Shown: positions 1-64,000 of the stretch, piece after piece
Layout: the number at the start of each line of letters is the position of its first letter
Numbering within the stretch: position 1 is the first letter of the stretch
Notes under the pieces: model-generated
The model's input: only the letters and a program-made list of their open reading frames with translations
Told to the model about the DNA's origin: nothing
Database searches by the model: none
Assembly: GCA_038227875.1 (NCBI GenBank)
Contig: JBBRPR010000045.1
Location: 8,403-72,402 of the forward strand
Source: Planctomycetota bacterium
GTDB taxonomy: Bacteria > Planctomycetota > SZUA-567 > H5-PLA8
Direction: 5' to 3'
DNA: 64,000 nucleotides
Made by a program: the position numbers and the translations under genes

Positions 1-245
1 CACACGATGTGGTCGGCGAAATACCACTCGGGATGCACGACCGTCGGCTTGGTCGTGGACGGATTCGTCGCGACGACCGCGATTTCAAACGTGTCGCCGC
101 CCCGTGCAATGCGTATCTCCGCGGCTCTTCCGGAAGGCGACTTCAGCCGCAGCGTTGGCGAGGCGAGCACCTGCTCGGCGGTAAGCGGGCCGGAGATTTC
201 AGACGCCACCACGCTCTGAACCGAAAGTGCAACTGAATGGCGCAT
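1..245 (-). CDS. Hypothetical protein, N-terminal part only (runs off the left edge)
   Basis: ATG at 245 preceded by GGAG. The frame is open to the window edge (MRHSVALSVQSVVASEISGPLTAEQVLASP...HPEWYFADHIV) and lies 10 bp downstream of the 256..3126 gene. Confidence 0.7.
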   Translation of the reverse strand, partial: MRHSVALSVQSVVASEISGPLTAEQVLASPTLRLKSPSGRAAEIRIARGGDTFEIAVVATNPSTTKPTVVHPEWYFADHIV

Positions 246-255
246 GGGTGTCTCC

Positions 256-3126
256 TTAAACAAAGTGCAAGTAGCCAAGCCGCGCGTCGTCGTCCCGGTA
301 TTCGTACCCCTGGCACCAGCCGACTTGCCGGTTGCGCTTCACTGCCGGGTTGGTCAGCACATTCAAGCGCCAATGGTCGCCGCGTTTTGGAGAGCCGCCC
401 AACTGCGTCCAGGGAATGGTCAGCTCAAAGCGCCAGTTGGATTCTGTGTGCTCGAAATGCATGCCGCAACCTTCGAGCACCATGGGCTTCTCGGAGCCGC
501 GCTGGAGCGTGCCGCCTTCACCGCGGAAGTAGATCACGTAGTTGAGCAGCTCCGAACCGGGCTTCTGCAGGAAGACGCGCATGAATCCGGTCTGGTTGAT
601 CGTGCCGCGATTTTTCGTCCACATCTCGTCGCGCACTTTCCAATCGATCCCGTGTTCACGCAGCACCAGCTTCAAGCCTGCATCCGTCTGCGTCGCGCGG
701 AAGTCGCAGACATCTTCACGGAAGAAATTCTCGCGCCGGAAAAACGATCCCACGTTGTCCCAACTCGGCTGACCCCAGCGGTAGCACTGATCGTGGACCA
801 GCGGCAGGAAGCTCTCGTCGCGGCCGAGCGCGTCATCTTTCGGCACGTGAGCCCCGGGCGGATGGATCCATTCCAGTTCCGCCTGGAGATAGTGCCGCCA
901 GGCCACCACGTTGTCGCGGTACGCTTCCAGGCCGGGCTTCTGCAGAAGTTCGATCGACTTATCCGCTTCCCGCAGCGCTTCGCGCAGCAGCTTGGCGTTG
1001 CGCAGCGCCATGAACTCACCCGGCCGCACCGAAACATACGCGCGGCAGAGCCGCCGGATTTCGTTGTAGCGTTCGTGCGACGCCAGATACGCGCTCAGCG
1101 CGGGAAAGGGCACGCGTTCCCGCTCGTAAGCGATGATCACGTCGAGTGCCGCGGCGTCCTTCGCGGGACTGAACGGGCCGCTGGCGTTCGTGGAGGTGTA
1201 GTGATCGGTCTCGCCAATTCGATCGCCCAGCACGCGGACGGTTTCGAGCATCAGCGCGCGGGCGCGCTTCAAGTGCGTGAACAGTTGCGTCGAGCTCCGT
1301 GCGAAATAGCACGAACTGAGCTCAATGGCGATGCGGATTTCGCGCTCGATGCGTTCGCCATTGCGGACATTGCGGTCCACCTGCTCCAGCGTCGCCGTGT
1401 CGGCCGCGTCTCCGGTAAGTTTCTTGTACGTCGCGGCGGCGGCGCGCGCGGCCTTCACGTGCCGTTGAATCTGCGCGGCCATTGCCGCCGGATTGTTCAC
1501 CGGCTTTTTCTTCACCGCCGGATTGACGTAATCGATCGGCGCCTGCGTATCGTTTTCGACAACCTTGATCGGCTTGTCGCGGACCACCCACGCCTTCCAA
1601 GAAACGTTGTGCGGAATTTCGCCGAGCCTGTTAAGGAACGACATCGGGTAGTAGAAGAACGGCTCCTGATAATGGCTGAAGCGCCCCGGAAACGCGTAGC
1701 CTTCCTGCGCCGAACCGTAACAGAACTGGCGGTACTGCTTGAGGATGATCTGGCTGGATTCCACGATCGCGGTGCGCAGCGCGGCGGCAGCCTTTGTGTC
1801 GCACGAAAACCAGCGCGCGTAGCGTTCGTTCCACGCGGCCGCGTCCGGATTTTCGCCGCGGACGTAATCCACCGCGGCCTGCAAATGTCCCTGATTCATT
1901 TTCGCATGCGAATGATCACGCGGCGTGTACAGCGCTTCGGTCGCTGCCGCGGGCAGTTGCGGTATCAGCAATTCCGTCGTCGATTGAAAGCTGATCGAGT
2001 CGGCGCCCTTGTCCTGAATACTCTTTAACAGCGCGTGAACGTATTCCGGATCGGTCCACAATTTGGCGCTGATGTTCGTGCCGCAGTTGTGGCAGGGACC
2101 GACGCTGAACGTGAATTCAATGTCCGGCATCGCCTTCTTCCAGACTTTCACGCGATCATCGGCGACCGGGAAGTAGTAGACGTCATTCGTGTCGTGACTC
2201 TTGTGAACCAGTCCCTTGGGGCCCTTGTACTTCTTCATCAGGCCCGTCATCCCCGCCACGTCAGAGAATCCCCACAGGCGGAAAAACAGCGTCGGTTTGC
2301 GTTCCATCGCGTTGGCGACCGGCAGCAGCGTCTGCTCCATGTAGTCGATGGCGTTGGGCGCGGATTCGAAATTGATGTACAGCCCGTTGAGTTCCGGCAG
2401 CGTCTCGAAGGTGCGCTGGTAGATGTAGCGGTTGTAATCGTAGATGCGCGGATGATTGAATGCAGCCAGCCGCGTGCCGCTTTCTTTCAGCCCCAACCCC
2501 AGGTGATCGGAGAGCGCCTGCGTGAAATGCGAAACGTAGTGATGAAGGAACGTGCGCAAGCCGTACTTCTGCGCGGTGCCGTAGATCAGTTTCAGCGCGC
2601 GGAAATTCGCCGCGCGCAGTTCGGCCGGATTGTACGTCGCGTGTGGAAAGCCTTCGTAGTCGAGAAAAAATTCGAACGGATGATACCCTGCGTACAGCAC
2701 CAGCCCGTTGAAGTGCCGCCGCGCCAGTTCCTGGCAGAACGCTTCGACGAATTCCGCGGTGTACTCCGTGATCGGCTTGCCGCCGTTGCCGCGCTTGGAA
2801 TGGCCGTCGGGAACCTGGAAGCAGATCTCGTGCTTGTAATTGCGCGTCTTGAAGCGCGGCAGCAGCCCGCTCTCGCCTTCAGCGCCTTTCGCGAGTTCCA
2901 GCAGCGCGCCGATGGCGCCCACCGCCGTGTGCGCATGAACCGCAATGCGCCCCGCCGGACGTTCGATGCGGTAACCGTCATCGGTGCGTCCGTTCAGTGG
3001 CAGCAGTTCGAGTTTATCGCTGCCAACACGCAGCGTGCCGCGCGCTTCTTTGGCTCCAGGGATGGTATGAAAGGCCCAGCGAATTCCGTGTGCGGCAGCT
3101 CCAAAACGTTCAGCGATGACGTCCAT
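256..3126 (-). CDS. Large hypothetical protein, probable glycoside-hydrolase-like barrel with a C-terminal CBM9/DOMON-like domain
   Basis: 956-aa ORF with an RBS-like GGAG. The N-terminal DDGYRIER..IAVHAHTAVGAIGAL resembles GH20/GH67 domain 2. The C-terminal WRFELTIPWTQLGGSPKRGDHWRLNV resembles CBM9-type domains. No signal peptide. Confidence 0.55.
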   Translation of the reverse strand: MDVIAERFGAAAHGIRWAFHTIPGAKEARGTLRVGSDKLELLPLNGRTDDGYRIERPAGRIAVHAHTAVGAIGALLELAKGAEGESGLLPRFKTRNYKHEICFQVPDGHSKRGNGGKPITEYTAEFVEAFCQELARRHFNGLVLYAGYHPFEFFLDYEGFPHATYNPAELRAANFRALKLIYGTAQKYGLRTFLHHYVSHFTQALSDHLGLGLKESGTRLAAFNHPRIYDYNRYIYQRTFETLPELNGLYINFESAPNAIDYMEQTLLPVANAMERKPTLFFRLWGFSDVAGMTGLMKKYKGPKGLVHKSHDTNDVYYFPVADDRVKVWKKAMPDIEFTFSVGPCHNCGTNISAKLWTDPEYVHALLKSIQDKGADSISFQSTTELLIPQLPAAATEALYTPRDHSHAKMNQGHLQAAVDYVRGENPDAAAWNERYARWFSCDTKAAAALRTAIVESSQIILKQYRQFCYGSAQEGYAFPGRFSHYQEPFFYYPMSFLNRLGEIPHNVSWKAWVVRDKPIKVVENDTQAPIDYVNPAVKKKPVNNPAAMAAQIQRHVKAARAAAATYKKLTGDAADTATLEQVDRNVRNGERIEREIRIAIELSSCYFARSSTQLFTHLKRARALMLETVRVLGDRIGETDHYTSTNASGPFSPAKDAAALDVIIAYERERVPFPALSAYLASHERYNEIRRLCRAYVSVRPGEFMALRNAKLLREALREADKSIELLQKPGLEAYRDNVVAWRHYLQAELEWIHPPGAHVPKDDALGRDESFLPLVHDQCYRWGQPSWDNVGSFFRRENFFREDVCDFRATQTDAGLKLVLREHGIDWKVRDEMWTKNRGTINQTGFMRVFLQKPGSELLNYVIYFRGEGGTLQRGSEKPMVLEGCGMHFEHTESNWRFELTIPWTQLGGSPKRGDHWRLNVLTNPAVKRNRQVGWCQGYEYRDDDARLGYLHFV

Positions 3127-3193
3127 GACTCTCCCGGATCGAGTGCACTGATCTTTCCTTTATAGGGCGTCGCCGTGTTTTGGCGCGCCATTT

Positions 3194-4363
3194 TTAAAGC
3201 TGCGAAGCCAGCCATTCCGCCACGCGGCACGCGTCGTAAAAATCCTTGAGCACGATCTCTTCGCGCGGCGTGTGAACGTACCGTTGCCCGCAGCCCATCG
3301 TGACGCAGGGAATGCCGTGCATGACCACGTTGTTGGCGTCCATGCCGCCGTCGTTGGTTTCAAACTCCGGAGTCAGCCCGAATTTTCGCAGCGCCACAGC
3401 CGCGGTCTGGGCGACCGGGCTTTCGATGTCGACATGGAACGCGTCGTAAATCGGTCCGGGAGTAAAGCGCACACTTCCCGCTTCGCCCGCGTCGTTCTTG
3501 ACGGATGCCGCCGCACGTTCGAACGCCTCGCGCCAGTAGCCGACGATCGTCCGGCGGAATTCGCGGTTGTGCGAGCGGGCTTCGGCCAGGATGTGCAGCT
3601 GCGGCATGACCACGTTGCTGCCGGTGCCGCCGTTGATCGTCCCCAGGTTCGCCGAGCCGACCGCTTCGCCTTTGCGGATGCGGCCGTGCCAGCCGGCTTT
3701 GATCAGGTCCGCCAGCGCCAGCGCCGCGATGGCCGCTGACGAAATGCCCTGCTCCGGATGCCCGCCGGCGTGCGAGGCCTTGCCCGTGATGTGAATGTGA
3801 AACCGTTCCGTCCCCGTCACCGCGTGCGTCACTAACGCCGGATCGTCGGAATCAAAATTGTAGCAGAGCGACGGCAGCGGCGACCCAAGCTTCGTCACGT
3901 CCATGCCGTGCGAGCCGACGAGGCCGATCTCCTCCTGCACGAAAAAGACGAGCGTCGTCGGCGCGTGTTGTCCGTTCAGCGCGATGAGTTTTCGCGCCAG
4001 GTTCAGCAGCACCGCGCAGCCGGTGCGGTTGTCGCCGCCCAGGCATTTACCTTCCGCGGCGTTGCGGATCTTGCCGCCGTCCAGCACCGGTTTGGCGCCG
4101 ACGCAGTCCGGCACCGTGTCGAGGTGCGCGCAGAACATCCGCCGCGGCGGCGGATTTTTCAGCGTACTTTCGAAGCGTACGATCAGATTGCCGGTCGATC
4201 CGCCGATCTCACTCCGCCGGTTCGCGTCGTCGACGACGATATTGTCCGGCGGCACGCCCATCGCCTTCAAGCGCGCGCGGATGAATCCGGCCACGCGTTC
4301 CTCGTGGCCGGACGTTCCTTCGATCTCGAGCAGCTCCAGCAACTCCGTCGTGGCGCGCTCCAT
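3194..4363 (-). CDS. M20 family metallopeptidase (peptidase T-like)
   Basis: Motifs CAHLDTV, GGDNRTG, QEEIGLVG, GKASHAG, GGMDAN, HTPRE. The start was reassigned to ATG 4363, which overlaps the upstream stop (TAATG). Confidence 0.9.
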   Translation of the reverse strand: MERATTELLELLEIEGTSGHEERVAGFIRARLKAMGVPPDNIVVDDANRRSEIGGSTGNLIVRFESTLKNPPPRRMFCAHLDTVPDCVGAKPVLDGGKIRNAAEGKCLGGDNRTGCAVLLNLARKLIALNGQHAPTTLVFFVQEEIGLVGSHGMDVTKLGSPLPSLCYNFDSDDPALVTHAVTGTERFHIHITGKASHAGGHPEQGISSAAIAALALADLIKAGWHGRIRKGEAVGSANLGTINGGTGSNVVMPQLHILAEARSHNREFRRTIVGYWREAFERAAASVKNDAGEAGSVRFTPGPIYDAFHVDIESPVAQTAAVALRKFGLTPEFETNDGGMDANNVVMHGIPCVTMGCGQRYVHTPREEIVLKDFYDACRVAEWLASQL

Positions 4364-5661
4364 TACTTCTTGCCCTTCGACGACAGCTTCGACAGCGCCG
4401 TCTCGAACGCGCTCGCGGCGCGTTCGCATTCGTCGGCGGTGATCGACAGCGGCGGCTGGAAGCGCACCACGTTGCCGAAGACGCCGCCGGTTCCGACCAG
4501 CACGCCGCTTTCGCGCAGCGACGCGCGCAGCTCCTTCGTTTCCGTGTCGGCCGGTTCCTTGGTCTTGCGATCGCGGACCAATTCGATGCCGATCATTAAA
4601 CCCTTGCCGCGCACGTCGCCGATCAGGCTGAATTTCTCCTGCAGCGCGCGGAAGCGGGAGAGCAGGCCTTCGCCGCGCAGCGCCGAATTCTCGATCAGCT
4701 TTTCTTCGCGCAGCACCTGGATGTTGGCGATCGCCGCCGCGCACGAAACCGGATTGCCGCCGAACGTCGAGAGATGATCGCCGGGCTGCATCGCGTCACT
4801 GACGGTGTTGAGCGCCGAGAACGCACCGAGCGGAAAGCCGGACGCGATGCCCTTGGCCATCGTCACGATGTCCGGAATCACGCCGGGGAAATGTTCGATG
4901 CCGAACATGCGGCCCGTGCGTCCGAAGCCCGACTGCACTTCATCGACGATGAAGAGCGCGCCGGTATCGTGGAAAATCTTTACCGCAGTTTCAAAGTACC
5001 CCGGCGGCGGCACCAGGATTCCGCCTTCGCCCAGCACCGGTTCCGCCACGAACGCCGCGACGTCGCCGGAGAGCTGCTGCCGCACCGTGTCTTTCAGTTC
5101 GTTGGCGCAGGCCAGCCCGCAGCTCGGGTATTCCAGCTTCAAGGGACAACGGTAGCAGTACGGCGTCGGCCCGAACGCCACGCCCGACGAGTACGGACCG
5201 TTCTTCTTCTTGCGCGCGGCGTTGCCGGTGATCGACAGCGTGCCCAGCGTGCGGCCGTGAAAGCTGTAGCCCAGCGCCACGATCTCGCGCTTGCCCGTCG
5301 CCTGCTTGGCCAGGCGCAACGCGCCTTCGTTGGCTTCGGCGCCGGAGTTCCCGAAGAAACTCTTGCGCGGGCCGCCCGGCGCAATGTCGGAGAGCGTCTG
5401 CGCTAATTCGCCGACCGCGGGGACCTGATACACGTAGGAGCAGCAATGGACAAGCTTCTTGATCTGCTCAATCGCCGCCGCCGTAACTTTCGGATGATTG
5501 TGGCCCGCGTTGACCACGGAAATTCCGGAGAAGCAGTCGAGGTACTCGCGACCGTCGTCGGCGCGCACCGTCCGGCCGCTGCCGCTGACCAGCGTCAGCG
5601 GCTCGACGCCCTTGGCCGCAACCGGAAGAAGGAAGTTGGCGTACTGCTGAGCGGTTTCCAC
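4363..5661 (-). CDS. Class III (omega-amino acid) PLP-dependent aminotransferase
   Basis: YLDCFSGISVVNAGH, SGAEANE, SFHGRT, FIVDEVQSGFGRTG, TMAKG (PLP Lys), STFGGNP. GTG start at 5661 follows GGAGA; ATG 5682 is an alternative. Confidence 0.92.
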   Translation of the reverse strand: METAQQYANFLLPVAAKGVEPLTLVSGSGRTVRADDGREYLDCFSGISVVNAGHNHPKVTAAAIEQIKKLVHCCSYVYQVPAVGELAQTLSDIAPGGPRKSFFGNSGAEANEGALRLAKQATGKREIVALGYSFHGRTLGTLSITGNAARKKKNGPYSSGVAFGPTPYCYRCPLKLEYPSCGLACANELKDTVRQQLSGDVAAFVAEPVLGEGGILVPPPGYFETAVKIFHDTGALFIVDEVQSGFGRTGRMFGIEHFPGVIPDIVTMAKGIASGFPLGAFSALNTVSDAMQPGDHLSTFGGNPVSCAAAIANIQVLREEKLIENSALRGEGLLSRFRALQEKFSLIGDVRGKGLMIGIELVRDRKTKEPADTETKELRASLRESGVLVGTGGVFGNVVRFQPPLSITADECERAASAFETALSKLSSKGKK

Positions 5662-5746
5662 GGAATGTTCTCCACGATTCATTTCGATTCAGGATAGGGA
5701 CTACAGTCCCCATGTTGGCTTTTGACCACTTGGCGAGTTGCTGAAC

Positions 5747-7288
5747 TCAGACCCAGCCTTCCTTGGGCGCTTCCGCGCCGAACCAGCGTTCGGTGACGAC
5801 CTTTTTGTGCGTGTAGAATTCAACCGCGTCCGGGCCGTACGCGTGCAGATCGCCGAAAAAGGAGCTCTTCCAGCCGCCGAACGAGAACATCGCCATCGGC
5901 GCGGGCACGCCGAGATTCACGCCGAGCATGCCGCACTCGACGCGCGAGCGGAACGTGCGCGCCAGCGCGCCGTCGGTGGTGAAAATCGAAGCCGAATTGC
6001 CGAAGCGGCTGGCGTTGACGATCGTGATCGCCTCATCCAGCGTCGCCGCGCGGAGCACCGTGGCCACCGGTCCGAAAATTTCCTCGCGCGCAATCGCCAT
6101 CGCCGGGTTCGCGCCATCGAACACCGTCGGTCCCACAAAGGCGCCGTTGGGGCGTGAGGCCGACGTCGAAGTCCGTCCATCCAGTACCAGCTTCGCGCCT
6201 TCGCTTACGCCGCGTTCGATCCACTTCACCACGCGCGCGCGCGATTCCATGTTGATCAGCGGGCTCAGCGTGCTCGTCGCATCCAGTCCGTCGCCCAGCT
6301 TCAGAGCGCTGGCCGCGCGCACGAACGCGTCGACGACGCTCTGCTGGCGTTCCGCCGTGCCGACCGCCACGATCACGCTGCCGGCCAGGCAGCGCTGTCC
6401 CGCGCAGCCGAAACACGAACCGATCAGCGCCGGCAGGCTGCGTTCCAGATCGGCGTCAGGCATCACCAGCAGATGGTTCTTCGCGCCGCCCAGCGCCTGG
6501 ACGCGCTTGCCCAGCCGCGTCGCCGCGTGGAAGACCGACTCCGCCACCGGCGTCGAACCCACGAACGAAATCGCTTTTACCTGCTCGTTCTGAATCAAGC
6601 GCTCGGCCACTTCCTTGCCGCCGTGAACGACGCTGATCACGCCCGCCGGCAGTCCCGCTTCGGCAAAGAGCGCCGCGATGCGAGTTCCCGTCAGCGGCGC
6701 GCGTTCGGTCGGCTTCAAGATGAAGGTGTTGCCGCACGCCACGGCCAGCGGCATCATCCACAACGGAATCATCGCCGGAAAATTGAACGGCGGAATCCCC
6801 GCGACGACGCCCAGCGGTTCGCGCAGCATGTACGAATCGACATTCTGCGAGACTTCCGGCAGCGTGCGTCCACAGAGATGCGTGGTGACGCCGCAGGCGA
6901 ATTCAACGACATCGATGCCGCGCCGCACGTCGCCGATCGCTTCGCTCAGCAGCTTGCCGTTCTCTATAACGATCAGCCGGGCCAGCTCATCGACATGCTT
7001 CAGCAGCAGGTTGCGGAACGAAAACAGCACCAGCGCGCGGTCAGAAACGCTCCGCGCCCGCCAGCTCTTGAACGCCGCCCCCGCCGCGCGGCAGGCTTCA
7101 TCAACCTGCGCCAGGCTGGCTTCCTGCACCGTCGCGACCAGTTCGGTCGTGTCGGCCGGATTGCAGATTTTCCGCTGCACCGATCCGGTTCCAGCGACCC
7201 AGACGCCGCCGATCAGATTGCGCGTTTCGTGCGTATGATGGGAGGTCGCGCGCGCTTCAGGCAAAGGTTCAACCGCGTTCATCGTCAT
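5747..7288 (-). CDS. mmsA: CoA-acylating (methyl)malonate-semialdehyde dehydrogenase
   Basis: PFNFPAMIPLW, FVGSTPVA, RVQALGGAKNH, GCAGQRCLA, EEIFGP, FSFGGWKSSFFGDLH are typical of MmsA/IolA. Confidence 0.9.
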   Translation of the reverse strand: MTMNAVEPLPEARATSHHTHETRNLIGGVWVAGTGSVQRKICNPADTTELVATVQEASLAQVDEACRAAGAAFKSWRARSVSDRALVLFSFRNLLLKHVDELARLIVIENGKLLSEAIGDVRRGIDVVEFACGVTTHLCGRTLPEVSQNVDSYMLREPLGVVAGIPPFNFPAMIPLWMMPLAVACGNTFILKPTERAPLTGTRIAALFAEAGLPAGVISVVHGGKEVAERLIQNEQVKAISFVGSTPVAESVFHAATRLGKRVQALGGAKNHLLVMPDADLERSLPALIGSCFGCAGQRCLAGSVIVAVGTAERQQSVVDAFVRAASALKLGDGLDATSTLSPLINMESRARVVKWIERGVSEGAKLVLDGRTSTSASRPNGAFVGPTVFDGANPAMAIAREEIFGPVATVLRAATLDEAITIVNASRFGNSASIFTTDGALARTFRSRVECGMLGVNLGVPAPMAMFSFGGWKSSFFGDLHAYGPDAVEFYTHKKVVTERWFGAEAPKEGWV

Positions 7289-7361
7289 GAGTCGCTCCAG
7301 GGCGGCGCAGCTTTGTTTGCCGCCGGGTTATGCTGCGGGAGAAAAACAGCGTTCAACATCA

Positions 7362-7381
7362 GTGTTCTATATACAGTACAC
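7362..7381. promoter_or_regulatory. Candidate operator (imperfect 20-bp palindrome) upstream of mmsA
   Basis: GTGTTCT-ATATAC-AGTACAC in an AT-rich patch about 75-95 bp upstream of the mmsA start. Confidence 0.4.
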
Positions 7382-7511
7382 CGCGTATGCATACCTGCAA
7401 CACTTATTTTTTGCGGAAATTCATCGGGGTGAAACGGGAGTCTGCAGTCGCGCAATCGCGGATTTCGCGCAGCGCGGAGCCGTGCGGTCCGCTGTCCGGC
7501 GTACGGTGAGT

Positions 7512-8066
7512 TTAGAAGCTCGGCGGCGTGTTGGCGGAGAACGCTTCGACGGTCTTTTTGCCTGTGTTGCGGAAGCGGTGCGGCCGACGGCTGTCGAAAT
7601 AATACGCGTCGCCCGGGCCCAGGATGTAGACGTTGTCCTCGACGGTCAGTTCCAACGTCCCTTTTAGTACGACGCCGGCCTCTTCGGATTCGTGCCGGTA
7701 GAGTTCCGGCCCGGTGTCCGCGCCCGGTTCGTATGTTTCGATCAGCATTTGCAGCGCGCGCCCCGCGCGGCCGGCCGCGATGTCGCGGAACGAAATTCCC
7801 GACTGTCCGGAAATCTGCGTCAGCTCGTCGGCGCGGTAGACGACCTTCGAGAGCGGTTTATTGGATTCGGTGAAGAAGTCCGCGAGACTGCAGCCCAGGC
7901 CCGCGAGAATGATCTTCAGCTTGCCCACGGAAACATTGTTCGTCCCGCGTTCGAGCGCCGAGAGAAAACTCACCGCCACGCCCGTCTCCCGCGACAGCGC
8001 CCGCAGCGTCAGCTTATGCCGCTCACGCAGTTCCTTCAGCCGTTTTCCAATTTCGCTTTCAGTCAC
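7512..8066 (-). CDS. XRE-family HTH plus cupin transcriptional regulator (PuuR/PauR-like)
   Basis: N-terminal IGKRLKELRERHKLTLRALSRETGVAVSFLSALERG HTH; cupin motifs HESEE and GDAYYFDSRRPHRFRN. Confidence 0.9.
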   Translation of the reverse strand: MTESEIGKRLKELRERHKLTLRALSRETGVAVSFLSALERGTNNVSVGKLKIILAGLGCSLADFFTESNKPLSKVVYRADELTQISGQSGISFRDIAAGRAGRALQMLIETYEPGADTGPELYRHESEEAGVVLKGTLELTVEDNVYILGPGDAYYFDSRRPHRFRNTGKKTVEAFSANTPPSF

Positions 8067-8335
8067 GCGATGAGCCCTTTAAGCCCGTTGCCATACGGTG
8101 TTTCATTTACCGTACAGACATGCAGGTCCGAATTCAATGGGAACTTTGAGGGAGTTCTTGTCATGGGCTAAATTTTATGTTGCCCATCAGCTCATATCCG
8201 CCCTTTGAACCCATCCGGCTTAAAGGACAAACGCCCGCGGAGCGGAAGATTAACGACTGATACCTCGAATTACCGAACCGCGCCTCATCAGCGCAGTCGC
8301 ACAACTGGCAAACGCGGCGATAGCGCCGCGTGCGC

Positions 8336-11194
8336 TTACTCGAGTTCCAGGACGATGGACTTCATCGTGGGCTTGGTGGCGCATTTGATTGTGTATTTGT
8401 CGTCGGGGGATTTGGCGATGTGGATGTCCTGCTTCGCCACGCCGGCTTCTTCCCAATTGTAGGTGATCTTGACGGGCGCGAAGCCGCCGTGGGGTTCTTT
8501 GTAGTCGGCGTCGATGCGGAAAGCATTGATCATCGTCGCGTTGTTGTTGGTGGTACCGGCGTAACGGACCCAGGCTTTGCGCGTGCCGGCGGGGACGTCG
8601 GTGGAGATCGTGAACTTGCAATCGTTGGTGACGGGGCCACTGGCGCGGTCGACAGTCTTGAAGGATTTGCCGTCGAAGGAGACCTGGTAGTCCCAGCCGG
8701 CTTTGGCGTCGCGGGCGCGGTAGTAGGAACCGAAGCGCAGGCGCGTCATGTCGCCTGGGGTTTCGATGGGAAAGGTGATGCTGCCTTCGGCGCCGTTGAT
8801 CATCAGACCCGGGCGGGTGATGTTGACTTCCGCGGGATCGTAGTCGGTGTAGACAATCTGCTTGGAGGCCTGCGCGGGATCGGTGTTGGCTTCAAGCGTG
8901 ATGGTCCCTTCTTGAGCACCCGCGTTGAAGCTGATCGTGTTGTCGCCGAGGCCCAGCGCGGGGAGCGGGCGCTGCGAGTGCTGGATGTCGTGGGAGATCT
9001 GGAGCGCATCGAGGCCCGTGCCTTTGCCGGTGAGCGTGACTTTCAGCTGGTATTCGTAGCGGCGGAAGGCGAAGGGCTTGAGGTCGATGTGCTGTTCGCC
9101 GCTGGCGGTGATTTTCGTCACGTCCTTCCAGTGGTGGCCGTGGTTGTCGCTGAAGGCGACGGCGATCGAACCGCCATCACCAATCACGGACTTCAGGAAG
9201 AGATCGCCACTGAGGTAAATGTAGCTGCAGGGCATGCGGAGGATCAGTTCGCCAGGCTTCGCGGCGTCTTGCACGTGAACGGCCGGGCCGGCTTTGTCTT
9301 CGGCGCTGGTGGCGAGGTTGACGACGGAGAGCGCGCCGGCTTTGAAGCTGCCGTCGGCCAGCGGCACGGCGTAGTCGAGCTTTCCATTGCCGACGCGGCC
9401 GTTGGTCAGATCGCCTTCCTTGATATTGTAGCGGTTGAGTTTATCTGGCGTCATTGAAATGCAGCCGGGGCCGCCGCCTTCGAGCATGTTGACGTGGAGG
9501 CCGGTGTTCGACCAGTTGCGCGTGAGGCGTTCGCCTTTGCGCAGTTGAATGTTGACCTGGTAGCCGATGGCGTAGCCGGGTTCCCACGGCATTTTGTTGC
9601 TGCCGTCGTATTCGCCCATGTTGGAGTACCAGCCGTGCGTCATCGCCGGCAGCCAGCCGCGGTCATCGTAGGAGGGACTGCGGGTGAGGACGTCGGGGCC
9701 AGTCTTGAATCCAGCGCCCTTGAATTCCAGCTCGCGCAGCTTGTCCTCGTTGCCTTTGTAACCGGGGTTCTTGCCGTACCAGTCGGCGACGCCGGCGAAG
9801 ATTTCGTCGACGCTGGCGATCTTGCCGTCGGCCTTGGGGAAGTTGACGATCAGCGAGCCGTCCATGAGGTGCCAGGCGTCGTCCCAATACATTTCGGAGA
9901 CGACATGGCGGTTGATGGTCCAGCCGCGGGCCTTGACGCCGACGTGGCGCGCGAGCTGTTCGGTGTCGGCGGTGGCGACGCCACAGAAGCTGTAGCCGTA
10001 GACGTTGAAAATTTTCATTACGTCCTGGACCAAGCCTTCATTGTGGAGGAATTCGTTGGGCGGGCCGTCCTGGTACTGGTAGGTCCAGACCGACTTCCAG
10101 ACCGTGCGCGCTTTCTCCTCGTCGCTCATGCCGTCCTTGATGTACGACTTTTTCCACGCATCGAGACTGGAGACGTCGGGCACTTTATCCGAGAGCACTT
10201 TGATATAGCTGACGACGCCGATGCTGTTCGTGGATTCTGGCGGCGGAGGAGTTTTCTCGTCGCCCTTCGGAATTTCACGGATGGCAGGCAGCACGGCGGC
10301 GCGCGCGGGTTCCGACGGCTTGCCTCCGCCGAACGCGTAAGCTCCGGCGGCGAGCGTCGCGACGAAGGCCGCGGCGGCAACGGCTTTGGGGATCCACGCG
10401 CCAAATTTGGCGCCAGCTTGGAGCGTCTTTCCGGCTTTCGCGGCGTGGCCGGCGTGCGCGGCGGCCTGCAGTGAAGCGACGGCGCCAACGGACGCCGGCG
10501 CCTGGGCCAGCGGCAGGGTGCGCAGGCTGGCTTCGAGCATCACGGCAGAGAACGCCGCGCCACTTGCTCCAGCGAGCGAGGTCCGCAGTGTCGTCAATCC
10601 TCGCGCGATGCGTGAACCGACGGTGCCGGCGGGGATGCCGAGCGTGGTGGCGACTTCCGGCTGCGAGAGTCCATGCAGAAAATGGAGCGCGATGGGCAGC
10701 TGCATGTCCGGCGGCAGCTTTTCCAGCGCGTGGCGCAGTTCGGGGCCGGTGAGTGCGGGCGCGGCGTTGGTCGCGTCACGTTGCGTGTCAATATTCATCG
10801 AGTAGGAATCCTCCCGGGCTTCGCGACGGCGATCGGCGCGGCGCGCGTTCATGGCGACGTGGCGCGTGACGCCCAGCAACCACGCGCGGATCGGCAGCGC
10901 GGGGGTGCGGGTGGCGGTGCGCAGAAAAATTTTCAGGAACACTTCCTGGGCGATGTCTTCGGCGAGGGCGGCATCGCCGACGCAGCGGCGCGCGAAGTCG
11001 TAGACGCTGTCGCGATGGAGCGCGACGAACGTTTCAAACGCGCGCACGTCGCCGGTGGCGAGATACGCGGCGTAAAGTGCTTCGTCGGAGGCCGGCGGCG
11101 CTGCCATGGGGGCCTTGGCGGCCATTGCGGGTGGTACGGACTTCATGTTGAGCTTCTCCAGCGCAGAATTCCGGGCTGCCAGGATCTCTACCAT
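8336..11194 (-). CDS. ECF sigma-70 factor with a TM helix and a large C-terminal transglutaminase-like/beta-sandwich extension
   Basis: Sigma2 (DAALAEDIAQEVFLKIF..RAWLLGVTRH) and sigma4 (LSQPEVATTLGIPAGTVGSRIARG), an Ala-rich linker, hydrophobic AVAAAAFVATLAAGAYAF, then YGYSFCG..RHVVSEMYW..WHLMD. Exact start uncertain. Confidence 0.85.
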   Translation of the reverse strand: MVEILAARNSALEKLNMKSVPPAMAAKAPMAAPPASDEALYAAYLATGDVRAFETFVALHRDSVYDFARRCVGDAALAEDIAQEVFLKIFLRTATRTPALPIRAWLLGVTRHVAMNARRADRRREAREDSYSMNIDTQRDATNAAPALTGPELRHALEKLPPDMQLPIALHFLHGLSQPEVATTLGIPAGTVGSRIARGLTTLRTSLAGASGAAFSAVMLEASLRTLPLAQAPASVGAVASLQAAAHAGHAAKAGKTLQAGAKFGAWIPKAVAAAAFVATLAAGAYAFGGGKPSEPARAAVLPAIREIPKGDEKTPPPPESTNSIGVVSYIKVLSDKVPDVSSLDAWKKSYIKDGMSDEEKARTVWKSVWTYQYQDGPPNEFLHNEGLVQDVMKIFNVYGYSFCGVATADTEQLARHVGVKARGWTINRHVVSEMYWDDAWHLMDGSLIVNFPKADGKIASVDEIFAGVADWYGKNPGYKGNEDKLRELEFKGAGFKTGPDVLTRSPSYDDRGWLPAMTHGWYSNMGEYDGSNKMPWEPGYAIGYQVNIQLRKGERLTRNWSNTGLHVNMLEGGGPGCISMTPDKLNRYNIKEGDLTNGRVGNGKLDYAVPLADGSFKAGALSVVNLATSAEDKAGPAVHVQDAAKPGELILRMPCSYIYLSGDLFLKSVIGDGGSIAVAFSDNHGHHWKDVTKITASGEQHIDLKPFAFRRYEYQLKVTLTGKGTGLDALQISHDIQHSQRPLPALGLGDNTISFNAGAQEGTITLEANTDPAQASKQIVYTDYDPAEVNITRPGLMINGAEGSITFPIETPGDMTRLRFGSYYRARDAKAGWDYQVSFDGKSFKTVDRASGPVTNDCKFTISTDVPAGTRKAWVRYAGTTNNNATMINAFRIDADYKEPHGGFAPVKITYNWEEAGVAKQDIHIAKSPDDKYTIKCATKPTMKSIVLELE

Positions 11195-11453
11195 GCTGCA
11201 TACACCTCCGCGTGCCGAGTGAAGCGGTCTTCGCAGATAGATCTCCGCCGGCGGGGTGAGTTCTCCCAGAAAGTGTAACGAATTGGAGAAAAAAGTGGGG
11301 AGGAACTGGGTAAGTATTAGTTGATGAAGGGCGCCGACTTAGCGAAATGGCGACGCGGTGGCAGGTCGTTTTTGCCGCTTAAAAAACGCTGGCTTCCGCA
11401 ATGTTTGGGCGGCGCTCCGCATCGAAAGTGCGAAGCGCGAATTGGACATTCCA

Positions 11454-12638
11454 TCAATGCGATCCCAATCGCTTCACAGCTTCGCCGGACATCAGATCGT
11501 GGGCTTCGGCGAGCGCGGCGGGGATCGTGACGGCGTGGGGACTTTTCTTCAGGCAGGGGAAGAAGTCAATGCCATCGAGCTTGTCGGCTTTGTTGCCGGG
11601 AAACCAGTGGTCGGCTTTGCCCAGCAGGTTGTAGCGCATCTTGCCGTACTCGGTCATGTCGAACGCGCGCACGAAATTGCGCAGCCGCAGAATCTCGAAG
11701 ACGTTCACCTCGCCGGGCACGTCCTGCCATTCGGGCAGGCCGACGTGCCAGGACTGCATCCAGTCGCGGCCCAGTGATTTTTCGAGTTCCTCCTGCAGGC
11801 GCGCTTCGACTTGTTTCACGACGGCGGCATGCTGTTCGGGCGATTCCAGATACGGCAGTGCGCGCAAGTGTTCGTCGAAGTCCGACGGCCGCGCCGCGCC
11901 GATGCTGAGCGTGTGCACTTCCGGACGAGCGAGGCACCACAAATTGTTAAAGACGATCGGCGAAACCGGATCGGTCAGCTTCACCAGTTTCTCGCTGGGC
12001 GCGTAAAGTTTCCCGCCCTTGTCGCTGGGGCTGATGATGAACACGCCCATGCCCAACTTCGTCGCCAGCTCGATCGCCGGCCAGTTGAACGGATTGACGT
12101 AGTACCAATGCAGATTCACGTACTCGAAACGGCCGTCGCCGATCGTGTCGAGCATCACCTTCAGATTGCTGTGCGTCGAGAATCCAACATGGCGGACGCG
12201 GCCCTGCTCCTTCAACTTCAGCGCCGCTTCCAGGCAGCCGCCGGGCCGGACCGACCACTGGCGGCGTTCGTCGGTGTTGATGCCGTGCAGACCGAGCAGG
12301 TCGACGTAATCGAGTTTCAAGAGCGACATCGAACGTTCGAAATTCTTCAGGAACGCTTTCGGATCGGCATCGGGACCAACCTTTGTCTGCACGATCATCT
12401 TGTCGCGCGGCAGCTTGGGGAGAATATGGCCGAGCTGCTCTTCGCTGGTGCCGTAGCCGCGGGCAGTTTCGATGTGGTTGATGCCCGCGTCGAGCGACCG
12501 GCGGATGGTCGCCTCGAGATTTTTCTGGCTGTCGGGCGTGAACGGATCCTTGTCGTTCCACGACTGCTGGTAACGCATCCCGCCGCAGGAGAACACGGGC
12601 ATCTGCAGGTTCGTCTTGCCGAAACGGCGGTAGAGCAT
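11454..12638 (-). CDS. Aldo/keto reductase family oxidoreductase
   Basis: MLYRRFGKTNLQMPVFSCGGMR, GINHIETARGYGTSE, RHVGFSTH. Confidence 0.88.
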   Translation of the reverse strand: MLYRRFGKTNLQMPVFSCGGMRYQQSWNDKDPFTPDSQKNLEATIRRSLDAGINHIETARGYGTSEEQLGHILPKLPRDKMIVQTKVGPDADPKAFLKNFERSMSLLKLDYVDLLGLHGINTDERRQWSVRPGGCLEAALKLKEQGRVRHVGFSTHSNLKVMLDTIGDGRFEYVNLHWYYVNPFNWPAIELATKLGMGVFIISPSDKGGKLYAPSEKLVKLTDPVSPIVFNNLWCLARPEVHTLSIGAARPSDFDEHLRALPYLESPEQHAAVVKQVEARLQEELEKSLGRDWMQSWHVGLPEWQDVPGEVNVFEILRLRNFVRAFDMTEYGKMRYNLLGKADHWFPGNKADKLDGIDFFPCLKKSPHAVTIPAALAEAHDLMSGEAVKRLGSH

Positions 12639-12711
12639 GGATGGGATCCTCAAGGTTGGGTGCGTGAGGATATTACTTTATAGAGGGACCTGGCGTTCGG
12701 CAATTCCGTTC

Positions 12712-12889
12712 GTAGTCCGGGCGTCCCGCCCGGTCTAACTCCACGCAAGTAAGAATAGCACCTGCGCTCCAGCACACTTCGCTCTACCGCGTAGCAAAAC
12801 CACTTTGCTTCGCGGTAGAGGTTGCCCCTCCAAGGAGTATTGCGTCAGTTCCTATGCCGTGATCTGACCGGGCGGGACGCCCGGACTAC
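12712..12889. repeat. REPIN-like element: two inverted GTAG-type REP units
   Basis: GTAGTCCGGGCGTCCCGCCCGGTC (12712-12735) and its exact reverse complement (12866-12889). Each carries an internal palindrome CCGGGCG-TCC-CGCCCGG. A central hairpin lies at 12782-12820. Confidence 0.8.
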
Positions 12890-12893
12890 AAAT

Positions 12894-15650
12894 TTACTTC
12901 ATCAGCTTCGTCAGGTGCTCCATCAGTGTGTTGTGGAATTCCTCTTCGTTGAAACCCTTCGGCGGCGTGTGCTGGTTCAGGCCGATCTGCTTGTTGAGAC
13001 CTTCGAGATACTCCTGAGCGGCGGTGGCTTCCGGCGTGCCCTTCTTTTTCTCGGCGAGGTTCCAGACCGTCGTCGCCAGGCGCAGATCGAACGCGCCTTC
13101 GCAGCAGCGCACGGCATAAAGCGTCGGAATGACTTCGGATTTGCCCCAGTTGATCACGCCTGGGTCCGGTTCGCGGCCATCCAGATCGAACCACTGATAG
13201 CCCGAGACCGCCAACGTGTGCCACTGCATCAGTCCCTTCAAGCCTTTGCGCATTTCGGCGAAGCAGTACACGCCAAACGTGTAGCGGTCGAGGCCCTGGT
13301 TGTAGATGTGAAGCTCCTTGCCGAACTTCTTCGCGTTGTCCAGATCGTCCTGCGTGTGGGTGTTGACGCCCGACCAGTTCATCGTCCTGAAGATTTCCTG
13401 GATCGTCTTTTCCAGTGGGCCGGTGTTCTTCCAGTCGACGGAATAGAAGCCGCCGACCTTCAGCCACGGCACGGCATCGTGGTAGGCTTTGTGGTATTCA
13501 AGATTCAGCTTCGCCGGCTCTTCCGCGCGCGGTTCATCGAGCTGGCCGTAGTAGATGGGCAGCCAGTTTTCCTTTTCGGCATGCGCTTTCACTTCGCCCC
13601 AGACGATCTTCAGGATGTCGCCGTAGGACTTGCCGGTCTGCTTCATCAGGTTCTTGCCGGTCTCGCCGATTTCATAACCGTCGCTGAGCCCCTCCACCCA
13701 GCCTGGGCCGCCGTAGGAATAGACGGGGTGCGTGATGCCGGCCTTGCGGATCTGTTTGAAGTAATCGTCGCACGCTTTGAAGTCGAGCTTCGGCTTACCC
13801 GTCTCGTCGAAGCCCTGGAAGGGTATGCTCGGTCCGCCACAGAAGCTGTTCATGCCGTACTGCTTCATCAGCTTCGCCAGATCGTAGTAGCCATTTTCGC
13901 GCGGAGACCACGCACCCAGGAAGCCGATGTTGAAGTCGGGATCATCCAGCGCCACGCCGATCACGTCGACGGTGAGCGGCACCTTAATGTTCAGTTCCCC
14001 TGCGCTCAGCGTAACTTCGCCCTGGTACGACCCGGCCTTCGCGTCGGCAGGGATATCGAGGGTGATCCAGAACTGGCGCGTCAGCTCCTTGGTGAGCTTC
14101 AAGCCCGAGCCGTCGACACGCCGGATACTCATCGGCATGATCGTGTAGGCAATGTCGTTGAAGCCGCGCTGCGTGAGATGGTGGATGTAGCGCAGATCGA
14201 GATTGGACGCGGGAATCTTGCCAGCGGGGCCGCTGAGGTCCGTCGCGCTGAGCTTCACGTCGCTGTTGAAATCCTTGAGCGGGCGTACCGCAAAGGTGAA
14301 GGACATGCGCTGGCCGAGCGTGCCGGTGCGCTTGAGTTTGCCGTCAGATTTTCCGGGCGCATCAACGAAGGTCACGGTGTCTTCCAGCGTCGGCACGCCA
14401 AACCAGAAACCTTTCGCCTTGGCGTCGGCGGGGATTTCAAGCGCCTTGGGCTTCGGGCCCATGAAGGCGGCGCGCGTATCGAATTCCTTCTTGTTGCGCT
14501 CTTCGATCTCCGTCACCCACTTTTCGGATTCGGTCTTTCCGGCGTCCGGGTAGACGATCATCGCCGCGACTTTCGTCGACCAGCCGGCGTCGGCCGCGCA
14601 CTGAATGCGCAGCTTGCCGTCGGTGACTTCCGCGTCGAAACGCACCGGTTTGAACAGGTCTTTCATGTACAGCTCCCACATGCTGTCGCCGGGCTTGGGT
14701 TCGATTTTTTCGAAGCGGTAAAGATAGTCATTGGGTCCGTCCGCACCACGGTCGTCGACGTAGACCTGCTTGCCGTTGGCCGAGACGGTGCGCTTGTGGT
14801 GGTGGCAGGTCTCGCCGCCCCAGTAGCCGCAGTCGTCAAAGACCATCCAGACGTGAACTTTTCCGTTGGGGGCTTCGGCGATGAATTCGTTGCCGTTCTC
14901 TTCAAACCAGACATAGTCCTGGTACAGGCGCGTGGGAAACGTGTCGTCGCGGGCCCGGTTGGGCGCGCCGCATTTCATCTTGAAGCCGGCCTTGGCGCCG
15001 TTTTCGCCGAAGACCGTGTTCCACGAGATCGCCGAGAAGCCCGGGAAGACCGTCTGGCTTTCCGGACCGAAATCGAAGGCGAGAATGCCGGCCGGGCGTG
15101 TCTCTTTGGTAAAGCGGATATTGTCGAGGTAGATCGCAGTGACCTTGCCGTTGAATCCGAGGTCCAGGCGCAGGATCTGCGTGGAGTCGATATTCGCATG
15201 GATGTCCCCGTTGCGCGACCCGGCTTCGCCACGGAAGAGCCCGTTGACGGGAATGGAGAGCACGCCCGCGCCGGGTTTCAGATTGAACGTGCCGTTGTGC
15301 CGGTTCCAGTAATTGCTGCCTTTATCCTTCCACGGCTGGTCACCAATCAGGATGGTGCCGTTGACCGGCTCGGTACCGTCGACGAAGACATCGATATCCA
15401 GAGAATCGTACGCGGACCAGTCCTTGGGCATCCGCCAGGATGTCAGGTATTCGCCCGGAAGAATCTTGAGCGACTTCTGCCCGTGTGTGACGTGCTGGTC
15501 GCTGGGCTTTCCGGTCTTCATTTCGAAGAGGGTCATGTCCGCGTCGTTCTCAAAATCGCAGAGCAGCTTCTCTTCCGCGCGTACCGCCAATGCACTGATC
15601 GCCATCAGCGCCAGCAGGGCGCAGCATTTCGAAATTCCGTGTGAAGCCAT
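12894..15650 (-). CDS. Secreted multidomain glycoside-hydrolase-like protein (CBM-like N-terminus, GH123-like region)
   Basis: Signal peptide MASHGISKCCALLALMAISALAVRA after AAGGAG. Motifs LLCDFE..KDWSAYDSLDIDVF, TRQFWITLDIPADAKAGSYQGEVTL and YGQLDEP. Confidence 0.6.
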   Translation of the reverse strand: MASHGISKCCALLALMAISALAVRAEEKLLCDFENDADMTLFEMKTGKPSDQHVTHGQKSLKILPGEYLTSWRMPKDWSAYDSLDIDVFVDGTEPVNGTILIGDQPWKDKGSNYWNRHNGTFNLKPGAGVLSIPVNGLFRGEAGSRNGDIHANIDSTQILRLDLGFNGKVTAIYLDNIRFTKETRPAGILAFDFGPESQTVFPGFSAISWNTVFGENGAKAGFKMKCGAPNRARDDTFPTRLYQDYVWFEENGNEFIAEAPNGKVHVWMVFDDCGYWGGETCHHHKRTVSANGKQVYVDDRGADGPNDYLYRFEKIEPKPGDSMWELYMKDLFKPVRFDAEVTDGKLRIQCAADAGWSTKVAAMIVYPDAGKTESEKWVTEIEERNKKEFDTRAAFMGPKPKALEIPADAKAKGFWFGVPTLEDTVTFVDAPGKSDGKLKRTGTLGQRMSFTFAVRPLKDFNSDVKLSATDLSGPAGKIPASNLDLRYIHHLTQRGFNDIAYTIMPMSIRRVDGSGLKLTKELTRQFWITLDIPADAKAGSYQGEVTLSAGELNIKVPLTVDVIGVALDDPDFNIGFLGAWSPRENGYYDLAKLMKQYGMNSFCGGPSIPFQGFDETGKPKLDFKACDDYFKQIRKAGITHPVYSYGGPGWVEGLSDGYEIGETGKNLMKQTGKSYGDILKIVWGEVKAHAEKENWLPIYYGQLDEPRAEEPAKLNLEYHKAYHDAVPWLKVGGFYSVDWKNTGPLEKTIQEIFRTMNWSGVNTHTQDDLDNAKKFGKELHIYNQGLDRYTFGVYCFAEMRKGLKGLMQWHTLAVSGYQWFDLDGREPDPGVINWGKSEVIPTLYAVRCCEGAFDLRLATTVWNLAEKKKGTPEATAAQEYLEGLNKQIGLNQHTPPKGFNEEEFHNTLMEHLTKLMK

Positions 15651-15682
15651 GAGCGTATCTCCTTTTTCCGGTCTCAAATAAA

Positions 15683-16774
15683 TCAGTGATGGCGCGGGCA
15701 GTCGCACGAACCGCGCGAAAGCCACGACGTCGCAAATTCCACGCGCTGCGGCGGTGCCGCCGGGCGCTTCATCCGTTCGGAGAGCAGCCGCGCCGCGGCC
15801 GCGCCCATTTCATCGATCGGCACGTGCACGGTCGACAACTGCGGCACCGTGAAGTAACCGTCGTCGCCAAAGCCGATGATGCTCATGTCCTTCGGCACAC
15901 GCCAGCCATGCTCGTTGACCGCCGCGATCGCGCCGATCGCCAGCACGTCGCCCGTGCAGACCAGCGCCGTCGGCGGCTTGGTTTCGTTGAGCAGCCGCCG
16001 CGTCGTCGCGTACGCCGCTTCGCCCCAATACACGATGGGATAGATCCGTTCGTTGCGCACGGTCAGGCCATTGGCCGTCAGTGCGCGCATGTAGCCGTTC
16101 TGGCGGCGCAGACCGATGCTGTTGAGTTCGCTGGCCTGCATCAACGCGATGTCGGTATGCCCCATCTTGATCAGCCAGTTGACCGCGTTGAAAACGCCGA
16201 TCTCGCCATTCTGCGCCACTTCGTCGAACATCGCCGGCTCCGCCTGGACGCAGTCGAGCAGCACCACCGGGACGGAAAGTTCCGCGAACAGTTTCGAGAC
16301 GTTCGGATCGCCGAGCCAGACGGCGACGATGCCACGCAGCGATGGATCGTTCTTCAGCGCGTCGATCGCCTGCGCGTACGGTTCCTTCAGCGTGCGAAAG
16401 ACGATCGGCATGCCCGTCTCTTCCAGCCCGACGAAAAGGTATTGCAGCAGCCGGTAATAAATCTGCGAGGTGATCTCGTTGGGATCGGCGGTGCTGACAA
16501 TCGCGACCGATCCTTTGCGCGTGCGCGGCTGCGCAGACTTGCCGTCGCGTACGAACGTGCCTTTGCCGACGATGCGTTTGAACAGGCCTTCGCGGCTGAG
16601 TTCCACCACGGCGCGGCGCACGGTCATGTGGCTGACCTTCAACTGCGCGGCGAGCACGTTCTCATCGGGGATGCAATCCCCGGGCTTGAAGAACCCCGCT
16701 TCGACCTGCGAACGCAGGCCATCCTTGATCTGCTCATAAAGGGGGGACGCCGCTTTTTTCTTCACGTTGAACAT
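15683..16774 (-). CDS. GntR-HTH plus LacI-type ligand-binding regulator (AraR-like)
   Basis: PLYEQIKDGLR..PDENVLAAQLKVSHMTVRRAV..GKGTFV; C-terminal PTALVCTGDVLAIG..VPKDMSIIGFGD. Start 16774 or 16801. Confidence 0.88.
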   Translation of the reverse strand: MFNVKKKAASPLYEQIKDGLRSQVEAGFFKPGDCIPDENVLAAQLKVSHMTVRRAVVELSREGLFKRIVGKGTFVRDGKSAQPRTRKGSVAIVSTADPNEITSQIYYRLLQYLFVGLEETGMPIVFRTLKEPYAQAIDALKNDPSLRGIVAVWLGDPNVSKLFAELSVPVVLLDCVQAEPAMFDEVAQNGEIGVFNAVNWLIKMGHTDIALMQASELNSIGLRRQNGYMRALTANGLTVRNERIYPIVYWGEAAYATTRRLLNETKPPTALVCTGDVLAIGAIAAVNEHGWRVPKDMSIIGFGDDGYFTVPQLSTVHVPIDEMGAAAARLLSERMKRPAAPPQRVEFATSWLSRGSCDCPRHH

Positions 16775-16935
16775 GCACTTGAGTACGCCGAACTGGCGCA
16801 TTTTGTCATGGAAAACGCATGTCGAATAAGTAAGACACTCGTAAGATAATACAAAATAATGATTTACGACTGCAAAAATTTATAATCAAACGCTAGTCAA
16901 TCATACTTCAACGCCATATCTTGGAAAATTCGGCG

Positions 16936-17331
16936 CTACTCCGAAGAGGTTTGCTGCAAGGCCGATTGGACCGTCAGAATCAGCTTCTCCATCTTCCAGG
17001 GTTTGGGCAGAAAATTGACCCGCAACCGTGCCACTTCTTCCTGAAGTTTGGTATCGGGATTACCGCTCATCAGCACCACCGGGAGCGCAGGACGTACCTG
17101 TCGAGCCAGGTGGACCAGCTGCAGCCCGTTGACACTGGGCATGTCAAAGTCAGTCAGCAACAGATCGCAGCGCGTTTTCGTTTCCGACAGCAACTGCAAA
17201 GCATCGGTGCTGGAGGCTCGCACTGTCACCTGATAGCCGTGGCTTGAAAGCGCTGTCTCCGTGAGCGAGAGCAGATCGGGCTCATCGTCAACGATCAAGA
17301 TGTGGCATTCATTTGCCAGAGTTGCGTTCAT
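16936..17331 (-). CDS. Single-domain response regulator (CheY-like receiver)
   Basis: HILIVDDEP, DLLLTDFDMP, VVLMSG, FLPKPW. Confidence 0.88.
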   Translation of the reverse strand: MNATLANECHILIVDDEPDLLSLTETALSSHGYQVTVRASSTDALQLLSETKTRCDLLLTDFDMPSVNGLQLVHLARQVRPALPVVLMSGNPDTKLQEEVARLRVNFLPKPWKMEKLILTVQSALQQTSSE

Positions 17332-17684
17332 CACGACGCCCTCGGGATAAGTTAGGCATGCGCCGAACAAATCACGTGGATTGTGATAAGCAGCCAGCGA
17401 AACAGGAGTGAGCAAGCGTATTATAAATACAGGCTCAGCGCATTCCCCTCAGGCTAATCAGTTAATTGAGTAATTAAATCCTTAGACCGTGTCGCTTTTA
17501 ATAATCATTATTCTCAATAGTGAGAAGATCGTGTCGCAATTGAAAATGTTTCTACTCATGTATTAAACGTTTGTTTTCTCTGATTTTACTTAGCTCTGTT
17601 GAAATCGAGTTCTGATAATATTCTGACTGCTAGCATAAATGAGTGTGCAATCTCGAAAGATCCACAAGGTGTTCCCCTCTCGCG

Positions 17685-18327
17685 ATGAAAATCCGGACAT
17701 TGATCGTCGACGATCACACTATTTTTCGCGAAGGCGTTTCCGTCCTCTTGTCGCGTGATTCCGCCATCGAAGTCGTGGGCTGCGCGCGCGATGGCTTGGA
17801 ATGCGTGGAGACGGCTAAAAAGCTCAAGCCTCACGTCGTCATATGACGTTGAGCTGCCGCGGCTTAACGGCGTGGAAGCCACGCGCGCCGTGCTGTCACA
17901 ATCCAACGCGCGCGTGCTGATCCTCTCGAGAAGTTCCAATCGGCGTCTCATCAGCAAGGCTTTGCAGGCAGGAGCCGCAGGCTACGTTTTAAAAAATTGC
18001 TCGCTGACCACGTTGCTGGATGCCATCAAGGCCGTTCATGCGGGGCAGCGATATCTGGGCCCCAATGTCGTGGATATTGTGGTCTCTGAATATGTTTCTT
18101 CCAGCGTTGCCACCAAGAGTGAGATTGACTTGCTGACGCCGAAGGAGCGGCTGGTGCTGCAACTGCTGGCCGAAGGTCATTCGACCAAGGAAATCGCCAC
18201 GACGACGGATCTGAGCATCAAAACGATTGAAACCCACCGCAACAATCTGATGAAGAAACTCTCCGTCCGCAGCATCGCGTTGCTGACCAAGCTGGCGATC
18301 CGCGAAGGATTAACGTCGGTCGAATAA
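17685..18327 (+). pseudogene. NarL/LuxR-type response regulator split by a frameshift
   Basis: Frame A reads MKIRTLIVDDHTIFREG..KPHVVI then stops at 17846. Frame B continues YDVELPRLNGVEAT..GAAGYVLK..LTPKERLVLQLLAEGHSTKEIA..KTIETHRNNLMKKL. Could be a sequencing error. Confidence 0.75.
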
Positions 18328-18420
18328 CCGTATCCGCCAACAGCACGTCCCATTTTTCCATTGGCCCACGCTCACGCCGCACATATTATGAACCCGACAC
18401 GATATCGGGGACCCGCGCGC

Positions 18421-18711
18421 ATGAGCCACATCGAAAGCATCCAGGACGCCATTTGGCAGACCCACCGCTGCGGTTCCGCGCATGTTGAATCCGTGCCGCT
18501 GGTCGAACGCATCCGCGAGAAGGTCGTCTTCGAAGGCACCGTCGAAGTTTTCAACCTGATCAACCACCCCAAGTCGCAGCGCTGTTACGCGTGGAGCGAC
18601 AAGGACAGCAACGGCGAAGAGTCCTACGTCGCCGTCCTGGAAATCGCCCCCGTCACCAGCCCGCGCACCGCGGTGCTGGCGTCGATCGTGGCGCGCATGG
18701 GGAAGAAGTAG
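18421..18711 (+). CDS. Small hypothetical protein
   Basis: 96-aa ORF with normal codon usage (VFEGTVEVFNLINHPKSQRCYAWS). Confidence 0.7.
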   Translation: MSHIESIQDAIWQTHRCGSAHVESVPLVERIREKVVFEGTVEVFNLINHPKSQRCYAWSDKDSNGEESYVAVLEIAPVTSPRTAVLASIVARMGKK

Positions 18712-18782
18712 GAAGAATTCTTAGTTTTGATTGAGTTATGCTTTCGTCTGTAATTAAGAATTCAAAATTGATCGTTACCGCC

Positions 18783-19265
18783 ATGTCCAACAAAGACGCG
18801 ATCCACTTCCCCAAGCTCTGGCAGTACGTCACGAACCAATTTCTGCTCGGGAAAAATTCGATTCACGGGCCGGCGCATTGGCGGCGCGTGGAGGAATTCG
18901 GGTTGCGCGTGGCGGAAATCTCTGGGGCCGACGTCACCGTCGTGCGCCTCTTCGCGGTCCTTCACGATGCCCGGCGCGAAAGCGACAGCTGGGATCCGCT
19001 CCACGGCACTCGCGGCGCGCAGCTTGCGCAGATTCTGCGCGGCCATCAATTTCAGCTCGACGACGCGCGCCTCGCCACGCTGGTCGAAGCGTGCACGTAT
19101 CACGCCGACGGCTTCACCAGCCGCAACGTCACCATCGGCACCTGCTGGGACGCCGACCGCCTCGACCTGCCCCGCTGCGGCGTGATCCCGCGTGTGGATA
19201 TGATGAGCACCGCCGCCGCGAAAGACCGCAAGTTAATCGCGTGGGCGATGGAGAGAAAGGGCTGA
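18783..19265 (+). CDS. HD-domain metal-dependent phosphohydrolase-like protein
   Basis: SIHGPAHWRRV, AVLHDARR, HGTRGA, CWDADRLDL. Confidence 0.85.
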   Translation: MSNKDAIHFPKLWQYVTNQFLLGKNSIHGPAHWRRVEEFGLRVAEISGADVTVVRLFAVLHDARRESDSWDPLHGTRGAQLAQILRGHQFQLDDARLATLVEACTYHADGFTSRNVTIGTCWDADRLDLPRCGVIPRVDMMSTAAAKDRKLIAWAMERKG

Positions 19266-19374
19266 GGGCCGAGGACTGAGGTTACGGCGCGTCGCTTCGC
19301 TCGCATGAAGTCGAACAATCGAAACTTCCCGCGTCTGCGGGGAGTTTTTGTTTCTCAGTCCTCAGTCCTCAGTC
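19260..19374. repeat. Inverted heptamer-repeat element
   Basis: GGCTGAG-GGCCGAG-GACTGAG (19260-19280) pairs with (CTCAGTC)x3 (19354-19374), enclosing a hairpin at 19322-19347. Confidence 0.55.
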
Positions 19375-19574
19375 TTGCCCATCGCCGCTTATCCCCGCTT
19401 GCCCTCTTTTTGTCCGATCTTGCCTTGTGAGAATGAAGAGAAGTCAGAACTTATCTTTCGCGTTCCAATTCCCCCCGGAGAACGCTTGCCGTGGCGTGGG
19501 CGCTGGGGTATGAGCAATCCCCTGTCGACTGTTGCAGGAGCACACCCACCATCAAGACGCCAAGGAGAAGACGT

Positions 19575-20744
19575 ATGGCCGACCGCTATGCCCCGAAGCC
19601 CGAACACAAATTCACGTTTGGACTGTGGACCACCGCCAACATGGGCCGCGATCCCTTCGGCGAACCCACGCGCGAACCGCTCGACCCCATCGCCAACATC
19701 AAGCAGATGGCCGAGATCGGCGCGTACGGCTACAACTTTCACGACAACGATCTGATTCCCTACGGTTCCTCCGCAAAGGAACGCGACCGCATCGTCAAGG
19801 CCGCCAAGAAGGTGATGGCCGATACCGGCATCATCTGCTCCATGGCCACGACCAATCTGTTCTCGCTGCCCGTCTTCAAAGACGGCGCGTTCACCAGCAA
19901 CGACGCGCAGGTCCGCTCGTTCGCGATCCAGAAAACGATGGCCGCCATCGATCTGGGCGTGGAACTGGGCGCCAAGATCTACGTCTTCTGGGGCGGCCGC
20001 GAAGGCGCGGAAGTCGACGTCGCCAAGGACCCGTGCCTGGCCATCAAGCGCAACCGTGAAGCGATGAACTTCCTGACGCACTACGTCAAGGACCAGGGCT
20101 ACGACCTCAAGTTCGCGCTCGAAGCCAAGCCCAACGAACCGCGTGGCGACATCTACAACGCCACGACCGGCAACATGCTCGCCTTCATCGAAACGCTCGA
20201 TCACAAGGAAATGGTCGGAGTCAATCCGGAATTCGCGCACGAAACGATGGCTGGCCTGAATTTCACGCACCACGTCGCGCAGGCGATCGAATCCAACAAG
20301 CTTTTCCACATCGACCTGAACGGCCAGAAGCCCGGGCGCTTCGATCAGGACCTGCGTTTCGCCAGTGAAGACCTGAAGGGTTCGTTCATGATTGTGCGGC
20401 TGCTGGAAATGAGCGAATACGACGGACCGCGCCACTTCGACGCGCACGCGTACCGCACCGAAGACAGCGCCGGCGTCTGGGATTTCGCGCGCGGCTGCAT
20501 GCGCACGTACGTGATCCTGAAGGAGAAGGCCGAGCAGTTCAACGCGGACAAGGAAGTGCGCCAGCTCCTGCGCGAGATCAACCGCGACGACAACACGCTT
20601 TCCAAGCTGACCGGCCGCTACACCAGCGAAAACGCCGCGAAGCTGAAAGCCGCGAAGCTCGACCCGATCGTGCTGGCGAAGAAGCCGCTGCCATACGAGC
20701 GGCTGGATCAGATCCTGATCGATATTCTGCTCGGCGCACGCTGA
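19575..20744 (+). CDS. xylA: Xylose isomerase (short class I type)
   Basis: KFTFGLWT, FHDNDL, WGGREG, EAKPNEPRGDI, NPEFAHE, FHIDLN, FDQDL. AAGGAG RBS before ATG 19575. Confidence 0.95.
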   Translation: MADRYAPKPEHKFTFGLWTTANMGRDPFGEPTREPLDPIANIKQMAEIGAYGYNFHDNDLIPYGSSAKERDRIVKAAKKVMADTGIICSMATTNLFSLPVFKDGAFTSNDAQVRSFAIQKTMAAIDLGVELGAKIYVFWGGREGAEVDVAKDPCLAIKRNREAMNFLTHYVKDQGYDLKFALEAKPNEPRGDIYNATTGNMLAFIETLDHKEMVGVNPEFAHETMAGLNFTHHVAQAIESNKLFHIDLNGQKPGRFDQDLRFASEDLKGSFMIVRLLEMSEYDGPRHFDAHAYRTEDSAGVWDFARGCMRTYVILKEKAEQFNADKEVRQLLREINRDDNTLSKLTGRYTSENAAKLKAAKLDPIVLAKKPLPYERLDQILIDILLGAR

Positions 20745-20767
20745 TCTGATTGGGAAAAAGTCAGCTA

Positions 20768-20833
20768 GACCTTTGTGCCTTTGGGCACAAAGGTCAAAAT
20801 GACCCGATGGCAAATTTGCCATCGGGTCATTTT
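20768..20833. repeat. Double-palindrome element (28-5-28 bp), possible bidirectional terminator
   Basis: GACCTTTGTGCC-TTTG-GGCACAAAGGTC, AAAAT, GACCCGATGGCAAATTTGCCATCGGGTC between convergent genes. Confidence 0.7.
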
Positions 20834-21561
20834 TTCGGCGGCGGAGCCACGGGCGCGACCGGAACAACGCGGTGTCGGTTGTACTTATCGAGCCGCTGCG
20901 CCTCGTCGGCGCTCAGCAAGGCCTTCAAGGCGTTGATCGTGTCTTCGTCTTCCTTATTAATGGCCGTACGCGCTTCCTTGACCCACGACTTCAATTCTTC
21001 GCGCGCGTCGGCGATCTCCTCGGGCGTTTTGCCCTTCGTTTTCTCACGCAGCGCTTTCTCGCGTTCGACGAACTCGTCTCTGAATTTCAGCTCGCGTTCC
21101 AGCGGCGGAGCCCATTTGGCGTGGCTGAAGTCGAGCAGTTTCTTCGCCGCGTCGCGCCGGACTTCGGGTAGAGCGGCGATGACTTTGGCTTCGTACTCCG
21201 CACGCGCGGCTTTCATTTCGCCTTCCCATTTCGCCGCTTTCTTCAAAAGCTCTGCGTCGAAGTCGGCGACGATTTTTTCGACGTTCTCTTTTTCGGTCTT
21301 GGAAAGTTCAAAGATTTCCGTGACGCCCGCGGTGAGTCCCGGCTGCTCCACCGCGCCGGGTTTGGGTGTGATCCGCAGCCGTTCGATGGCAATCAGCCAT
21401 GCGGGCGTGGGCTCCCATTTCTCGAGTTTCTCCACCGGAACGGGCGCCGGTTGCGGAACCAGCGGCGTAAGCGGCGGTTGTGGAGCATCCGCGGCGGCAA
21501 TGGCATTTCCAACCGAAATGGCTAAGGCCGCAAGGACCAGCGCGGCACAGATGTAACGCAT
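20827..21561 (-). CDS. Secreted helical hypothetical protein
   Basis: Signal peptide MRYICAALVLAALAISVGNAIA, Pro-rich linker and charged helical body. Confidence 0.75.
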   Translation of the reverse strand: MRYICAALVLAALAISVGNAIAAADAPQPPLTPLVPQPAPVPVEKLEKWEPTPAWLIAIERLRITPKPGAVEQPGLTAGVTEIFELSKTEKENVEKIVADFDAELLKKAAKWEGEMKAARAEYEAKVIAALPEVRRDAAKKLLDFSHAKWAPPLERELKFRDEFVEREKALREKTKGKTPEEIADAREELKSWVKEARTAINKEDEDTINALKALLSADEAQRLDKYNRHRVVPVAPVAPPPKK

Positions 21562-21671
21562 GACAAAACTCTCCCGATGACTTACGCTTTCCCGAGTTCG
21601 CGTTTCCAATAGCATAACCATACTGGCCCGAATTGGGTCATCAATTCAATCCCCGCCCACGTTGGACCGGA

Positions 21672-24600
21672 ATGCAAATGGCCGAGGCCGTTCTCGAAAC
21701 CGATTCCGTTTTCATCCACTTCGTCACCACCGAACCCGGCGGCGCGGGCGCGATCGTACGCATTCTGGCCGAACGCGAATCCCCCAGTCCCGCTGGCGAT
21801 CTCAGCTTCGACCGCCTGATCGGCGGCGGCCAGCGCCTGACGATGGCGCAAGCGCAGATGACCGGCCTGACCAACACTCAATTGGATTCCGCCGACGAAC
21901 TCGACGTGGTCCTCGAAGATTTGATCGAGTTCAGCCACGGCGCGACGCACTGGGTCGTTCCCAGCGGCGTCTCCGCGCGCGAGCTGCTTCGCAATGCCGC
22001 GCTGAGCAGCGGCCTGCCGCGTTTTCCGACGCCGGGAGTAGTAGGAATCGACGAGCTCGCTGGAGTCGTGCGACCGACAGAGGAAATACGCATCCTTTCC
22101 TCTAAAAACGATAACAATCTCAAATCCCTCTGGCACGACCTCCTCACCGATCTCCTGAAACTCCCCCTCCCTCTACTCTCCGAGATGAACTGGCTGCTCG
22201 CGCGCACGGATCATCCGCTTAAAAAATTGCTAAAGAGCGCTGAGACGGAAGCGGTCAAGGATCAGTTCAGCACGACCTTCAACAGCGGCAAGATTTCGCT
22301 CGAAAAATACTTCAAGGACTTCTCCGAGATCATCAATCGTCTGGGCTCCGAGCCGGAAGATGGTGAGCTGGGCGCACTGCCGCCGATGGCCGACGACCGG
22401 CCGCCGCAGGAGCCGGTCACCGCCGCGGAAATCGAAGCGGTGCTCGGCAGCGACGGCCCGCTCTCCAAGCACCTCACGGGCTACGAGGACCGGCCGGAGC
22501 AACTCGCGATGGCGCAGCGCGTCGCGGAGTCGCTCAACACCGGCAAGCACCTGATCGCGGAAGCGGGAACAGGCATCGGCAAAAGCCTCGCGTACCTGGT
22601 GCCGGCGATTCTGTTCGCCAAACGCGCGGGGCGGCCAGTGATGATCTCGACGCACACCAAAAATCTCCAGGCGCAGCTTTACGACAAGGACCTGCCGTTC
22701 CTGCGCAAACATCTGGGCATGGATTTTGAGCCGGCGCTGCTCAAGGGCCGGCCAAACTACCTCTGCTTGCGGAAATTCATGTACACTCTCCAGGAATCGG
22801 CCACGGAGCTAGACGACGACGAGCGAGGACGGCTGCTGCCCGTGATGACGTGGGCCACGCGCACCGACACCGGCGACGTCACGGAACTCGCGGCGTTCTC
22901 GCGCGAACAGAGCCCGGAACTCTGGGACCGTCTCCACACCGTCGGCGACGATTGCCTGAAGCGGCAGTGCCCATTTTACAAGCGCTGCTTTGTCTACAAA
23001 GCGCGCGGCCTGACGCGCACGGCCGATGTCGTGGTGCTGAATCACTCGCTCGTCTTTTCCGATCTGAATCTCGAGAGCGGCGTGCTGCCGCCATACAACG
23101 AGATCGTCTTCGACGAAGCGCACAAGCTGGAGGACGTCGCGACCGAGCATCTTGCGTGCGAGGTCACCCCCAAGCGCATCTACCGCGTGCTCAACAAGCT
23201 CTACCGCATCCCCCACGGCGGCACGGCGGGCAAGGGCGTGCTCGCGGCGCTGCTGGCCAATGTCGATCAGTCGAGTCATGAAATCAAAAGCGACATTCTC
23301 GAGCAGATCCGCACGCACATTCTCGCGGCGATGCAGGCGATCCAGCCGGCCAACGACGGCTCTGATGTCTTCTTCGATACCGTGCGCGGCTGGACCGACC
23401 GGCCGGAGCCCGATCGCGACGAACCGCCCGCGCAGATGTTTGTGCCGATGGAACGCGGCCGCGGTCCGGCGCCAGATCCCGACGACCTGTCGCCGCCGCC
23501 TGCGATGAGTTTCCAGCCGCGGCGCAACAAATTTCCCAGCCGCCAGCCCTCCGACCGCCGCCGCTTCTCCTCGGCATCGCTGCGGCCCGATGACGTCGAA
23601 CGCTTCACCAACGGCAAGGAAGCGGTGATCGCGCGGCTCGGCCGGTTGCGCCAGTCGCTGACTTCAATTGAAGATGACTTCAAAGAGGTGAAGAAAAATT
23701 CGATCCAGCGCGGCCGCGAACTGCTCAAGGAACTTCAGGCGCAGAATATGTTCTTGGAGGAATTGATCCACGACATCGAATTCGTGATCAAGGGCGAAGA
23801 ACCCAACTACGTCTTCTGGACGGAGCCGCTCGGCAAGAAGGGCGCGCGCGTCGTCGCCGCGCCGCTGGACGTCTCGGGCCTGCTCAACTCGCAGCTCTAT
23901 GAAAAGAAGCGCTCGGTGATTCTCGCCTCGGCGACGCTCTCCGTACGCGATTCGGAGGCCGACGATGGCGCGGGCCTCGCCCCGATCCGGATTCCGCGAC
24001 GACCGATGCAGCAGGAAGAAAAGCCGGCGCCGGTCGATCTGGTCCACGACAAGCCGCATCCCAAGAGCTTCGAATTTTTGAAGACGCGCATCGGCTTGAA
24101 ACTGGTGCCGGCCAACAAGCTCGACGAACTCCTGCTCGGCAGCCCGTTCGATTATCCCAACCAGTGCCGACTGTATGTGCCGACATTCCTGCCCGAACCC
24201 GGCGGCGCGCGCGAGAAGGATTTTTCGGCGGGCTTCGCGGCAATGGTCAGCGATCTAGTCAGCGCCAGCGGCGGACGCGCGATGGTGCTCTATACGTCGT
24301 ACGCGGCGCTGGAAGCCAGCGCGCGGCTGCTGCGCAAGTCACTCGCGCCGCAAAACATCGAAGTCATCGCGCAAGGCAACGACGGCTCGCGCGAATCGCT
24401 GCTGGCACGCTTGAAAGAGAACAAGCGCACGGTGCTGCTGGGCACGGCGAGTTTCTGGGAAGGCGTGGACGTCCGCGGCGACGCGCTCTCGCTGCTGATC
24501 ATCGCCAAGCTGCCGTTCGCGGTCTTCACCGATCCGATCGTGCAAGGCCGTTGCGAGCTGCTCGAAGCGAATGGCAAAGACCCGTTCCTGCACTTCAGCA

Positions 24601-24824
24601 TCCCGCAGGCGATCTTGAAACTCCGCCAGGGCTTCGGCCGCCTGATTCGCTCGAAGACCGACCGGGGCATCGTGGTCCTCGCCGACAAGCGCGTGGTGAC
24701 ACGCCGCTATGGCGCCGCGTTTCTGCGGGCGCTGCCGGCGAAGGCGCACATCGCCTCGAGCGGCGAGCAGCTGACGAAGTCGGTGCAGGAGTTTCTCGAC
24801 AACATCGCAGAAGGCGCAGAATAG
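21672..24824 (+). CDS. dinG: DinG/YoaA-family ATP-dependent helicase with Fe-S cysteines
   Basis: EAGTGIGKS, KGRPNYLC, DDCLKRQCPFYKRC, IVFDEAH, ASATL, FWEGVDV, LRQGFGRLIR. Start 21672 or 21678. Confidence 0.88.
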   Translation: MQMAEAVLETDSVFIHFVTTEPGGAGAIVRILAERESPSPAGDLSFDRLIGGGQRLTMAQAQMTGLTNTQLDSADELDVVLEDLIEFSHGATHWVVPSGVSARELLRNAALSSGLPRFPTPGVVGIDELAGVVRPTEEIRILSSKNDNNLKSLWHDLLTDLLKLPLPLLSEMNWLLARTDHPLKKLLKSAETEAVKDQFSTTFNSGKISLEKYFKDFSEIINRLGSEPEDGELGALPPMADDRPPQEPVTAAEIEAVLGSDGPLSKHLTGYEDRPEQLAMAQRVAESLNTGKHLIAEAGTGIGKSLAYLVPAILFAKRAGRPVMISTHTKNLQAQLYDKDLPFLRKHLGMDFEPALLKGRPNYLCLRKFMYTLQESATELDDDERGRLLPVMTWATRTDTGDVTELAAFSREQSPELWDRLHTVGDDCLKRQCPFYKRCFVYKARGLTRTADVVVLNHSLVFSDLNLESGVLPPYNEIVFDEAHKLEDVATEHLACEVTPKRIYRVLNKLYRIPHGGTAGKGVLAALLANVDQSSHEIKSDILEQIRTHILAAMQAIQPANDGSDVFFDTVRGWTDRPEPDRDEPPAQMFVPMERGRGPAPDPDDLSPPPAMSFQPRRNKFPSRQPSDRRRFSSASLRPDDVERFTNGKEAVIARLGRLRQSLTSIEDDFKEVKKNSIQRGRELLKELQAQNMFLEELIHDIEFVIKGEEPNYVFWTEPLGKKGARVVAAPLDVSGLLNSQLYEKKRSVILASATLSVRDSEADDGAGLAPIRIPRRPMQQEEKPAPVDLVHDKPHPKSFEFLKTRIGLKLVPANKLDELLLGSPFDYPNQCRLYVPTFLPEPGGAREKDFSAGFAAMVSDLVSASGGRAMVLYTSYAALEASARLLRKSLAPQNIEVIAQGNDGSRESLLARLKENKRTVLLGTASFWEGVDVRGDALSLLIIAKLPFAVFTDPIVQGRCELLEANGKDPFLHFSIPQAILKLRQGFGRLIRSKTDRGIVVLADKRVVTRRYGAAFLRALPAKAHIASSGEQLTKSVQEFLDNIAEGAE

Positions 24825-24880
24825 CGCTTCCGAAATGCTCGCGCTTGCATACCGTTAATGAGCGCCAAGTGGAGCCCCGC

Positions 24881-26149
24881 GTGTCTGATCCCAATGAACC
24901 TCTGCCGCAGCCTCTCGATTCGCCCATGCCGGCGGACCCGGCGCGCAACGACACGCCAACGGAAGTGGTCCCCAAAAATAACCCGCTGATCGTGCTCCAG
25001 ATCGCGACGCCAGCCACGATTCTTCTCGCGTTAGTCAACATCGGAGTATTCGTGGCGATGGTGGCCGTTGCCGGCGGCACGACGCTCATGAACCCGACAG
25101 TACCCACGCTGCTCGATTGGGGAGCGAACTTCGGTCCGCTGACAGCGGGTGGCCAGCCGTGGCGCCTGTTCACGGCGATGTTCCTGCACATCGGCCTCGT
25201 CCACATCTTCTTTAATATGTGGGCGCTCTGGAACCTGGGGCGCACGGCGGAGCAGTTCTACGGTACGTCGCGATTCGTCGCGATTTACATACTGACAGGA
25301 TTGGCGGGGAGCTGCGCCAGTCTGCTCCACAATCCCCTGGTCACGAGCGCTGGAGCTTCAGGGGCGATTTTTGGAATCCTCGGCGCGTTGTTTACCTTCG
25401 CCACGCTGCAGAAAATATCCGGCGGCGATCCGCGCTATCACCGGATCCAGATGTCGGTGCTGCGAGCCATCGCGATCAACCTGGTCATCGGCTTTTCCAT
25501 TCCGCAGATCGACAACAGCGCACATATCGGCGGCCTGATCTTCGGCATCGTCGCCGGCGCGGTCTTTGCGCCCATTCGCATTCGCGGGTTTAACATGGCG
25601 ATCGCAAAACGCGGAGCCATTGGCACGATTCTGCTTGTCGCCGTGTTGCTGGTCGGCACCGGCGTTGCGCGCAACCGCGCGCTGGCGGATTCACGGGTAA
25701 AAAAGTACACCGGCGGAAAAATGTACGCGACGTATTTTCAACAAATCAAGGAGTCCATCGAGGAGCAGGGAAAGATACACAAAGAGGTCCGGGAGTTGCT
25801 CCACACTCCGCCGATCCCTAAAGACCGCGCCCACGATCTCGCCGGGCGGGCCGATCAAGTGCTGAAGAATATGCAGGGCGTTACTCCGAACCCGGCGTTG
25901 GCCAGGGTTCACCAGATTCTAGTGACCGAATCGGTCAACCTCGCCGCTGCTACTCACGCGCTGGAGAATTACGCCGACTCTCCGTTGCCAGCCACGGCGG
26001 AGAAGGTAAACGCTGAACTTAAGAAGAGCACCGGAGTGACGAAAGACTTTAACGCAGCCATTCAAGTCTTTGGCAAGGAATACGGAATTGATTTCAAGCG
26101 TGGCGATCAGGAAGCGCCGGAAAAATCCGATGACACCGATGTTCCGTAA
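24881..26149 (+). CDS. Rhomboid intramembrane serine protease with a C-terminal helical domain
   Basis: QPWRLFTAMFLHIGLVHIFFNM, SAGASGAIFG, IDNSAHIGG. GTG start after GGAG. Confidence 0.9.
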   Translation: MSDPNEPLPQPLDSPMPADPARNDTPTEVVPKNNPLIVLQIATPATILLALVNIGVFVAMVAVAGGTTLMNPTVPTLLDWGANFGPLTAGGQPWRLFTAMFLHIGLVHIFFNMWALWNLGRTAEQFYGTSRFVAIYILTGLAGSCASLLHNPLVTSAGASGAIFGILGALFTFATLQKISGGDPRYHRIQMSVLRAIAINLVIGFSIPQIDNSAHIGGLIFGIVAGAVFAPIRIRGFNMAIAKRGAIGTILLVAVLLVGTGVARNRALADSRVKKYTGGKMYATYFQQIKESIEEQGKIHKEVRELLHTPPIPKDRAHDLAGRADQVLKNMQGVTPNPALARVHQILVTESVNLAAATHALENYADSPLPATAEKVNAELKKSTGVTKDFNAAIQVFGKEYGIDFKRGDQEAPEKSDDTDVP

Positions 26150-26989
26150 TCATCGCCGCTCGCGCCACTCCCGCGGCGGCATCCCGGTCTCGGCTTTGAA
26201 TGCGCGGTAAAAGCTCGACAGGTCCTCGAACCCGCACTCAAACCCGATGATCGCCACCGAGCGCTCCGTTTTCTTCAGCAGCGCCTGCGCGTGACGGATG
26301 CGCAGCTTGCGGACGTGGTTGAGCCACGACGTGCCGCTGAGTTTGCGGAACACGCGCGTGAAGTAACGGCGGCTTAAGCCCAGCCGCTCAGCCACGTTGT
26401 CGATCTTTTCGTTGTCGCTGAATTTCTGTTCGAGTTCCTTCACGTACGCCTGTACGCGCGCTTCCGGCGGAGAATTCTGCTCCGGCGACCGGCTGCGTTC
26501 TGTGTGAACACCGCTCGCGCGCGCCAGCGTGGCGACGAGTTGCAACGACAGCCCCGTCATCATCGTCGCGCAGCCACCGCGCAGCAGTGATTGCTCGAAG
26601 AACAACTGCCGCAGCAAGCGGCGCGCTTCGCCGGTCAGTGCCTGTTGGCGGAAAATTCGGAACTTGCCCAGATGCTGCTGCGCGTCTGCGGCATTCACGA
26701 GGACCGCATCGCGCACGCAGAGCACAATCAACGCCAGCGCCCGTTTCGGATCGTCCTCGATGCGATGCCGATAATGCGCCGGCACGGCGATCACGTCGCC
26801 TTTATGTATTGCGTGCCGCGCCTTGGGCGCCACGACCGCGCCGGCGCCATCGAGCACGAACATGAGTTTGAAATAATCGTGTGCCGTATCCGGCATGCGG
26901 AAGGCACTGCCGTGGTGGCTTTCGAGAATGAAAATGCCCCACGGGGGAAAGGCCGGTTCGACGGGCTTGCTGGCGCGTGCGGCAAACAT
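26150..26989 (-). CDS. AraC-family transcriptional regulator
   Basis: N-terminal cupin (HDYFKL); C-terminal VAERLGLSRRYFTRVF..GFEDLSSFYRAFK. Confidence 0.92.
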   Translation of the reverse strand: MFAARASKPVEPAFPPWGIFILESHHGSAFRMPDTAHDYFKLMFVLDGAGAVVAPKARHAIHKGDVIAVPAHYRHRIEDDPKRALALIVLCVRDAVLVNAADAQQHLGKFRIFRQQALTGEARRLLRQLFFEQSLLRGGCATMMTGLSLQLVATLARASGVHTERSRSPEQNSPPEARVQAYVKELEQKFSDNEKIDNVAERLGLSRRYFTRVFRKLSGTSWLNHVRKLRIRHAQALLKKTERSVAIIGFECGFEDLSSFYRAFKAETGMPPREWRERR

Positions 26990-27007
26990 GAGCGATGAGG
27001 AGGCGCG

Positions 27008-27352
27008 TTACTTTTTCGGCTCGTCCTTCTTAGGCTCTTCTTTCTTCGCATCGTCTTTCTTGTAGCCAAACTTCGCCGGATCGGCCTGAAATTCCTTCGA
27101 TGCGTCGCGCGTCGCGAAGTGGTATTCCTTGTCGCCGACCTTGACGTGGTAGATCGGCTTCGACGGCTTGCGTGTCACCGGGCAGATGCCGTTGGCTTCG
27201 CATTCGTCGAGCGTCATGTCCTTTGGGTCCTTCTCTTTTTTGACATCGTCCTTCTTCGGCGGATCCTCAGCTGCGCGCGCGCCGTACGCCGCGCCGCTCA
27301 GCGCCGCCATCAATCCAGCCGCCAACGCCAACTTACCGATTCGCAGGGCCAT
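27008..27352 (-). CDS. Small secreted YHS-like domain protein
   Basis: Signal peptide ending ARA; ICPVTRKPSKPIYHVKVGDKEYHFATRDASKEFQADPAKF. Confidence 0.7.
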   Translation of the reverse strand: MALRIGKLALAAGLMAALSGAAYGARAAEDPPKKDDVKKEKDPKDMTLDECEANGICPVTRKPSKPIYHVKVGDKEYHFATRDASKEFQADPAKFGYKKDDAKKEEPKKDEPKK

Positions 27353-27386
27353 CGTTCGTTCTCCAGAAGCTTCTTTGTGTTGGGAA

Positions 27387-29054
27387 TTATTCGCTTTCGC
27401 GGACGCGTTCGGCGACGGCTTTCAGGCACAGTTCCTTCAAGCGTCGGCGGTCATCGGCTGAGATTTCGGCGACTTCCAGGCCCAGCAGCCAGCGCGCCTT
27501 GCCCGCTTCGGCGCGCTCCTTGGCGCGGATCGAGCGCAGGTGGCACAGCGCGGTGATCTCCTGGAACGTGCCCGTCAGCACCACGCGCGCGCAGATGCCG
27601 CGGCGGCGCAGATCGTCGGGACTGCCCAGCGCCGTGGGCGTGCCTTCGATCAGGAAGCCACCTTCGCTGATGTTCAAGGTCGTGCCGTGGTGAATCACTT
27701 CTTCGGCCGGATGCCCCAGGCGGCTGCAGAACTGGTACCGTGCCAGCGCGCTGATCTCATAGCGGATGAAGCGCCGCAGCTTGCGCTTCTGCTTGCCGCG
27801 CACCTTGTCGAGCATGCGGATGACCAGGTCTTCCTGGCCCAGGAACATTTCGATGCGCTTGCCGCAAAGCTTCTCCAGTTCGCGCGTCGTCGTCTGCGGC
27901 AGCGGATCGGCCACGGCGATGCAGACGAACGCCTTCGAATCGTCGAACGGCACGAAACTGTACTGCGTCATCAATTCGTGCGGGAAGACGCGCGCGAGGT
28001 TGTCGGGAATCGTGGCATCGGAAAGATCGGTCATCGGCAGTCCAGTCTGGAGCGCCAGCGCACGGCAAAGCGCATCGGGCGTCACCAGTCCCGTGCGCAA
28101 CAGGTAACGGCCCAGGCGTTCGCCATTGGCGCGCGCCTGCTGCAGCGCGATCGAAACCTGTTCGTTGTTCAACCGCCCCATGTGGACGAGTACTTCGCCG
28201 ACTTTCTTCAATCGAAGTGTCTGCGTATCCTGCGTCGACGATACGACCGCGCCGTGCGTGGGCATCGTCGCCGCCGCGCGGGCCAGCTGCGGGTTGTCGA
28301 GAATCTTCGATTCCGGCTCGTCATCGGGTTCCGGCGGCAATTGCGGCACGGCCGGAGCATTCGCCGTTGATGGTGGTGGCGGTGGCGGAACGATGGGAGG
28401 CATCGGCTCGGGAATGGGCGAAAACTGCCGGCGCGGTGGAGACTGCCGTGCCATCGGCGGCGCGGTCACGGGTGGAGGCGGCACATCCTGCGCGGGTCCA
28501 CCGTTTCTGCCCGCGACAGGTACCGAATAATGCCCTGCGCCCGATCCCGGTGCGGCTGGCACAGCTGCCGACGATCCGGATCCCGATGGAGGTGGCGGCG
28601 GCGGCACGGACATCGGATTCGGACGCGCGCCGGCCGGAAGCTGCGCGGCGCTGAGGCGTTGCGCGCCGGCCTGGCGCACACGCTCGGTTGCCAGCGTCAT
28701 CACCGCCTGCATCAAAATGTTGCGGTGAGCCGGAGCAGTATGGTGGAATTTCAGATCGACTTCGGTGCGGCCGCCGGCCGTGGTAACGGTGCTGACCAGA
28801 CCATCAATCTCAAAATCGGCCAGATATGGCGGCGCTTCCAGCCGCAGGTGCAGCGGGCGGTTGGGGGCCAGCGCTTTCTGCCAGTCGGCGAGCATCGCGG
28901 GCGCGAGTTCGTGAAGCGCGAAGGCGCCACGGCATCCCTGCTCGTTCAAATCCACGAGCGTTCCGCTGATGGGCGGAAGCATCGGGAACGACAACACCAG
29001 AGTGCCCTGCCGAATTTGCAAGCGGCCGGCTGGTATCTTCGTTGGGCTCGCCAT
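27387..29054 (-). CDS. PilZ-like plus MshEN (T2SSE_N) plus PilZ domain protein
   Basis: KVGEVLVHMGRL..ALQQ and RLGRYLLRTGLV..ALALQ tandem; C-terminal RRFIR..NISEGG; N-terminal GTLVDLNEQG; Pro-rich linker. GAGGGGG RBS before ATG 29054. Confidence 0.8.
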   Translation of the reverse strand: MASPTKIPAGRLQIRQGTLVLSFPMLPPISGTLVDLNEQGCRGAFALHELAPAMLADWQKALAPNRPLHLRLEAPPYLADFEIDGLVSTVTTAGGRTEVDLKFHHTAPAHRNILMQAVMTLATERVRQAGAQRLSAAQLPAGARPNPMSVPPPPPPSGSGSSAAVPAAPGSGAGHYSVPVAGRNGGPAQDVPPPPVTAPPMARQSPPRRQFSPIPEPMPPIVPPPPPPSTANAPAVPQLPPEPDDEPESKILDNPQLARAAATMPTHGAVVSSTQDTQTLRLKKVGEVLVHMGRLNNEQVSIALQQARANGERLGRYLLRTGLVTPDALCRALALQTGLPMTDLSDATIPDNLARVFPHELMTQYSFVPFDDSKAFVCIAVADPLPQTTTRELEKLCGKRIEMFLGQEDLVIRMLDKVRGKQKRKLRRFIRYEISALARYQFCSRLGHPAEEVIHHGTTLNISEGGFLIEGTPTALGSPDDLRRRGICARVVLTGTFQEITALCHLRSIRAKERAEAGKARWLLGLEVAEISADDRRRLKELCLKAVAERVRESE

Positions 29055-29235
29055 ATCCCCCTCGAACACGTGCATCACTGAAAACGGCAATTTGCAGTAT
29101 ACAGTTTTTCACAAGTTTTGCACCGGGGGCGCGTGAATTCCACAAGAGGTATCAAGAAAACGGAAATATATTGTGCCTTCAAACATCGGGGCTAGAACGT
29201 TGCCCTGAATAATTCATTCCTTGTTAGGGGGATTT

Positions 29236-30144
29236 ATGGAGTCAGCCACCGTCTACAAGCCCTCCGGCGAATCCGGCAACGCAATGGTTCTGGTCCCCCT
29301 GTTCGCTATTCCGCTCAGCTTGATCCTGAGCATCGTTTACGCATACATCTCCGTTTACAATCCGCTGATCGGCGTGATTTCATTTCTGCTCCCGCTGGGC
29401 TTCGGTGCGCTCTTCGGATTCGGTCTGACCTCAGCCGTCACTCTGGCCAAATGCCGCAATCCTCAGTTGGTGCTGCTGACGTGTAGCGCGGCGACGCTGT
29501 TTGTGATGTACTGCGTCTGGGCCTGTTTCATTTACGTTTTTCTCGATCACATCAACTCGCCGGTTCCGCTGACGACGGTTTTTCTCGATCCGGGTGGCAT
29601 CTTTGCCGCCATGTCTCAAATTGCCGCCGTCGGTTGGTACACGGTCAAAGGCACGACGCCCAGCGGCATCGTGCTCTGGATATTCTGGCTGTGCGAGGCT
29701 GGTATGATCGGATACCTGGCCGTCTCAATGCCGTTCAGTCACGTCAAAGAAACGCTCTTCTGCGAAGACTGCAACGACTGGTGCCCAGCCAAAAAGGATC
29801 TCGCGCGCTACGTCCCGACCAGCGAAACAGCCAAGACCGAACGCATCAAAAGCGGCGACCTCACCGTGCTCGCCGAATTGACGCCGGCCACGGTTACCGC
29901 GCCGATTTACATGCGCCTGGATTCGCAGCGCTGCGGAAAATGCAGCCGCACGTCCACCTTTCAGTTGTCGCAGATCACGATCACCAAAGACAAGAACGGC
30001 AAGCCGCAGGAGAAAGTCGAGAAGCTGACCGAGTTGGTGATCCTGACGCCCGACTCGCTGACGAAGTTGCAGAACGCGCTGGTGAAACAAGCCAGCGCGC
30101 CGGCGCCTGCTGCTCCGCCGCCGGCGCCGGACGGTCCGGCATAA
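29236..30144 (+). CDS. Membrane protein with a C-terminal CxxC..CxxC domain
   Basis: About four hydrophobic segments, then FCEDC and RCGKC. Confidence 0.75.
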   Translation: MESATVYKPSGESGNAMVLVPLFAIPLSLILSIVYAYISVYNPLIGVISFLLPLGFGALFGFGLTSAVTLAKCRNPQLVLLTCSAATLFVMYCVWACFIYVFLDHINSPVPLTTVFLDPGGIFAAMSQIAAVGWYTVKGTTPSGIVLWIFWLCEAGMIGYLAVSMPFSHVKETLFCEDCNDWCPAKKDLARYVPTSETAKTERIKSGDLTVLAELTPATVTAPIYMRLDSQRCGKCSRTSTFQLSQITITKDKNGKPQEKVEKLTELVILTPDSLTKLQNALVKQASAPAPAAPPPAPDGPA

Positions 30145-30146
30145 CC

Positions 30147-33100
30147 TCAATTGCCGTTGCGGTTGAAGCCGATCGCGCCGGTCGTCCCGGTCTTGCTCGT
30201 CTTCACCTGGAACAGCACGCTGGCCTGCGTTTCATACGAGAGCCCGGCGAAGAGAATCACGAGCTGAATTTTGCGCGGGACGTTCTTCTTGCCCGTGAGG
30301 TCCGGTTCCTTGGCGGAGATGCCTTCGGTGTCGAAGCCCGCCGCCACCACGCCCTGCTTGGAGAACGTCGCCGTCAGCGCGGCGGTCTTCCCAGTCTTGC
30401 CCTTTTTATAGGCGACTTTCATCGCTTTCAAATTTCCGGTCAGACTACCCGACGCGTTGCCCTTCGGATCGATCGTGACCTGATCGAGAATGTTGCCCAT
30501 GCCGATCGACAGACTCTGCGCTTTGGTCGTGTCCATCCCGGTCGGCAGCGCGAACGAGGCCTTCAGCGTCACGGTGTCGTTGGTCTTCGCGTTCGAAAAC
30601 TGGAACAAGCCCTTCAAGGCGCTGACGGTGACTTTCGCATTCGGGCGGTCGTCGGTGAAAGCCAGCGTCGAACCCAGTTCCAGCGGGCTGATCGCCACGG
30701 TTTTACGGCCGTGGCCGGAGACGGAATTGTCCGCGGCGAAATGCTTGGAATCGACGACGTACAATCCGGCCGCGGGAAACTTCTGCACGAACGAGACGCC
30801 CGAACGCGCTTCGATGGTCGTATCGTCGCGTGACCCGACTCCGCGCAACCCCAGGCCGCGCGACAAGGCCGCCGTGGCCGTGCCGCTGGTCGTGGCAACG
30901 ACATTGGAGATCAGCACGTTCTTCTCGCCCGTCACGCTGCTGGAATCGATTTTGAATTCCAGCGCGCCCCCGGCGCTCGAGACCACCGAGACCGCTTCGC
31001 GGTTGGGAACCTTGGGCGGCGTAATCTGCGTCGCAACGTTGCCGATCAGTCCGCCGTTGGTGGCCGGGGCGAGGACCAGCACTTCGCGGCTGAAGATGGA
31101 CGTCGTGGTGCCGTTGGAGGCCGTCACCGTCACGATGAACTGCCCGCCGGCCGTGTAGGCGTGCGTCAGCGACGCGCCGCTGCCAGTTCCGCCGTCACCA
31201 AAATCCCAGGAGTAGGCCGTCGTTCCCGGAAGCGTAAACGCGGTCGTGAAATTCGTGATGATGCCCGGGCGCGTCGGAAACGGCGCGATGTCGATCAGCT
31301 TCGCTCCGCCGTCGCTGATTTCGCGCACGCGGAAGAGATCGCAGATGTAGATGTTCCCCGCGGAATCCTGCGTGATCGCATCGGTCAGACTCAACCGCGC
31401 GGCCGTCGGCGGGCCGTGATCGCCGAGAAAGCTGCTGACGCCGGTGCCGGCGAACGGACCGATCAGGCCGGAACTCAGCGAGACCAGGCGCACGGTGCTC
31501 TTGTCACGCTCGTTGATGTAGAGATATGTGGAATTGACCGCGACTTCGCTGGGATGAAAGAGCGACCCGGACGTCGCCAGCTGGCCGTCTTGTACGCGCA
31601 GGTCGGCGGAACTTCCCGTGCCGGCGACGGTACTGATCTTTCCCGTCGACGCGGAGATCATGCGCACGCAGTAGTTGCCGTAGTCGGCGAAATACAAATT
31701 GTCGCTGGGATCCAGCGCCACGCCGTCGGGCTGATTCAACTGCGCCGCGGTCGCCGCTCCGCCATCGCCGGAAAATCCCGCCGCGCCGGTGCCCGCGATC
31801 GTCGAAATGTTGCCGGCCGTATCGATCTTGCGGATGGCGTGGTTGCTGTAGTCGGAGATGAAATACTGGTTCTTCGAATCCACGGCGATGAACGACGGGT
31901 TGTTCAACGTCGCCAGCGTTGCCTTGCCGCCGTCGCCGGTGTATCCGGCAGTGCCCGTCCCCGCGATGGTTGTGATAACATTGGTCGCGATCGTGATCTT
32001 GCGCACGCGCTGGTTGCCCGAATCGCAAATGAGCAGATCGCCGTTGCGGTCGATCGCCAGACCGACCGGAAACGAGAGTTGGCTTGCGGAGGCCGGACCG
32101 CCATCGCCGCCGAAGCCGCTGATGCCCGTGCCGGCCACCGTCGTAATCGTGCGCGTGACGGCGTCGACGCGGCGCACGTTGCTGTCGTTGTAGCCACCGA
32201 CAAAAACATTCCCCGCCGCATCAATGGCGACACCGTGAGTCCGATTGATCGTGGCCGCGATCGCCGGCCCGCCATCTCCTGACCCGCCCGTGCCGGCGAT
32301 CGTCTGGATCACCTGCGTCGCCGCGAGAACTTTGCGAATGCGATTGTTGCCGGAATCGGCGACGAACACATCGCCCGCCGCATTCAGCGCCAGGCCCTGC
32401 GGATTCGACAACCCGGCGCTTTTCGCAGTACCGCCGTCGCCGCCGAAACTTCCCGACGAAAACGGCTGCGCGGTGCCGATGATCGTGGTGATCGTGCCGG
32501 CCGTGTCGATCTTGCGGATCACCGCGTTGGAGTTGTCCGAGAAAAGTACATTCCCCGCGGCGTCGACGACAATGGCCAGCGGGTAATTGCACTGCGCCGA
32601 CTTGGCCGGGCCGCCATCGCCGGAGAATCCGGCCACGCCCGTTCCGCAGATCGTCGAGATGATCCCCGACGTATCAACTTTACGAATGACATTGCCGCTC
32701 AGATCCACGGCGCGGCCGGCGCAGATGTACAGGCTTCCCGCGCCATCCACCGCCACGGCACCGAAGACATCCAGCGTCGCGCTTGTGGCCGGTCCGCCGT
32801 CGCCCGTGCCGCCGACATTGCCATTTCCCGCCACGGTGCTGATCATCCCGGCTGTGTCGACCTTGCGCACGCGCGCGTTATTCGAGTCTGCAATGTAAAG
32901 ATTGCCGTTCTTGTCGACGGCAACGTAGTTGGGCGTATCCAGCAGTGCCGCGTTCGCGGCGGCTCCATCGCCTGCGAAACCGGCCTTCGATGTTCCGGCG
33001 ACGGTGGTGATGATCTTCGTGCTGAGATCCACCGCGCGGACGGCGTTGTTGCCCGAATCGGCAATGTACAAAATCGTGCCCGCGGAATTCAGCGTCACGC

Positions 33101-33419
33101 CCTTCGGCGCGCTCAGCCCAGCCGATGTGGCCGGACCACCGTCGCCGAGGAAACCGGAATTGGCCGAACCGGCGAGCGTGGCAATCGCGCCGGTCGCCGC
33201 GTCGATCTTGCGCACGCGGTTGTTCTCGGTGTCGCCGATGTAAATGTTGCCCGCGCTATCGACGGCCAATCCCACCGGCCCGCTGAGCGTGCCGGCCGTA
33301 GCCGCCACACCGTCGACGATGCCGCCGCCGGCGATCGTTTCGATCGTCGCGGAAAACCCGGTGCTGGTCAGACTCGCAATAACCAGAATCAACGCAAAGT
33401 TGCGCAAGCGACGGTGCAT
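30147..33419 (-). CDS. Secreted NHL-repeat (12 blades) plus PKD domain protein
   Basis: Signal peptide; 12 repeats of the type GDGGPATSA.L..P.G.AVD..GN.YI.D; PKD YSWDFGDG..HAYTAGG. Confidence 0.88.
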   Translation of the reverse strand: MHRRLRNFALILVIASLTSTGFSATIETIAGGGIVDGVAATAGTLSGPVGLAVDSAGNIYIGDTENNRVRKIDAATGAIATLAGSANSGFLGDGGPATSAGLSAPKGVTLNSAGTILYIADSGNNAVRAVDLSTKIITTVAGTSKAGFAGDGAAANAALLDTPNYVAVDKNGNLYIADSNNARVRKVDTAGMISTVAGNGNVGGTGDGGPATSATLDVFGAVAVDGAGSLYICAGRAVDLSGNVIRKVDTSGIISTICGTGVAGFSGDGGPAKSAQCNYPLAIVVDAAGNVLFSDNSNAVIRKIDTAGTITTIIGTAQPFSSGSFGGDGGTAKSAGLSNPQGLALNAAGDVFVADSGNNRIRKVLAATQVIQTIAGTGGSGDGGPAIAATINRTHGVAIDAAGNVFVGGYNDSNVRRVDAVTRTITTVAGTGISGFGGDGGPASASQLSFPVGLAIDRNGDLLICDSGNQRVRKITIATNVITTIAGTGTAGYTGDGGKATLATLNNPSFIAVDSKNQYFISDYSNHAIRKIDTAGNISTIAGTGAAGFSGDGGAATAAQLNQPDGVALDPSDNLYFADYGNYCVRMISASTGKISTVAGTGSSADLRVQDGQLATSGSLFHPSEVAVNSTYLYINERDKSTVRLVSLSSGLIGPFAGTGVSSFLGDHGPPTAARLSLTDAITQDSAGNIYICDLFRVREISDGGAKLIDIAPFPTRPGIITNFTTAFTLPGTTAYSWDFGDGGTGSGASLTHAYTAGGQFIVTVTASNGTTTSIFSREVLVLAPATNGGLIGNVATQITPPKVPNREAVSVVSSAGGALEFKIDSSSVTGEKNVLISNVVATTSGTATAALSRGLGLRGVGSRDDTTIEARSGVSFVQKFPAAGLYVVDSKHFAADNSVSGHGRKTVAISPLELGSTLAFTDDRPNAKVTVSALKGLFQFSNAKTNDTVTLKASFALPTGMDTTKAQSLSIGMGNILDQVTIDPKGNASGSLTGNLKAMKVAYKKGKTGKTAALTATFSKQGVVAAGFDTEGISAKEPDLTGKKNVPRKIQLVILFAGLSYETQASVLFQVKTSKTGTTGAIGFNRNGN

Positions 33420-33559
33420 GAATTTTCCCTCGTGGGCATATGAAACAGGCGACAGTAGCGTGCTTTTAAGATAGTGTCAAAACAATCGTCGCCGTGTACT
33501 TAAAAAGAGCGGCAGAGTTTTCCGTGTTGGTGGTGAGGAGTTTAGCGGGTGGGCCGGAA

Positions 33560-34981
33560 TCAGTTTTTGGGCAGCGCGCCGTCGCCAATGTCGAACTGAC
33601 CGACGTACAGCGTGCTCGGCTTTTTGTTGTCGCCGGAATAGAGCACCATCGCGTGGACTTCGGCGCCATCTTTCGGAATGGGGTCGCCGCCGCGGATGTT
33701 GCGTTTGAAGTCGGAGCACTTCACGACCATCCAGAACCACTTGTCCGTCGGCTGTCCGTAAAAATGAGCTTCGTAAAATCCATTGTCCGCAAACAGGTGA
33801 ACCATGAGACTTCCGGTGTTCTCCAAACGGCAGGCAAAGCGGAACCAACTGTTGGGACCCAAATGAACCGGCGCGACTTTCTTATCCAGATTCACGCTCA
33901 TCTGGGTCGAATGCCACGGCGGATTGGGAATCGCGCTGGCCTTCGCGACGGTGTCTTTCGAGCCGAAGATTTCGTGCTCTTCCATTTGGGCGTCGTTATA
34001 AAATTTCCCGCCGAGCCCAGCCGGAACCGTGGTGAACAGAATTTTCGTCGCTCCGGGGGTGGCGGCCGTGCCGTTGTTCTTTTCCAACGCGGCGACGGGC
34101 GTTACGGGGGCGGTCGCTGCCACCGCTTCAATGGCGCGCTCCTTGGGTTTCCACTCGTTCATCTTCACACGCAAGCGCGACGCGAGCATCGAGTCGGGAT
34201 GCGCTTTGACGAAGACATCTGCCAGCGCGATCTTGTCCGCGGAATGGTCGTCTGCCAGCGCCTCAATCTTTCGCATCGTGGCGTCGAAATCCTTCTGTTC
34301 CTTGTCTTGCGCGCTGCCCGCCGTCAGCAGCATGTCCTGGCCGGTTCTCGGCATTTGCTTGTCGTCGAGCTGCTCGCGTTCTTTCACCGGAGTCGTTGGC
34401 GCGGGCGGCGCAAGCTCAACGGGTTTCGTCGGCATGGCTTTGTCGTGTTTATCGGTCTCGGCGTTCGCGACCTTCACCGGCACCGGCGGCTTCCCCGTAA
34501 ACAGCACCACGCACAGCCCCACCACCGCCACAGCGCCAACTACGGCGCCGCCGATCACCATATTTTTGATGGATTTCGGAGCGATGACTTCGTCGGACGA
34601 CTTCACGGTCGGCATCGACGCTTCGGTGCCGCGCGCGCCGGAAACGCGGGAGCGCGGCTGCTTCATTTTGGATGAGCCTTGCGCCTGCAACATCGCCGTG
34701 GTCGCGGAGCCCGGCGTCGAACGATGCGGCGGCGTGCGGCGCGTAATGTTCGAGCGTGAGGGTTCGGGCATCGCCACGGGAACCGGCGGAACCGGCGCTG
34801 CGGGCGCTGGATGGTCGTCGGTGACGTTGAGATTGACGAGAGGTTCGAATTCGATCGTGTTGACGCCGCTGGCGCAGTCGAGGCAGTAAATGCCTTTCAA
34901 CTGTTTGTTCTTACCTTTGCCCGCCGCCAGGTCGGCGTCGGTGATGCGTTTATTGCAGCCATCGCAAAAGTAAAAATTCAT
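33560..34981 (-). CDS. Hypothetical bitopic protein: N-terminal Zn-finger, TM helix, C-terminal beta-sandwich
   Basis: FCDGC..YCLDC, Pro/Ser linker, TM VIGGAVVGAVAVVGLCVVLF. Confidence 0.72.
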   Translation of the reverse strand: MNFYFCDGCNKRITDADLAAGKGKNKQLKGIYCLDCASGVNTIEFEPLVNLNVTDDHPAPAAPVPPVPVAMPEPSRSNITRRTPPHRSTPGSATTAMLQAQGSSKMKQPRSRVSGARGTEASMPTVKSSDEVIAPKSIKNMVIGGAVVGAVAVVGLCVVLFTGKPPVPVKVANAETDKHDKAMPTKPVELAPPAPTTPVKEREQLDDKQMPRTGQDMLLTAGSAQDKEQKDFDATMRKIEALADDHSADKIALADVFVKAHPDSMLASRLRVKMNEWKPKERAIEAVAATAPVTPVAALEKNNGTAATPGATKILFTTVPAGLGGKFYNDAQMEEHEIFGSKDTVAKASAIPNPPWHSTQMSVNLDKKVAPVHLGPNSWFRFACRLENTGSLMVHLFADNGFYEAHFYGQPTDKWFWMVVKCSDFKRNIRGGDPIPKDGAEVHAMVLYSGDNKKPSTLYVGQFDIGDGALPKN

Positions 34982-35232
34982 GGAAAGCCTCGGCTCTGCC
35001 AGATGTTATATTAACTCTTGAGAGGGGTTTTTAGAGTGAACAAAGTGGATTAATTTTCAAACATTATGAATCGGCCTGATCGAATTCGGCCTGCTCACAT
35101 GTTCACCTATGGGACGGTTGCATAAAGCACATGTTATTGGACAAATTCACTATTCCGACTTAGGCACACCGTGTTCTACACTTCCATACACGCTCGTTTT
35201 CCTTCATCCACGGACGACTTTTGGAGATTCGA

Positions 35233-36009
35233 ATGTCTTACCCCATCAGTGTGCAACTTTACTCCCTGCGCGAACAAGCCAAGGACGGCAACCATCTCGC
35301 GGTCATCAAAAAAATCGCGGAGATCGGCTACTCCGCCGTCGAAACCGCCGGCTTTTACGGACTCACTCCAAAGCAGTACCGCAAAGTGATGGATGACCAC
35401 GGCCTGACCATCTGCAGCCACCATGCCGGCGTCCCGACGCCCGAGCAGCTCAACGAATTCGTCGACACGCAGAAGGAACTCGGTACGCCCTATTGCGTCA
35501 GCGCGTGGATTGAGCCGGTCGAGTACACCACCGTCGACAAGATCAAACGCCTAGCCGAGAAGCTCGAGATCGCGCGCGCCGCTCTCGAAAAACAGAACGT
35601 GACGCTCTGCATGCATAACCACGATTTCGAATTCCAGCGCCTCGACGGCAAAATTAAATACGAGATCCTCGGCGCGCTCTGCCCCAAGCTCCAGTTCCAG
35701 ATCGACACCTACTGGGCGGCCAACTTCGGCGCTGAAAATCCCGCGGCGATGGTCGCGCAGTTCAAGGACCGCGCTCCGCTGCTCCACATCAAGGACGGTC
35801 CGCTGGTGAAGGGCGAACCGATGGTCGCGGCCGGCAAGGGCAAGCAGGATTTCCCCGCGATTTTCAAAGCGTCCAATCCGAACGTGACGAAGTGGGCCAT
35901 CGTGGAACTCGACGCCTGCGCCACCGACATGATGCAAGCCGTCGCCGACAGCTACACGTACCTCGTCGGTTCCGGTCTGGCCACCGGCAGGAAGCCGGTC
36001 TCGAAATGA
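35233..36009 (+). CDS. Sugar phosphate isomerase/epimerase (AP endonuclease 2 TIM barrel)
   Basis: VQLYSLRE, MHNHDFEF, QIDTYW, LHIKDG, IVELD. Confidence 0.88.
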   Translation: MSYPISVQLYSLREQAKDGNHLAVIKKIAEIGYSAVETAGFYGLTPKQYRKVMDDHGLTICSHHAGVPTPEQLNEFVDTQKELGTPYCVSAWIEPVEYTTVDKIKRLAEKLEIARAALEKQNVTLCMHNHDFEFQRLDGKIKYEILGALCPKLQFQIDTYWAANFGAENPAAMVAQFKDRAPLLHIKDGPLVKGEPMVAAGKGKQDFPAIFKASNPNVTKWAIVELDACATDMMQAVADSYTYLVGSGLATGRKPVSK

Positions 36010-37013
36010 ACGCAACCTACATCCTCTTCCCGGAAAAGGGACGCGTTACCGTCGAGCAGGAAACCGTCAGCGCCGACGACCTCAAGCCCACCGAGGTCGT
36101 CGTGCGTAACGAGACGTCGATCATCTCCGCCGGCACGGAGCTGGCGCGACTGAACGGTCTGGAAGGCCTGCAGTTTCCCTGCAGGCCCGGCTACGGCTCA
36201 ATCGGCCGCATCGAAGCGCTTGGCAGCGGCGTCACCGATTTCAAAAAAGGCGACCGCGTTTTCTACGCCGGCAAGCACGCATCGGTTCAGCGCTTCCTGC
36301 ACGGGCAGGATCATCAGTGGGGTTTGCTCTATCCGGTGCCGGAGCAGCTCGACCCCGTCGACGCCGCGTTTGGCTGCATGGCCCAGATCGCAATGACCGC
36401 GCCGAATGTCACCGAGCTCCATCTCGGCGATTCCGTCGCGGTGTTTGGCTTGGGCCTCGTCGGCAATCTCGCTGCGCAGATGTACAAACAAGCCGGCGCG
36501 CGCGTGATCGGCATCGACCCGGTCAAGCGGCGGTGTGAGCTGGCGAAAGCAGTCGGCATTGAGACCACGATCGACGCGCCGCCCGACCGCCAGGTCGAAG
36601 TGCTCAAGGAACTGACCGGCGACAAGGGCGCGGATGTCACCGTCGACGCCGTCGGCCACTCGGCGATCATCAACAATTGCGTCGATGGCACGGCGCTTTT
36701 CGGACAGGTCGTGCTGCTCGGTTCGCCGCGCGCGCCGTTGCAGGGAAATCTCACCAGCGTGATGAGCCAGATTCACATCCGCGGACTGGTCGTGCGCGGC
36801 GCTCACATGTGGCGCATGGTGCCCAAGGATGTGCGTGGCGTGAAAACATCCGTGGCCTGGTCGCTGCGCGTGGTGATGGACTTGATCGGCAGCGGCAAAC
36901 TGAAGGTCCTCGAACTCACGCGCCGCATCACGCCGAATGAAGTTCCAGCCGCCTACGCCGGTTTGCAGAGCGCGCCGGAACAGTACGTTGGCGTGGTGAT
37001 CGACTGGCGGTAA
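36006..37013 (+). CDS. Medium-chain dehydrogenase/reductase (zinc-binding ADH family)
   Basis: ISAGTE, PGYGSIG, VFGLGLVG. ATGA overlap with the upstream gene. Confidence 0.85.
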   Translation: MNATYILFPEKGRVTVEQETVSADDLKPTEVVVRNETSIISAGTELARLNGLEGLQFPCRPGYGSIGRIEALGSGVTDFKKGDRVFYAGKHASVQRFLHGQDHQWGLLYPVPEQLDPVDAAFGCMAQIAMTAPNVTELHLGDSVAVFGLGLVGNLAAQMYKQAGARVIGIDPVKRRCELAKAVGIETTIDAPPDRQVEVLKELTGDKGADVTVDAVGHSAIINNCVDGTALFGQVVLLGSPRAPLQGNLTSVMSQIHIRGLVVRGAHMWRMVPKDVRGVKTSVAWSLRVVMDLIGSGKLKVLELTRRITPNEVPAAYAGLQSAPEQYVGVVIDWR

Positions 37014-37072
37014 CTCTGGCGCAAATTTGCGCCAGGGTCAAAATGACCCTAGAGACCATGGTCCCTAGGGTC
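37012..37072. repeat. Second copy of the 28-5-28 double-palindrome element
   Basis: AACTCTGGCGCAAATTTGCGCCAGGGTC, AAAAT, GACCCTAGAGACCATGGTCCCTAGGGTC between convergent genes. Confidence 0.65.
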
Positions 37073-37106
37073 TGCCTGGCCAGTGGCACCAATTCCCTCG
37101 CGGGGC

Positions 37107-39878
37107 TTACCTCGCGCTTCCATTCACCGACAACCTCTTCCCCGCCAACCGTCCCACCGGCGCGACGCGCCATTTTACGGCGGCGGGCGCGTCGATCGTC
37201 ACGCGGAGGTGCTCGCCGTCGATGCGCCACTCGACGCGGATCGGACCGGCGCGATGCGGAACCACGCCGCGCGCCCAGGAGAGTGTTTCCGACTGCGGCG
37301 CGATGACCAGTTCGTCGCTGGGTTCGAGTTCCGGAAATCCAACGGGCACGCCGAGCACCTTCGTCGACATGTAGTACGTCGGCGCGCCGGCCCACGCATG
37401 GCAGAGCGACGCGTGCGATTCAAACTGCTCCCAGACGGTGTCTGAACCTTCCAGCGCCATGCGTCCCCACTCGCGGCGCATCAGGTCTTCGGCGAGTTTC
37501 ACCTGCCCGAGTTTGTAGAGCGCGCCAAGCACATAAAAGCCGCCGTACGGCGAGAGGCGCCGATCGGACTTCGCCTGCGACTTGGAGAGCACGGCCTGAA
37601 AGTGCGCCTTCAACGCTTCGGCCTGATTGGGCGCCGCGACGTCGTAAAGCACCGCCCAGGCGCTTGAACAGGGCGTGTGCGCTTCCAGCGGTTTGCCGTC
37701 CTTGAACCCGTCGCGATAGGCCTGTGCGTTGGCGTCCCAGAATTTCTCGCGCGTGGTCTTGGCGAGATCGGCGGCGGCGTCCGCATAGCGTTGAATGTCG
37801 GCCTTCTCGCCGAGCTTCGCGGCGATGCTGCTCATCGCGCCGAAACAGCGTGACAGCAGCGCGTGGACGGACGCGTTGCGATCGCCGCGGTCGAATTCAA
37901 CCCACTCAATAAACGCAAACGAGTGTGGGACGATGCCGTCGGGCTGTCGGTTTTCGAGCGCGTTTTCCAGCAGGCGGCGGTAGCGCGGATAAAGCTCCCG
38001 CGCGAACGCCACGTCGCCGGTGCGTTCCAGATGCCACGCCCACGCCAGCAGCGTCACGAGCGCGAAATCGGAGACGGCGTTGATCTTGCCCGTCGGATTA
38101 CCGTGCGGAGCAGGGACGCGGCCGCCGATGTTCGGGTCGGTCTCCGTCTGGTGCTGCGTGAAGAGTTCAATGCAACGGCGCGCCAGGCGCAGATCACCGT
38201 TGCCGACGATCGTCGTCGCCATCTCCGCGAGCATATCGCCGGCGTAGAGCGTCCGCTCGCGCAACGGACAATCGGTGTAGATGTCCTCCGAGCATAAACG
38301 CAGCGCGTTCCAGCCGAGCATCCAGACTTCGTTCATCAATTTGTCGGAGCATTCGAAATGGCCGAGCTGCTCGAACGGATAAATCTGCTCTACCGCGCCG
38401 ATGGAACGGATCTTCACCGAACCCGAGGCGTTAAGGACATTTAACTGCAGGTAGCGGAAGCCGCGGGGTTCAAACAATTCCAGCCGACCCGCCCCACCCC
38501 GCGCGATTTCGCGTTCGCAGGTATTGATCCCCGCGCGCCGCAGCACCGACGGCTGCTGATTGCGGAAATCCTCAGAGTAACCGACGTCGAGAATCGTGCC
38601 GGCCGGCGCGTCGTAGTCGACGAAGATGCGGCCGAGCGTGCGGCGGCCGAAATCGAAGACGAACGCCGTACGCGTTCCACCCGCCGCCGCCAGATCGGCG
38701 ATCTGCGTGGGTGACGATTCGAGGGTGCGCGCAAAACGGAGCGCGGCCATTCCCAGACCCGGATTTGTGTGCGCCGTCTGCCGGGCTTTGAGTTCCCAGC
38801 CCTTCGACAGCGCTGGCAGATCTTCCGGCTTGGCAAATGGATACGGAGCGTTTTTGAGCTTCTCGTCCTCTTCCTTCGTGAAGGGACCGGCAGCCATGTA
38901 CGTGCCATCGCCGCTCGGATCTTTCGTCGCCGAGACTTTCAAACCCGCGGACTTCGGGAGAATGATGTAGTAATCCCACGCTCCCCAGATCATGCCGTAA
39001 CGGTCGCAGTAGAAATTCCAGCCTTCGTTCAAGTGCAGCGTGATCTCTTCGCGCGTCGGCCGGTCCTTGTGCCCGGTGCGCTTCATTTCGGGCTGGCCGT
39101 TGAGGCAGTGATCGCCCCAGTAAGCGCCCGCGACCACATCCTGCGCATGCGGTGAATAGATGTACGTGTACGCAAAGACGCGCCGCGAGGCACCGTAGTC
39201 ACCCGTGCTCAAATCCGGTCCGTTAAGGCGGAAGGCGTAGACGTCGTCGTCGTCGAGTTCGTACGTGCCGAGCAGTTCGCGCGGCACCAGCGGCGTCTGG
39301 GTGAGGTGCGGAATGCTGCGCGGCGTCAGCGTGCCGAAGGCGTCCTGATTTTTCAGCGCGACCGGCGCAGCCCAACCATCAGCGGCGCATCGCGGTAAAT
39401 TCCAATTCGGCGTATCGAGCCGCGCGTCATGAAGATGAAGCGGCGCTTGAGCGAAGCTGAATTTCGGCGCGGTCGCGTCGTAGCCGTTGGCGCGGCGGCA
39501 TTTCCAGCCGCTGGCCGTGGAGAGATTGACCGTACCGACCTCACCCCACGCCACGAACGCGCCCGGCGCGGGCACGTGATGAAATGTCTCCATACCCCAC
39601 GACGCGACATGGACTGCGATCACGTTCTCGCCCTGCTTCAAATACGGTGCGAGTGGATGCGTGTCGTACTGCGGCTTCTCGGGATAGTGGCGCACGGGTC
39701 CGTATTCCACGAACGTGCCGTTAACGAATAGATGGTAGCGCGAATTGGCGAAAAGATGGAGCTCCGCGCGGGCGGGAATTTCCGTCAGCGAAAATTCGCG
39801 GCGGAAGTACGCGTGCGTGTTGCGGCCGGTGCCATCGGGATCGAGCCAGACCAACGGAGGACGTGAAGCAGTCATCAT
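37107..39878 (-). CDS. GH78-like (alpha-L-rhamnosidase-related) glycoside hydrolase
   Basis: YFRREF..ANSRYHLFVNG, VFDFGR, RGFRYLQL, TDCPLRER, TVWE..SLCHAW. No signal peptide. Confidence 0.82.
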   Translation of the reverse strand: MMTASRPPLVWLDPDGTGRNTHAYFRREFSLTEIPARAELHLFANSRYHLFVNGTFVEYGPVRHYPEKPQYDTHPLAPYLKQGENVIAVHVASWGMETFHHVPAPGAFVAWGEVGTVNLSTASGWKCRRANGYDATAPKFSFAQAPLHLHDARLDTPNWNLPRCAADGWAAPVALKNQDAFGTLTPRSIPHLTQTPLVPRELLGTYELDDDDVYAFRLNGPDLSTGDYGASRRVFAYTYIYSPHAQDVVAGAYWGDHCLNGQPEMKRTGHKDRPTREEITLHLNEGWNFYCDRYGMIWGAWDYYIILPKSAGLKVSATKDPSGDGTYMAAGPFTKEEDEKLKNAPYPFAKPEDLPALSKGWELKARQTAHTNPGLGMAALRFARTLESSPTQIADLAAAGGTRTAFVFDFGRRTLGRIFVDYDAPAGTILDVGYSEDFRNQQPSVLRRAGINTCEREIARGGAGRLELFEPRGFRYLQLNVLNASGSVKIRSIGAVEQIYPFEQLGHFECSDKLMNEVWMLGWNALRLCSEDIYTDCPLRERTLYAGDMLAEMATTIVGNGDLRLARRCIELFTQHQTETDPNIGGRVPAPHGNPTGKINAVSDFALVTLLAWAWHLERTGDVAFARELYPRYRRLLENALENRQPDGIVPHSFAFIEWVEFDRGDRNASVHALLSRCFGAMSSIAAKLGEKADIQRYADAAADLAKTTREKFWDANAQAYRDGFKDGKPLEAHTPCSSAWAVLYDVAAPNQAEALKAHFQAVLSKSQAKSDRRLSPYGGFYVLGALYKLGQVKLAEDLMRREWGRMALEGSDTVWEQFESHASLCHAWAGAPTYYMSTKVLGVPVGFPELEPSDELVIAPQSETLSWARGVVPHRAGPIRVEWRIDGEHLRVTIDAPAAVKWRVAPVGRLAGKRLSVNGSAR

Positions 39879-40004
39879 TTTTTTCCCGGAGAATCACGAA
39901 GAAAGAATCACGCGTCCATTCTGACCGCTGCACCAGACGCAAGGAATAAGGACGATGGTTATTTGCATGTGTTTTATGGAGCGGACGGCGAAACTCACCA
40001 TTAT

Positions 40005-41660
40005 TTAATGCTGCTGGAGCGCGGGGGCTTTGCTGGGATCGAAGACGCCGGGTCCGGAAGGCAGTGCGGCAGGTCCCGCGGGCGCTTGAGGCTTATCCGG
40101 CAGGGGAGTCTGCGGCGGGGCAATCTTTGCAGCTTCAGGCGGACCCTTGAACGCGGGTGTGGCTGAAATCGCCGGAGGTAGCGGAGCGATGGGGTTGACC
40201 ATGCGCACCGGGTTGCCGCTCTGCTCCGCTGTACCGGGGGCTCCAGGATAGATGGGAGCTCCGGTTTTTACCGTTGCCGCCGCGGCGGCGCGGTCGAGAC
40301 TGAACGTGCCTGCGTCGGCGAGGTTGTCGCCATTGGTAAAAAACTGAATCGTCATGGTGATGCTGGCGATCTTCGGAAAGCGCTGCAGTAGCGCCACCGT
40401 AACGGCGCGGACTTCCGTCTTGAAATTATCCTGCGCGGCGGATTGACTGAAAGCCATCGTGATTGTCGCGACGTTGCTGTCGTCATCGACGTGGACCGCG
40501 CGGACGCGTTCGTGCTTGGGTTCGCCGGGATACGACCCGAGGGTGAAATCAAGTAATTCGTGTTCCTTGGGCGAGAGTTCGCCGTAGAGCGACTTGACGC
40601 GCTGCTTGATCGTCGCTTCGGCCTTGTAGGCAGTGCTGATGACGTCGGGATCCTTGCACACGCCCGACTCGATCCCCGACATCAGCGCGCTGACGCGTTG
40701 TTCAGCTTCGGAAATATTGCCTGATTCGGCCACCGCCTGAACATCCTTCGCCTGCTCCAGGGCCTGCGAGTCCTTGTGTGACAGCAGCGAGGTTTTGCAG
40801 AAGATCACCAGGCAGGCGACGATGCCGACAACCAGGCCCAGCGCGCCGAACACTTGAAGTGTCTTGTTGAATTTGTTCGACTGGCTTTCCTTGACGCAGC
40901 GGCCGCAGAGCGGCAGGCCATCGATCATCACGGCTTCGTTGCGAACGATGGCTTCCGGGTCGACACGGCAGTGACAGCGGTGGCAGACCCAGCCCATTTT
41001 CTGGCTGGATCGCGACCCGGGATGCGCGGGCGGGCCGACCGGCTTCTGCAGCGGCATGCGGCCGGAGACGCCAGGCGTCGGTACGGGCGTGAGCGTAATC
41101 GCGGGATTTCCACGCGCCGGCGTGGCACGCGGCGAATACCCGGACGTGGGCTTGGACGAATCGTTGGAGAGAATCACCGGCTGCGGCGTAAAGCCGCTGG
41201 AGGATGCCGGCCGCGGATAGGCCGGAGACGTCCCCGATGGCGGCTTGACGGCTCCCGCAATGACGGTTGAGGACGGCTTGACGAATCCCGTGCCCGACGG
41301 TGGCTTGATGTTCTGGCCCGGACCCGGATTGCTCCGAACCGCCGGAACGCGCTGTGTCGTGGCGTTGGACATGCGTGCGGAGATCGGCGGACCTTTGCCG
41401 TTGGTGCGCGCCGCCGCCGAGGCGGCATTCGGATTGTTCAATTGGGGCAGCTGAATGCCACGGTGCGGCGTGGAACGGGCCGACGGCCGCGAGCCGAGGC
41501 CCTTCATCAGCGGGCGGAATTCGTCGGGGATGTCCTCCGGCAATTCCGGGATATCGGGGAGATCTGGCAAGGAAACCTCATGCCTCGATGCTGCTGCCGG
41601 CCGGGGCGGTGGCCGGACTGGAGTCGCCGGAGGCGGCGTTTTGGTCGGACGATCGTGCAT
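40005..41660 (-). CDS. Pro-rich hypothetical protein with a Zn-finger and a TM helix
   Basis: Disordered N-terminus, WVCHRC..PLCGRC, TM VFGALGLVVGIVACLVIF. Lies 18 bp downstream of the K-like pilin gene. Confidence 0.72.
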   Translation of the reverse strand: MHDRPTKTPPPATPVRPPPRPAAASRHEVSLPDLPDIPELPEDIPDEFRPLMKGLGSRPSARSTPHRGIQLPQLNNPNAASAAARTNGKGPPISARMSNATTQRVPAVRSNPGPGQNIKPPSGTGFVKPSSTVIAGAVKPPSGTSPAYPRPASSSGFTPQPVILSNDSSKPTSGYSPRATPARGNPAITLTPVPTPGVSGRMPLQKPVGPPAHPGSRSSQKMGWVCHRCHCRVDPEAIVRNEAVMIDGLPLCGRCVKESQSNKFNKTLQVFGALGLVVGIVACLVIFCKTSLLSHKDSQALEQAKDVQAVAESGNISEAEQRVSALMSGIESGVCKDPDVISTAYKAEATIKQRVKSLYGELSPKEHELLDFTLGSYPGEPKHERVRAVHVDDDSNVATITMAFSQSAAQDNFKTEVRAVTVALLQRFPKIASITMTIQFFTNGDNLADAGTFSLDRAAAAATVKTGAPIYPGAPGTAEQSGNPVRMVNPIAPLPPAISATPAFKGPPEAAKIAPPQTPLPDKPQAPAGPAALPSGPGVFDPSKAPALQQH

Positions 41661-41678
41661 GCCCCAACTCTCCGTGCA

Positions 41679-44453
41679 CTACAGCCCCTGGTTGATCGTC
41701 CACGTCCATCGCACCACCGCTCGTTTGCTCGTCTCCCGCCCCTTGTCCGACGCACTGGCCGTGTTCTGGATCTGATAGTACGCCTTCTCGTCGCCAGCCT
41801 TAACGCCGTGGTAGTCAGTCCACTCCGGCGCGACGGTCGGGACCGACGTCCCCGTGGAGCCGGGATAACTGCTGAGCGACTTGTCCGGCAAGGCCGGTTG
41901 ATACCCCTGCTTTCCGGCAATCTGCGACGCGGTCTTCATGCCATAATCCATCGATCTCGGATCGCCTGCGGGCATCGTCTTCATCTTTCGAGGGCCATTG
42001 CCGCGGTAGTAACCCAACCCCACGCGCTTGCCTTCGGCGATGCTCAGCTGATGCTTTGGATCCGATGTCGCTCCGCCGGTCGGCCAGCCTGTTCCGTCGT
42101 ACGCGGAATCGGTTTCCACTTTCACGTCGGCAGCCAATTCCACGCAGGCCAGCGTCTGGTAATGGGTAAGAACCGTCGGCGTCGCCGGGGTCAATTTCGC
42201 GGACTTGGCGTCAACGATTTCGCTGGTGACGACCAGGTAATAGCACGGCGAGGTGACGGTCAGTTCCGTCGAGAACCAATCCGGACCGAAGGCCAGTTGG
42301 CGCCACGGCACGGTTCCCTGCTGATTGTAAGACATCAGATCGGGCGGAGCCTTCACAAGTGTGCTCGGCGCCGATGTCAACCCGGCATCGTTCAGCCGAA
42401 TGTCCGTGCCTTTTTCATTGAACATGCTGTTGCCGGTGCCGGTGCTATAGAAGCCTTGGCGGTTGGTCTGTGAAAAACCATATTCGTCACGGCCGATCTG
42501 GTAGCAATACAATTCCCAGAGCGGATCGCGAACTGCATTCCCTGTTTGATCTCCCAGCTGCGAATCGACGCTGGGCGTGTAGGTGCCAAAGCCGTCGTTG
42601 CCGAACAAAAGGAAGTGCTCGGTGCCGCTGGCATCCTTCCACACTTTGCCGGGAATGATGTTATCAAAGATCGCGTTGGCCGTGCGCTTGTCCATCTTGC
42701 CCGGGATCACGTCCGGCGTGTCGCTGGGGTCAAAGTTGACGCACGGGTCGTCGCTGTCATACGGCGCCGGCGGAATGCGCGCGGCATCCTTGTACGCGAG
42801 CGTATAGCTGGCGCCGCTGCTGGGGTCCGTGCCGTAACTGGCATTGATCACCGCGGCGTTGCCCCAGGCGCGGTTGTTCTGCGTCATGGCCAGCAGATCG
42901 TCGGCAATCCATTGTCGGAAGGTATCCACGCCGCAGGGAAAGCGCGTTTTCACATAGTAAGCGCTGTTGGGATAGATGTTCGACGGGCTGGTTCCGTCCG
43001 GCAACACCGCGTGCTTGACCTTGGTGGCCTCGGCAGGAGTCAGCGCGCCGTGCGGGCCAGCCTGGCTGGCAATGTACTCAAATGCCTGGTAGTAGGATCG
43101 ATTCTGTTCGAAACCGTTGCTTCCCGAAACGCTCTTCCGGAACAACCACTGCATGTTCCAATTTCCAGGAAAGCAGCCGTAGTTATTGCCATAGAGAGTC
43201 GGGTTATATTTCCCGCAGAAGTAGCGCACCATCATTTCCTGATAGCGATAAGCCAGCCGCAATTTCAACATCTCGGCCTTCTGCCATGCCGCATTGTTGC
43301 CTGCGCCCAGCGCATTCGGAGACTTCGGAGACGCAGGATCGGCCTGGGCGTCGTATTGAACGCCACCGTAATAGAAGCGCCGGACCTTGATGATGCGTGC
43401 AATGGATTCGAGATTGAAGACGCCTTCCAGCGGCCAGGTCCAGGTAAAATTCTCACCCGAGAACGGCATCTGGTTTCCGGAGATCTCGCAGGTGTTCACG
43501 TTCAACGGGCTGCGGCCGGTGTCCGGATCGACGTGACCGGTAAGTGAGAAACTGGCCATGCCGCACTGATCCCACCACGGCTGGCCCCACCACCATCCCA
43601 GGTACTGGTCGTAGTAGGTCGTCTTCACACCCACATATTCGGGTCCGAACATGCCGGTCCACTGCGTGTTGGTCGTGATGTAATTGGGGGATGCGGAGGT
43701 GTAGTTGCCAGTGTACGACCAATTGTATTTGAAGTAACGGACCGTGCGCGAGGCCACCGACCACGCCTGAAAGTAGGGAATCGTACAGACCGCGCCGGAG
43801 CCGCCATTGTCCTGATGCGCGCGGTACTGTTCGAAGTAGTTCAAGCCCTGTCCACCCTGGATCATGTGAGCCATCTGGCACTGCGTCGGATTGCAGTCGT
43901 CGTTCCAATCGTTGATGTTGATGGCGGAATTGGCGTCGAGCACCTGAACAGCGAATCGGCCGGCGATGCTGCCATCCGGGAAATAATCGTCGGGCATGTA
44001 CTTCCACTGTGCCGCGTTCTGACCCATGAACTGCTGATTGAACGTGCCGGTCATGCCCGTGTTGTAAAACGGGTTGATGTTGGTGTTGTTGTACGCGTTG
44101 TTGATGGTCTTGACGTCTGCGTCGTAAGGCGCGTACCACCACTGGCTCCCGTCTCCTTTCGGCGCCGCGCCCGTATCGGTGGCACAGCTGACGTACTTGG
44201 TCGGATCGAACAGTTTAGTCGCGGGATCAAAGAGGTATTTGCCCATGTTGCCCAGCGTCCAGTCCATCGCCGACTGCGCCAGATCAGCGGAATCCGCGCG
44301 GTCGCGGACGTGAGCCACGGAGGTCAGTTCGGTGCGCGTGAACGACAGAAATCCCACGATCACCACCAGCAGGACCGAGAGCAGCCCCACGATCAGCAGC
44401 AACAGAAATCCGCGCTTCTGACCACGCTCGCTTTTAACCACCGTACGTCCCAT
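41679..44453 (-). CDS. Large GspK/PilX-like minor pseudopilin
   Basis: KRG|FLLLLIVGLLSVLL lacking Glu5; RFAVQVLDANSAININ and GRSPLNVNT motifs. Confidence 0.72.
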   Translation of the reverse strand: MGRTVVKSERGQKRGFLLLLIVGLLSVLLVVIVGFLSFTRTELTSVAHVRDRADSADLAQSAMDWTLGNMGKYLFDPATKLFDPTKYVSCATDTGAAPKGDGSQWWYAPYDADVKTINNAYNNTNINPFYNTGMTGTFNQQFMGQNAAQWKYMPDDYFPDGSIAGRFAVQVLDANSAININDWNDDCNPTQCQMAHMIQGGQGLNYFEQYRAHQDNGGSGAVCTIPYFQAWSVASRTVRYFKYNWSYTGNYTSASPNYITTNTQWTGMFGPEYVGVKTTYYDQYLGWWWGQPWWDQCGMASFSLTGHVDPDTGRSPLNVNTCEISGNQMPFSGENFTWTWPLEGVFNLESIARIIKVRRFYYGGVQYDAQADPASPKSPNALGAGNNAAWQKAEMLKLRLAYRYQEMMVRYFCGKYNPTLYGNNYGCFPGNWNMQWLFRKSVSGSNGFEQNRSYYQAFEYIASQAGPHGALTPAEATKVKHAVLPDGTSPSNIYPNSAYYVKTRFPCGVDTFRQWIADDLLAMTQNNRAWGNAAVINASYGTDPSSGASYTLAYKDAARIPPAPYDSDDPCVNFDPSDTPDVIPGKMDKRTANAIFDNIIPGKVWKDASGTEHFLLFGNDGFGTYTPSVDSQLGDQTGNAVRDPLWELYCYQIGRDEYGFSQTNRQGFYSTGTGNSMFNEKGTDIRLNDAGLTSAPSTLVKAPPDLMSYNQQGTVPWRQLAFGPDWFSTELTVTSPCYYLVVTSEIVDAKSAKLTPATPTVLTHYQTLACVELAADVKVETDSAYDGTGWPTGGATSDPKHQLSIAEGKRVGLGYYRGNGPRKMKTMPAGDPRSMDYGMKTASQIAGKQGYQPALPDKSLSSYPGSTGTSVPTVAPEWTDYHGVKAGDEKAYYQIQNTASASDKGRETSKRAVVRWTWTINQGL

Positions 44454-44505
44454 GCTGCCTCCGATTTCGGTTACTGCCCACTGCCACTGCCTTCTGCCTG
44501 CTGAA

Positions 44506-45585
44506 TCAAAGTCCCGGCTCCAGCGACTTCAAATCCTTCTCGCGGTTGTACGGAGACGGAGTCAGGTAGGCCGGATCGGGCAGACCGCCCTTGTTCGCGA
44601 CTACTCCGTCGCCCATCGCGATGGGAATCTGGACGACCCGGCAGAGCGTGACGCGCTTGCGCTTCTGGCGGTCGCAGACCGTGATCGTCATGCGGATCGC
44701 CTTGGGCGGCGGCGAGAAGTAAACCACCATGCTGTCGCTGACGTCGTAGAACTTGCCGTCGACTTCGTTCCAGTAGGCGCAGTTGAAATCGAGCACATTC
44801 ATGCCGCCGATGTGCATGCGCGTGTACTGATCGATCCAGTCCTTGAATTTGCGTTCGGTCTTGAGTTCGTTGCCGGGCTGGCCGCGGTAGGGCGGTTCGT
44901 TGTACCAATAAAGTGCAGAAAACGAGTCGTTGATCTCCGGCTCGTTATCGCGGGCTTGCAGGTAGATCGAAATTTCATTCTGCGAGACGTCGGCGAGAAT
45001 CTGCGGCCGGGTCAGCGCTGGTTCGGCATAGCTCACATTCTGACCGGAATCGTTCTGCGGCTGCGGGTAGGTCATGGTCGTGCGAATTGATTCGTACCAG
45101 GATTCGTGGAGCGTCGGCAGGTAGATCATCTGCGTGTTGTAGGCCAGCGGATGGGCGAGCGTGCCGTCGACCAGCGTGCTACGGTCGGCCGAGTTGGTAT
45201 TGGTGAATTGCGCACCCGGCTGCGGGCGCATCAGGTTGACCACGGCTGCTTCACGGCGGGAGAACAAGTACGGCGTCGGGTCCATCGCCAGCGGGTTGCC
45301 GGTCTGATCGGGCGTGAATGTATCAGTGTCCTTGTAAACCAGGTGCTTGATCGAGAAATGTTCGCCACGTTCGTTGGTCATCGCCTGGCGGATTTCCTGC
45401 TCCATCACGTCCAGGATGTTGCGGGCCGCTTCGTACGCGGAGAGTTTCTCTTCGATATTGCGAACCGTGTTGGTCGAGAGCCGGAAGATCGGCACGACCA
45501 GCACCGTCAGCGACAGACAGATCGCCAGCACTGCGATCATTTCCGCCAGAGTAAATCCGCGTCGAACCCGCATCACCGCCCCCAT
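44506..45585 (-). CDS. Prepilin-type protein (GspJ/PilW position)
   Basis: RRG|FTLAEMIAVLAICL; C-terminal PKAIRMTITV. Start 45585 or 45573. Confidence 0.8.
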   Translation of the reverse strand: MGAVMRVRRGFTLAEMIAVLAICLSLTVLVVPIFRLSTNTVRNIEEKLSAYEAARNILDVMEQEIRQAMTNERGEHFSIKHLVYKDTDTFTPDQTGNPLAMDPTPYLFSRREAAVVNLMRPQPGAQFTNTNSADRSTLVDGTLAHPLAYNTQMIYLPTLHESWYESIRTTMTYPQPQNDSGQNVSYAEPALTRPQILADVSQNEISIYLQARDNEPEINDSFSALYWYNEPPYRGQPGNELKTERKFKDWIDQYTRMHIGGMNVLDFNCAYWNEVDGKFYDVSDSMVVYFSPPPKAIRMTITVCDRQKRKRVTLCRVVQIPIAMGDGVVANKGGLPDPAYLTPSPYNREKDLKSLEPGL

Positions 45586-45612
45586 TCCTGACTGCCTGCT
45601 GCCCAGCCTTCT

Positions 45613-46164
45613 CTACTTGCCGTACGAGTACATGTACTGCGTGTAGCGCATTTCGCGCTTCGACCCCTTCATCTGGATGACGATCGTGACCGGCGTAACG
45701 CTCAGATCCGCGCCGGGGTTGGTCGTCGGGATGTAACCCTTTGCCGGGTCGACTGTGACGGATTTCTTGATGTCGTCCTGGTCGATCATCCACTGGTAGT
45801 GTTCGATGTCGTCGAAGTTCTCGTACACATCGCCGGGGCCGTGAGCGAAGTCGCGCCAGCCGCCGGGGGTGCCATTCTTGATTTCCTGGATGCGCGGAGG
45901 CGACGCTCCGCCGTCGACATACGGCGCGCCGTCGAGCAGATCCACGCGCGGATCGATGCGGTCGCGGCGGAATTCGGCGAACTTCGAGCGCGACAGATGG
46001 ATCGAAGCGTCCTGGAACATCACGTAATGCGCCGCATTGACGCCCGAGGGCAGCGCCGCCAGCACGCCCAGGATGCCGACGAGAAAAATGAACATCGCGA
46101 TCATTACTTCGATCAGCGTCAGTCCGCGGGCGTGGCCGCGTGCCGTTTTCATGGTCGCTGGCAT
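45613..46164 (-). CDS. Prepilin-type protein (GspI/PilV position)
   Basis: ARG|LTLIEVMIAMFIFLVGILGVL. ATG 46164 overlaps the upstream TGA. Confidence 0.82.
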   Translation of the reverse strand: MPATMKTARGHARGLTLIEVMIAMFIFLVGILGVLAALPSGVNAAHYVMFQDASIHLSRSKFAEFRRDRIDPRVDLLDGAPYVDGGASPPRIQEIKNGTPGGWRDFAHGPGDVYENFDDIEHYQWMIDQDDIKKSVTVDPAKGYIPTTNPGADLSVTPVTIVIQMKGSKREMRYTQYMYSYGK

Positions 46165-46976
46165 CACAGGTTCCCCGGGTAGCTGTTGATCAGGTTGTTG
46201 ATGTCCTTGAAATTGGTGATCTTCGTGCCGCCGATGTGCGTCAACTGATACGGCAGGATGCGCGGCCGCGTGGCCGACTGTGCACGGCCGACTTCGACAA
46301 TGAGGTGTTCGCCGCTGGCCTGATCGAAGATCAGCACATGATTGTACGCGTAATTGTTGTCGTTGCGCGCCGTGCCGCCAGTCTGGGCGTAGACGGTCTG
46401 ATGGCGCTTGATTTCCCCGACCTGATCGCGGCGATAATTGGGGAAACTGAAGACGCAACTGAAACCCGGGCCCGACGCGTAGCGTTGAAAGTACCCCGAG
46501 ATGATGCGCACGCCGGACGGCACCGTAATCTGACTCTTGAGCAGCATTTTTGTTGTAAAGATGAACGGATACCAACCGTCGCTACCGCCCGGATTACTCC
46601 ACGGCAACGTAGCGTTGTAACCGGCGAATCCCGACGAGGAACCCAGCACGCCCCAGACTTCGATCGCGCCCGGAGGCGGCACAGGATTGGGCGTGTTCTG
46701 AAGTCCCAGGGTCTTCAAATCGTCGCCATAGAAGACCGCCGTATGCGTGCGCAGATTCTGCGCCTGCGAACGGGCCTGGAACATCGCCGCGTCCACGGCT
46801 TGCGCAGCCTGCTGAACCTTGGACGTATCGGCGAAGCGCGAGAACAACGGCACCGAGACGGTCATCAGCAGCGACATCACAAACAGAACCACGAGCAGTT
46901 CAATCAGCGTGAAGCCGCGCACGTTCGGATGCGAGTTCTGGTTTGAGACAAAAGCCGAGCGTTCAATTTCGTGCAT
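46164..46976 (-). CDS. Prepilin-type protein (GspH/FimT position)
   Basis: VRG|FTLIELLVVLFVMSLL..QAAQAVDAAMFQARSQA. Confidence 0.82.
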   Translation of the reverse strand: MHEIERSAFVSNQNSHPNVRGFTLIELLVVLFVMSLLMTVSVPLFSRFADTSKVQQAAQAVDAAMFQARSQAQNLRTHTAVFYGDDLKTLGLQNTPNPVPPPGAIEVWGVLGSSSGFAGYNATLPWSNPGGSDGWYPFIFTTKMLLKSQITVPSGVRIISGYFQRYASGPGFSCVFSFPNYRRDQVGEIKRHQTVYAQTGGTARNDNNYAYNHVLIFDQASGEHLIVEVGRAQSATRPRILPYQLTHIGGTKITNFKDINNLINSYPGNL

Positions 46977-46987
46977 GGTCGGGCACC

Positions 46988-47569
46988 TTACTTTCCGAGG
47001 ATGATGTCGTCGTTGGTTCCATTGTCATCGATCCGATTCGGACCGTACGAATAGATGAACGGCAGGTAAATGGTTTCACTCTTGGCGGCATCCCAGACAT
47101 CTTTTTGAACTTGAGTCTTCACCACGTACTTCACCGGCGTCCGCCACGCATCCATGACGCTCATCTTGCCGCTCGCGGTCAGGTCCATCAGTTCGGACGG
47201 CTGGTAGGTGATGAACGGCCCGGCATTGACGGTCGAAAGAATTTCACCGTTGGCGACGACTGGATTTCGGCGGAAGGCGTTGGTGAGAAAATAAACCAGC
47301 GCCTGCGAACCGACATATCCGCTGTAATTGTCCGGCGGATAGTTGCGGAACGCGATGCGGTACTGCTCAATCGCGTTGTACGTGCTCTCAATTAACTTCT
47401 TCGTGGCGGCGCGGCGCGCGCGTTCGCGCATCGGACCGGCGTAGGCGAAAAGCAGTCCGGCCAGAAGCACAATAATGCCAACCACGACGATGGTCTCAAG
47501 CAGCGTGAAACCCCGCGAATGTGATGATTGCGCACGAGGGCGTCGCGTGTTGAAGATCGGTACAAGCAT
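46988..47569 (-). CDS. GspG-like pseudopilin
   Basis: SRG|FTLLETIVVVGII, MDAWRTPVKY (DPWG-like) and IYSYGPNRIDDNGTNDDI. Confidence 0.82.
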   Translation of the reverse strand: MLVPIFNTRRPRAQSSHSRGFTLLETIVVVGIIVLLAGLLFAYAGPMRERARRAATKKLIESTYNAIEQYRIAFRNYPPDNYSGYVGSQALVYFLTNAFRRNPVVANGEILSTVNAGPFITYQPSELMDLTASGKMSVMDAWRTPVKYVVKTQVQKDVWDAAKSETIYLPFIYSYGPNRIDDNGTNDDIILGK

Positions 47570-48012
47570 CTCGCGTTTTCCCCCGGGTACTACACGCCAG
47601 AATCAGAGTGCCGCAATGAGTCACAACGGTAAGCATATTGCTGACCATTAAGCATTATGAGCACGGCTTTTAAACAGTATGACGCGTCTGCACAGTGCAT
47701 CCCCACGCTGCCATTGTGTTCAGATAGGCCGCCACAAGAATAGCAAGAATGATTATAAACATGTGTTTTTTGACGATTCGAACAAGATCATGAGCAGCAC
47801 GTGTGCGCGGCCATTTTCTGGCAGTTCACTATGTCGTAAAATCCGCTCCACTTACATGAATTGGCACTTTTTGCTGCGGTCAAAAATAACATCTCTTTCA
47901 TCACTGCGCCTATTCCTAACGAGTGCACTCCCGGTTTATGATGAGTGCCTGTGACCTCTTGCGTACTTTTGAACTGTTCAATTTCCATCAACGCCTTTGG
48001 AGCACTACCACA

Positions 48013-48969
48013 ATGATTCGAGTCGGAGTGATCGGAGCTGGACCCAACGGCACAGGCAACGCCGCGGGACTCGCCAAATTCACGGACCGCTGCCGCATCA
48101 CTGCAGTCGCCGATCCGGTTCCCGCCGCCGCCGAAAAACTCGCCGCCATTTACGGCGCGAAGACCTTCGCCTCGCCCGCGCAACTGGCCGGAGAAGTTGA
48201 CGCCGTTGTGATCTCGTCACCGAACTTCATGCACCGCGAACACGCCCTGGCGATGGCGGCCGCCGGCAAGCATCTCTTCATTGAAAAGCCGATGGCGTTG
48301 AATCTCGCCGATGCCGACGCGATTGTTGCCGCCGTTGAAAAAGCAAAAGTTCATTCGCTGATCGGGTTTTCCGTGCGCTTCGGCGGGCTTCCCGTGCAGA
48401 TGAAGAAAATGTATCAGGCCGGCGATCTCGGCGACTTCGTCAGCCTCTGGTCGCGGCGCTTGTGTGCGCTCAACGTCCCCGCCGGAAACTGGCGCGCGCA
48501 GTATGAAAAATCCGGTGGTGTGATGGCCGAACTGATCACGCACGAAATCGATTTCGCGGTCAACATCGTCGGCATGCCCAGCACCGTCTACTGCCGCAAG
48601 CTCAGCACGCTCAACGATCATCCGAAGGCCAACGATCACATCTGGCTGACGATGGGCTACAAAAACGGCGCGACGTGTACGATTGAAGGGAGCCAGATTG
48701 CAACCGTCGCCGATTACTACAAAGGCATGACCGGCACCAAAGGCGGACTGCATTCACGAAATTGGCAGAGCGAACTGTACTTCGGCAAAACGCAGAGTGA
48801 AGCCGAGCGCGTCACGCTCCCGGCCGACATCGACAAGCACCGTCATTTCCTGGACGTGCTCGCCGGCGAATGCCCCAGCGTCGCCGACGCCAAATATGGC
48901 CGCGACATCACGCTGATCTGCGAGAAAGCGCTGGAGAGCGGCGCGACAGGTCTGGCGCAAACGCTGTAG
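48013..48969 (+). CDS. Gfo/Idh/MocA family oxidoreductase
   Basis: MIRVGVIGAG, GKHLFIEKPMA, SGGVMAELITHEID. Confidence 0.9.
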   Translation: MIRVGVIGAGPNGTGNAAGLAKFTDRCRITAVADPVPAAAEKLAAIYGAKTFASPAQLAGEVDAVVISSPNFMHREHALAMAAAGKHLFIEKPMALNLADADAIVAAVEKAKVHSLIGFSVRFGGLPVQMKKMYQAGDLGDFVSLWSRRLCALNVPAGNWRAQYEKSGGVMAELITHEIDFAVNIVGMPSTVYCRKLSTLNDHPKANDHIWLTMGYKNGATCTIEGSQIATVADYYKGMTGTKGGLHSRNWQSELYFGKTQSEAERVTLPADIDKHRHFLDVLAGECPSVADAKYGRDITLICEKALESGATGLAQTL

Positions 48970-49034
48970 CTTCGCATTGTTCGGTCGACGGAACGCGCGG
49001 GGCAAATAAGAATTCAAAATTGTCCGTCGCCACC

Positions 49035-49072
49035 CAATAAAAATCCCCCGATCACTCGGGGGATTTTTATTG
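49035..49072. terminator. Bidirectional intrinsic terminator
   Basis: Perfect 17-bp stem CAATAAAAATCCCCCGA/TCGGGGGATTTTTATTG between convergent genes. Confidence 0.85.
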
Positions 49073-49098
49073 AGACAGTTCAATTCATCGTTCTGAAT

Positions 49099-49662
49099 TT
49101 ACTTCGCGCCCTTGCCGGTCATCATGTACTTCTCCGACAGCTTGGCCAGCGTGTCGGGACTGACCGCGATCCAGCCATTAAGTTCCTTCGGGATGACGTT
49201 GTCGGAGGCGAGCTTGGCCAGACCCACGTCTTTCTTGGTCGAGCTGCTTTCGACTTCCGGCTGCGTGTTGGGCAGCGCGATCCAGTTGCTCATGTCTTCG
49301 GGAATGCGCGCGCCGGCGTTGAGAACGTAGAGCTCCGAAGCGTTGTCGGCGGGAGCTTCAACCTTGATGCCGCTCATCTTCGCGAACAGGCCCGGCTTCA
49401 ACGCCACCCAGCCGCTGATGTCGCTGGAGACGATGTTGTGCGTGGCCAGCACGGCATAGGAGAAGCCGAGGTTCTTGTCTTCGACCACCTTGGGCTGCGC
49501 GCCAGGGACGGCCACCCAGCCAACCAGGTTCGACGGCACCTTCTTGCCGCCGCGCAGGTAGACGTGGCCGTACTTCGGATTGTTGTTGTCGGCGTCGCAG
49601 CCGGTCAGGACGACAGCCACCAGCGCGACGGCAAAGAACGGAACGACGATCGATCGTTTCAT
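49099..49662 (-). CDS. Lipoprotein with four internal GW/NW repeats
   Basis: Lipobox VLTG|C; repeats VPSNLVGWVAV, VSSDISGWVAL, IPEDMSNWIAL, IPKELNGWIAV. Confidence 0.82.
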   Translation of the reverse strand: MKRSIVVPFFAVALVAVVLTGCDADNNNPKYGHVYLRGGKKVPSNLVGWVAVPGAQPKVVEDKNLGFSYAVLATHNIVSSDISGWVALKPGLFAKMSGIKVEAPADNASELYVLNAGARIPEDMSNWIALPNTQPEVESSSTKKDVGLAKLASDNVIPKELNGWIAVSPDTLAKLSEKYMMTGKGAK

Positions 49663-50405
49663 TATTTCTTATCCTCCACGTCCACGTCTTCGAGACGGGT
49701 CAAAAGATTTTTGAGATCGGTTTGCCGGGCGGCTTCGGCAGCTTCACGGGCGCGGGCAGCCAGCACGCGCAACTGGAACATTCGGGCGCGTTCGCTCAGG
49801 TCGGCCAGGTCTTTCTCGGTCACGTCGGCCTTGCTGCGAACGGCAGTGAGGTCACCCTTCAGGACTTTGTATTCTTCCTTCAAGCCGGCGGTGTCGGTCT
49901 TGAGCAACAGCACGTCCTGCGCGACTTCGTCGAGCTTCTTGAGCTTCTCGTCGATGTAGTGGACTTTGTCTTCGACCTTCTTGAGGTTGGTGGAGGTGGT
50001 CTGGATGTCCTGGTTCTGACCCTTGTCGAGATCCTTCTGCGTGTCGACGAACTTCGAATAGTCGTTGCGGAAGGTCTTGTAGTTCTCGTCCATCTTGCCG
50101 AACTCGGTGACCATCTTCGCGCGTTCTTCGTCGAGCTGCTTGGCCTTGGCCGTCAGCGCCGTGACGTCCTTCTGCAGGTCGTCATGAGCCTTCTTGACTT
50201 CACCGATATCCTTGGTGAGTTTGTCGTTCTGCTCTTTCAGCGCCGCGTTGAAATCGGTGCGCGTGTTGCCGTTGATGATGGCCAGAATCGCATACGAGAT
50301 TCCGATTGAAAGAATGAGCGCTACAACGATGACGGGCAGCGAAAAACTGATCTTCTCGCCGAACGTCTGCGGAAGCCTGGGGCCGCCGCCAGCTAGGTCT
50401 GCCAT
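49662..50405 (-). CDS. Membrane-anchored long coiled-coil protein
   Basis: GGAGG RBS before ATG 50405; TM LPVIVVALILSIGISYAILAII then about 190 heptad-like residues. TAATG overlap with the lipoprotein gene. Confidence 0.82.
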   Translation of the reverse strand: MADLAGGGPRLPQTFGEKISFSLPVIVVALILSIGISYAILAIINGNTRTDFNAALKEQNDKLTKDIGEVKKAHDDLQKDVTALTAKAKQLDEERAKMVTEFGKMDENYKTFRNDYSKFVDTQKDLDKGQNQDIQTTSTNLKKVEDKVHYIDEKLKKLDEVAQDVLLLKTDTAGLKEEYKVLKGDLTAVRSKADVTEKDLADLSERARMFQLRVLAARAREAAEAARQTDLKNLLTRLEDVDVEDKK

Positions 50406-50688
50406 GTTACACTGACCTCCAAAAAACAGGGGCGCGGGTCCGCTCATGCGGACGCCTAGCCCCTCGCTTTGCACTTTAAGATTTCACCAATTGATCCCGA
50501 TGGACGTCACAGCCCAAAGGTCTAAGTCAGAATTGCCATAATATTAGAGACCCGAAGCCAGTCCACTAAATTTCAATATTTCGGAGAATGGAGGATCTTC
50601 CGCTAACACACAAGGCGCAGCAGTTATCTATATGTCGTCGGCTTGAGGACTTTCACGAGTGTCTGGATTTTCACACTTCGCGCAAGAG

Positions 50689-52137
50689 CTAACTATGCCC
50701 TTCCGGAGACTTTTGAAACACCGCCGCGAAGAACCCATCGGTGCCCTGCTGGTGCGGCAACAGCTTTAAGTATTGCCCCGTCGCGTCCGTCACGCGCGCA
50801 GCACCTTTCTTGGGCAGCACGGTTTCGAACAGCGTCCGCGCGGAGACCAGCGCAAACTCGCGCGACTGGTTGAGAAACTCCGCGGCCACGGCTTCGTTCT
50901 CTGCGCGCAGCACCGTACACGTCGCATAAATCAGGTAGCCGCCGGGCGCGCACAATCGCGCGGCTTGTTTGAGGATGTCCAGCTGCTCGGCCGGCAGCCG
51001 CTGCAATGCTTCGGCGGTGATGCGCCAACGCACTTCCGGTTTCCGGCGCAGCGCACCGACGCCGCTGCATGGCGCGTCGACCAGCACGCAAATCGCTTTG
51101 CCGCGGACGGAATGGAGTTCGCGTGGCAGCGTGTTCCGCTCAATCAGCACCGGCGTCAGATTTTCCAGACCGGCGCGATCGGCGCGGCGGCGCAGTTCAT
51201 CGAAGTCGTGATGCTTGAGCGTCAGCGCGAACAAGCGGCCGCGATTGTTCATCGCCGCACCCAGCGGCAGCGTTTTGCCGCCCGCGCCGGCACAGAAATC
51301 GACGGCGATGCCGCCGGTCTCTTCGAAACCAAAGCCCGTCTTCGCGCTGGCATGTTTCAGAAACGCGCGCAGCGCGCACGCGGCGAGTTCCGAGACCAGC
51401 TGGCTGCCTTCGTCCTGCGGCTCAAACAGTCCCGAGCTGCGGGCGCTGCGCAACATGTCGGCGGACCGATCCTTGGGTTCGGCGTCGAGCGAGAGCGAAA
51501 GTCCGTGCGGCGCGAAGCGTGTCGACTTGGTCTCCACGCCGCTGGCCGTCAGCCGCTCGGCCAATTCCGCGCGCGTTACCTTCAGCGTGTTGGCCCGCAA
51601 GGTCTGCGTCGCCGCTTCGTTCAACGCGCTGCCAAGCGCTTCGGCCTCGTCGCCGTACTCGTCGAGAAAACGTTCGGCGAGCAGATCGGGCAGCGAGCAT
51701 TTCAGCGCCAGGCGGAGCACCGGCGAACTCTCGCGCGCGATGGCGGCATCGATCTCCGCGACGGCTTTCCAGTTCACCACCGGCAGCGCTTCGCGCGCTT
51801 CCTCGATTGAAATTTCCTGCTTCAACAGCCGGAACGCCACGTACTTCGCGTACACTTCCGTATCGCGCGTGAGCCGCGCGCCGGCCGCTTCCAGCGCGAA
51901 GTCGAGCTTTCGCGCCAGATGGATCATGCCGAACAGACGCCGGTTGGCCGTCGCCCGCGCGCGCGGGCCGAGGTCCTCGCGGCGGCGGAAGGCCTGCGCC
52001 AGCAGGTCGCTGGCGTAGCCGCCCTCGCGGAGCACGCGCGCATACGCGTCGAGAACCAGATCGCGCACGCGATCGTCTTGAGCGGGACGGCGGGAAATCT
52101 GCGGACGACGGTTCTGGTGTTTCGCTTTACGGTGCAC
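50689..52137 (-). CDS. RsmB/NOP (Sun/Fmu) RNA m5C methyltransferase
   Basis: LRANTLK, QDEGSQL, DFCAGAGGKT, LVDAPCSGVG, YATCT, GTDGFF. Confidence 0.9.
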   Translation of the reverse strand: MHRKAKHQNRRPQISRRPAQDDRVRDLVLDAYARVLREGGYASDLLAQAFRRREDLGPRARATANRRLFGMIHLARKLDFALEAAGARLTRDTEVYAKYVAFRLLKQEISIEEAREALPVVNWKAVAEIDAAIARESSPVLRLALKCSLPDLLAERFLDEYGDEAEALGSALNEAATQTLRANTLKVTRAELAERLTASGVETKSTRFAPHGLSLSLDAEPKDRSADMLRSARSSGLFEPQDEGSQLVSELAACALRAFLKHASAKTGFGFEETGGIAVDFCAGAGGKTLPLGAAMNNRGRLFALTLKHHDFDELRRRADRAGLENLTPVLIERNTLPRELHSVRGKAICVLVDAPCSGVGALRRKPEVRWRITAEALQRLPAEQLDILKQAARLCAPGGYLIYATCTVLRAENEAVAAEFLNQSREFALVSARTLFETVLPKKGAARVTDATGQYLKLLPHQQGTDGFFAAVFQKSPEGHS

Positions 52138-52169
52138 GCGGCGGCTGATTACTCCATGTCGGAATTTTG

Positions 52170-53651
52170 TTACCGGACCGCGTCACAGCGCAAGGTCACG
52201 CCGCGCATGATAAGCTCATCCGGCTTTTTAACGATGGGATTTATCGACCGCGCCGCGCGGCCGGCTTTCTCCAGCGTCACCGTCTCGAGTCTTTCGCCGT
52301 CGGGATGCGTGTACGCCCATTCGGCACTCAGTTTCACGCCGTCGACTTTGTCGGCCTGCAGGTAGAGCTTGTTCTCGCCAGGAACCAGGCGCGGCAGGAT
52401 GTTCATGTTGAGCTGGTAGCCAACGGTCATCTGCAACCCGCGCAGGCGCAACGGTGACGCCGACGATTGCGTCGACATATCCACGCGCAGCCAGAATTCC
52501 TGCAGGCCGCGGATGCTCGGCCCCTCTTCCAGGCCATGCGTGATCAGCTTCGGCGGTTCGCCGGATTTCCAATAGACCGAGTGCAGCGAGCGGCCGGCGT
52601 CGGGCGAGACCGCAAAGCCCACGAGATCGCCGCCGCCGACATCGACGGCCGGGTTCAGACGCAGGTACGTCGCCAGATACGGCAGGCGGATGTGGTACCA
52701 GACTTCGCAGTGCTTCTTCGCGCCGGTCGGCCGCAGCGTGCCGTTTTCGAAGACGGCATTGGCGCTGCTCCACGCCGCAGCATCGCCCAGCAGCAACGGC
52801 TGCCAACGCAGTGCGCCGCAACCGTGCCAGCGCACCGCCTGCGTGCCATTGATGCCGTGCTGGTCGCCGGTCTCCCAGACGTAATTTTTCCAGTAGGAGT
52901 GGTGTTCGGGATAGCGTGGCTTACCTTCTTCATCGTAGAGCGAAATGTCGCAATGCGCCCCGGACGTGGACGAGCCGACTTTCCACGAGAGCTCAGGAAT
53001 CTCCGGACGCCACAGCTGCGAGTAAACCTGCCCCGCGCGCGGTTCGAAGCGCAGCTCGTACCCTTGCACCGGCTGAACCACATCGAGCAGATCGTGAACC
53101 TGGTAGCGGTGCAGATACCCGGAGCGTTCGGGATCGTGCCCCAGCCGCGAGCGCCCGCCAGAACGCGGACGCGTCACGAGATCGGGATTGGCGGCGAGTT
53201 CCTCGCACGACGCAACTTCGCCGCCTTCGTTCAGAAAATACCACCCGATGAACGGATCGAACGCGTGCCAGCCTTCCTTGCCGTCGGCACCCGCGTACCA
53301 GACCTCGTAAAACGTATGCCCCGACTTGAACGCCACCGCGCGGCGCGCTTTCATGCCGGCGGCCTGGAGCGCTTCTGCAGCCACCCAGCCCCAGCCAGTA
53401 CATTCGTTGTGCCCCCAGGACGTAAACAGCAGCGTCGGGTCGGCAGAATGGATCCACGACCCCAGCCCGGCGAGTTTCAGGTTCGGGCCGCGGTTCATGC
53501 AGCGCAGCAGCCAGGAGTTAAAAGCGAGGGCGCGCTCCTTGTCGGTCTTACACCCTTCGATTCGGAACACATCCCGCGCAAACGCGCCCGGCGATGAACC
53601 GCAGGGCCAAGCTTCATTTCCGAACCACACACCGTTGGCGGACGCGCTCAT
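52170..53651 (-). CDS. Transglutaminase-like domain protein, paralog of the ECF ectodomain
   Basis: SWGHNEC..GMKARR..GHTFYEVWY..WHAFDP. No signal peptide evident. Confidence 0.72.
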   Translation of the reverse strand: MSASANGVWFGNEAWPCGSSPGAFARDVFRIEGCKTDKERALAFNSWLLRCMNRGPNLKLAGLGSWIHSADPTLLFTSWGHNECTGWGWVAAEALQAAGMKARRAVAFKSGHTFYEVWYAGADGKEGWHAFDPFIGWYFLNEGGEVASCEELAANPDLVTRPRSGGRSRLGHDPERSGYLHRYQVHDLLDVVQPVQGYELRFEPRAGQVYSQLWRPEIPELSWKVGSSTSGAHCDISLYDEEGKPRYPEHHSYWKNYVWETGDQHGINGTQAVRWHGCGALRWQPLLLGDAAAWSSANAVFENGTLRPTGAKKHCEVWYHIRLPYLATYLRLNPAVDVGGGDLVGFAVSPDAGRSLHSVYWKSGEPPKLITHGLEEGPSIRGLQEFWLRVDMSTQSSASPLRLRGLQMTVGYQLNMNILPRLVPGENKLYLQADKVDGVKLSAEWAYTHPDGERLETVTLEKAGRAARSINPIVKKPDELIMRGVTLRCDAVR

Positions 53652-53728
53652 TAATTTTGCCTCACTGTTTACGGGTTGGCAGCAGTAATGCTACTTAATA
53701 CCCCACGTTTGAGTGGGAAACGAGATTC

Positions 53729-53776
53729 TTTTGCACATTGCAAAATGCATTGTTTTGCAAAATGCAATCTGCAATT
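53729..53776. promoter_or_regulatory. Clustered TTGCAAAA palindromes/direct repeats, candidate operator
   Basis: TTGCAAAATGCA at 53738 and 53755; inverted pairs TTTTGCA-cat-TGCAAAA and TTGCAAAA-N7-TTTTGCAA. Confidence 0.5.
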
Positions 53777-53784
53777 CGGGAAAC

Positions 53785-53814
53785 AAAAAGGCCCGGCAAT
53801 TTGCGCCGGGCCTT
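53785..53814 (-). terminator. Intrinsic terminator of the NYN gene
   Basis: Stem AAGGCCCGGC/GCCGGGCCTT with a T-run on the minus strand. Confidence 0.75.
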
Positions 53815-53839
53815 CTTAAGTATATTATATCTCAACTAC

Positions 53840-54667
53840 TTAGGCAAGTATGCCAAGGTCCGGACGCTTCGATCCGCGGGACGTCGGCGGCGGCGGCTGC
53901 GGCGGATCTTCGTCTTCGTCGTTCCCGGCTGCTTGGTTGCCATACGCAGCGCTCTGTTCGGCAGCGGCCGCGGCGGCAGCTTCGGCTTCCAGATCTTCGT
54001 CGCGCGGCAGGCCTTCGTACGCGTGATGACCGGGCGCGGTGGAACCCAAGCCACTGATGCTGGGAGCAGCTCCGGTGGCGATCGCTTCAAACTTCTTCTC
54101 TTTGAAAATCCAGCTTTCCTGGATCGGAATATACGCGTCGGCAGCGCGGATCAGTTCACCGGCCGTCGAGCGTTCGAAGCTCACCACTTCCACGCGACAG
54201 CCGTGAAGCTTGAGGCATTCCACGAGCGGAACGTAGTCGCCGTCTCCAGTGACCAATGTGACGGTGTCGAGGCGCGGAGCCATCATCAGAGCGTCGATGG
54301 TGAGCCCAATTTCCCAGGAGCCTTTGGCCGTTCCGCCGCCACTGCGTTCACCACGATCACCACCGCGCTCTCCACGGTCGGAATCGGGACGAATCTTCAA
54401 TTCTTTGATCTTCAGTTCGTAACCAAAGCGGCTCAACGCTTCGTGAAAGCCAGCCTGATTGACATCGGGTTTCTGGACAATGTATGCAATGGCTCGGACG
54501 AGATGTCGCGTGCCGGTAATTTCGCGCAACAGCCGGCCGTAATCAACTTTGCTCTGATGAAGGAGTTTGGCTGAATAAAACATATTCTGCACGTCGACGA
54601 AAATCCCCAATCGTTGAGGAAAACTTCTCGCGATGAGCGCGGGGGTAGGCGTGGTGGTGCTCGTCAT
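53840..54667 (-). CDS. NYN domain (LabA/DUF88) protein
   Basis: IFVDVQNMF, KGSWEIGLTIDAL, LVTGDGDYVPL; acidic C-terminal tail. Confidence 0.9.
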   Translation of the reverse strand: MTSTTTPTPALIARSFPQRLGIFVDVQNMFYSAKLLHQSKVDYGRLLREITGTRHLVRAIAYIVQKPDVNQAGFHEALSRFGYELKIKELKIRPDSDRGERGGDRGERSGGGTAKGSWEIGLTIDALMMAPRLDTVTLVTGDGDYVPLVECLKLHGCRVEVVSFERSTAGELIRAADAYIPIQESWIFKEKKFEAIATGAAPSISGLGSTAPGHHAYEGLPRDEDLEAEAAAAAAAEQSAAYGNQAAGNDEDEDPPQPPPPTSRGSKRPDLGILA

Positions 54668-54778
54668 AAATCAGTCCTTTCTGCGCAATCCCTGTTGGAG
54701 CGCACATCTTGGCACAACTTTATTCTCACATCAAGTGATAGAACGCTAATTTGCTACGCCTGTTGAACTTCAGGCCTG

Positions 54779-55852
54779 TCACACGCCGTCCATGGCCTCG
54801 ATTAATTTCCGTGTTACACTTTCCGGATCCGACGCACTTATGACCGCCGAAGAGACTGCAATTCTGCGCACGCCTGCCGCTTTCAGTTCCGGTATACGCT
54901 CCAGCGTAATTCCTCCGATTGCGAAGACCGGAAGGTCGGTTTTCAACGCACTCACCTGCTCTGCTAAGCTTAATCCAGCCATAATCCGCTGGAGTTTGGT
55001 GGTGGTGTCGTACATCGACCCAATCGCGATATAGTCGACCTGCTCCTGTTCGATCGCCCGTTTCGCCTGTCCGACTGAATGCGTCGAACGCCCTATCAGC
55101 AGTCTCTGACCCATCACGCTGCGGATGTCCGCAGGCGCCATATCGTCCTGCCCCACATGCACACCGACGCATCCGGACGCAGCGGCAACATCGACTCGGT
55201 CATTGCAAATTAAAACTGCGTCGTACTCAGAACACAAACGTTGCAAATCCCGGGCCTTAGTAATCAGCGTTGTGCCAGAGTCTTGTTTCTCCCTCAGCTG
55301 AAACAACTTGCAACCACCCTTTAATGCCGCCTCAGCCGTAGGCAATAAACCGCGTGCACACAGTGACTCCGTTAAAAGTACATATACAGTGGATGCACCC
55401 AGAGTCGTTGCGGCAGCGCTTCCCAGCATCAGCCATTGCTCAGCTTCATAAAGTACATAGCGGTACTGCGAGAGCTGCGTGGAGCTTTGCGCGAACTGTG
55501 CTCGGAAGTACTCTTCCAGCACCCGCAGCGCTTCCTGCGCACGCTTTAAACCGCGCCGGGCGACATGCAGCGGCCGCTCAGCGTTGGCGGGAGCCGCCGC
55601 ATCGTCTCGAATCGGGACCTGTTTTGGTTTTCCGGGATCGCCAGGCACGTTGCGAGTGGCGATCAGGTCCCGCTCCGCGACATGACTATTGATCACCGCA
55701 GTTATGCCTGCGCGAATCGCTTTAACTTCCAGCGCCCAGCGCGTGTACCGTACACTGAATCTTATGTAATCTTCGGCCGTGCGAATTCCCTCACGTGCGC
55801 GATTCGCGTTGGCGTCGATCAAACTCAGCGTTGCCGCATCAAAGTTGTTCAT
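54779..55852 (-). CDS. thiE: Thiamine-phosphate synthase with an N-terminal ThiD2-type domain
   Basis: DANANRAREGIRTAED..KRAQEALRVLEE at the N-terminus; QLREK, NDRVD, GVHVGQDD, GRSTH, FAIGGI. Confidence 0.9.
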   Translation of the reverse strand: MNNFDAATLSLIDANANRAREGIRTAEDYIRFSVRYTRWALEVKAIRAGITAVINSHVAERDLIATRNVPGDPGKPKQVPIRDDAAAPANAERPLHVARRGLKRAQEALRVLEEYFRAQFAQSSTQLSQYRYVLYEAEQWLMLGSAAATTLGASTVYVLLTESLCARGLLPTAEAALKGGCKLFQLREKQDSGTTLITKARDLQRLCSEYDAVLICNDRVDVAAASGCVGVHVGQDDMAPADIRSVMGQRLLIGRSTHSVGQAKRAIEQEQVDYIAIGSMYDTTTKLQRIMAGLSLAEQVSALKTDLPVFAIGGITLERIPELKAAGVRRIAVSSAVISASDPESVTRKLIEAMDGV

Positions 55853-56122
55853 GATGGTTTGACCATACAGAACTCCCGCAGCGATGGCAACTTAATCCCG
55901 GCCGCCAAATGAATGCAAAATGCCATAGGCACTGATCATGACAACTAGACAGGTTCTGGAAGTGCTTATCCCGTCATGACTGCCCACGTGCATTTTTCGA
56001 TTTTTTCACAACTCCCGTTTGATTCGAAAGCGCGACCGGATATAAGGCTTTGAGAAATTGCCTGCGGGCGGTGTTTCACCTACGAAACACGGGAGCCCGC
56101 CTCATAGGAGCCTTAACCCACA

Positions 56123-57061
56123 ATGAAGTACGGAAAAGTAGCCGGCATTGAACAGCCTGTCTCCCGCGCCGTGTTGGGATCGATGGTGTTCGGAATCGAA
56201 GGCGCCGCCAAAGAGAACACCTACGCGCTGCTCGACACGTTCTTGAAAGCCGGCGGCAACTGCATCGACACCGCCATCGTTTACGCCGGCGGCAACAGCG
56301 AAAAAGCCATCGGCATGTGGCTCCACGACCGCGGCAACCGCGACAAAGTCGTGCTCATGGACAAGGGCTGCATCCCCGACGGCGATAAACAGAAAGTCAA
56401 TCCGGAAGGCATCCGCTCCGAACTGGCCACCAATTTTTCTCGTTTGAACACGCCCTATCTCGACGTCTGGATGTTCCACCGCGACGACCCCTCATACCCG
56501 GTCGGCCCGCTGGTCGAGGAGCTCAACGGCTACAAGGCCAAGGGCAAGATCCGCGCCTTCGGCGCTTCCAACTGGGGCCACACGCGCATCCAGGAATTCA
56601 ACGAATACGCCTACAAGAAGAACCTCGCCGGCTTCTCGCTCAGCAGCCCGCATCTGAGTCTCGCCGCCGCCAAGGAACCGATGTGGGGCGGCTGCGCGAT
56701 GCTCGACACCGCCGCGCGCGCTTGGCACACGAAAGAACAGTTCCCGCTCTTCGCCTGGTCGTCGCAGGCACGCGGATTTTTCTCTGGCCGCTTCGGACCG
56801 GATAAAATGAGCGGCGATCCCGACGTCATCCGCGTCTACTACAACGCGGAGAATTTCGAGCGCCTCCGCCGCGCCGAAGAACTGGGCAAGAAGAAAGGCG
56901 TCTCCGCGATCCAGATCGCTTTCGCCTACGTCATGCAGCAGCCCTTCCCCACGTTCTGCCTGATCGGACCGGCGAACGTCGAAGAATTGCATTCCAGCAT
57001 CAACGCGCTGGAGCTGACACTGACCCCCGACGAGAGCTTGTGGCTGAATCTGGAGAAGTAG
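56123..57061 (+). CDS. Aldo/keto reductase
   Basis: GGNCIDTAIVY, MFHRDD, GKIRAFGASNW, AWSSQARG. Confidence 0.9.
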   Translation: MKYGKVAGIEQPVSRAVLGSMVFGIEGAAKENTYALLDTFLKAGGNCIDTAIVYAGGNSEKAIGMWLHDRGNRDKVVLMDKGCIPDGDKQKVNPEGIRSELATNFSRLNTPYLDVWMFHRDDPSYPVGPLVEELNGYKAKGKIRAFGASNWGHTRIQEFNEYAYKKNLAGFSLSSPHLSLAAAKEPMWGGCAMLDTAARAWHTKEQFPLFAWSSQARGFFSGRFGPDKMSGDPDVIRVYYNAENFERLRRAEELGKKKGVSAIQIAFAYVMQQPFPTFCLIGPANVEELHSSINALELTLTPDESLWLNLEK

Positions 57062-57251
57062 ACAGAAAGGGTACACCCCGGCCAACCTGTCACGCTTGCC
57101 GTTGACAGGAGCAGCATTGACGGTAATGAAGTTCACCCCGCGACAGCAGCATTGCGCCCGGGACGAGAAGCGCCAGCAGCCAGTCGACAGATCCTTGTCG
57201 ACGCCTTGAAACGCCTCAACAGCCAGGCCTTTCAAGGATCGAGCGGCAGAT

Positions 57252-57279
57252 TAGACATTTTTCAACCGGCTGCTAGGAT
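57252..57279 (+). promoter_or_regulatory. Putative sigma70 promoter of pfk
   Basis: TAGACA-N16-TAGGAT with a TGn extension, followed by an AGGAGG RBS. Confidence 0.45.
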
Positions 57280-57303
57280 AGCGCAACAGGAGGAAGTGGA
57301 ACG

Positions 57304-58407
57304 ATGAATAAAGTGGGCATTTTGACGGGCGGCGGCGACGCTCCGGGCTTGAACGCGGTGATCCGCGCAACGGTGATCCGCCTCGCAAAGGAAAACAAGA
57401 ACTACCAGTGTGTCGGCCTGGTGGACGGCTGGGCGGGTTTGCGCGACAACGTGACCGTGCCGCTGGAGCCGCACAAGGTCGATTCGATTCTGCATGAGGG
57501 CGGCACGATTCTCGGCACGTCCCGCACGAATCTGTTCAAGAAACCCGAAGACGTCAAAAAAGCCGTCGACGTCTACAACAAGCTCGAGCTCGATGCGCTC
57601 GTCGCCATCGGCGGCGACGACACGCTCGAGATCGGTTACTACCTGAATCGCGACTACGGCGTCAACACCGTCGGCGTACCGAAGACCATCGACAACGACG
57701 TCATGGGCACCGACTTCACGTTCGGTTTCTGGTCGAGCGTCGAACAGGCCATGCGCGCGATTGACGATCTGCGCGTGACGACCATGAGCCATCATCGTGT
57801 CATGGTGATCGAATGCATGGGCCGCCACGCCGGCTGGATCACCGCCTACACCGGCCTGGCCAGCGAAGCCGATTACATCGCCGTGCCGGAAAAGCAGGTC
57901 AGCATTCAGGAGATCGCCAAGGAAGTGAAGCACGGCCGCAGCCTGGGCAAGCTCCACAGCATCGTCGTCGTCGCGGAAGGCGCCTCGATCTCCGGCATCG
58001 AAGTCAAGCCGCGCATCGTTAAGAACACCACCGACGGCGGCTGGACACTCTCCGAGAAAGTCGAACGCGACAGCTTCGGCAACGTGATCATGAAGCCCGG
58101 CGAAGTGGCCGAAGCCGTCGCCACTGAACTGGAAAAGATCACCGGCCTGGAAACTCGCGCCATCGCGCTGGGACATCTGCAGCGCGGCGGTTCGCCGTGC
58201 GCTTACGACCGCATCCTCGGCACGCGCTACGGCGTCAAGGCGGCCGAAGCCGTGATCAAAAAGCACTACGGCCACATGGTCGTGCTGCAGGGCTTGAAGG
58301 TCGAGACGCTGCCGATGAAGGGCATGGTCCGCGAAACACAGGGCGAGAAGAAGCGCTACAAGTACCTGCCCGACGAATTCCTGGATCTGGCCGAAGTGTT
58401 CTATTGA
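57304..58407 (+). CDS. pfkA: 6-phosphofructokinase, PfkA family (PPi-type signature)
   Basis: TGGGDAPGLN, GGTILGTSR, AIGGDDT, GVPKTIDND, ECMGRHAG, LGHLQRGG. Confidence 0.92.
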   Translation: MNKVGILTGGGDAPGLNAVIRATVIRLAKENKNYQCVGLVDGWAGLRDNVTVPLEPHKVDSILHEGGTILGTSRTNLFKKPEDVKKAVDVYNKLELDALVAIGGDDTLEIGYYLNRDYGVNTVGVPKTIDNDVMGTDFTFGFWSSVEQAMRAIDDLRVTTMSHHRVMVIECMGRHAGWITAYTGLASEADYIAVPEKQVSIQEIAKEVKHGRSLGKLHSIVVVAEGASISGIEVKPRIVKNTTDGGWTLSEKVERDSFGNVIMKPGEVAEAVATELEKITGLETRAIALGHLQRGGSPCAYDRILGTRYGVKAAEAVIKKHYGHMVVLQGLKVETLPMKGMVRETQGEKKRYKYLPDEFLDLAEVFY

Positions 58408-58450
58408 TTCAAACCGGATTCACATTAATATCGTAATACATTGCAAGCGC

Positions 58451-58486
58451 AAAAGGGCGCTCCCGAGTGGGCGCCCTTTTTCTTTT
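58451..58486 (+). terminator. Intrinsic terminator after pfk
   Basis: AAAAGGGCGCTC..GGGCGCCCTTTTTCTTTT. Confidence 0.8.
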
Positions 58487-58513
58487 CGTGCCGACTTCAC
58501 TCAGGAGAACTCG

Positions 58514-59278
58514 ATGCATTCCAAGCGTCTCATCGCCACCGTCCTTTTCACCGCAACCCTGATGTCATCCCGCGCCTTTGCCGCCGTCGCCGTCGCCGTC
58601 GATGCTCCCGCCGCCGTGACGCCCGACCAGGCGCTCACCGCGCTGAAGGACGGCAACGCCCGCTTCGTCGACGCCAAGACCAGTGCCCCGCGCCGTGACG
58701 CCGCCCGCCGCGCCGAAACCGTGAAGAACGGGCAGCATCCGGTCGCCACGCTGATCGCCTGCTCCGATTCGCGCGAACCGGTGGAGATCATCTTCGATCA
58801 GGGCATCGGCGATCTGTTCGTCGTCCGCGTCGCGGGCAACGTTGCCAACACCGATGAAATCGGCTCCGCCGAATACGGCACCTCGCATCTGGGCGCGCCG
58901 CTGCTGATCGTTCTCGGCCACACCGAATGCGGCGCCGTCACCGCCGTCGCCACGCACGCCGAAGTACACGGCAGCATCCCCGCACTGGTCGCCCCGATTC
59001 AACCCGCCGTCGACAAGGCGCAGAAGGAACACCCCGACCTGAAGGGCAAGGAACTGGTCCCCGCCGCGATCGAAGCCAACGTCTTCCAGTCGATCGAAGA
59101 CCTGCTCAAGCACAGCGAGATGACGCGCAAACTCGTCGCCGGCAACAAGCTTCGCATCGAAGGCGCCGTCTATGACCTCAGCACCGGCAGCGTGAAGTGG
59201 CTCGGCGCCCATCCGCAGCAGAAGGCGCTGCTGGAGACCGTCGAGAAGACGCGCGAACTGGAACCCGCACATCACTAA
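58514..59278 (+). CDS. Beta-class carbonic anhydrase with a signal peptide
   Basis: ACSDSRE, DLFVVRVAGN, LGHTECGAV; N-terminal MHSKRLIATVLFTATLMSSRAFA. Confidence 0.92.
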   Translation: MHSKRLIATVLFTATLMSSRAFAAVAVAVDAPAAVTPDQALTALKDGNARFVDAKTSAPRRDAARRAETVKNGQHPVATLIACSDSREPVEIIFDQGIGDLFVVRVAGNVANTDEIGSAEYGTSHLGAPLLIVLGHTECGAVTAVATHAEVHGSIPALVAPIQPAVDKAQKEHPDLKGKELVPAAIEANVFQSIEDLLKHSEMTRKLVAGNKLRIEGAVYDLSTGSVKWLGAHPQQKALLETVEKTRELEPAHH

Positions 59279-59314
59279 CGCGCGCGATCGCATTACTTTT
59301 TCTTGAGTACAGAG

Positions 59315-59338
59315 AAGGCGCTTTCGAAGCGCCTTTTC
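59315..59338 (+). terminator. Intrinsic terminator after carbonic anhydrase
   Basis: AAGGCGCTT-TCG-AAGCGCCTT followed by a T-rich tract. Confidence 0.7.
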
Positions 59339-59378
59339 CATCTTTTCACACCTGCCGCGGTCCCGTACGATTCACGCC

Positions 59379-60134
59379 ATGGAGAACCCGGCCCCGGAAG
59401 TCACACCGCCGCCGACCGCGCAAACCGCTCCCACCGTTGCGCCCGTTGCGCCTGCGACAGAACTCCCGTTGGGAGCGGTGCCCACCGACACGCTTCCCGC
59501 GCTGCCGCAGCGCACGCGCCGGCAGACCACCATACTCGGCGGTGAGATTTTCGCCGCCGGCGCGTTGCTCGCCTCGCTCATGTACCTCACCGCCAAAATC
59601 CTGATCGACGTCCACACCTTGAACCTCCCGCTCGTGCTGATGGCGTCCTATGTTTCCGCTCCCCTCTCCGGCGCCCTCGGCGCCGTCCTCGCCTTCCGCG
59701 TGCACCGTTTCGCGTTGAACAGAAAAGTTCCCGAGATTTCGCCCTGGGTCTGGATCGCGCTGTTTTTCGTCTTCGGCTGGGTCAACCTCGTGTTGTTCTT
59801 TACGCATTTCATGCATCAACGCGTGCTGGAACGCGGCGAACGCTGGGTGAAATTCGCGATTCTCTATTTTTTAGCCGCCGTCGGAATCTGCATTTTCGGA
59901 GCCACCACGCGGACCGATTGGGTCGCGGCGGTTTCGGTGCTCACCGCCGCGGGTGCGATGTGCTTCTGCTGCAACACACTGCTCATCAACGTCGTTCAAA
60001 CCCTGGCCAGCAGAAAACAGCTCGCGCCGCTCCCCAGCGAAAATTTTCAATTCTCGCTCGGCTCGCTCTTCATCGTCGTCTTCTGCAGCGCCGCATGGGT
60101 CACCGGCCTCGTGGCGATGCTGAAAAGACACTGA
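59379..60134 (+). CDS. Hypothetical integral membrane protein
   Basis: About six hydrophobic segments after a Pro-rich N-terminus. Confidence 0.7.
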   Translation: MENPAPEVTPPPTAQTAPTVAPVAPATELPLGAVPTDTLPALPQRTRRQTTILGGEIFAAGALLASLMYLTAKILIDVHTLNLPLVLMASYVSAPLSGALGAVLAFRVHRFALNRKVPEISPWVWIALFFVFGWVNLVLFFTHFMHQRVLERGERWVKFAILYFLAAVGICIFGATTRTDWVAAVSVLTAAGAMCFCCNTLLINVVQTLASRKQLAPLPSENFQFSLGSLFIVVFCSAAWVTGLVAMLKRH

Positions 60135-60142
60135 TCACGCCG

Positions 60143-61342
60143 TCACTTGCCCGACGCGCGCACCGTCAAATCCTTCCGCGCGAGAAACTCCGGCTTTAGC
60201 TTCGTGCCCAGCCCCGGCCCGAACTCCAGCCACGCCTTCCCTTCGCGCAGCGGCACCGGCTCGGTGACGATGTCGCGGTAGTACCCTTCGCAGAACCCGC
60301 GCACCGTCTCCATGATCATCGCGTTGGGCATCGCCGCGCAGAGATGCAGACACGCGAACACGTTCACCGGACCCGTGCAATCGTGCGGCGCGAACCCGAG
60401 ATGATACGCGTCCGCCAGCGTCGCGATCTTCACGCCTTCGGTGATGCCGCCCGTCCAGATCAGATCCGGCATGACGATGTGGGCCGCGCGAGCCTCCAGC
60501 ACTTCGCGGAACGCATTCTTGGTAAAGAGCCGCTCGCTGACGCACTGCGGCACGCGCGATTCGTTCACCAGCCGCGCCAGGTCCGCGACGCAGTCGGGCT
60601 GAATCATGTCCTCCATCCACGCCAGATTGTAGGGCTCAACCGCGCGCGCGATGCGCAGAGCGCAGTTAACGTTCCAGCGCGAATGTCCTTCCAGCGCGAT
60701 TTCGATTTTGTCGCCGACCGCCTTGCGGATCTCCTCGATCGTCCACAACCCTTTTTTCAATGTCTCCAGCGGCAACTCGTGTCCTGGCGGTCCGTACGCC
60801 GACCACCCCGCCGGCCCGACCACCGCGCCGCTGCTCATCTGCGGCGCGAAGCGGTCGAAGGGCCACACTTTCATCTGCCCGATGCCCTGAGCCACCAGCG
60901 ATTTTGCCAGTTCGCCGGGCCGTTCGCAGAAGCCATCCTGGTCGGCGTACTTCGGCGTGTTGACGCAGGTGTTGTAGATGCGGATCGACTCGCGGCATTT
61001 GCCGCCGAGCAAATTGTAGATTGGCTGCTTCAAAAACTGTCCGGCCAGATCCCACAGCGCAATATCCAGTGCCGAAATCGCGCGCATCTCCGCGCCCGCG
61101 TAGCCGAAGAAATTCGCGTACGAAAAAAGCTGCAGCCAATGGTTCTCGCGATCGAGCGCCGAACGCCCGATCAGGATCGGCGCCGCGAACTCATGCACAA
61201 TCGCCTCGATCGCCGCCGGCAGGTAAAACGTCTCCCCCAGCCCGATCAGCCCTTCCTTCGTGTGCACGTGAACCCAAATCGTATTCGGCTGATCCAGCGC
61301 GCGCACCGTTTCAATTTTGGTGATGATCAATTCGTTGTTCAT
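60143..61342 (-). CDS. Mandelate racemase/muconate lactonizing family enzyme (sugar-acid dehydratase-like)
   Basis: GLIGLGET, AISALDIALWDLAG..PIYNLLGG, EGHSRW, WMED, SERL, PHDC. Confidence 0.9.
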   Translation of the reverse strand: MNNELIITKIETVRALDQPNTIWVHVHTKEGLIGLGETFYLPAAIEAIVHEFAAPILIGRSALDRENHWLQLFSYANFFGYAGAEMRAISALDIALWDLAGQFLKQPIYNLLGGKCRESIRIYNTCVNTPKYADQDGFCERPGELAKSLVAQGIGQMKVWPFDRFAPQMSSGAVVGPAGWSAYGPPGHELPLETLKKGLWTIEEIRKAVGDKIEIALEGHSRWNVNCALRIARAVEPYNLAWMEDMIQPDCVADLARLVNESRVPQCVSERLFTKNAFREVLEARAAHIVMPDLIWTGGITEGVKIATLADAYHLGFAPHDCTGPVNVFACLHLCAAMPNAMIMETVRGFCEGYYRDIVTEPVPLREGKAWLEFGPGLGTKLKPEFLARKDLTVRASGK

Positions 61343-61476
61343 TCACAGCCCCCTCTTCAATAGGCATTGGCGTCTTCATACTCACGATAGCGATTCCCCG
61401 CCAGCGCGGGAACGGAGTCATTGATCCATTGGCTCTGTTCAGCTACTCCCATTTTCTTGCACTCGACTCCCAGGCA

Positions 61477-61759
61477 AGGGTGCCACTCGTCTGTCGTTTA
61501 GACGAGTGCCGAGATGGACACCGCGATTGCAATTTGGACAATCCCCGTCCTCTTGCAATCAGAACCGTAGGAGTGTGCCACTGGTGGCTTGGGTGATGTT
61601 ACAAAATGTTACCGAATGTTACATGGATTGCGGTCGGTTTTGAGTGGGTGCGGGATGGACGTTGCGGTTGCAAATTGGATCGTTGAAGACGGTCCGAATT
61701 TGCAAACACAGCGTCCATCCTGCACTCGTCTGAGAACAGCTTCAGACGAGTGGCACCCT
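61477..61759. repeat. Long inverted-repeat (REPIN/MITE-like) element
   Basis: AGGGTGCCACTCGTCTG (61477-61493) is inverted at 61743-61759. Each arm has an internal CACTCGTCT/AGACGAGTG hairpin, and arm similarity extends about 60 bp. Confidence 0.78.
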
Positions 61760-61929
61760 GGCGTGTGATTGGCGCAAGATGCTAGGCGAGGGCTATTTGG
61801 TTTTCAAAGAGCGAGCATTGCACGGACAGGTTTTGTTAATGGCCGGCGCTTCGAAAATCGAGAGCGCTTCGCACGGATGAGCGGACCTTTTCGCTGCGCT
61901 CTAAGGTCCGCGCATCCTTGGCACCAAGG

Positions 61930-62868
61930 CTACCCGGGGCCGTGCGCGGCGGGGGGTGTGGCCTTGGTTTTACTGGTTTGGCTGTGCGTGGGGTTGGGGT
62001 TGGGGTTGGGGTTGGGGCTGGGGCTGGCGTTGGTTGTTTGGGCGGTGCTGGTTGTGGGACATCGGGGACTTGAGGTCTTTGTGGGTTGGCAGCGCGTGGT
62101 GGTGGCGCTGCGTTTCCAGGGTTTGGGCTTGGGTTTGTAGCTGGCGGGCTGGACGGTGATGCGAGCTTCGGCGGCGGCTTCGGCGCGCTTGACGCATTCG
62201 GCGGTCGCTTCTTCGACTTGGGATTTGATGGAGCGTGTCGGGTCGTAGTCTTTGAATTCCGGCAGCGTGTATTCGCGAGGTTCGGGTGCCTTCTTTGGCG
62301 TGCCGTCGTCGTTCACGGGGTTGGATTGCCAGTCGTGAACGTAGTCGGGCTGGGAGAGGGCGCAGGAACCGGGTGGGACACCGTCTTCTTCCGTTCCGGG
62401 ACGCTCGGCGCGATCGCCGGGCTTGCGGTCATTCGGGTGGAAGGAGACTTTTTCGACGGCGTCGGATTCCTGCAGGTCGGGGAGTTTGTCGTTGAGCAGG
62501 CTCGCGGGGTTCGGGAGCTTTGCGTTGAAGCCCATCAAATCCCAGAAGCGCGTCGTGTGACGCAGCAGTGTCATGGAACTCAGGCGACGTTCTGTGTCGG
62601 TGGTGTTGGCTTTGAGAATCATGTGGCGGAGTTGCTGGCCGGCTTCGAGGCCGCCTTCGACGAAGGTCTGGGCGGTAAGCTGAACTTGAACTCGCATGCC
62701 GGCCATGTTTTCGCCGACGGTCTTGTTCAGCGTCTGTTCAAATTCGGGGAGATTCTGCCAGCGGCAGAGGGTCTGGCGGCTGATGTCGAGTTGCTTGGCG
62801 ATATCGTTTGTGCCGTGTCCGAGTGCGAATAGGGCGACGGCGCGTTGTTGGTTGACGTGCAGGGCCAT
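61930..62868 (-). CDS. Hypothetical protein with an N-terminal HTH and a low-complexity tail
   Basis: NQQRAVALFALGHGTNDIAKQLDISRQTLCRWQNLPEF; GGAG RBS. 3' end uncertain. Confidence 0.65.
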   Translation of the reverse strand: MALHVNQQRAVALFALGHGTNDIAKQLDISRQTLCRWQNLPEFEQTLNKTVGENMAGMRVQVQLTAQTFVEGGLEAGQQLRHMILKANTTDTERRLSSMTLLRHTTRFWDLMGFNAKLPNPASLLNDKLPDLQESDAVEKVSFHPNDRKPGDRAERPGTEEDGVPPGSCALSQPDYVHDWQSNPVNDDGTPKKAPEPREYTLPEFKDYDPTRSIKSQVEEATAECVKRAEAAAEARITVQPASYKPKPKPWKRSATTTRCQPTKTSSPRCPTTSTAQTTNASPSPNPNPNPNPTHSQTSKTKATPPAAHGPG

Positions 62869-63366
62869 TGGGTGGCTCCTTTCATATTAGGGTTTTGTTC
62901 TACTGCATAATAATTACACCGTAGGATTGGGATGTCAATGGTTATTTTATTAAAAAACCGGGAAAATAATTATTAGGAATTAGAACGAGGTTATTCCGAG
63001 GGGGCGTGCGGCTCCCCCCTCACCCCGGTCTCGCTGCGCTCGTATATGACTCTTTCCATCTTGCGGGATAGCGGCGCCGCACGCTGACGTGTGCCAAGAC
63101 GCTTGCGTCGCGGATCGCGGTGCGCAAACCGGCGATCGGCATATTCTCTGTTTTTGTCAGTGACAATTTTGCTGTGCTTCGACGCAGTCCTGTATTTTAA
63201 ACATAGTTATCGGAAGGGAGCGAACAGGCTTTCCCGATGCACCTCACACTGGTCTCTTCCAGCAAATGGGCAAATTTTCATCGACTTGATCAAATCGATT
63301 GTCAACTTGTTAACTCCGCCTCATGAATAGCATCGAACAGTCAGTTTGGGAAACGATTCCGCCGTG

Positions 63367-64000
63367 TCATTGCTGTGATTGCGCGCTTTCGGATTTGCCC
63401 GGCGACGAGATGCCGCGGAGCAACGTCCAGTCGTAGGAAGGAAGCGTGCGTCCATCCTTAAGGCGGATCCCAATCGAATTGCCTGGTGACGAACCAGGCG
63501 CGACGATCGTGGTGCTGTGGACGGCGATGCTTTCGACGTCCGTGTCTTCGATCGGGGTGACTTCTCCGGGGTCGGAGACGCCATTGCCATTGAGGTCTCG
63601 CCAAATAGCCAGACCGTGAAGTTCGTTGCCGCTCAACACGCCATCGTGATTGTCATCAAGTGCCTCCAGCGCCTGGTAGCCATCGCGCCAGAATATCCAC
63701 CACGAGACCGAGCCAAACAATCTTCGCCCGGAATCGATGTGGCCGTCGTGGTGCGGATCCCAGACCAGAATGCACGCCTCGGACGTCAACCAAGGGCATT
63801 CTTCAGCCACGCCGTCGCCATCGAGATCAAAGTGAACAGTTTTGCCAGAGAGCAGGCCGGCTAGCCTGCATGTTGCATGAATCGAGGGCGATGCCGCTGA
63901 TTTTCGTGTAGAAGCGAGAATGTTTGCCCGGGCATCGTTGGGTCGAGTGACGTAATGTCGCGGCCGAGGTGAAAAGTCGTATTGTCGAAGTTGTCCGCCG
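63367..64000 (-). CDS. C-terminal part of a DxDGDG/EF-hand-like calcium-binding domain protein
   Basis: VHFDLDGDG..ILVWD..IDSGRRLFG..GYQALEALDDNHDGVLSG..IWRDLNGNGVSDPGE. The frame stays open to the right edge. Confidence 0.6.
   Translation of the reverse strand, partial: GGQLRQYDFSPRPRHYVTRPNDARANILASTRKSAASPSIHATCRLAGLLSGKTVHFDLDGDGVAEECPWLTSEACILVWDPHHDGHIDSGRRLFGSVSWWIFWRDGYQALEALDDNHDGVLSGNELHGLAIWRDLNGNGVSDPGEVTPIEDTDVESIAVHSTTIVAPGSSPGNSIGIRLKDGRTLPSYDWTLLRGISSPGKSESAQSQQ

Follow-up and report, generated by a model that had tools for sequence, protein, structure and literature searches.

The P0001 gene and its surroundings

The DNA analyzed here is a 64,000-nt window of a planctomycetotal contig. 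It contains a gene, P0001, on the reverse strand (8336..11194), which encodes 952 aa plus a stop in a single frame without an internal stop. An in-frame ATG at 11146 (Met17) is an alternative start and may be the true one; the ortholog P0002 starts near the same position. The gene is flanked by ORFs for an HTH_3+cupin regulator (7512-8066, reverse strand) and an aldo-keto reductase (11454-12653, reverse strand). No anti-sigma family was found among the 15 ORFs around P0001 that were scanned, in agreement with an earlier sequence-only reading that no anti-sigma gene adjoins it. A consensus scan picked up one sigma-70-like site, which lies inside the P0001 gene, and weak terminator-like sites.

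The protein joins a sigma factor, across a membrane helix, to a C-terminal module of ~625 aa that is referred to here as "TGL" and consists of a transglutaminase-like domain and two beta-jelly-rolls. The assembly, with 176 contigs, 88% completeness and 4% contamination, leaves room for an assembly or annotation error that joined a neighboring sigma gene and a secreted TGL gene. A stop between the halves or chimeric reads had been named as grounds for abandoning the fusion. A stop or frameshift at the sigma-TGL junction is excluded, the whole sequence being one frame, and two Logan contigs agree with it without any difference. One of 3,320 nt, from run X1 (possibly the source), spans 8720-11400. 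The other, of 477 nt and from run X2 (a different sample from the same study), spans 10031-10507 and runs from the linker through the helix to the start of the TGL module; it is the single independent sample that bridges part of the junction. Runs X3 and X4 gave short pieces only, with 1-7 differences, that leave the junction unbridged. The search for the same fusion in other genomes, which had been proposed, was productive: five proteins of other assemblies (P0002, P0005, P0006, P0104 and P0270) combine the sigma lineage of P0001, at 46-67% N-terminal identity, with the same C-terminal module, so a chimeric P0001 assembly is unlikely. Sigma factors of other lineages bear TGL too. In addition, no signal peptide lies between the halves; the linker-plus-helix element found there instead is common to 10 paralogs. 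Taken together, a joining artefact is very improbable.

The sigma domain, the linker and the membrane helix

By sequence, the N-terminal part of P0001 is an ECF (group 4) sigma factor with sigma2 and sigma4, without sigma3 or sigma1.1. Region 2 (aa 57-124; 10823..11026, reverse strand) matches Pfam PF04542 Sigma70_r2 with 38.8 bits (cut-off 24) and region 4 (aa 152-203; 10586..10741, reverse strand) matches PF08281 Sigma70_r4_2 with 46.7 bits (cut-off 25.7). The NCBIfam model TIGR02937 sigma70-ECF is matched with 68.7 (cut-off 42.9). These scores bear out the claim that sigma2 and sigma4 are intact. No Pfam match to sigma region 3 or region 1 was returned.

Next comes an Ala-rich cytoplasmic linker of ~55 aa (aa 207-262; 10409..10576, reverse strand), which is conserved in six lineage-A orthologs and alignable across all 11 sigma-TM-X paralogs of the genome. 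It leads into a transmembrane-type helix (aa ~265-289; 10328..10402, reverse strand), the sole hydrophobic stretch of the protein, with a hydropathy maximum of 1.74; 19-residue Kyte-Doolittle windows of at least 1.5 start at residues 264-272 and there is no other such stretch. The alignment and the hydropathy profile thus confirm the linker and the single helix noticed earlier. The same design, with one hydrophobic segment between the cytoplasmic part and TGL, is present in 15 of the 15 fusion proteins examined. The helix is followed by a Pro-rich extracytoplasmic spacer (aa 290-325; 10220..10327, reverse strand; pLDDT below 50 at model residues 1-5 and 10-23) that varies among the P0001 orthologs. 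Cys71 is the only cysteine in residues 1-300, and none occurs between residues 72 and 403.

It is possible that the linker acts as an in-cis inhibitory or anti-sigma-like segment. In a complex prediction of the linker with the sigma domain the score was 0.34 (best control 0.01). This passes a mark that 116 of 157 solved complexes reach, against 2 of 215 mismatches. It lends weak support, since passes of 0.60 or less are false more often than true where the interaction was not already likely. Contact agreement between runs was at least 91% and the pLDDT of the partner at least 57.

The source genome encodes at least 10 further sigma-linker-TM-X paralogs, where X is a HEAT, WD40, propeller or unknown domain. 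Upstream of the 11 paralogs a shared promoter was not detected: the best pattern is AT-rich and, with an EM log-likelihood of 68.8, no stronger than those of 12 control sets (65.2 +/- 3.8, maximum 75.6). A motif run with more starts gave 80.5; the control sets belong to the other setting only.

Fold and triad of the TGL module

The transglutaminase-like (papain-like) domain (aa 326-600; 9395..10219, reverse strand) was modeled by AF2 with pLDDT of 87 and 85.7. Its candidate triad residues lie in the motifs YSFCG (Cys404, codon 9983-9985), RHVVSE (His430, 9905-9907) and WHLMD (Asp445, 9860-9862), all on the reverse strand. In model numbering, helix 105-118 begins at Cys105, strand 131-138 begins at His131, and Asp146 follows strand 141-144; this is the transglutaminase-type order of Cys at a helix start and His and Asp on or near neighboring strands. 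An hhalign comparison places Cys404, His430 and Asp445 on the canonical Cys, His and Asp of Transglut_core, at E 0.006 and a probability of only 6%. Motifs, order, secondary structure and this triad match all fit the transglutaminase/papain-like arrangement that the sequence had suggested.

Foldseek with the whole 653-residue model returned jelly-roll matches only, and the N-terminal domain was therefore folded separately. Its best fold matches are nearly all transglutaminase-like or papain-like, among them LapG (Z 7.4), TglA (6.9), BDI_1141 (6.9), factor XIII (6.7) and TG2 (6.6). The domain of P0001 alone gave 0 Pfam families at E≤1. At the same threshold 26 of 53 relatives match Pfam Transglut_core, the best at 1.6e-5; the 23-bit cut-off of this model (PF01841) is exceeded by the distant relative P0252 (25.6 bits) and by a paralog in the source genome, C40:37092-37379 (25 bits). 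Sequence searches of the PDB yielded nothing useful, with one spurious match for the TGL profile (E 0.77) and a HicB match for P0252 (E 0.6). The enzyme-type fold is thus assigned to the TGL of P0001 from numerous signals that are each weak but point the same way, with fold Z below 8 and the hhalign probability of 6%. LapG, TglA, the periplasmic domain of TgpA, BDI_1141, PNGase and the arylamine N-acetyltransferases have the core fold and the Cys-His-Asp order of TGL, and LapG and TgpA, to go by the titles of their entries, also act in the periplasm. However, these relatives are only 6-17% identical with Z of at most 7.4, and TGL adds a helical insert and two jelly-rolls.

The remainder of the module (aa ~601-952; 8339..9394, reverse strand) is formed by the two beta-jelly-rolls, which contain Asp-box motifs and are CBM/reelin-subrepeat-like; they account in the AF2 model for the beta-rich domains that had been noted after the triad domain. 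In VIA-align, model residues 307-598 match a reelin repeat at Z 10.4, and residues 463-600 match CBM61, CBM29, CBM22, CBM35, CBM36 and CBM6 at Z 8-9.6. Weak Pfam matches in the relatives are to BNR (37/53), Reelin_subrepeat-B (26/53) and F5_F8_type_C (6/53).

The TGL family

The TGL family comprises more than 1,100 matches and lies outside the Pfam and NCBIfam models; an NCBIfam scan of the TGL module and two free members found no family. Most members are secreted proteins of ~655 aa from Planctomycetota, Verrucomicrobiota and Armatimonadota. A crude test detected a hydrophobic leader on 93 of 129 free members, and many of those that failed have a leader visible on inspection or are 5'-truncated. 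Homology to these signal-peptide-bearing free forms places the TGL of P0001 on the extracytoplasmic side. Most members being free secreted proteins, TGL is not a dedicated sensor.

The neighborhoods of TGL were surveyed in 99 proteins, of which 16 are encoded by TGL-bearing ORFs and 83 by ORFs that lie upstream on the same strand. The neighbors are scattered and include GH123-like, MR_MLE, aldo-keto reductase, ThuA and PIG-L proteins. Judged by fold likeness and these scattered neighbors, the target of TGL is probably a glycan or glycoconjugate.

Among 144 TGL members the Cys is conserved in 139, the His in 139 and the Asp in 144; Cys and His are missing together, from one set of 5 members. 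Both residues are lost in a FecR-fused (P0126) and a kinase-fused (P0121) member, so catalysis is dispensable for signaling in general. The loss affects 2 of 15 fused and 3 of 129 free members, a difference that is not significant (Fisher p = 0.08). These losses, and the resemblance of the jelly-rolls to carbohydrate-binding modules, would suit a receptor in which TGL only binds a ligand or partner, such as a free TGL paralog or an envelope polymer, the triad being kept as the fusion is young. Yet all 9 sigma-fused TGLs, with sigma factors of at least four lineages, have Cys, His and Asp intact, and in lineage A the triad is still kept after the sigma parts have diverged to 46-67%. Such a pseudo-enzyme receptor therefore appears rather unlikely.

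Fusion of TGL to signaling proteins

The partners of TGL are ECF sigma factors of at least four lineages, FecR anti-sigma factors and, once, a Ser/Thr kinase. Apart from the proteins of the P0001 lineage, TGL is fused to sigma factors in P0008, in P0122/L040/P0024 and in L055; to FecR in P0049, P0094, P0123, P0126, P0132 and L049; and to the kinase in P0121. The same components also occur as separate genes. The order sigma-FecR-TGL is found at L012 (in the source genome), L042, L062 and L073, and at L068 a FecR gene is immediately upstream of TGL. At the N-terminus, the operon-type TGLs carry an additional domain, for which 3 of the 10 scanned gave weak Pfam STN matches (E 0.0025, 0.017 and 0.15), all under the 28.4-bit cut-off. 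In an Atlas feature search the nearest named clusters to this domain were STN (0.92, 180 shared features, 21/30 matches), and a PDB profile search with it returned nothing relevant. P0001 is without the STN-like domain. Its relatives form a series that runs from three genes (sigma, FecR and STN-TGL) through two (sigma and FecR-TGL) to one (sigma-TM-TGL), and P0001 stands at the last, completely fused stage. Derivation of the P0001 fusion from the L012 operon of its own genome was considered and rejected, the sigma of that operon being only 27% identical to that of P0001.

The tree test rejects a single clade for the 9 sigma-fused rows (delta lnL 386, p-AU 1e-54). Relative to P0001, P0008 is 64% identical in TGL and 32% in sigma, and P0104 is 56% identical in both. 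The free proteins P0003 and P0004 are 79-82% identical to the P0001 module and nest, on short branches, inside the fused clade; the rejection thus means that the fusion was gained or lost two times or more, which need not amount to several gains. Across the family, sequence comparison shows that TGL has been recruited repeatedly to three kinds of membrane signaling protein.

A metagenome scan for DNA of fused orthologs gave 32 loci, none of which spans both the sigma and the TGL halves. Thirty match TGL only, from query residue 308 or later; L136 and L137, the two weakest (33% and 27% identity), match the sigma region only (residues 52-207).

Comparison with known membrane-extended sigma factors

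To our knowledge, membrane-extended ECF sigma factors, which are abundant in Planctomycetota, have not been characterized in that phylum. The extended planctomycetal ECFs used to be called "ECF01-Gob". The sequence-only reading stated that planctomycete ECFs often carry C-terminal extensions, which holds here for 11 sigma-linker-helix-X genes in one genome. It also knew of no characterized example of the fusion; in a literature search no paper describing a sigma-TGL fusion was found, although the general design of a transmembrane-extended ECF is already known. Beyond the TGL fusions, the nearest long relatives of P0001 are WD40-, HEAT-, TPR- and CarboxypepD_reg-extended ECFs of ~30% identity, and its relatives are recorded as Planctomycetota. 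The sigma-linker-TM-X scaffold accordingly appears to belong to a known planctomycetal class (ECF57/"ECF01-Gob"-like), as judged by architecture and ~30% similarity.

C-terminal extensions that cross the membrane have been described for the ECF sigma factors IutY/ECF243, ECF48/52/53 and ECF57 (PMC8999054, PMC7826278). ECF57 is present at 5.3 copies per planctomycetal genome (PMC7826278), and two conserved cysteines link its sigma2 and sigma4 (PMC8999054). P0001 shares with this group the ECF core with a long C-terminal extension, the many copies per genome and the phylum. It differs in that its extension is an enzyme-type module and not WD40 repeats, and that the sigma2-sigma4 cysteine pair is missing, Cys71 standing alone in the first 300 residues.

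IutY of Pseudomonas putida (ECF243) is described as a sigma/anti-sigma hybrid of cell-surface signaling that is activated through Prc and RseP proteolysis (PMC8999054). As in P0001, the C-terminal part joined to its sigma factor spans the membrane, and TGL has FecI/FecR-type partners elsewhere. IutY, however, has a FecR-like anti-sigma part and takes its signal from a TonB-dependent receptor, whereas P0001 carries its own sensor module; a FecR domain, readily detected in P0049, P0094 and others, gave no Pfam match in P0001 at E≤1. The layout of sigma, TM helix and Pro-rich outer region is shared with the actinobacterial ECF52 (SCO4117) and ECF48/53, for which a carbohydrate-binding domain follows the Pro-rich extracytoplasmic region and proteolytic activation has been proposed (PMC8999054, PMC5826349). 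Those proteins belong to another phylum and have a zinc-finger (ZAS-type) anti-sigma segment, whereas the P0001 linker is without Cys, no zf-HC2-type zinc finger was matched by Pfam in P0001, and its outer part includes a catalytic-type domain. The RsgI anti-sigma-I factors of Clostridium thermocellum are membrane proteins with outer modules that copy polysaccharide-binding or enzyme modules of the organism's own degradative system, and they signal by autoproteolysis followed by RseP cleavage (PMC10328401, PMC12203970, PMC6852018, PMC4711584). They resemble P0001 as membrane regulators with an outer module copied from secreted-type proteins; they differ in that sigma and anti-sigma are separate proteins, the sigma is of another class (sigma-I), the anti-sigma domain is different and the phylum is not the same.

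Models for P0001 function

The analysis shows the architecture, the predicted fold and the conserved triad of P0001, and its topology by homology to the free forms. The explanation that we consider probable is a one-component trans-envelope regulator with an enzyme-type input module, whose sigma factor would be freed by regulated proteolysis. The sigma would be kept at the inner membrane by the conserved linker and the one TM helix, with TGL outside. There TGL may bind and perhaps also turn over a substrate outside the cell, which is probably of glycan or glycoconjugate type. Its occupancy would expose the spacer or helix to site-1 and site-2 proteases, and the freed sigma would direct transcription, plausibly of genes for use of the substrate. 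Release by proteolysis is proposed by analogy with IutY and with RsgI-type systems in the literature. The source genome encodes an M50/RseP-like protease (C47:15608-17164, 167 bits); its presence is uninformative because all 14 of the control genomes have one. Of the first proposal, a one-component transmembrane signaling protein with an enzyme as its sensor, the single polypeptide, the tether and the enzyme-type fold stand; TGL itself is not a dedicated sensor. The further suggestion that the enzyme governs release of its own sigma domain is unsupported, the two being on opposite sides of the membrane.

P0001 could instead be first of all a membrane-anchored periplasmic hydrolase or acyltransferase, its sigma working while tethered, in the manner of ToxR or CadC, or tuning its own gene, and never being released. 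The triad retained by all sigma-fused members is compatible with this, as are a fused module as conserved as the free enzymes P0003 and P0004 and the Pfam scans, which revealed neither a protease site nor an autoproteolytic domain. But a sigma factor has to join the RNA polymerase core, and the membrane-fused sigmas IutY and ECF52 (the latter as proposed) are described as acting after proteolysis (PMC8999054). Furthermore, 10 paralogs carry non-enzymatic X domains (HEAT, WD40, propeller), and the scaffold is thus a signaling device whatever X is. An anchored enzyme with a permanently tethered sigma is, on balance, quite unlikely.

A wider version of the regulated-proteolysis model can be put forward tentatively, as a possibility still on the doubtful side. 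In the PVC group and Armatimonadota, a secreted Cys-His-Asp enzyme family would replace the TonB-dependent transducers of classical cell-surface signaling, by way of STN to FecR, FecR-fused and sigma-fused forms; engagement of the substrate, possibly through an acyl-enzyme step, would license the proteolytic release of sigma.

Implications

If this wider version is true, P0001 would represent a sigma factor with an "enzyme as receptor", at the end of a natural and complete fusion series from three components to one. The three-, two- and one-gene series serves as a natural "Rosetta stone" that ties an orphan family to sigma/anti-sigma signaling, and offers simple constructs for probing the release of fused sigma factors. 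Such compact sensors made of one protein are also attractive as orthogonal switches. Since P0001 carries as its sensor a complete copy of a module from a widespread secreted enzyme-type family, the substrate of the family would name the P0001 signal, and P0001 may read that substrate straight into gene expression.

The sigma-TGL fusion and its surroundings

The P0001 gene lies at positions 8336-11194 on the minus strand as one open frame of 952 codons. The protein passes TIGR02937, the NCBIfam ECF superfamily model (68.7 vs a cut-off of 42.9), and carries Sigma70_r2 (residues 57-124) and Sigma70_r4_2 (residues 152-203), both above the Pfam cut-off. Exactly one hydrophobic stretch follows, at residues ~265-289 (19-residue hydropathy maximum 1.74), and then the C-terminal module, TGL. 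The motifs that the sequence-only reading had named as a catalytic triad, YSFCG (Cys404), RHVVSE (His430) and WHLMD (Asp445), are all in place. Comparison with the ortholog P0002 suggests that translation may start at an in-frame ATG at 11146, a choice with no bearing on the other results.

The fusion proposed from the sequence is borne out. That its two halves were joined by an assembly artefact is very improbable: the single frame is free of stops, five proteins of other assemblies (P0002, P0005, P0006, P0104 and P0270) have the same fusion, and contigs from two sequencing runs are identical to the parts of the gene region that they cover. The five share with P0001 the sigma lineage (lineage A), the linker, the helix and the C-terminal module, with 46-67% identity in the N-terminal part. 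Run X1, which may be the source sample, yields a 3,320-nt contig that spans 8720-11400 with no differences. Run X2, from a different sample of the same study, yields one of 477 nt that spans 10031-10507, also free of differences and taking in linker, helix and the beginning of the module. Only short pieces came from runs X3 and X4, none bridging the sigma-TGL junction.

The gene is flanked by an HTH_3+cupin regulator downstream and an aldo-keto reductase upstream, both on the minus strand. Farther upstream are a GntR/LacI-type regulator and a 943-aa ORF (12894-15725, minus strand) whose sole Pfam match is the GH123 N-terminal domain (GH123_N, 32 bits). Among the 15 neighbouring ORFs that were scanned, no match to an anti-sigma family turned up, in agreement with the earlier remark that no anti-sigma gene is adjacent. 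The downstream regulator belongs to a co-oriented group (3194-8066, minus strand) with an aldehyde dehydrogenase, a class-III aminotransferase and an M20-type peptidase, a layout resembling an amine/amino-acid catabolic cluster. A 956-aa ORF at 256-3126 (minus strand) has no Pfam match. A second, unrelated transglutaminase-core match (PF01841, 24.3 bits, barely above cut-off) is found at 53253-53561 on the minus strand (C45:61655-61963 of this genome, G000), within a 506-aa open frame.

The sigma-linker-helix scaffold

Residues 17-297 of P0001, comprising sigma, linker and helix, have 11 matches in G000 at E<=1e-20. Of 20 genomes searched within the order, 12 have one or more such matches; this tally counts G000 and one unpublished genome, G019, on which nothing else in the analysis depends. 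The ten other G000 ORFs (L150-L159) are 458-1,146 residues long, each with one hydrophobic segment at ~230-340. They lie at C14:63244-65781, C8:88029-91355, C42:55456-58047, C17:44243-46480, C13:113887-116013, C67:31342-34386, C57:31327-34794, C91:16364-19360, C16:27880-29310 and C23:12820-14649. Their outer parts match HEAT (two proteins), CarboxypepD_reg/Big_1, WD40 and a PQQ_2 propeller (one each); those of the other five have no Pfam match. A linker of ~55 residues past sigma4 can be aligned in all 11 scaffold proteins of G000. No shared promoter motif stood out upstream of the 11 genes.

Judged by its sequence, the scaffold is that of a known planctomycetal ECF class with long C-terminal extensions. 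To our knowledge, no planctomycetal member of this extended class has been characterised. One such group, ECF57, is put at 5.3 copies per planctomycetal genome in PMC7826278, and PMC8999054 describes its extensions as WD40-type. P0001 differs from the two-cysteine feature given there for ECF57, since its residues 1-300 hold only Cys71.

The TGL family

By sequence comparison, TGL appears to be an unannotated, highly conserved, secreted family of enzyme type. With P0001 residues 300-952 as query, 1,183 of the 8,000 candidates scored in a clustered protein collection reach E<=0.001, and an exhaustive search found 1,211 representatives. Nearly all are a "hypothetical protein" of ~655 residues with 54-65% identity. 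No precomputed Pfam domain covers TGL among the matched proteins, nor does any NCBIfam model. Records with a named organism come from Planctomycetota (several orders), Verrucomicrobiota and Armatimonadota, every one a MAG. A full-text literature search found no report of a link between TGL and ECF or anti-sigma factors, though the supplementary ECF-group tables of PMC7826278 might list such an extension.

A crude hydropathy test finds a hydrophobic leader at the start of 93 of 129 free TGL proteins; many of the remainder have a leader by eye or are 5'-truncated. Because free members begin with such leaders, TGL is taken to be extracytoplasmic, and homology places the module of P0001 outside. 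G000 (9.3 Mb in 176 contigs, 88% complete) carries six full-length copies, the fused P0001 and five free ones (53-55% identity), along with some ten partial, distant relatives. In other MAGs, single contigs carry tandem arrays of two to six or more paralogs: L042/L044 (one contig), L073, L080 and L019. Three distant proteins, P0143, P0147 and P0252, combine the TGL core with right-handed beta-helix, disaggregatase-related and dockerin domains, a different and apparently non-signalling architecture.

Fold and catalytic triad

The AF2 model of residues 300-952 (mean pLDDT 87, pTM 0.86) gives TGL an enzyme-type fold. The first domain, also modelled alone (residues 323-600, pLDDT 85.7), has almost exclusively transglutaminase-like or papain-like proteins as structural matches. 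Those from Foldseek (best E 3e-3) include TglA, LapG, BDI_1141, arylamine N-acetyltransferases, a Cytophaga putative cysteine protease, TGase, menin and PNGase. In a VIA-align comparison against 48,161 chains LapG was best (Z 7.4, 135 aligned, rmsd 3.8), followed by TglA (6.9), BDI_1141 (6.9), 3isr (6.8), factor XIII (6.7) and TG2 (6.6), with NATs, PNGase, vasohibin, Pei endoisopeptidases, TgpA and protein-glutaminase lower. The individual scores for this predicted fold are modest (Z<8), and the weight rests on the coherence of the list.

The Pfam Transglut_core model matches 26 of 53 relatives at E<=1 (best 1.6e-5); its 23-bit cut-off is passed by the distant relative P0252 (25.6 bits) and a distant G000 paralog at C40:37092-37379 (25 bits). 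In a profile-profile alignment with eight canonical Transglut_core segments of G000, Cys404, His430 and Asp445 line up residue for residue with the canonical Cys, His and Asp, with E 0.006 for this single comparison and a probability of only 6%. In the model the Cys is the first residue of a helix, the His begins a strand and the Asp follows the next strand, an order that matches the classical arrangement.

Among 144 full-length members the Cys is conserved in 139, the His in 139 and the Asp in all 144. The same five members lack both Cys and His, as expected if the two residues work together. The five, which keep the Asp, are P0121, P0126, P0125, P0134 and the G000 paralog L015:8213-10303 (minus strand); they are likely pseudo-enzymes, and two are signalling fusions, P0121 to a kinase and P0126 to FecR. 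The triad is intact in all nine sigma-fused proteins.

The last ~350 residues of P0001 are modelled as two jelly rolls, resembling a reelin repeat (Z 10.4) and many CBMs (CBM61, 29, 22, 35, 36 and 6, at Z 8-9.6). Relatives also give weak matches to Asp-box, Reelin_subrepeat-B and F5/8-C. Such predicted likeness to CBMs is no proof of sugar binding.

Repeated coupling to membrane signalling

Six sigma-TGL fusions belong to lineage A. Others belong to three further sigma lineages (P0122/L040/P0024; P0008; L055), which are ~30-37% identical to lineage A and among themselves. TGL is also fused to the anti-sigma factor FecR (P0049, P0094, P0123, P0126, P0132, L049) and, in P0121 alone, to a Ser/Thr kinase. 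One hydrophobic segment separates the cytoplasmic part from TGL in all 15 fusion proteins checked.

A FastTree built from 144 modules requires at least three changes of the sigma label and at least three of the FecR label. Forcing the nine sigma-fused rows of a 49-row IQ-TREE together costs 386 log-likelihood units (p-AU 1e-54). Since the free proteins P0003 and P0004 nest within the lineage-A clade, this test alone shows repeated gain or loss. Several gains are argued by P0008, which is nearer to P0001 than P0104 is in the module (64% vs 56% identity) and far more distant in sigma (32% vs 56%). P0003, P0004 and L017:5704-7725, free leader-bearing TGLs 79-80% identical to the fused module, all lie inside the sigma-fused clade; their nesting implies that the sigma part was recently lost, or that the sensor was copied to give a secreted protein.

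TGL genes are also found in unfused units. On G000 contig C20, locus L012 has consecutive genes for an ECF sigma (6286-6897), FecR (6945-7949) and a free TGL paralog (7968-10178). The same order is found in L042, L062 and L073, and in L068 FecR is immediately 5' of TGL (an upstream sigma would lie outside the scan). The operon sigmas are 55-81% identical mutually and 22-30% to lineage A.

Operon-type TGLs have an additional ~75-residue domain past the leader. Pfam STN matches it below cut-off in three of 10 scanned (E 0.0025 in L042, 0.017 in L073, 0.15 in P0093), and an Atlas feature search places STN clusters at the top (0.92, 180 shared features, 21 of 30 hits); a PDB profile search with the domain found nothing. 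In TonB-dependent transducers, STN is the signalling domain that makes contact with FecR. Should the STN assignment be right, the operon-type TGL would occupy the place of an outer-membrane TonB-dependent transducer, a lead with moderate support. P0001 and the FecR-TGL fusions are without the STN-like domain, as one would expect were covalent fusion to make it dispensable.

Proposed mechanism and biological role

The analysis shows the order of the domains, their sidedness (by homology), an enzyme-type fold in the model with its triad conserved, and repeated linkage of TGL to signalling by sigma, anti-sigma and kinase proteins. In the proposed mechanism, TGL would sense its own substrate beyond the membrane; the signal would open the Pro-rich spacer, or else the Ala/Gly-rich helix, to cleavage by site-1 and site-2 proteases, and the sigma domain would then be freed. 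The proposal is modelled on IutY, activated by Prc and then RseP according to PMC8999054, and on RsgI, for which PMC10328401 and PMC12203970 give autoproteolysis and then RseP. G000 has an M50 protease gene, and such genes are universal.

The conserved linker may keep sigma inactive. Co-folding residues 38-206 with 207-262, adjoining pieces of one polypeptide, gave weak support: a median score of 0.34 vs 0.01 for the best control, a level at which a pass is wrong more often than not if the pairing had no prior likelihood. Runs shared at least 91% of contacts, and the partner (207-262) had pLDDT of at least 57.

The CBM-like domains and recurring neighbours loosely indicate use of a glycan or glycoconjugate. 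Families seen more than once beside TGL genes are GH123-like (L063, L079, L087 and this window), MR_MLE (L063, L070, L076, L079), aldo-keto reductase (L050, L089 and this window), ThuA (L023, L058) and PIG-L (L034, L088). The GH123-like and reductase neighbours are only 21-30% identical across loci; the GH123-like genes of L063, L079 and L087 are 21-24% identical to the window copy (12894-15725).

The architectures form a natural series from three genes to one, from sigma, FecR and TGL through to sigma-TGL. The scaffold itself is known, and TGL is a sensor module new in this role; it has been recruited on several occasions to transmembrane signalling, which is of three kinds: sigma, anti-sigma and kinase.
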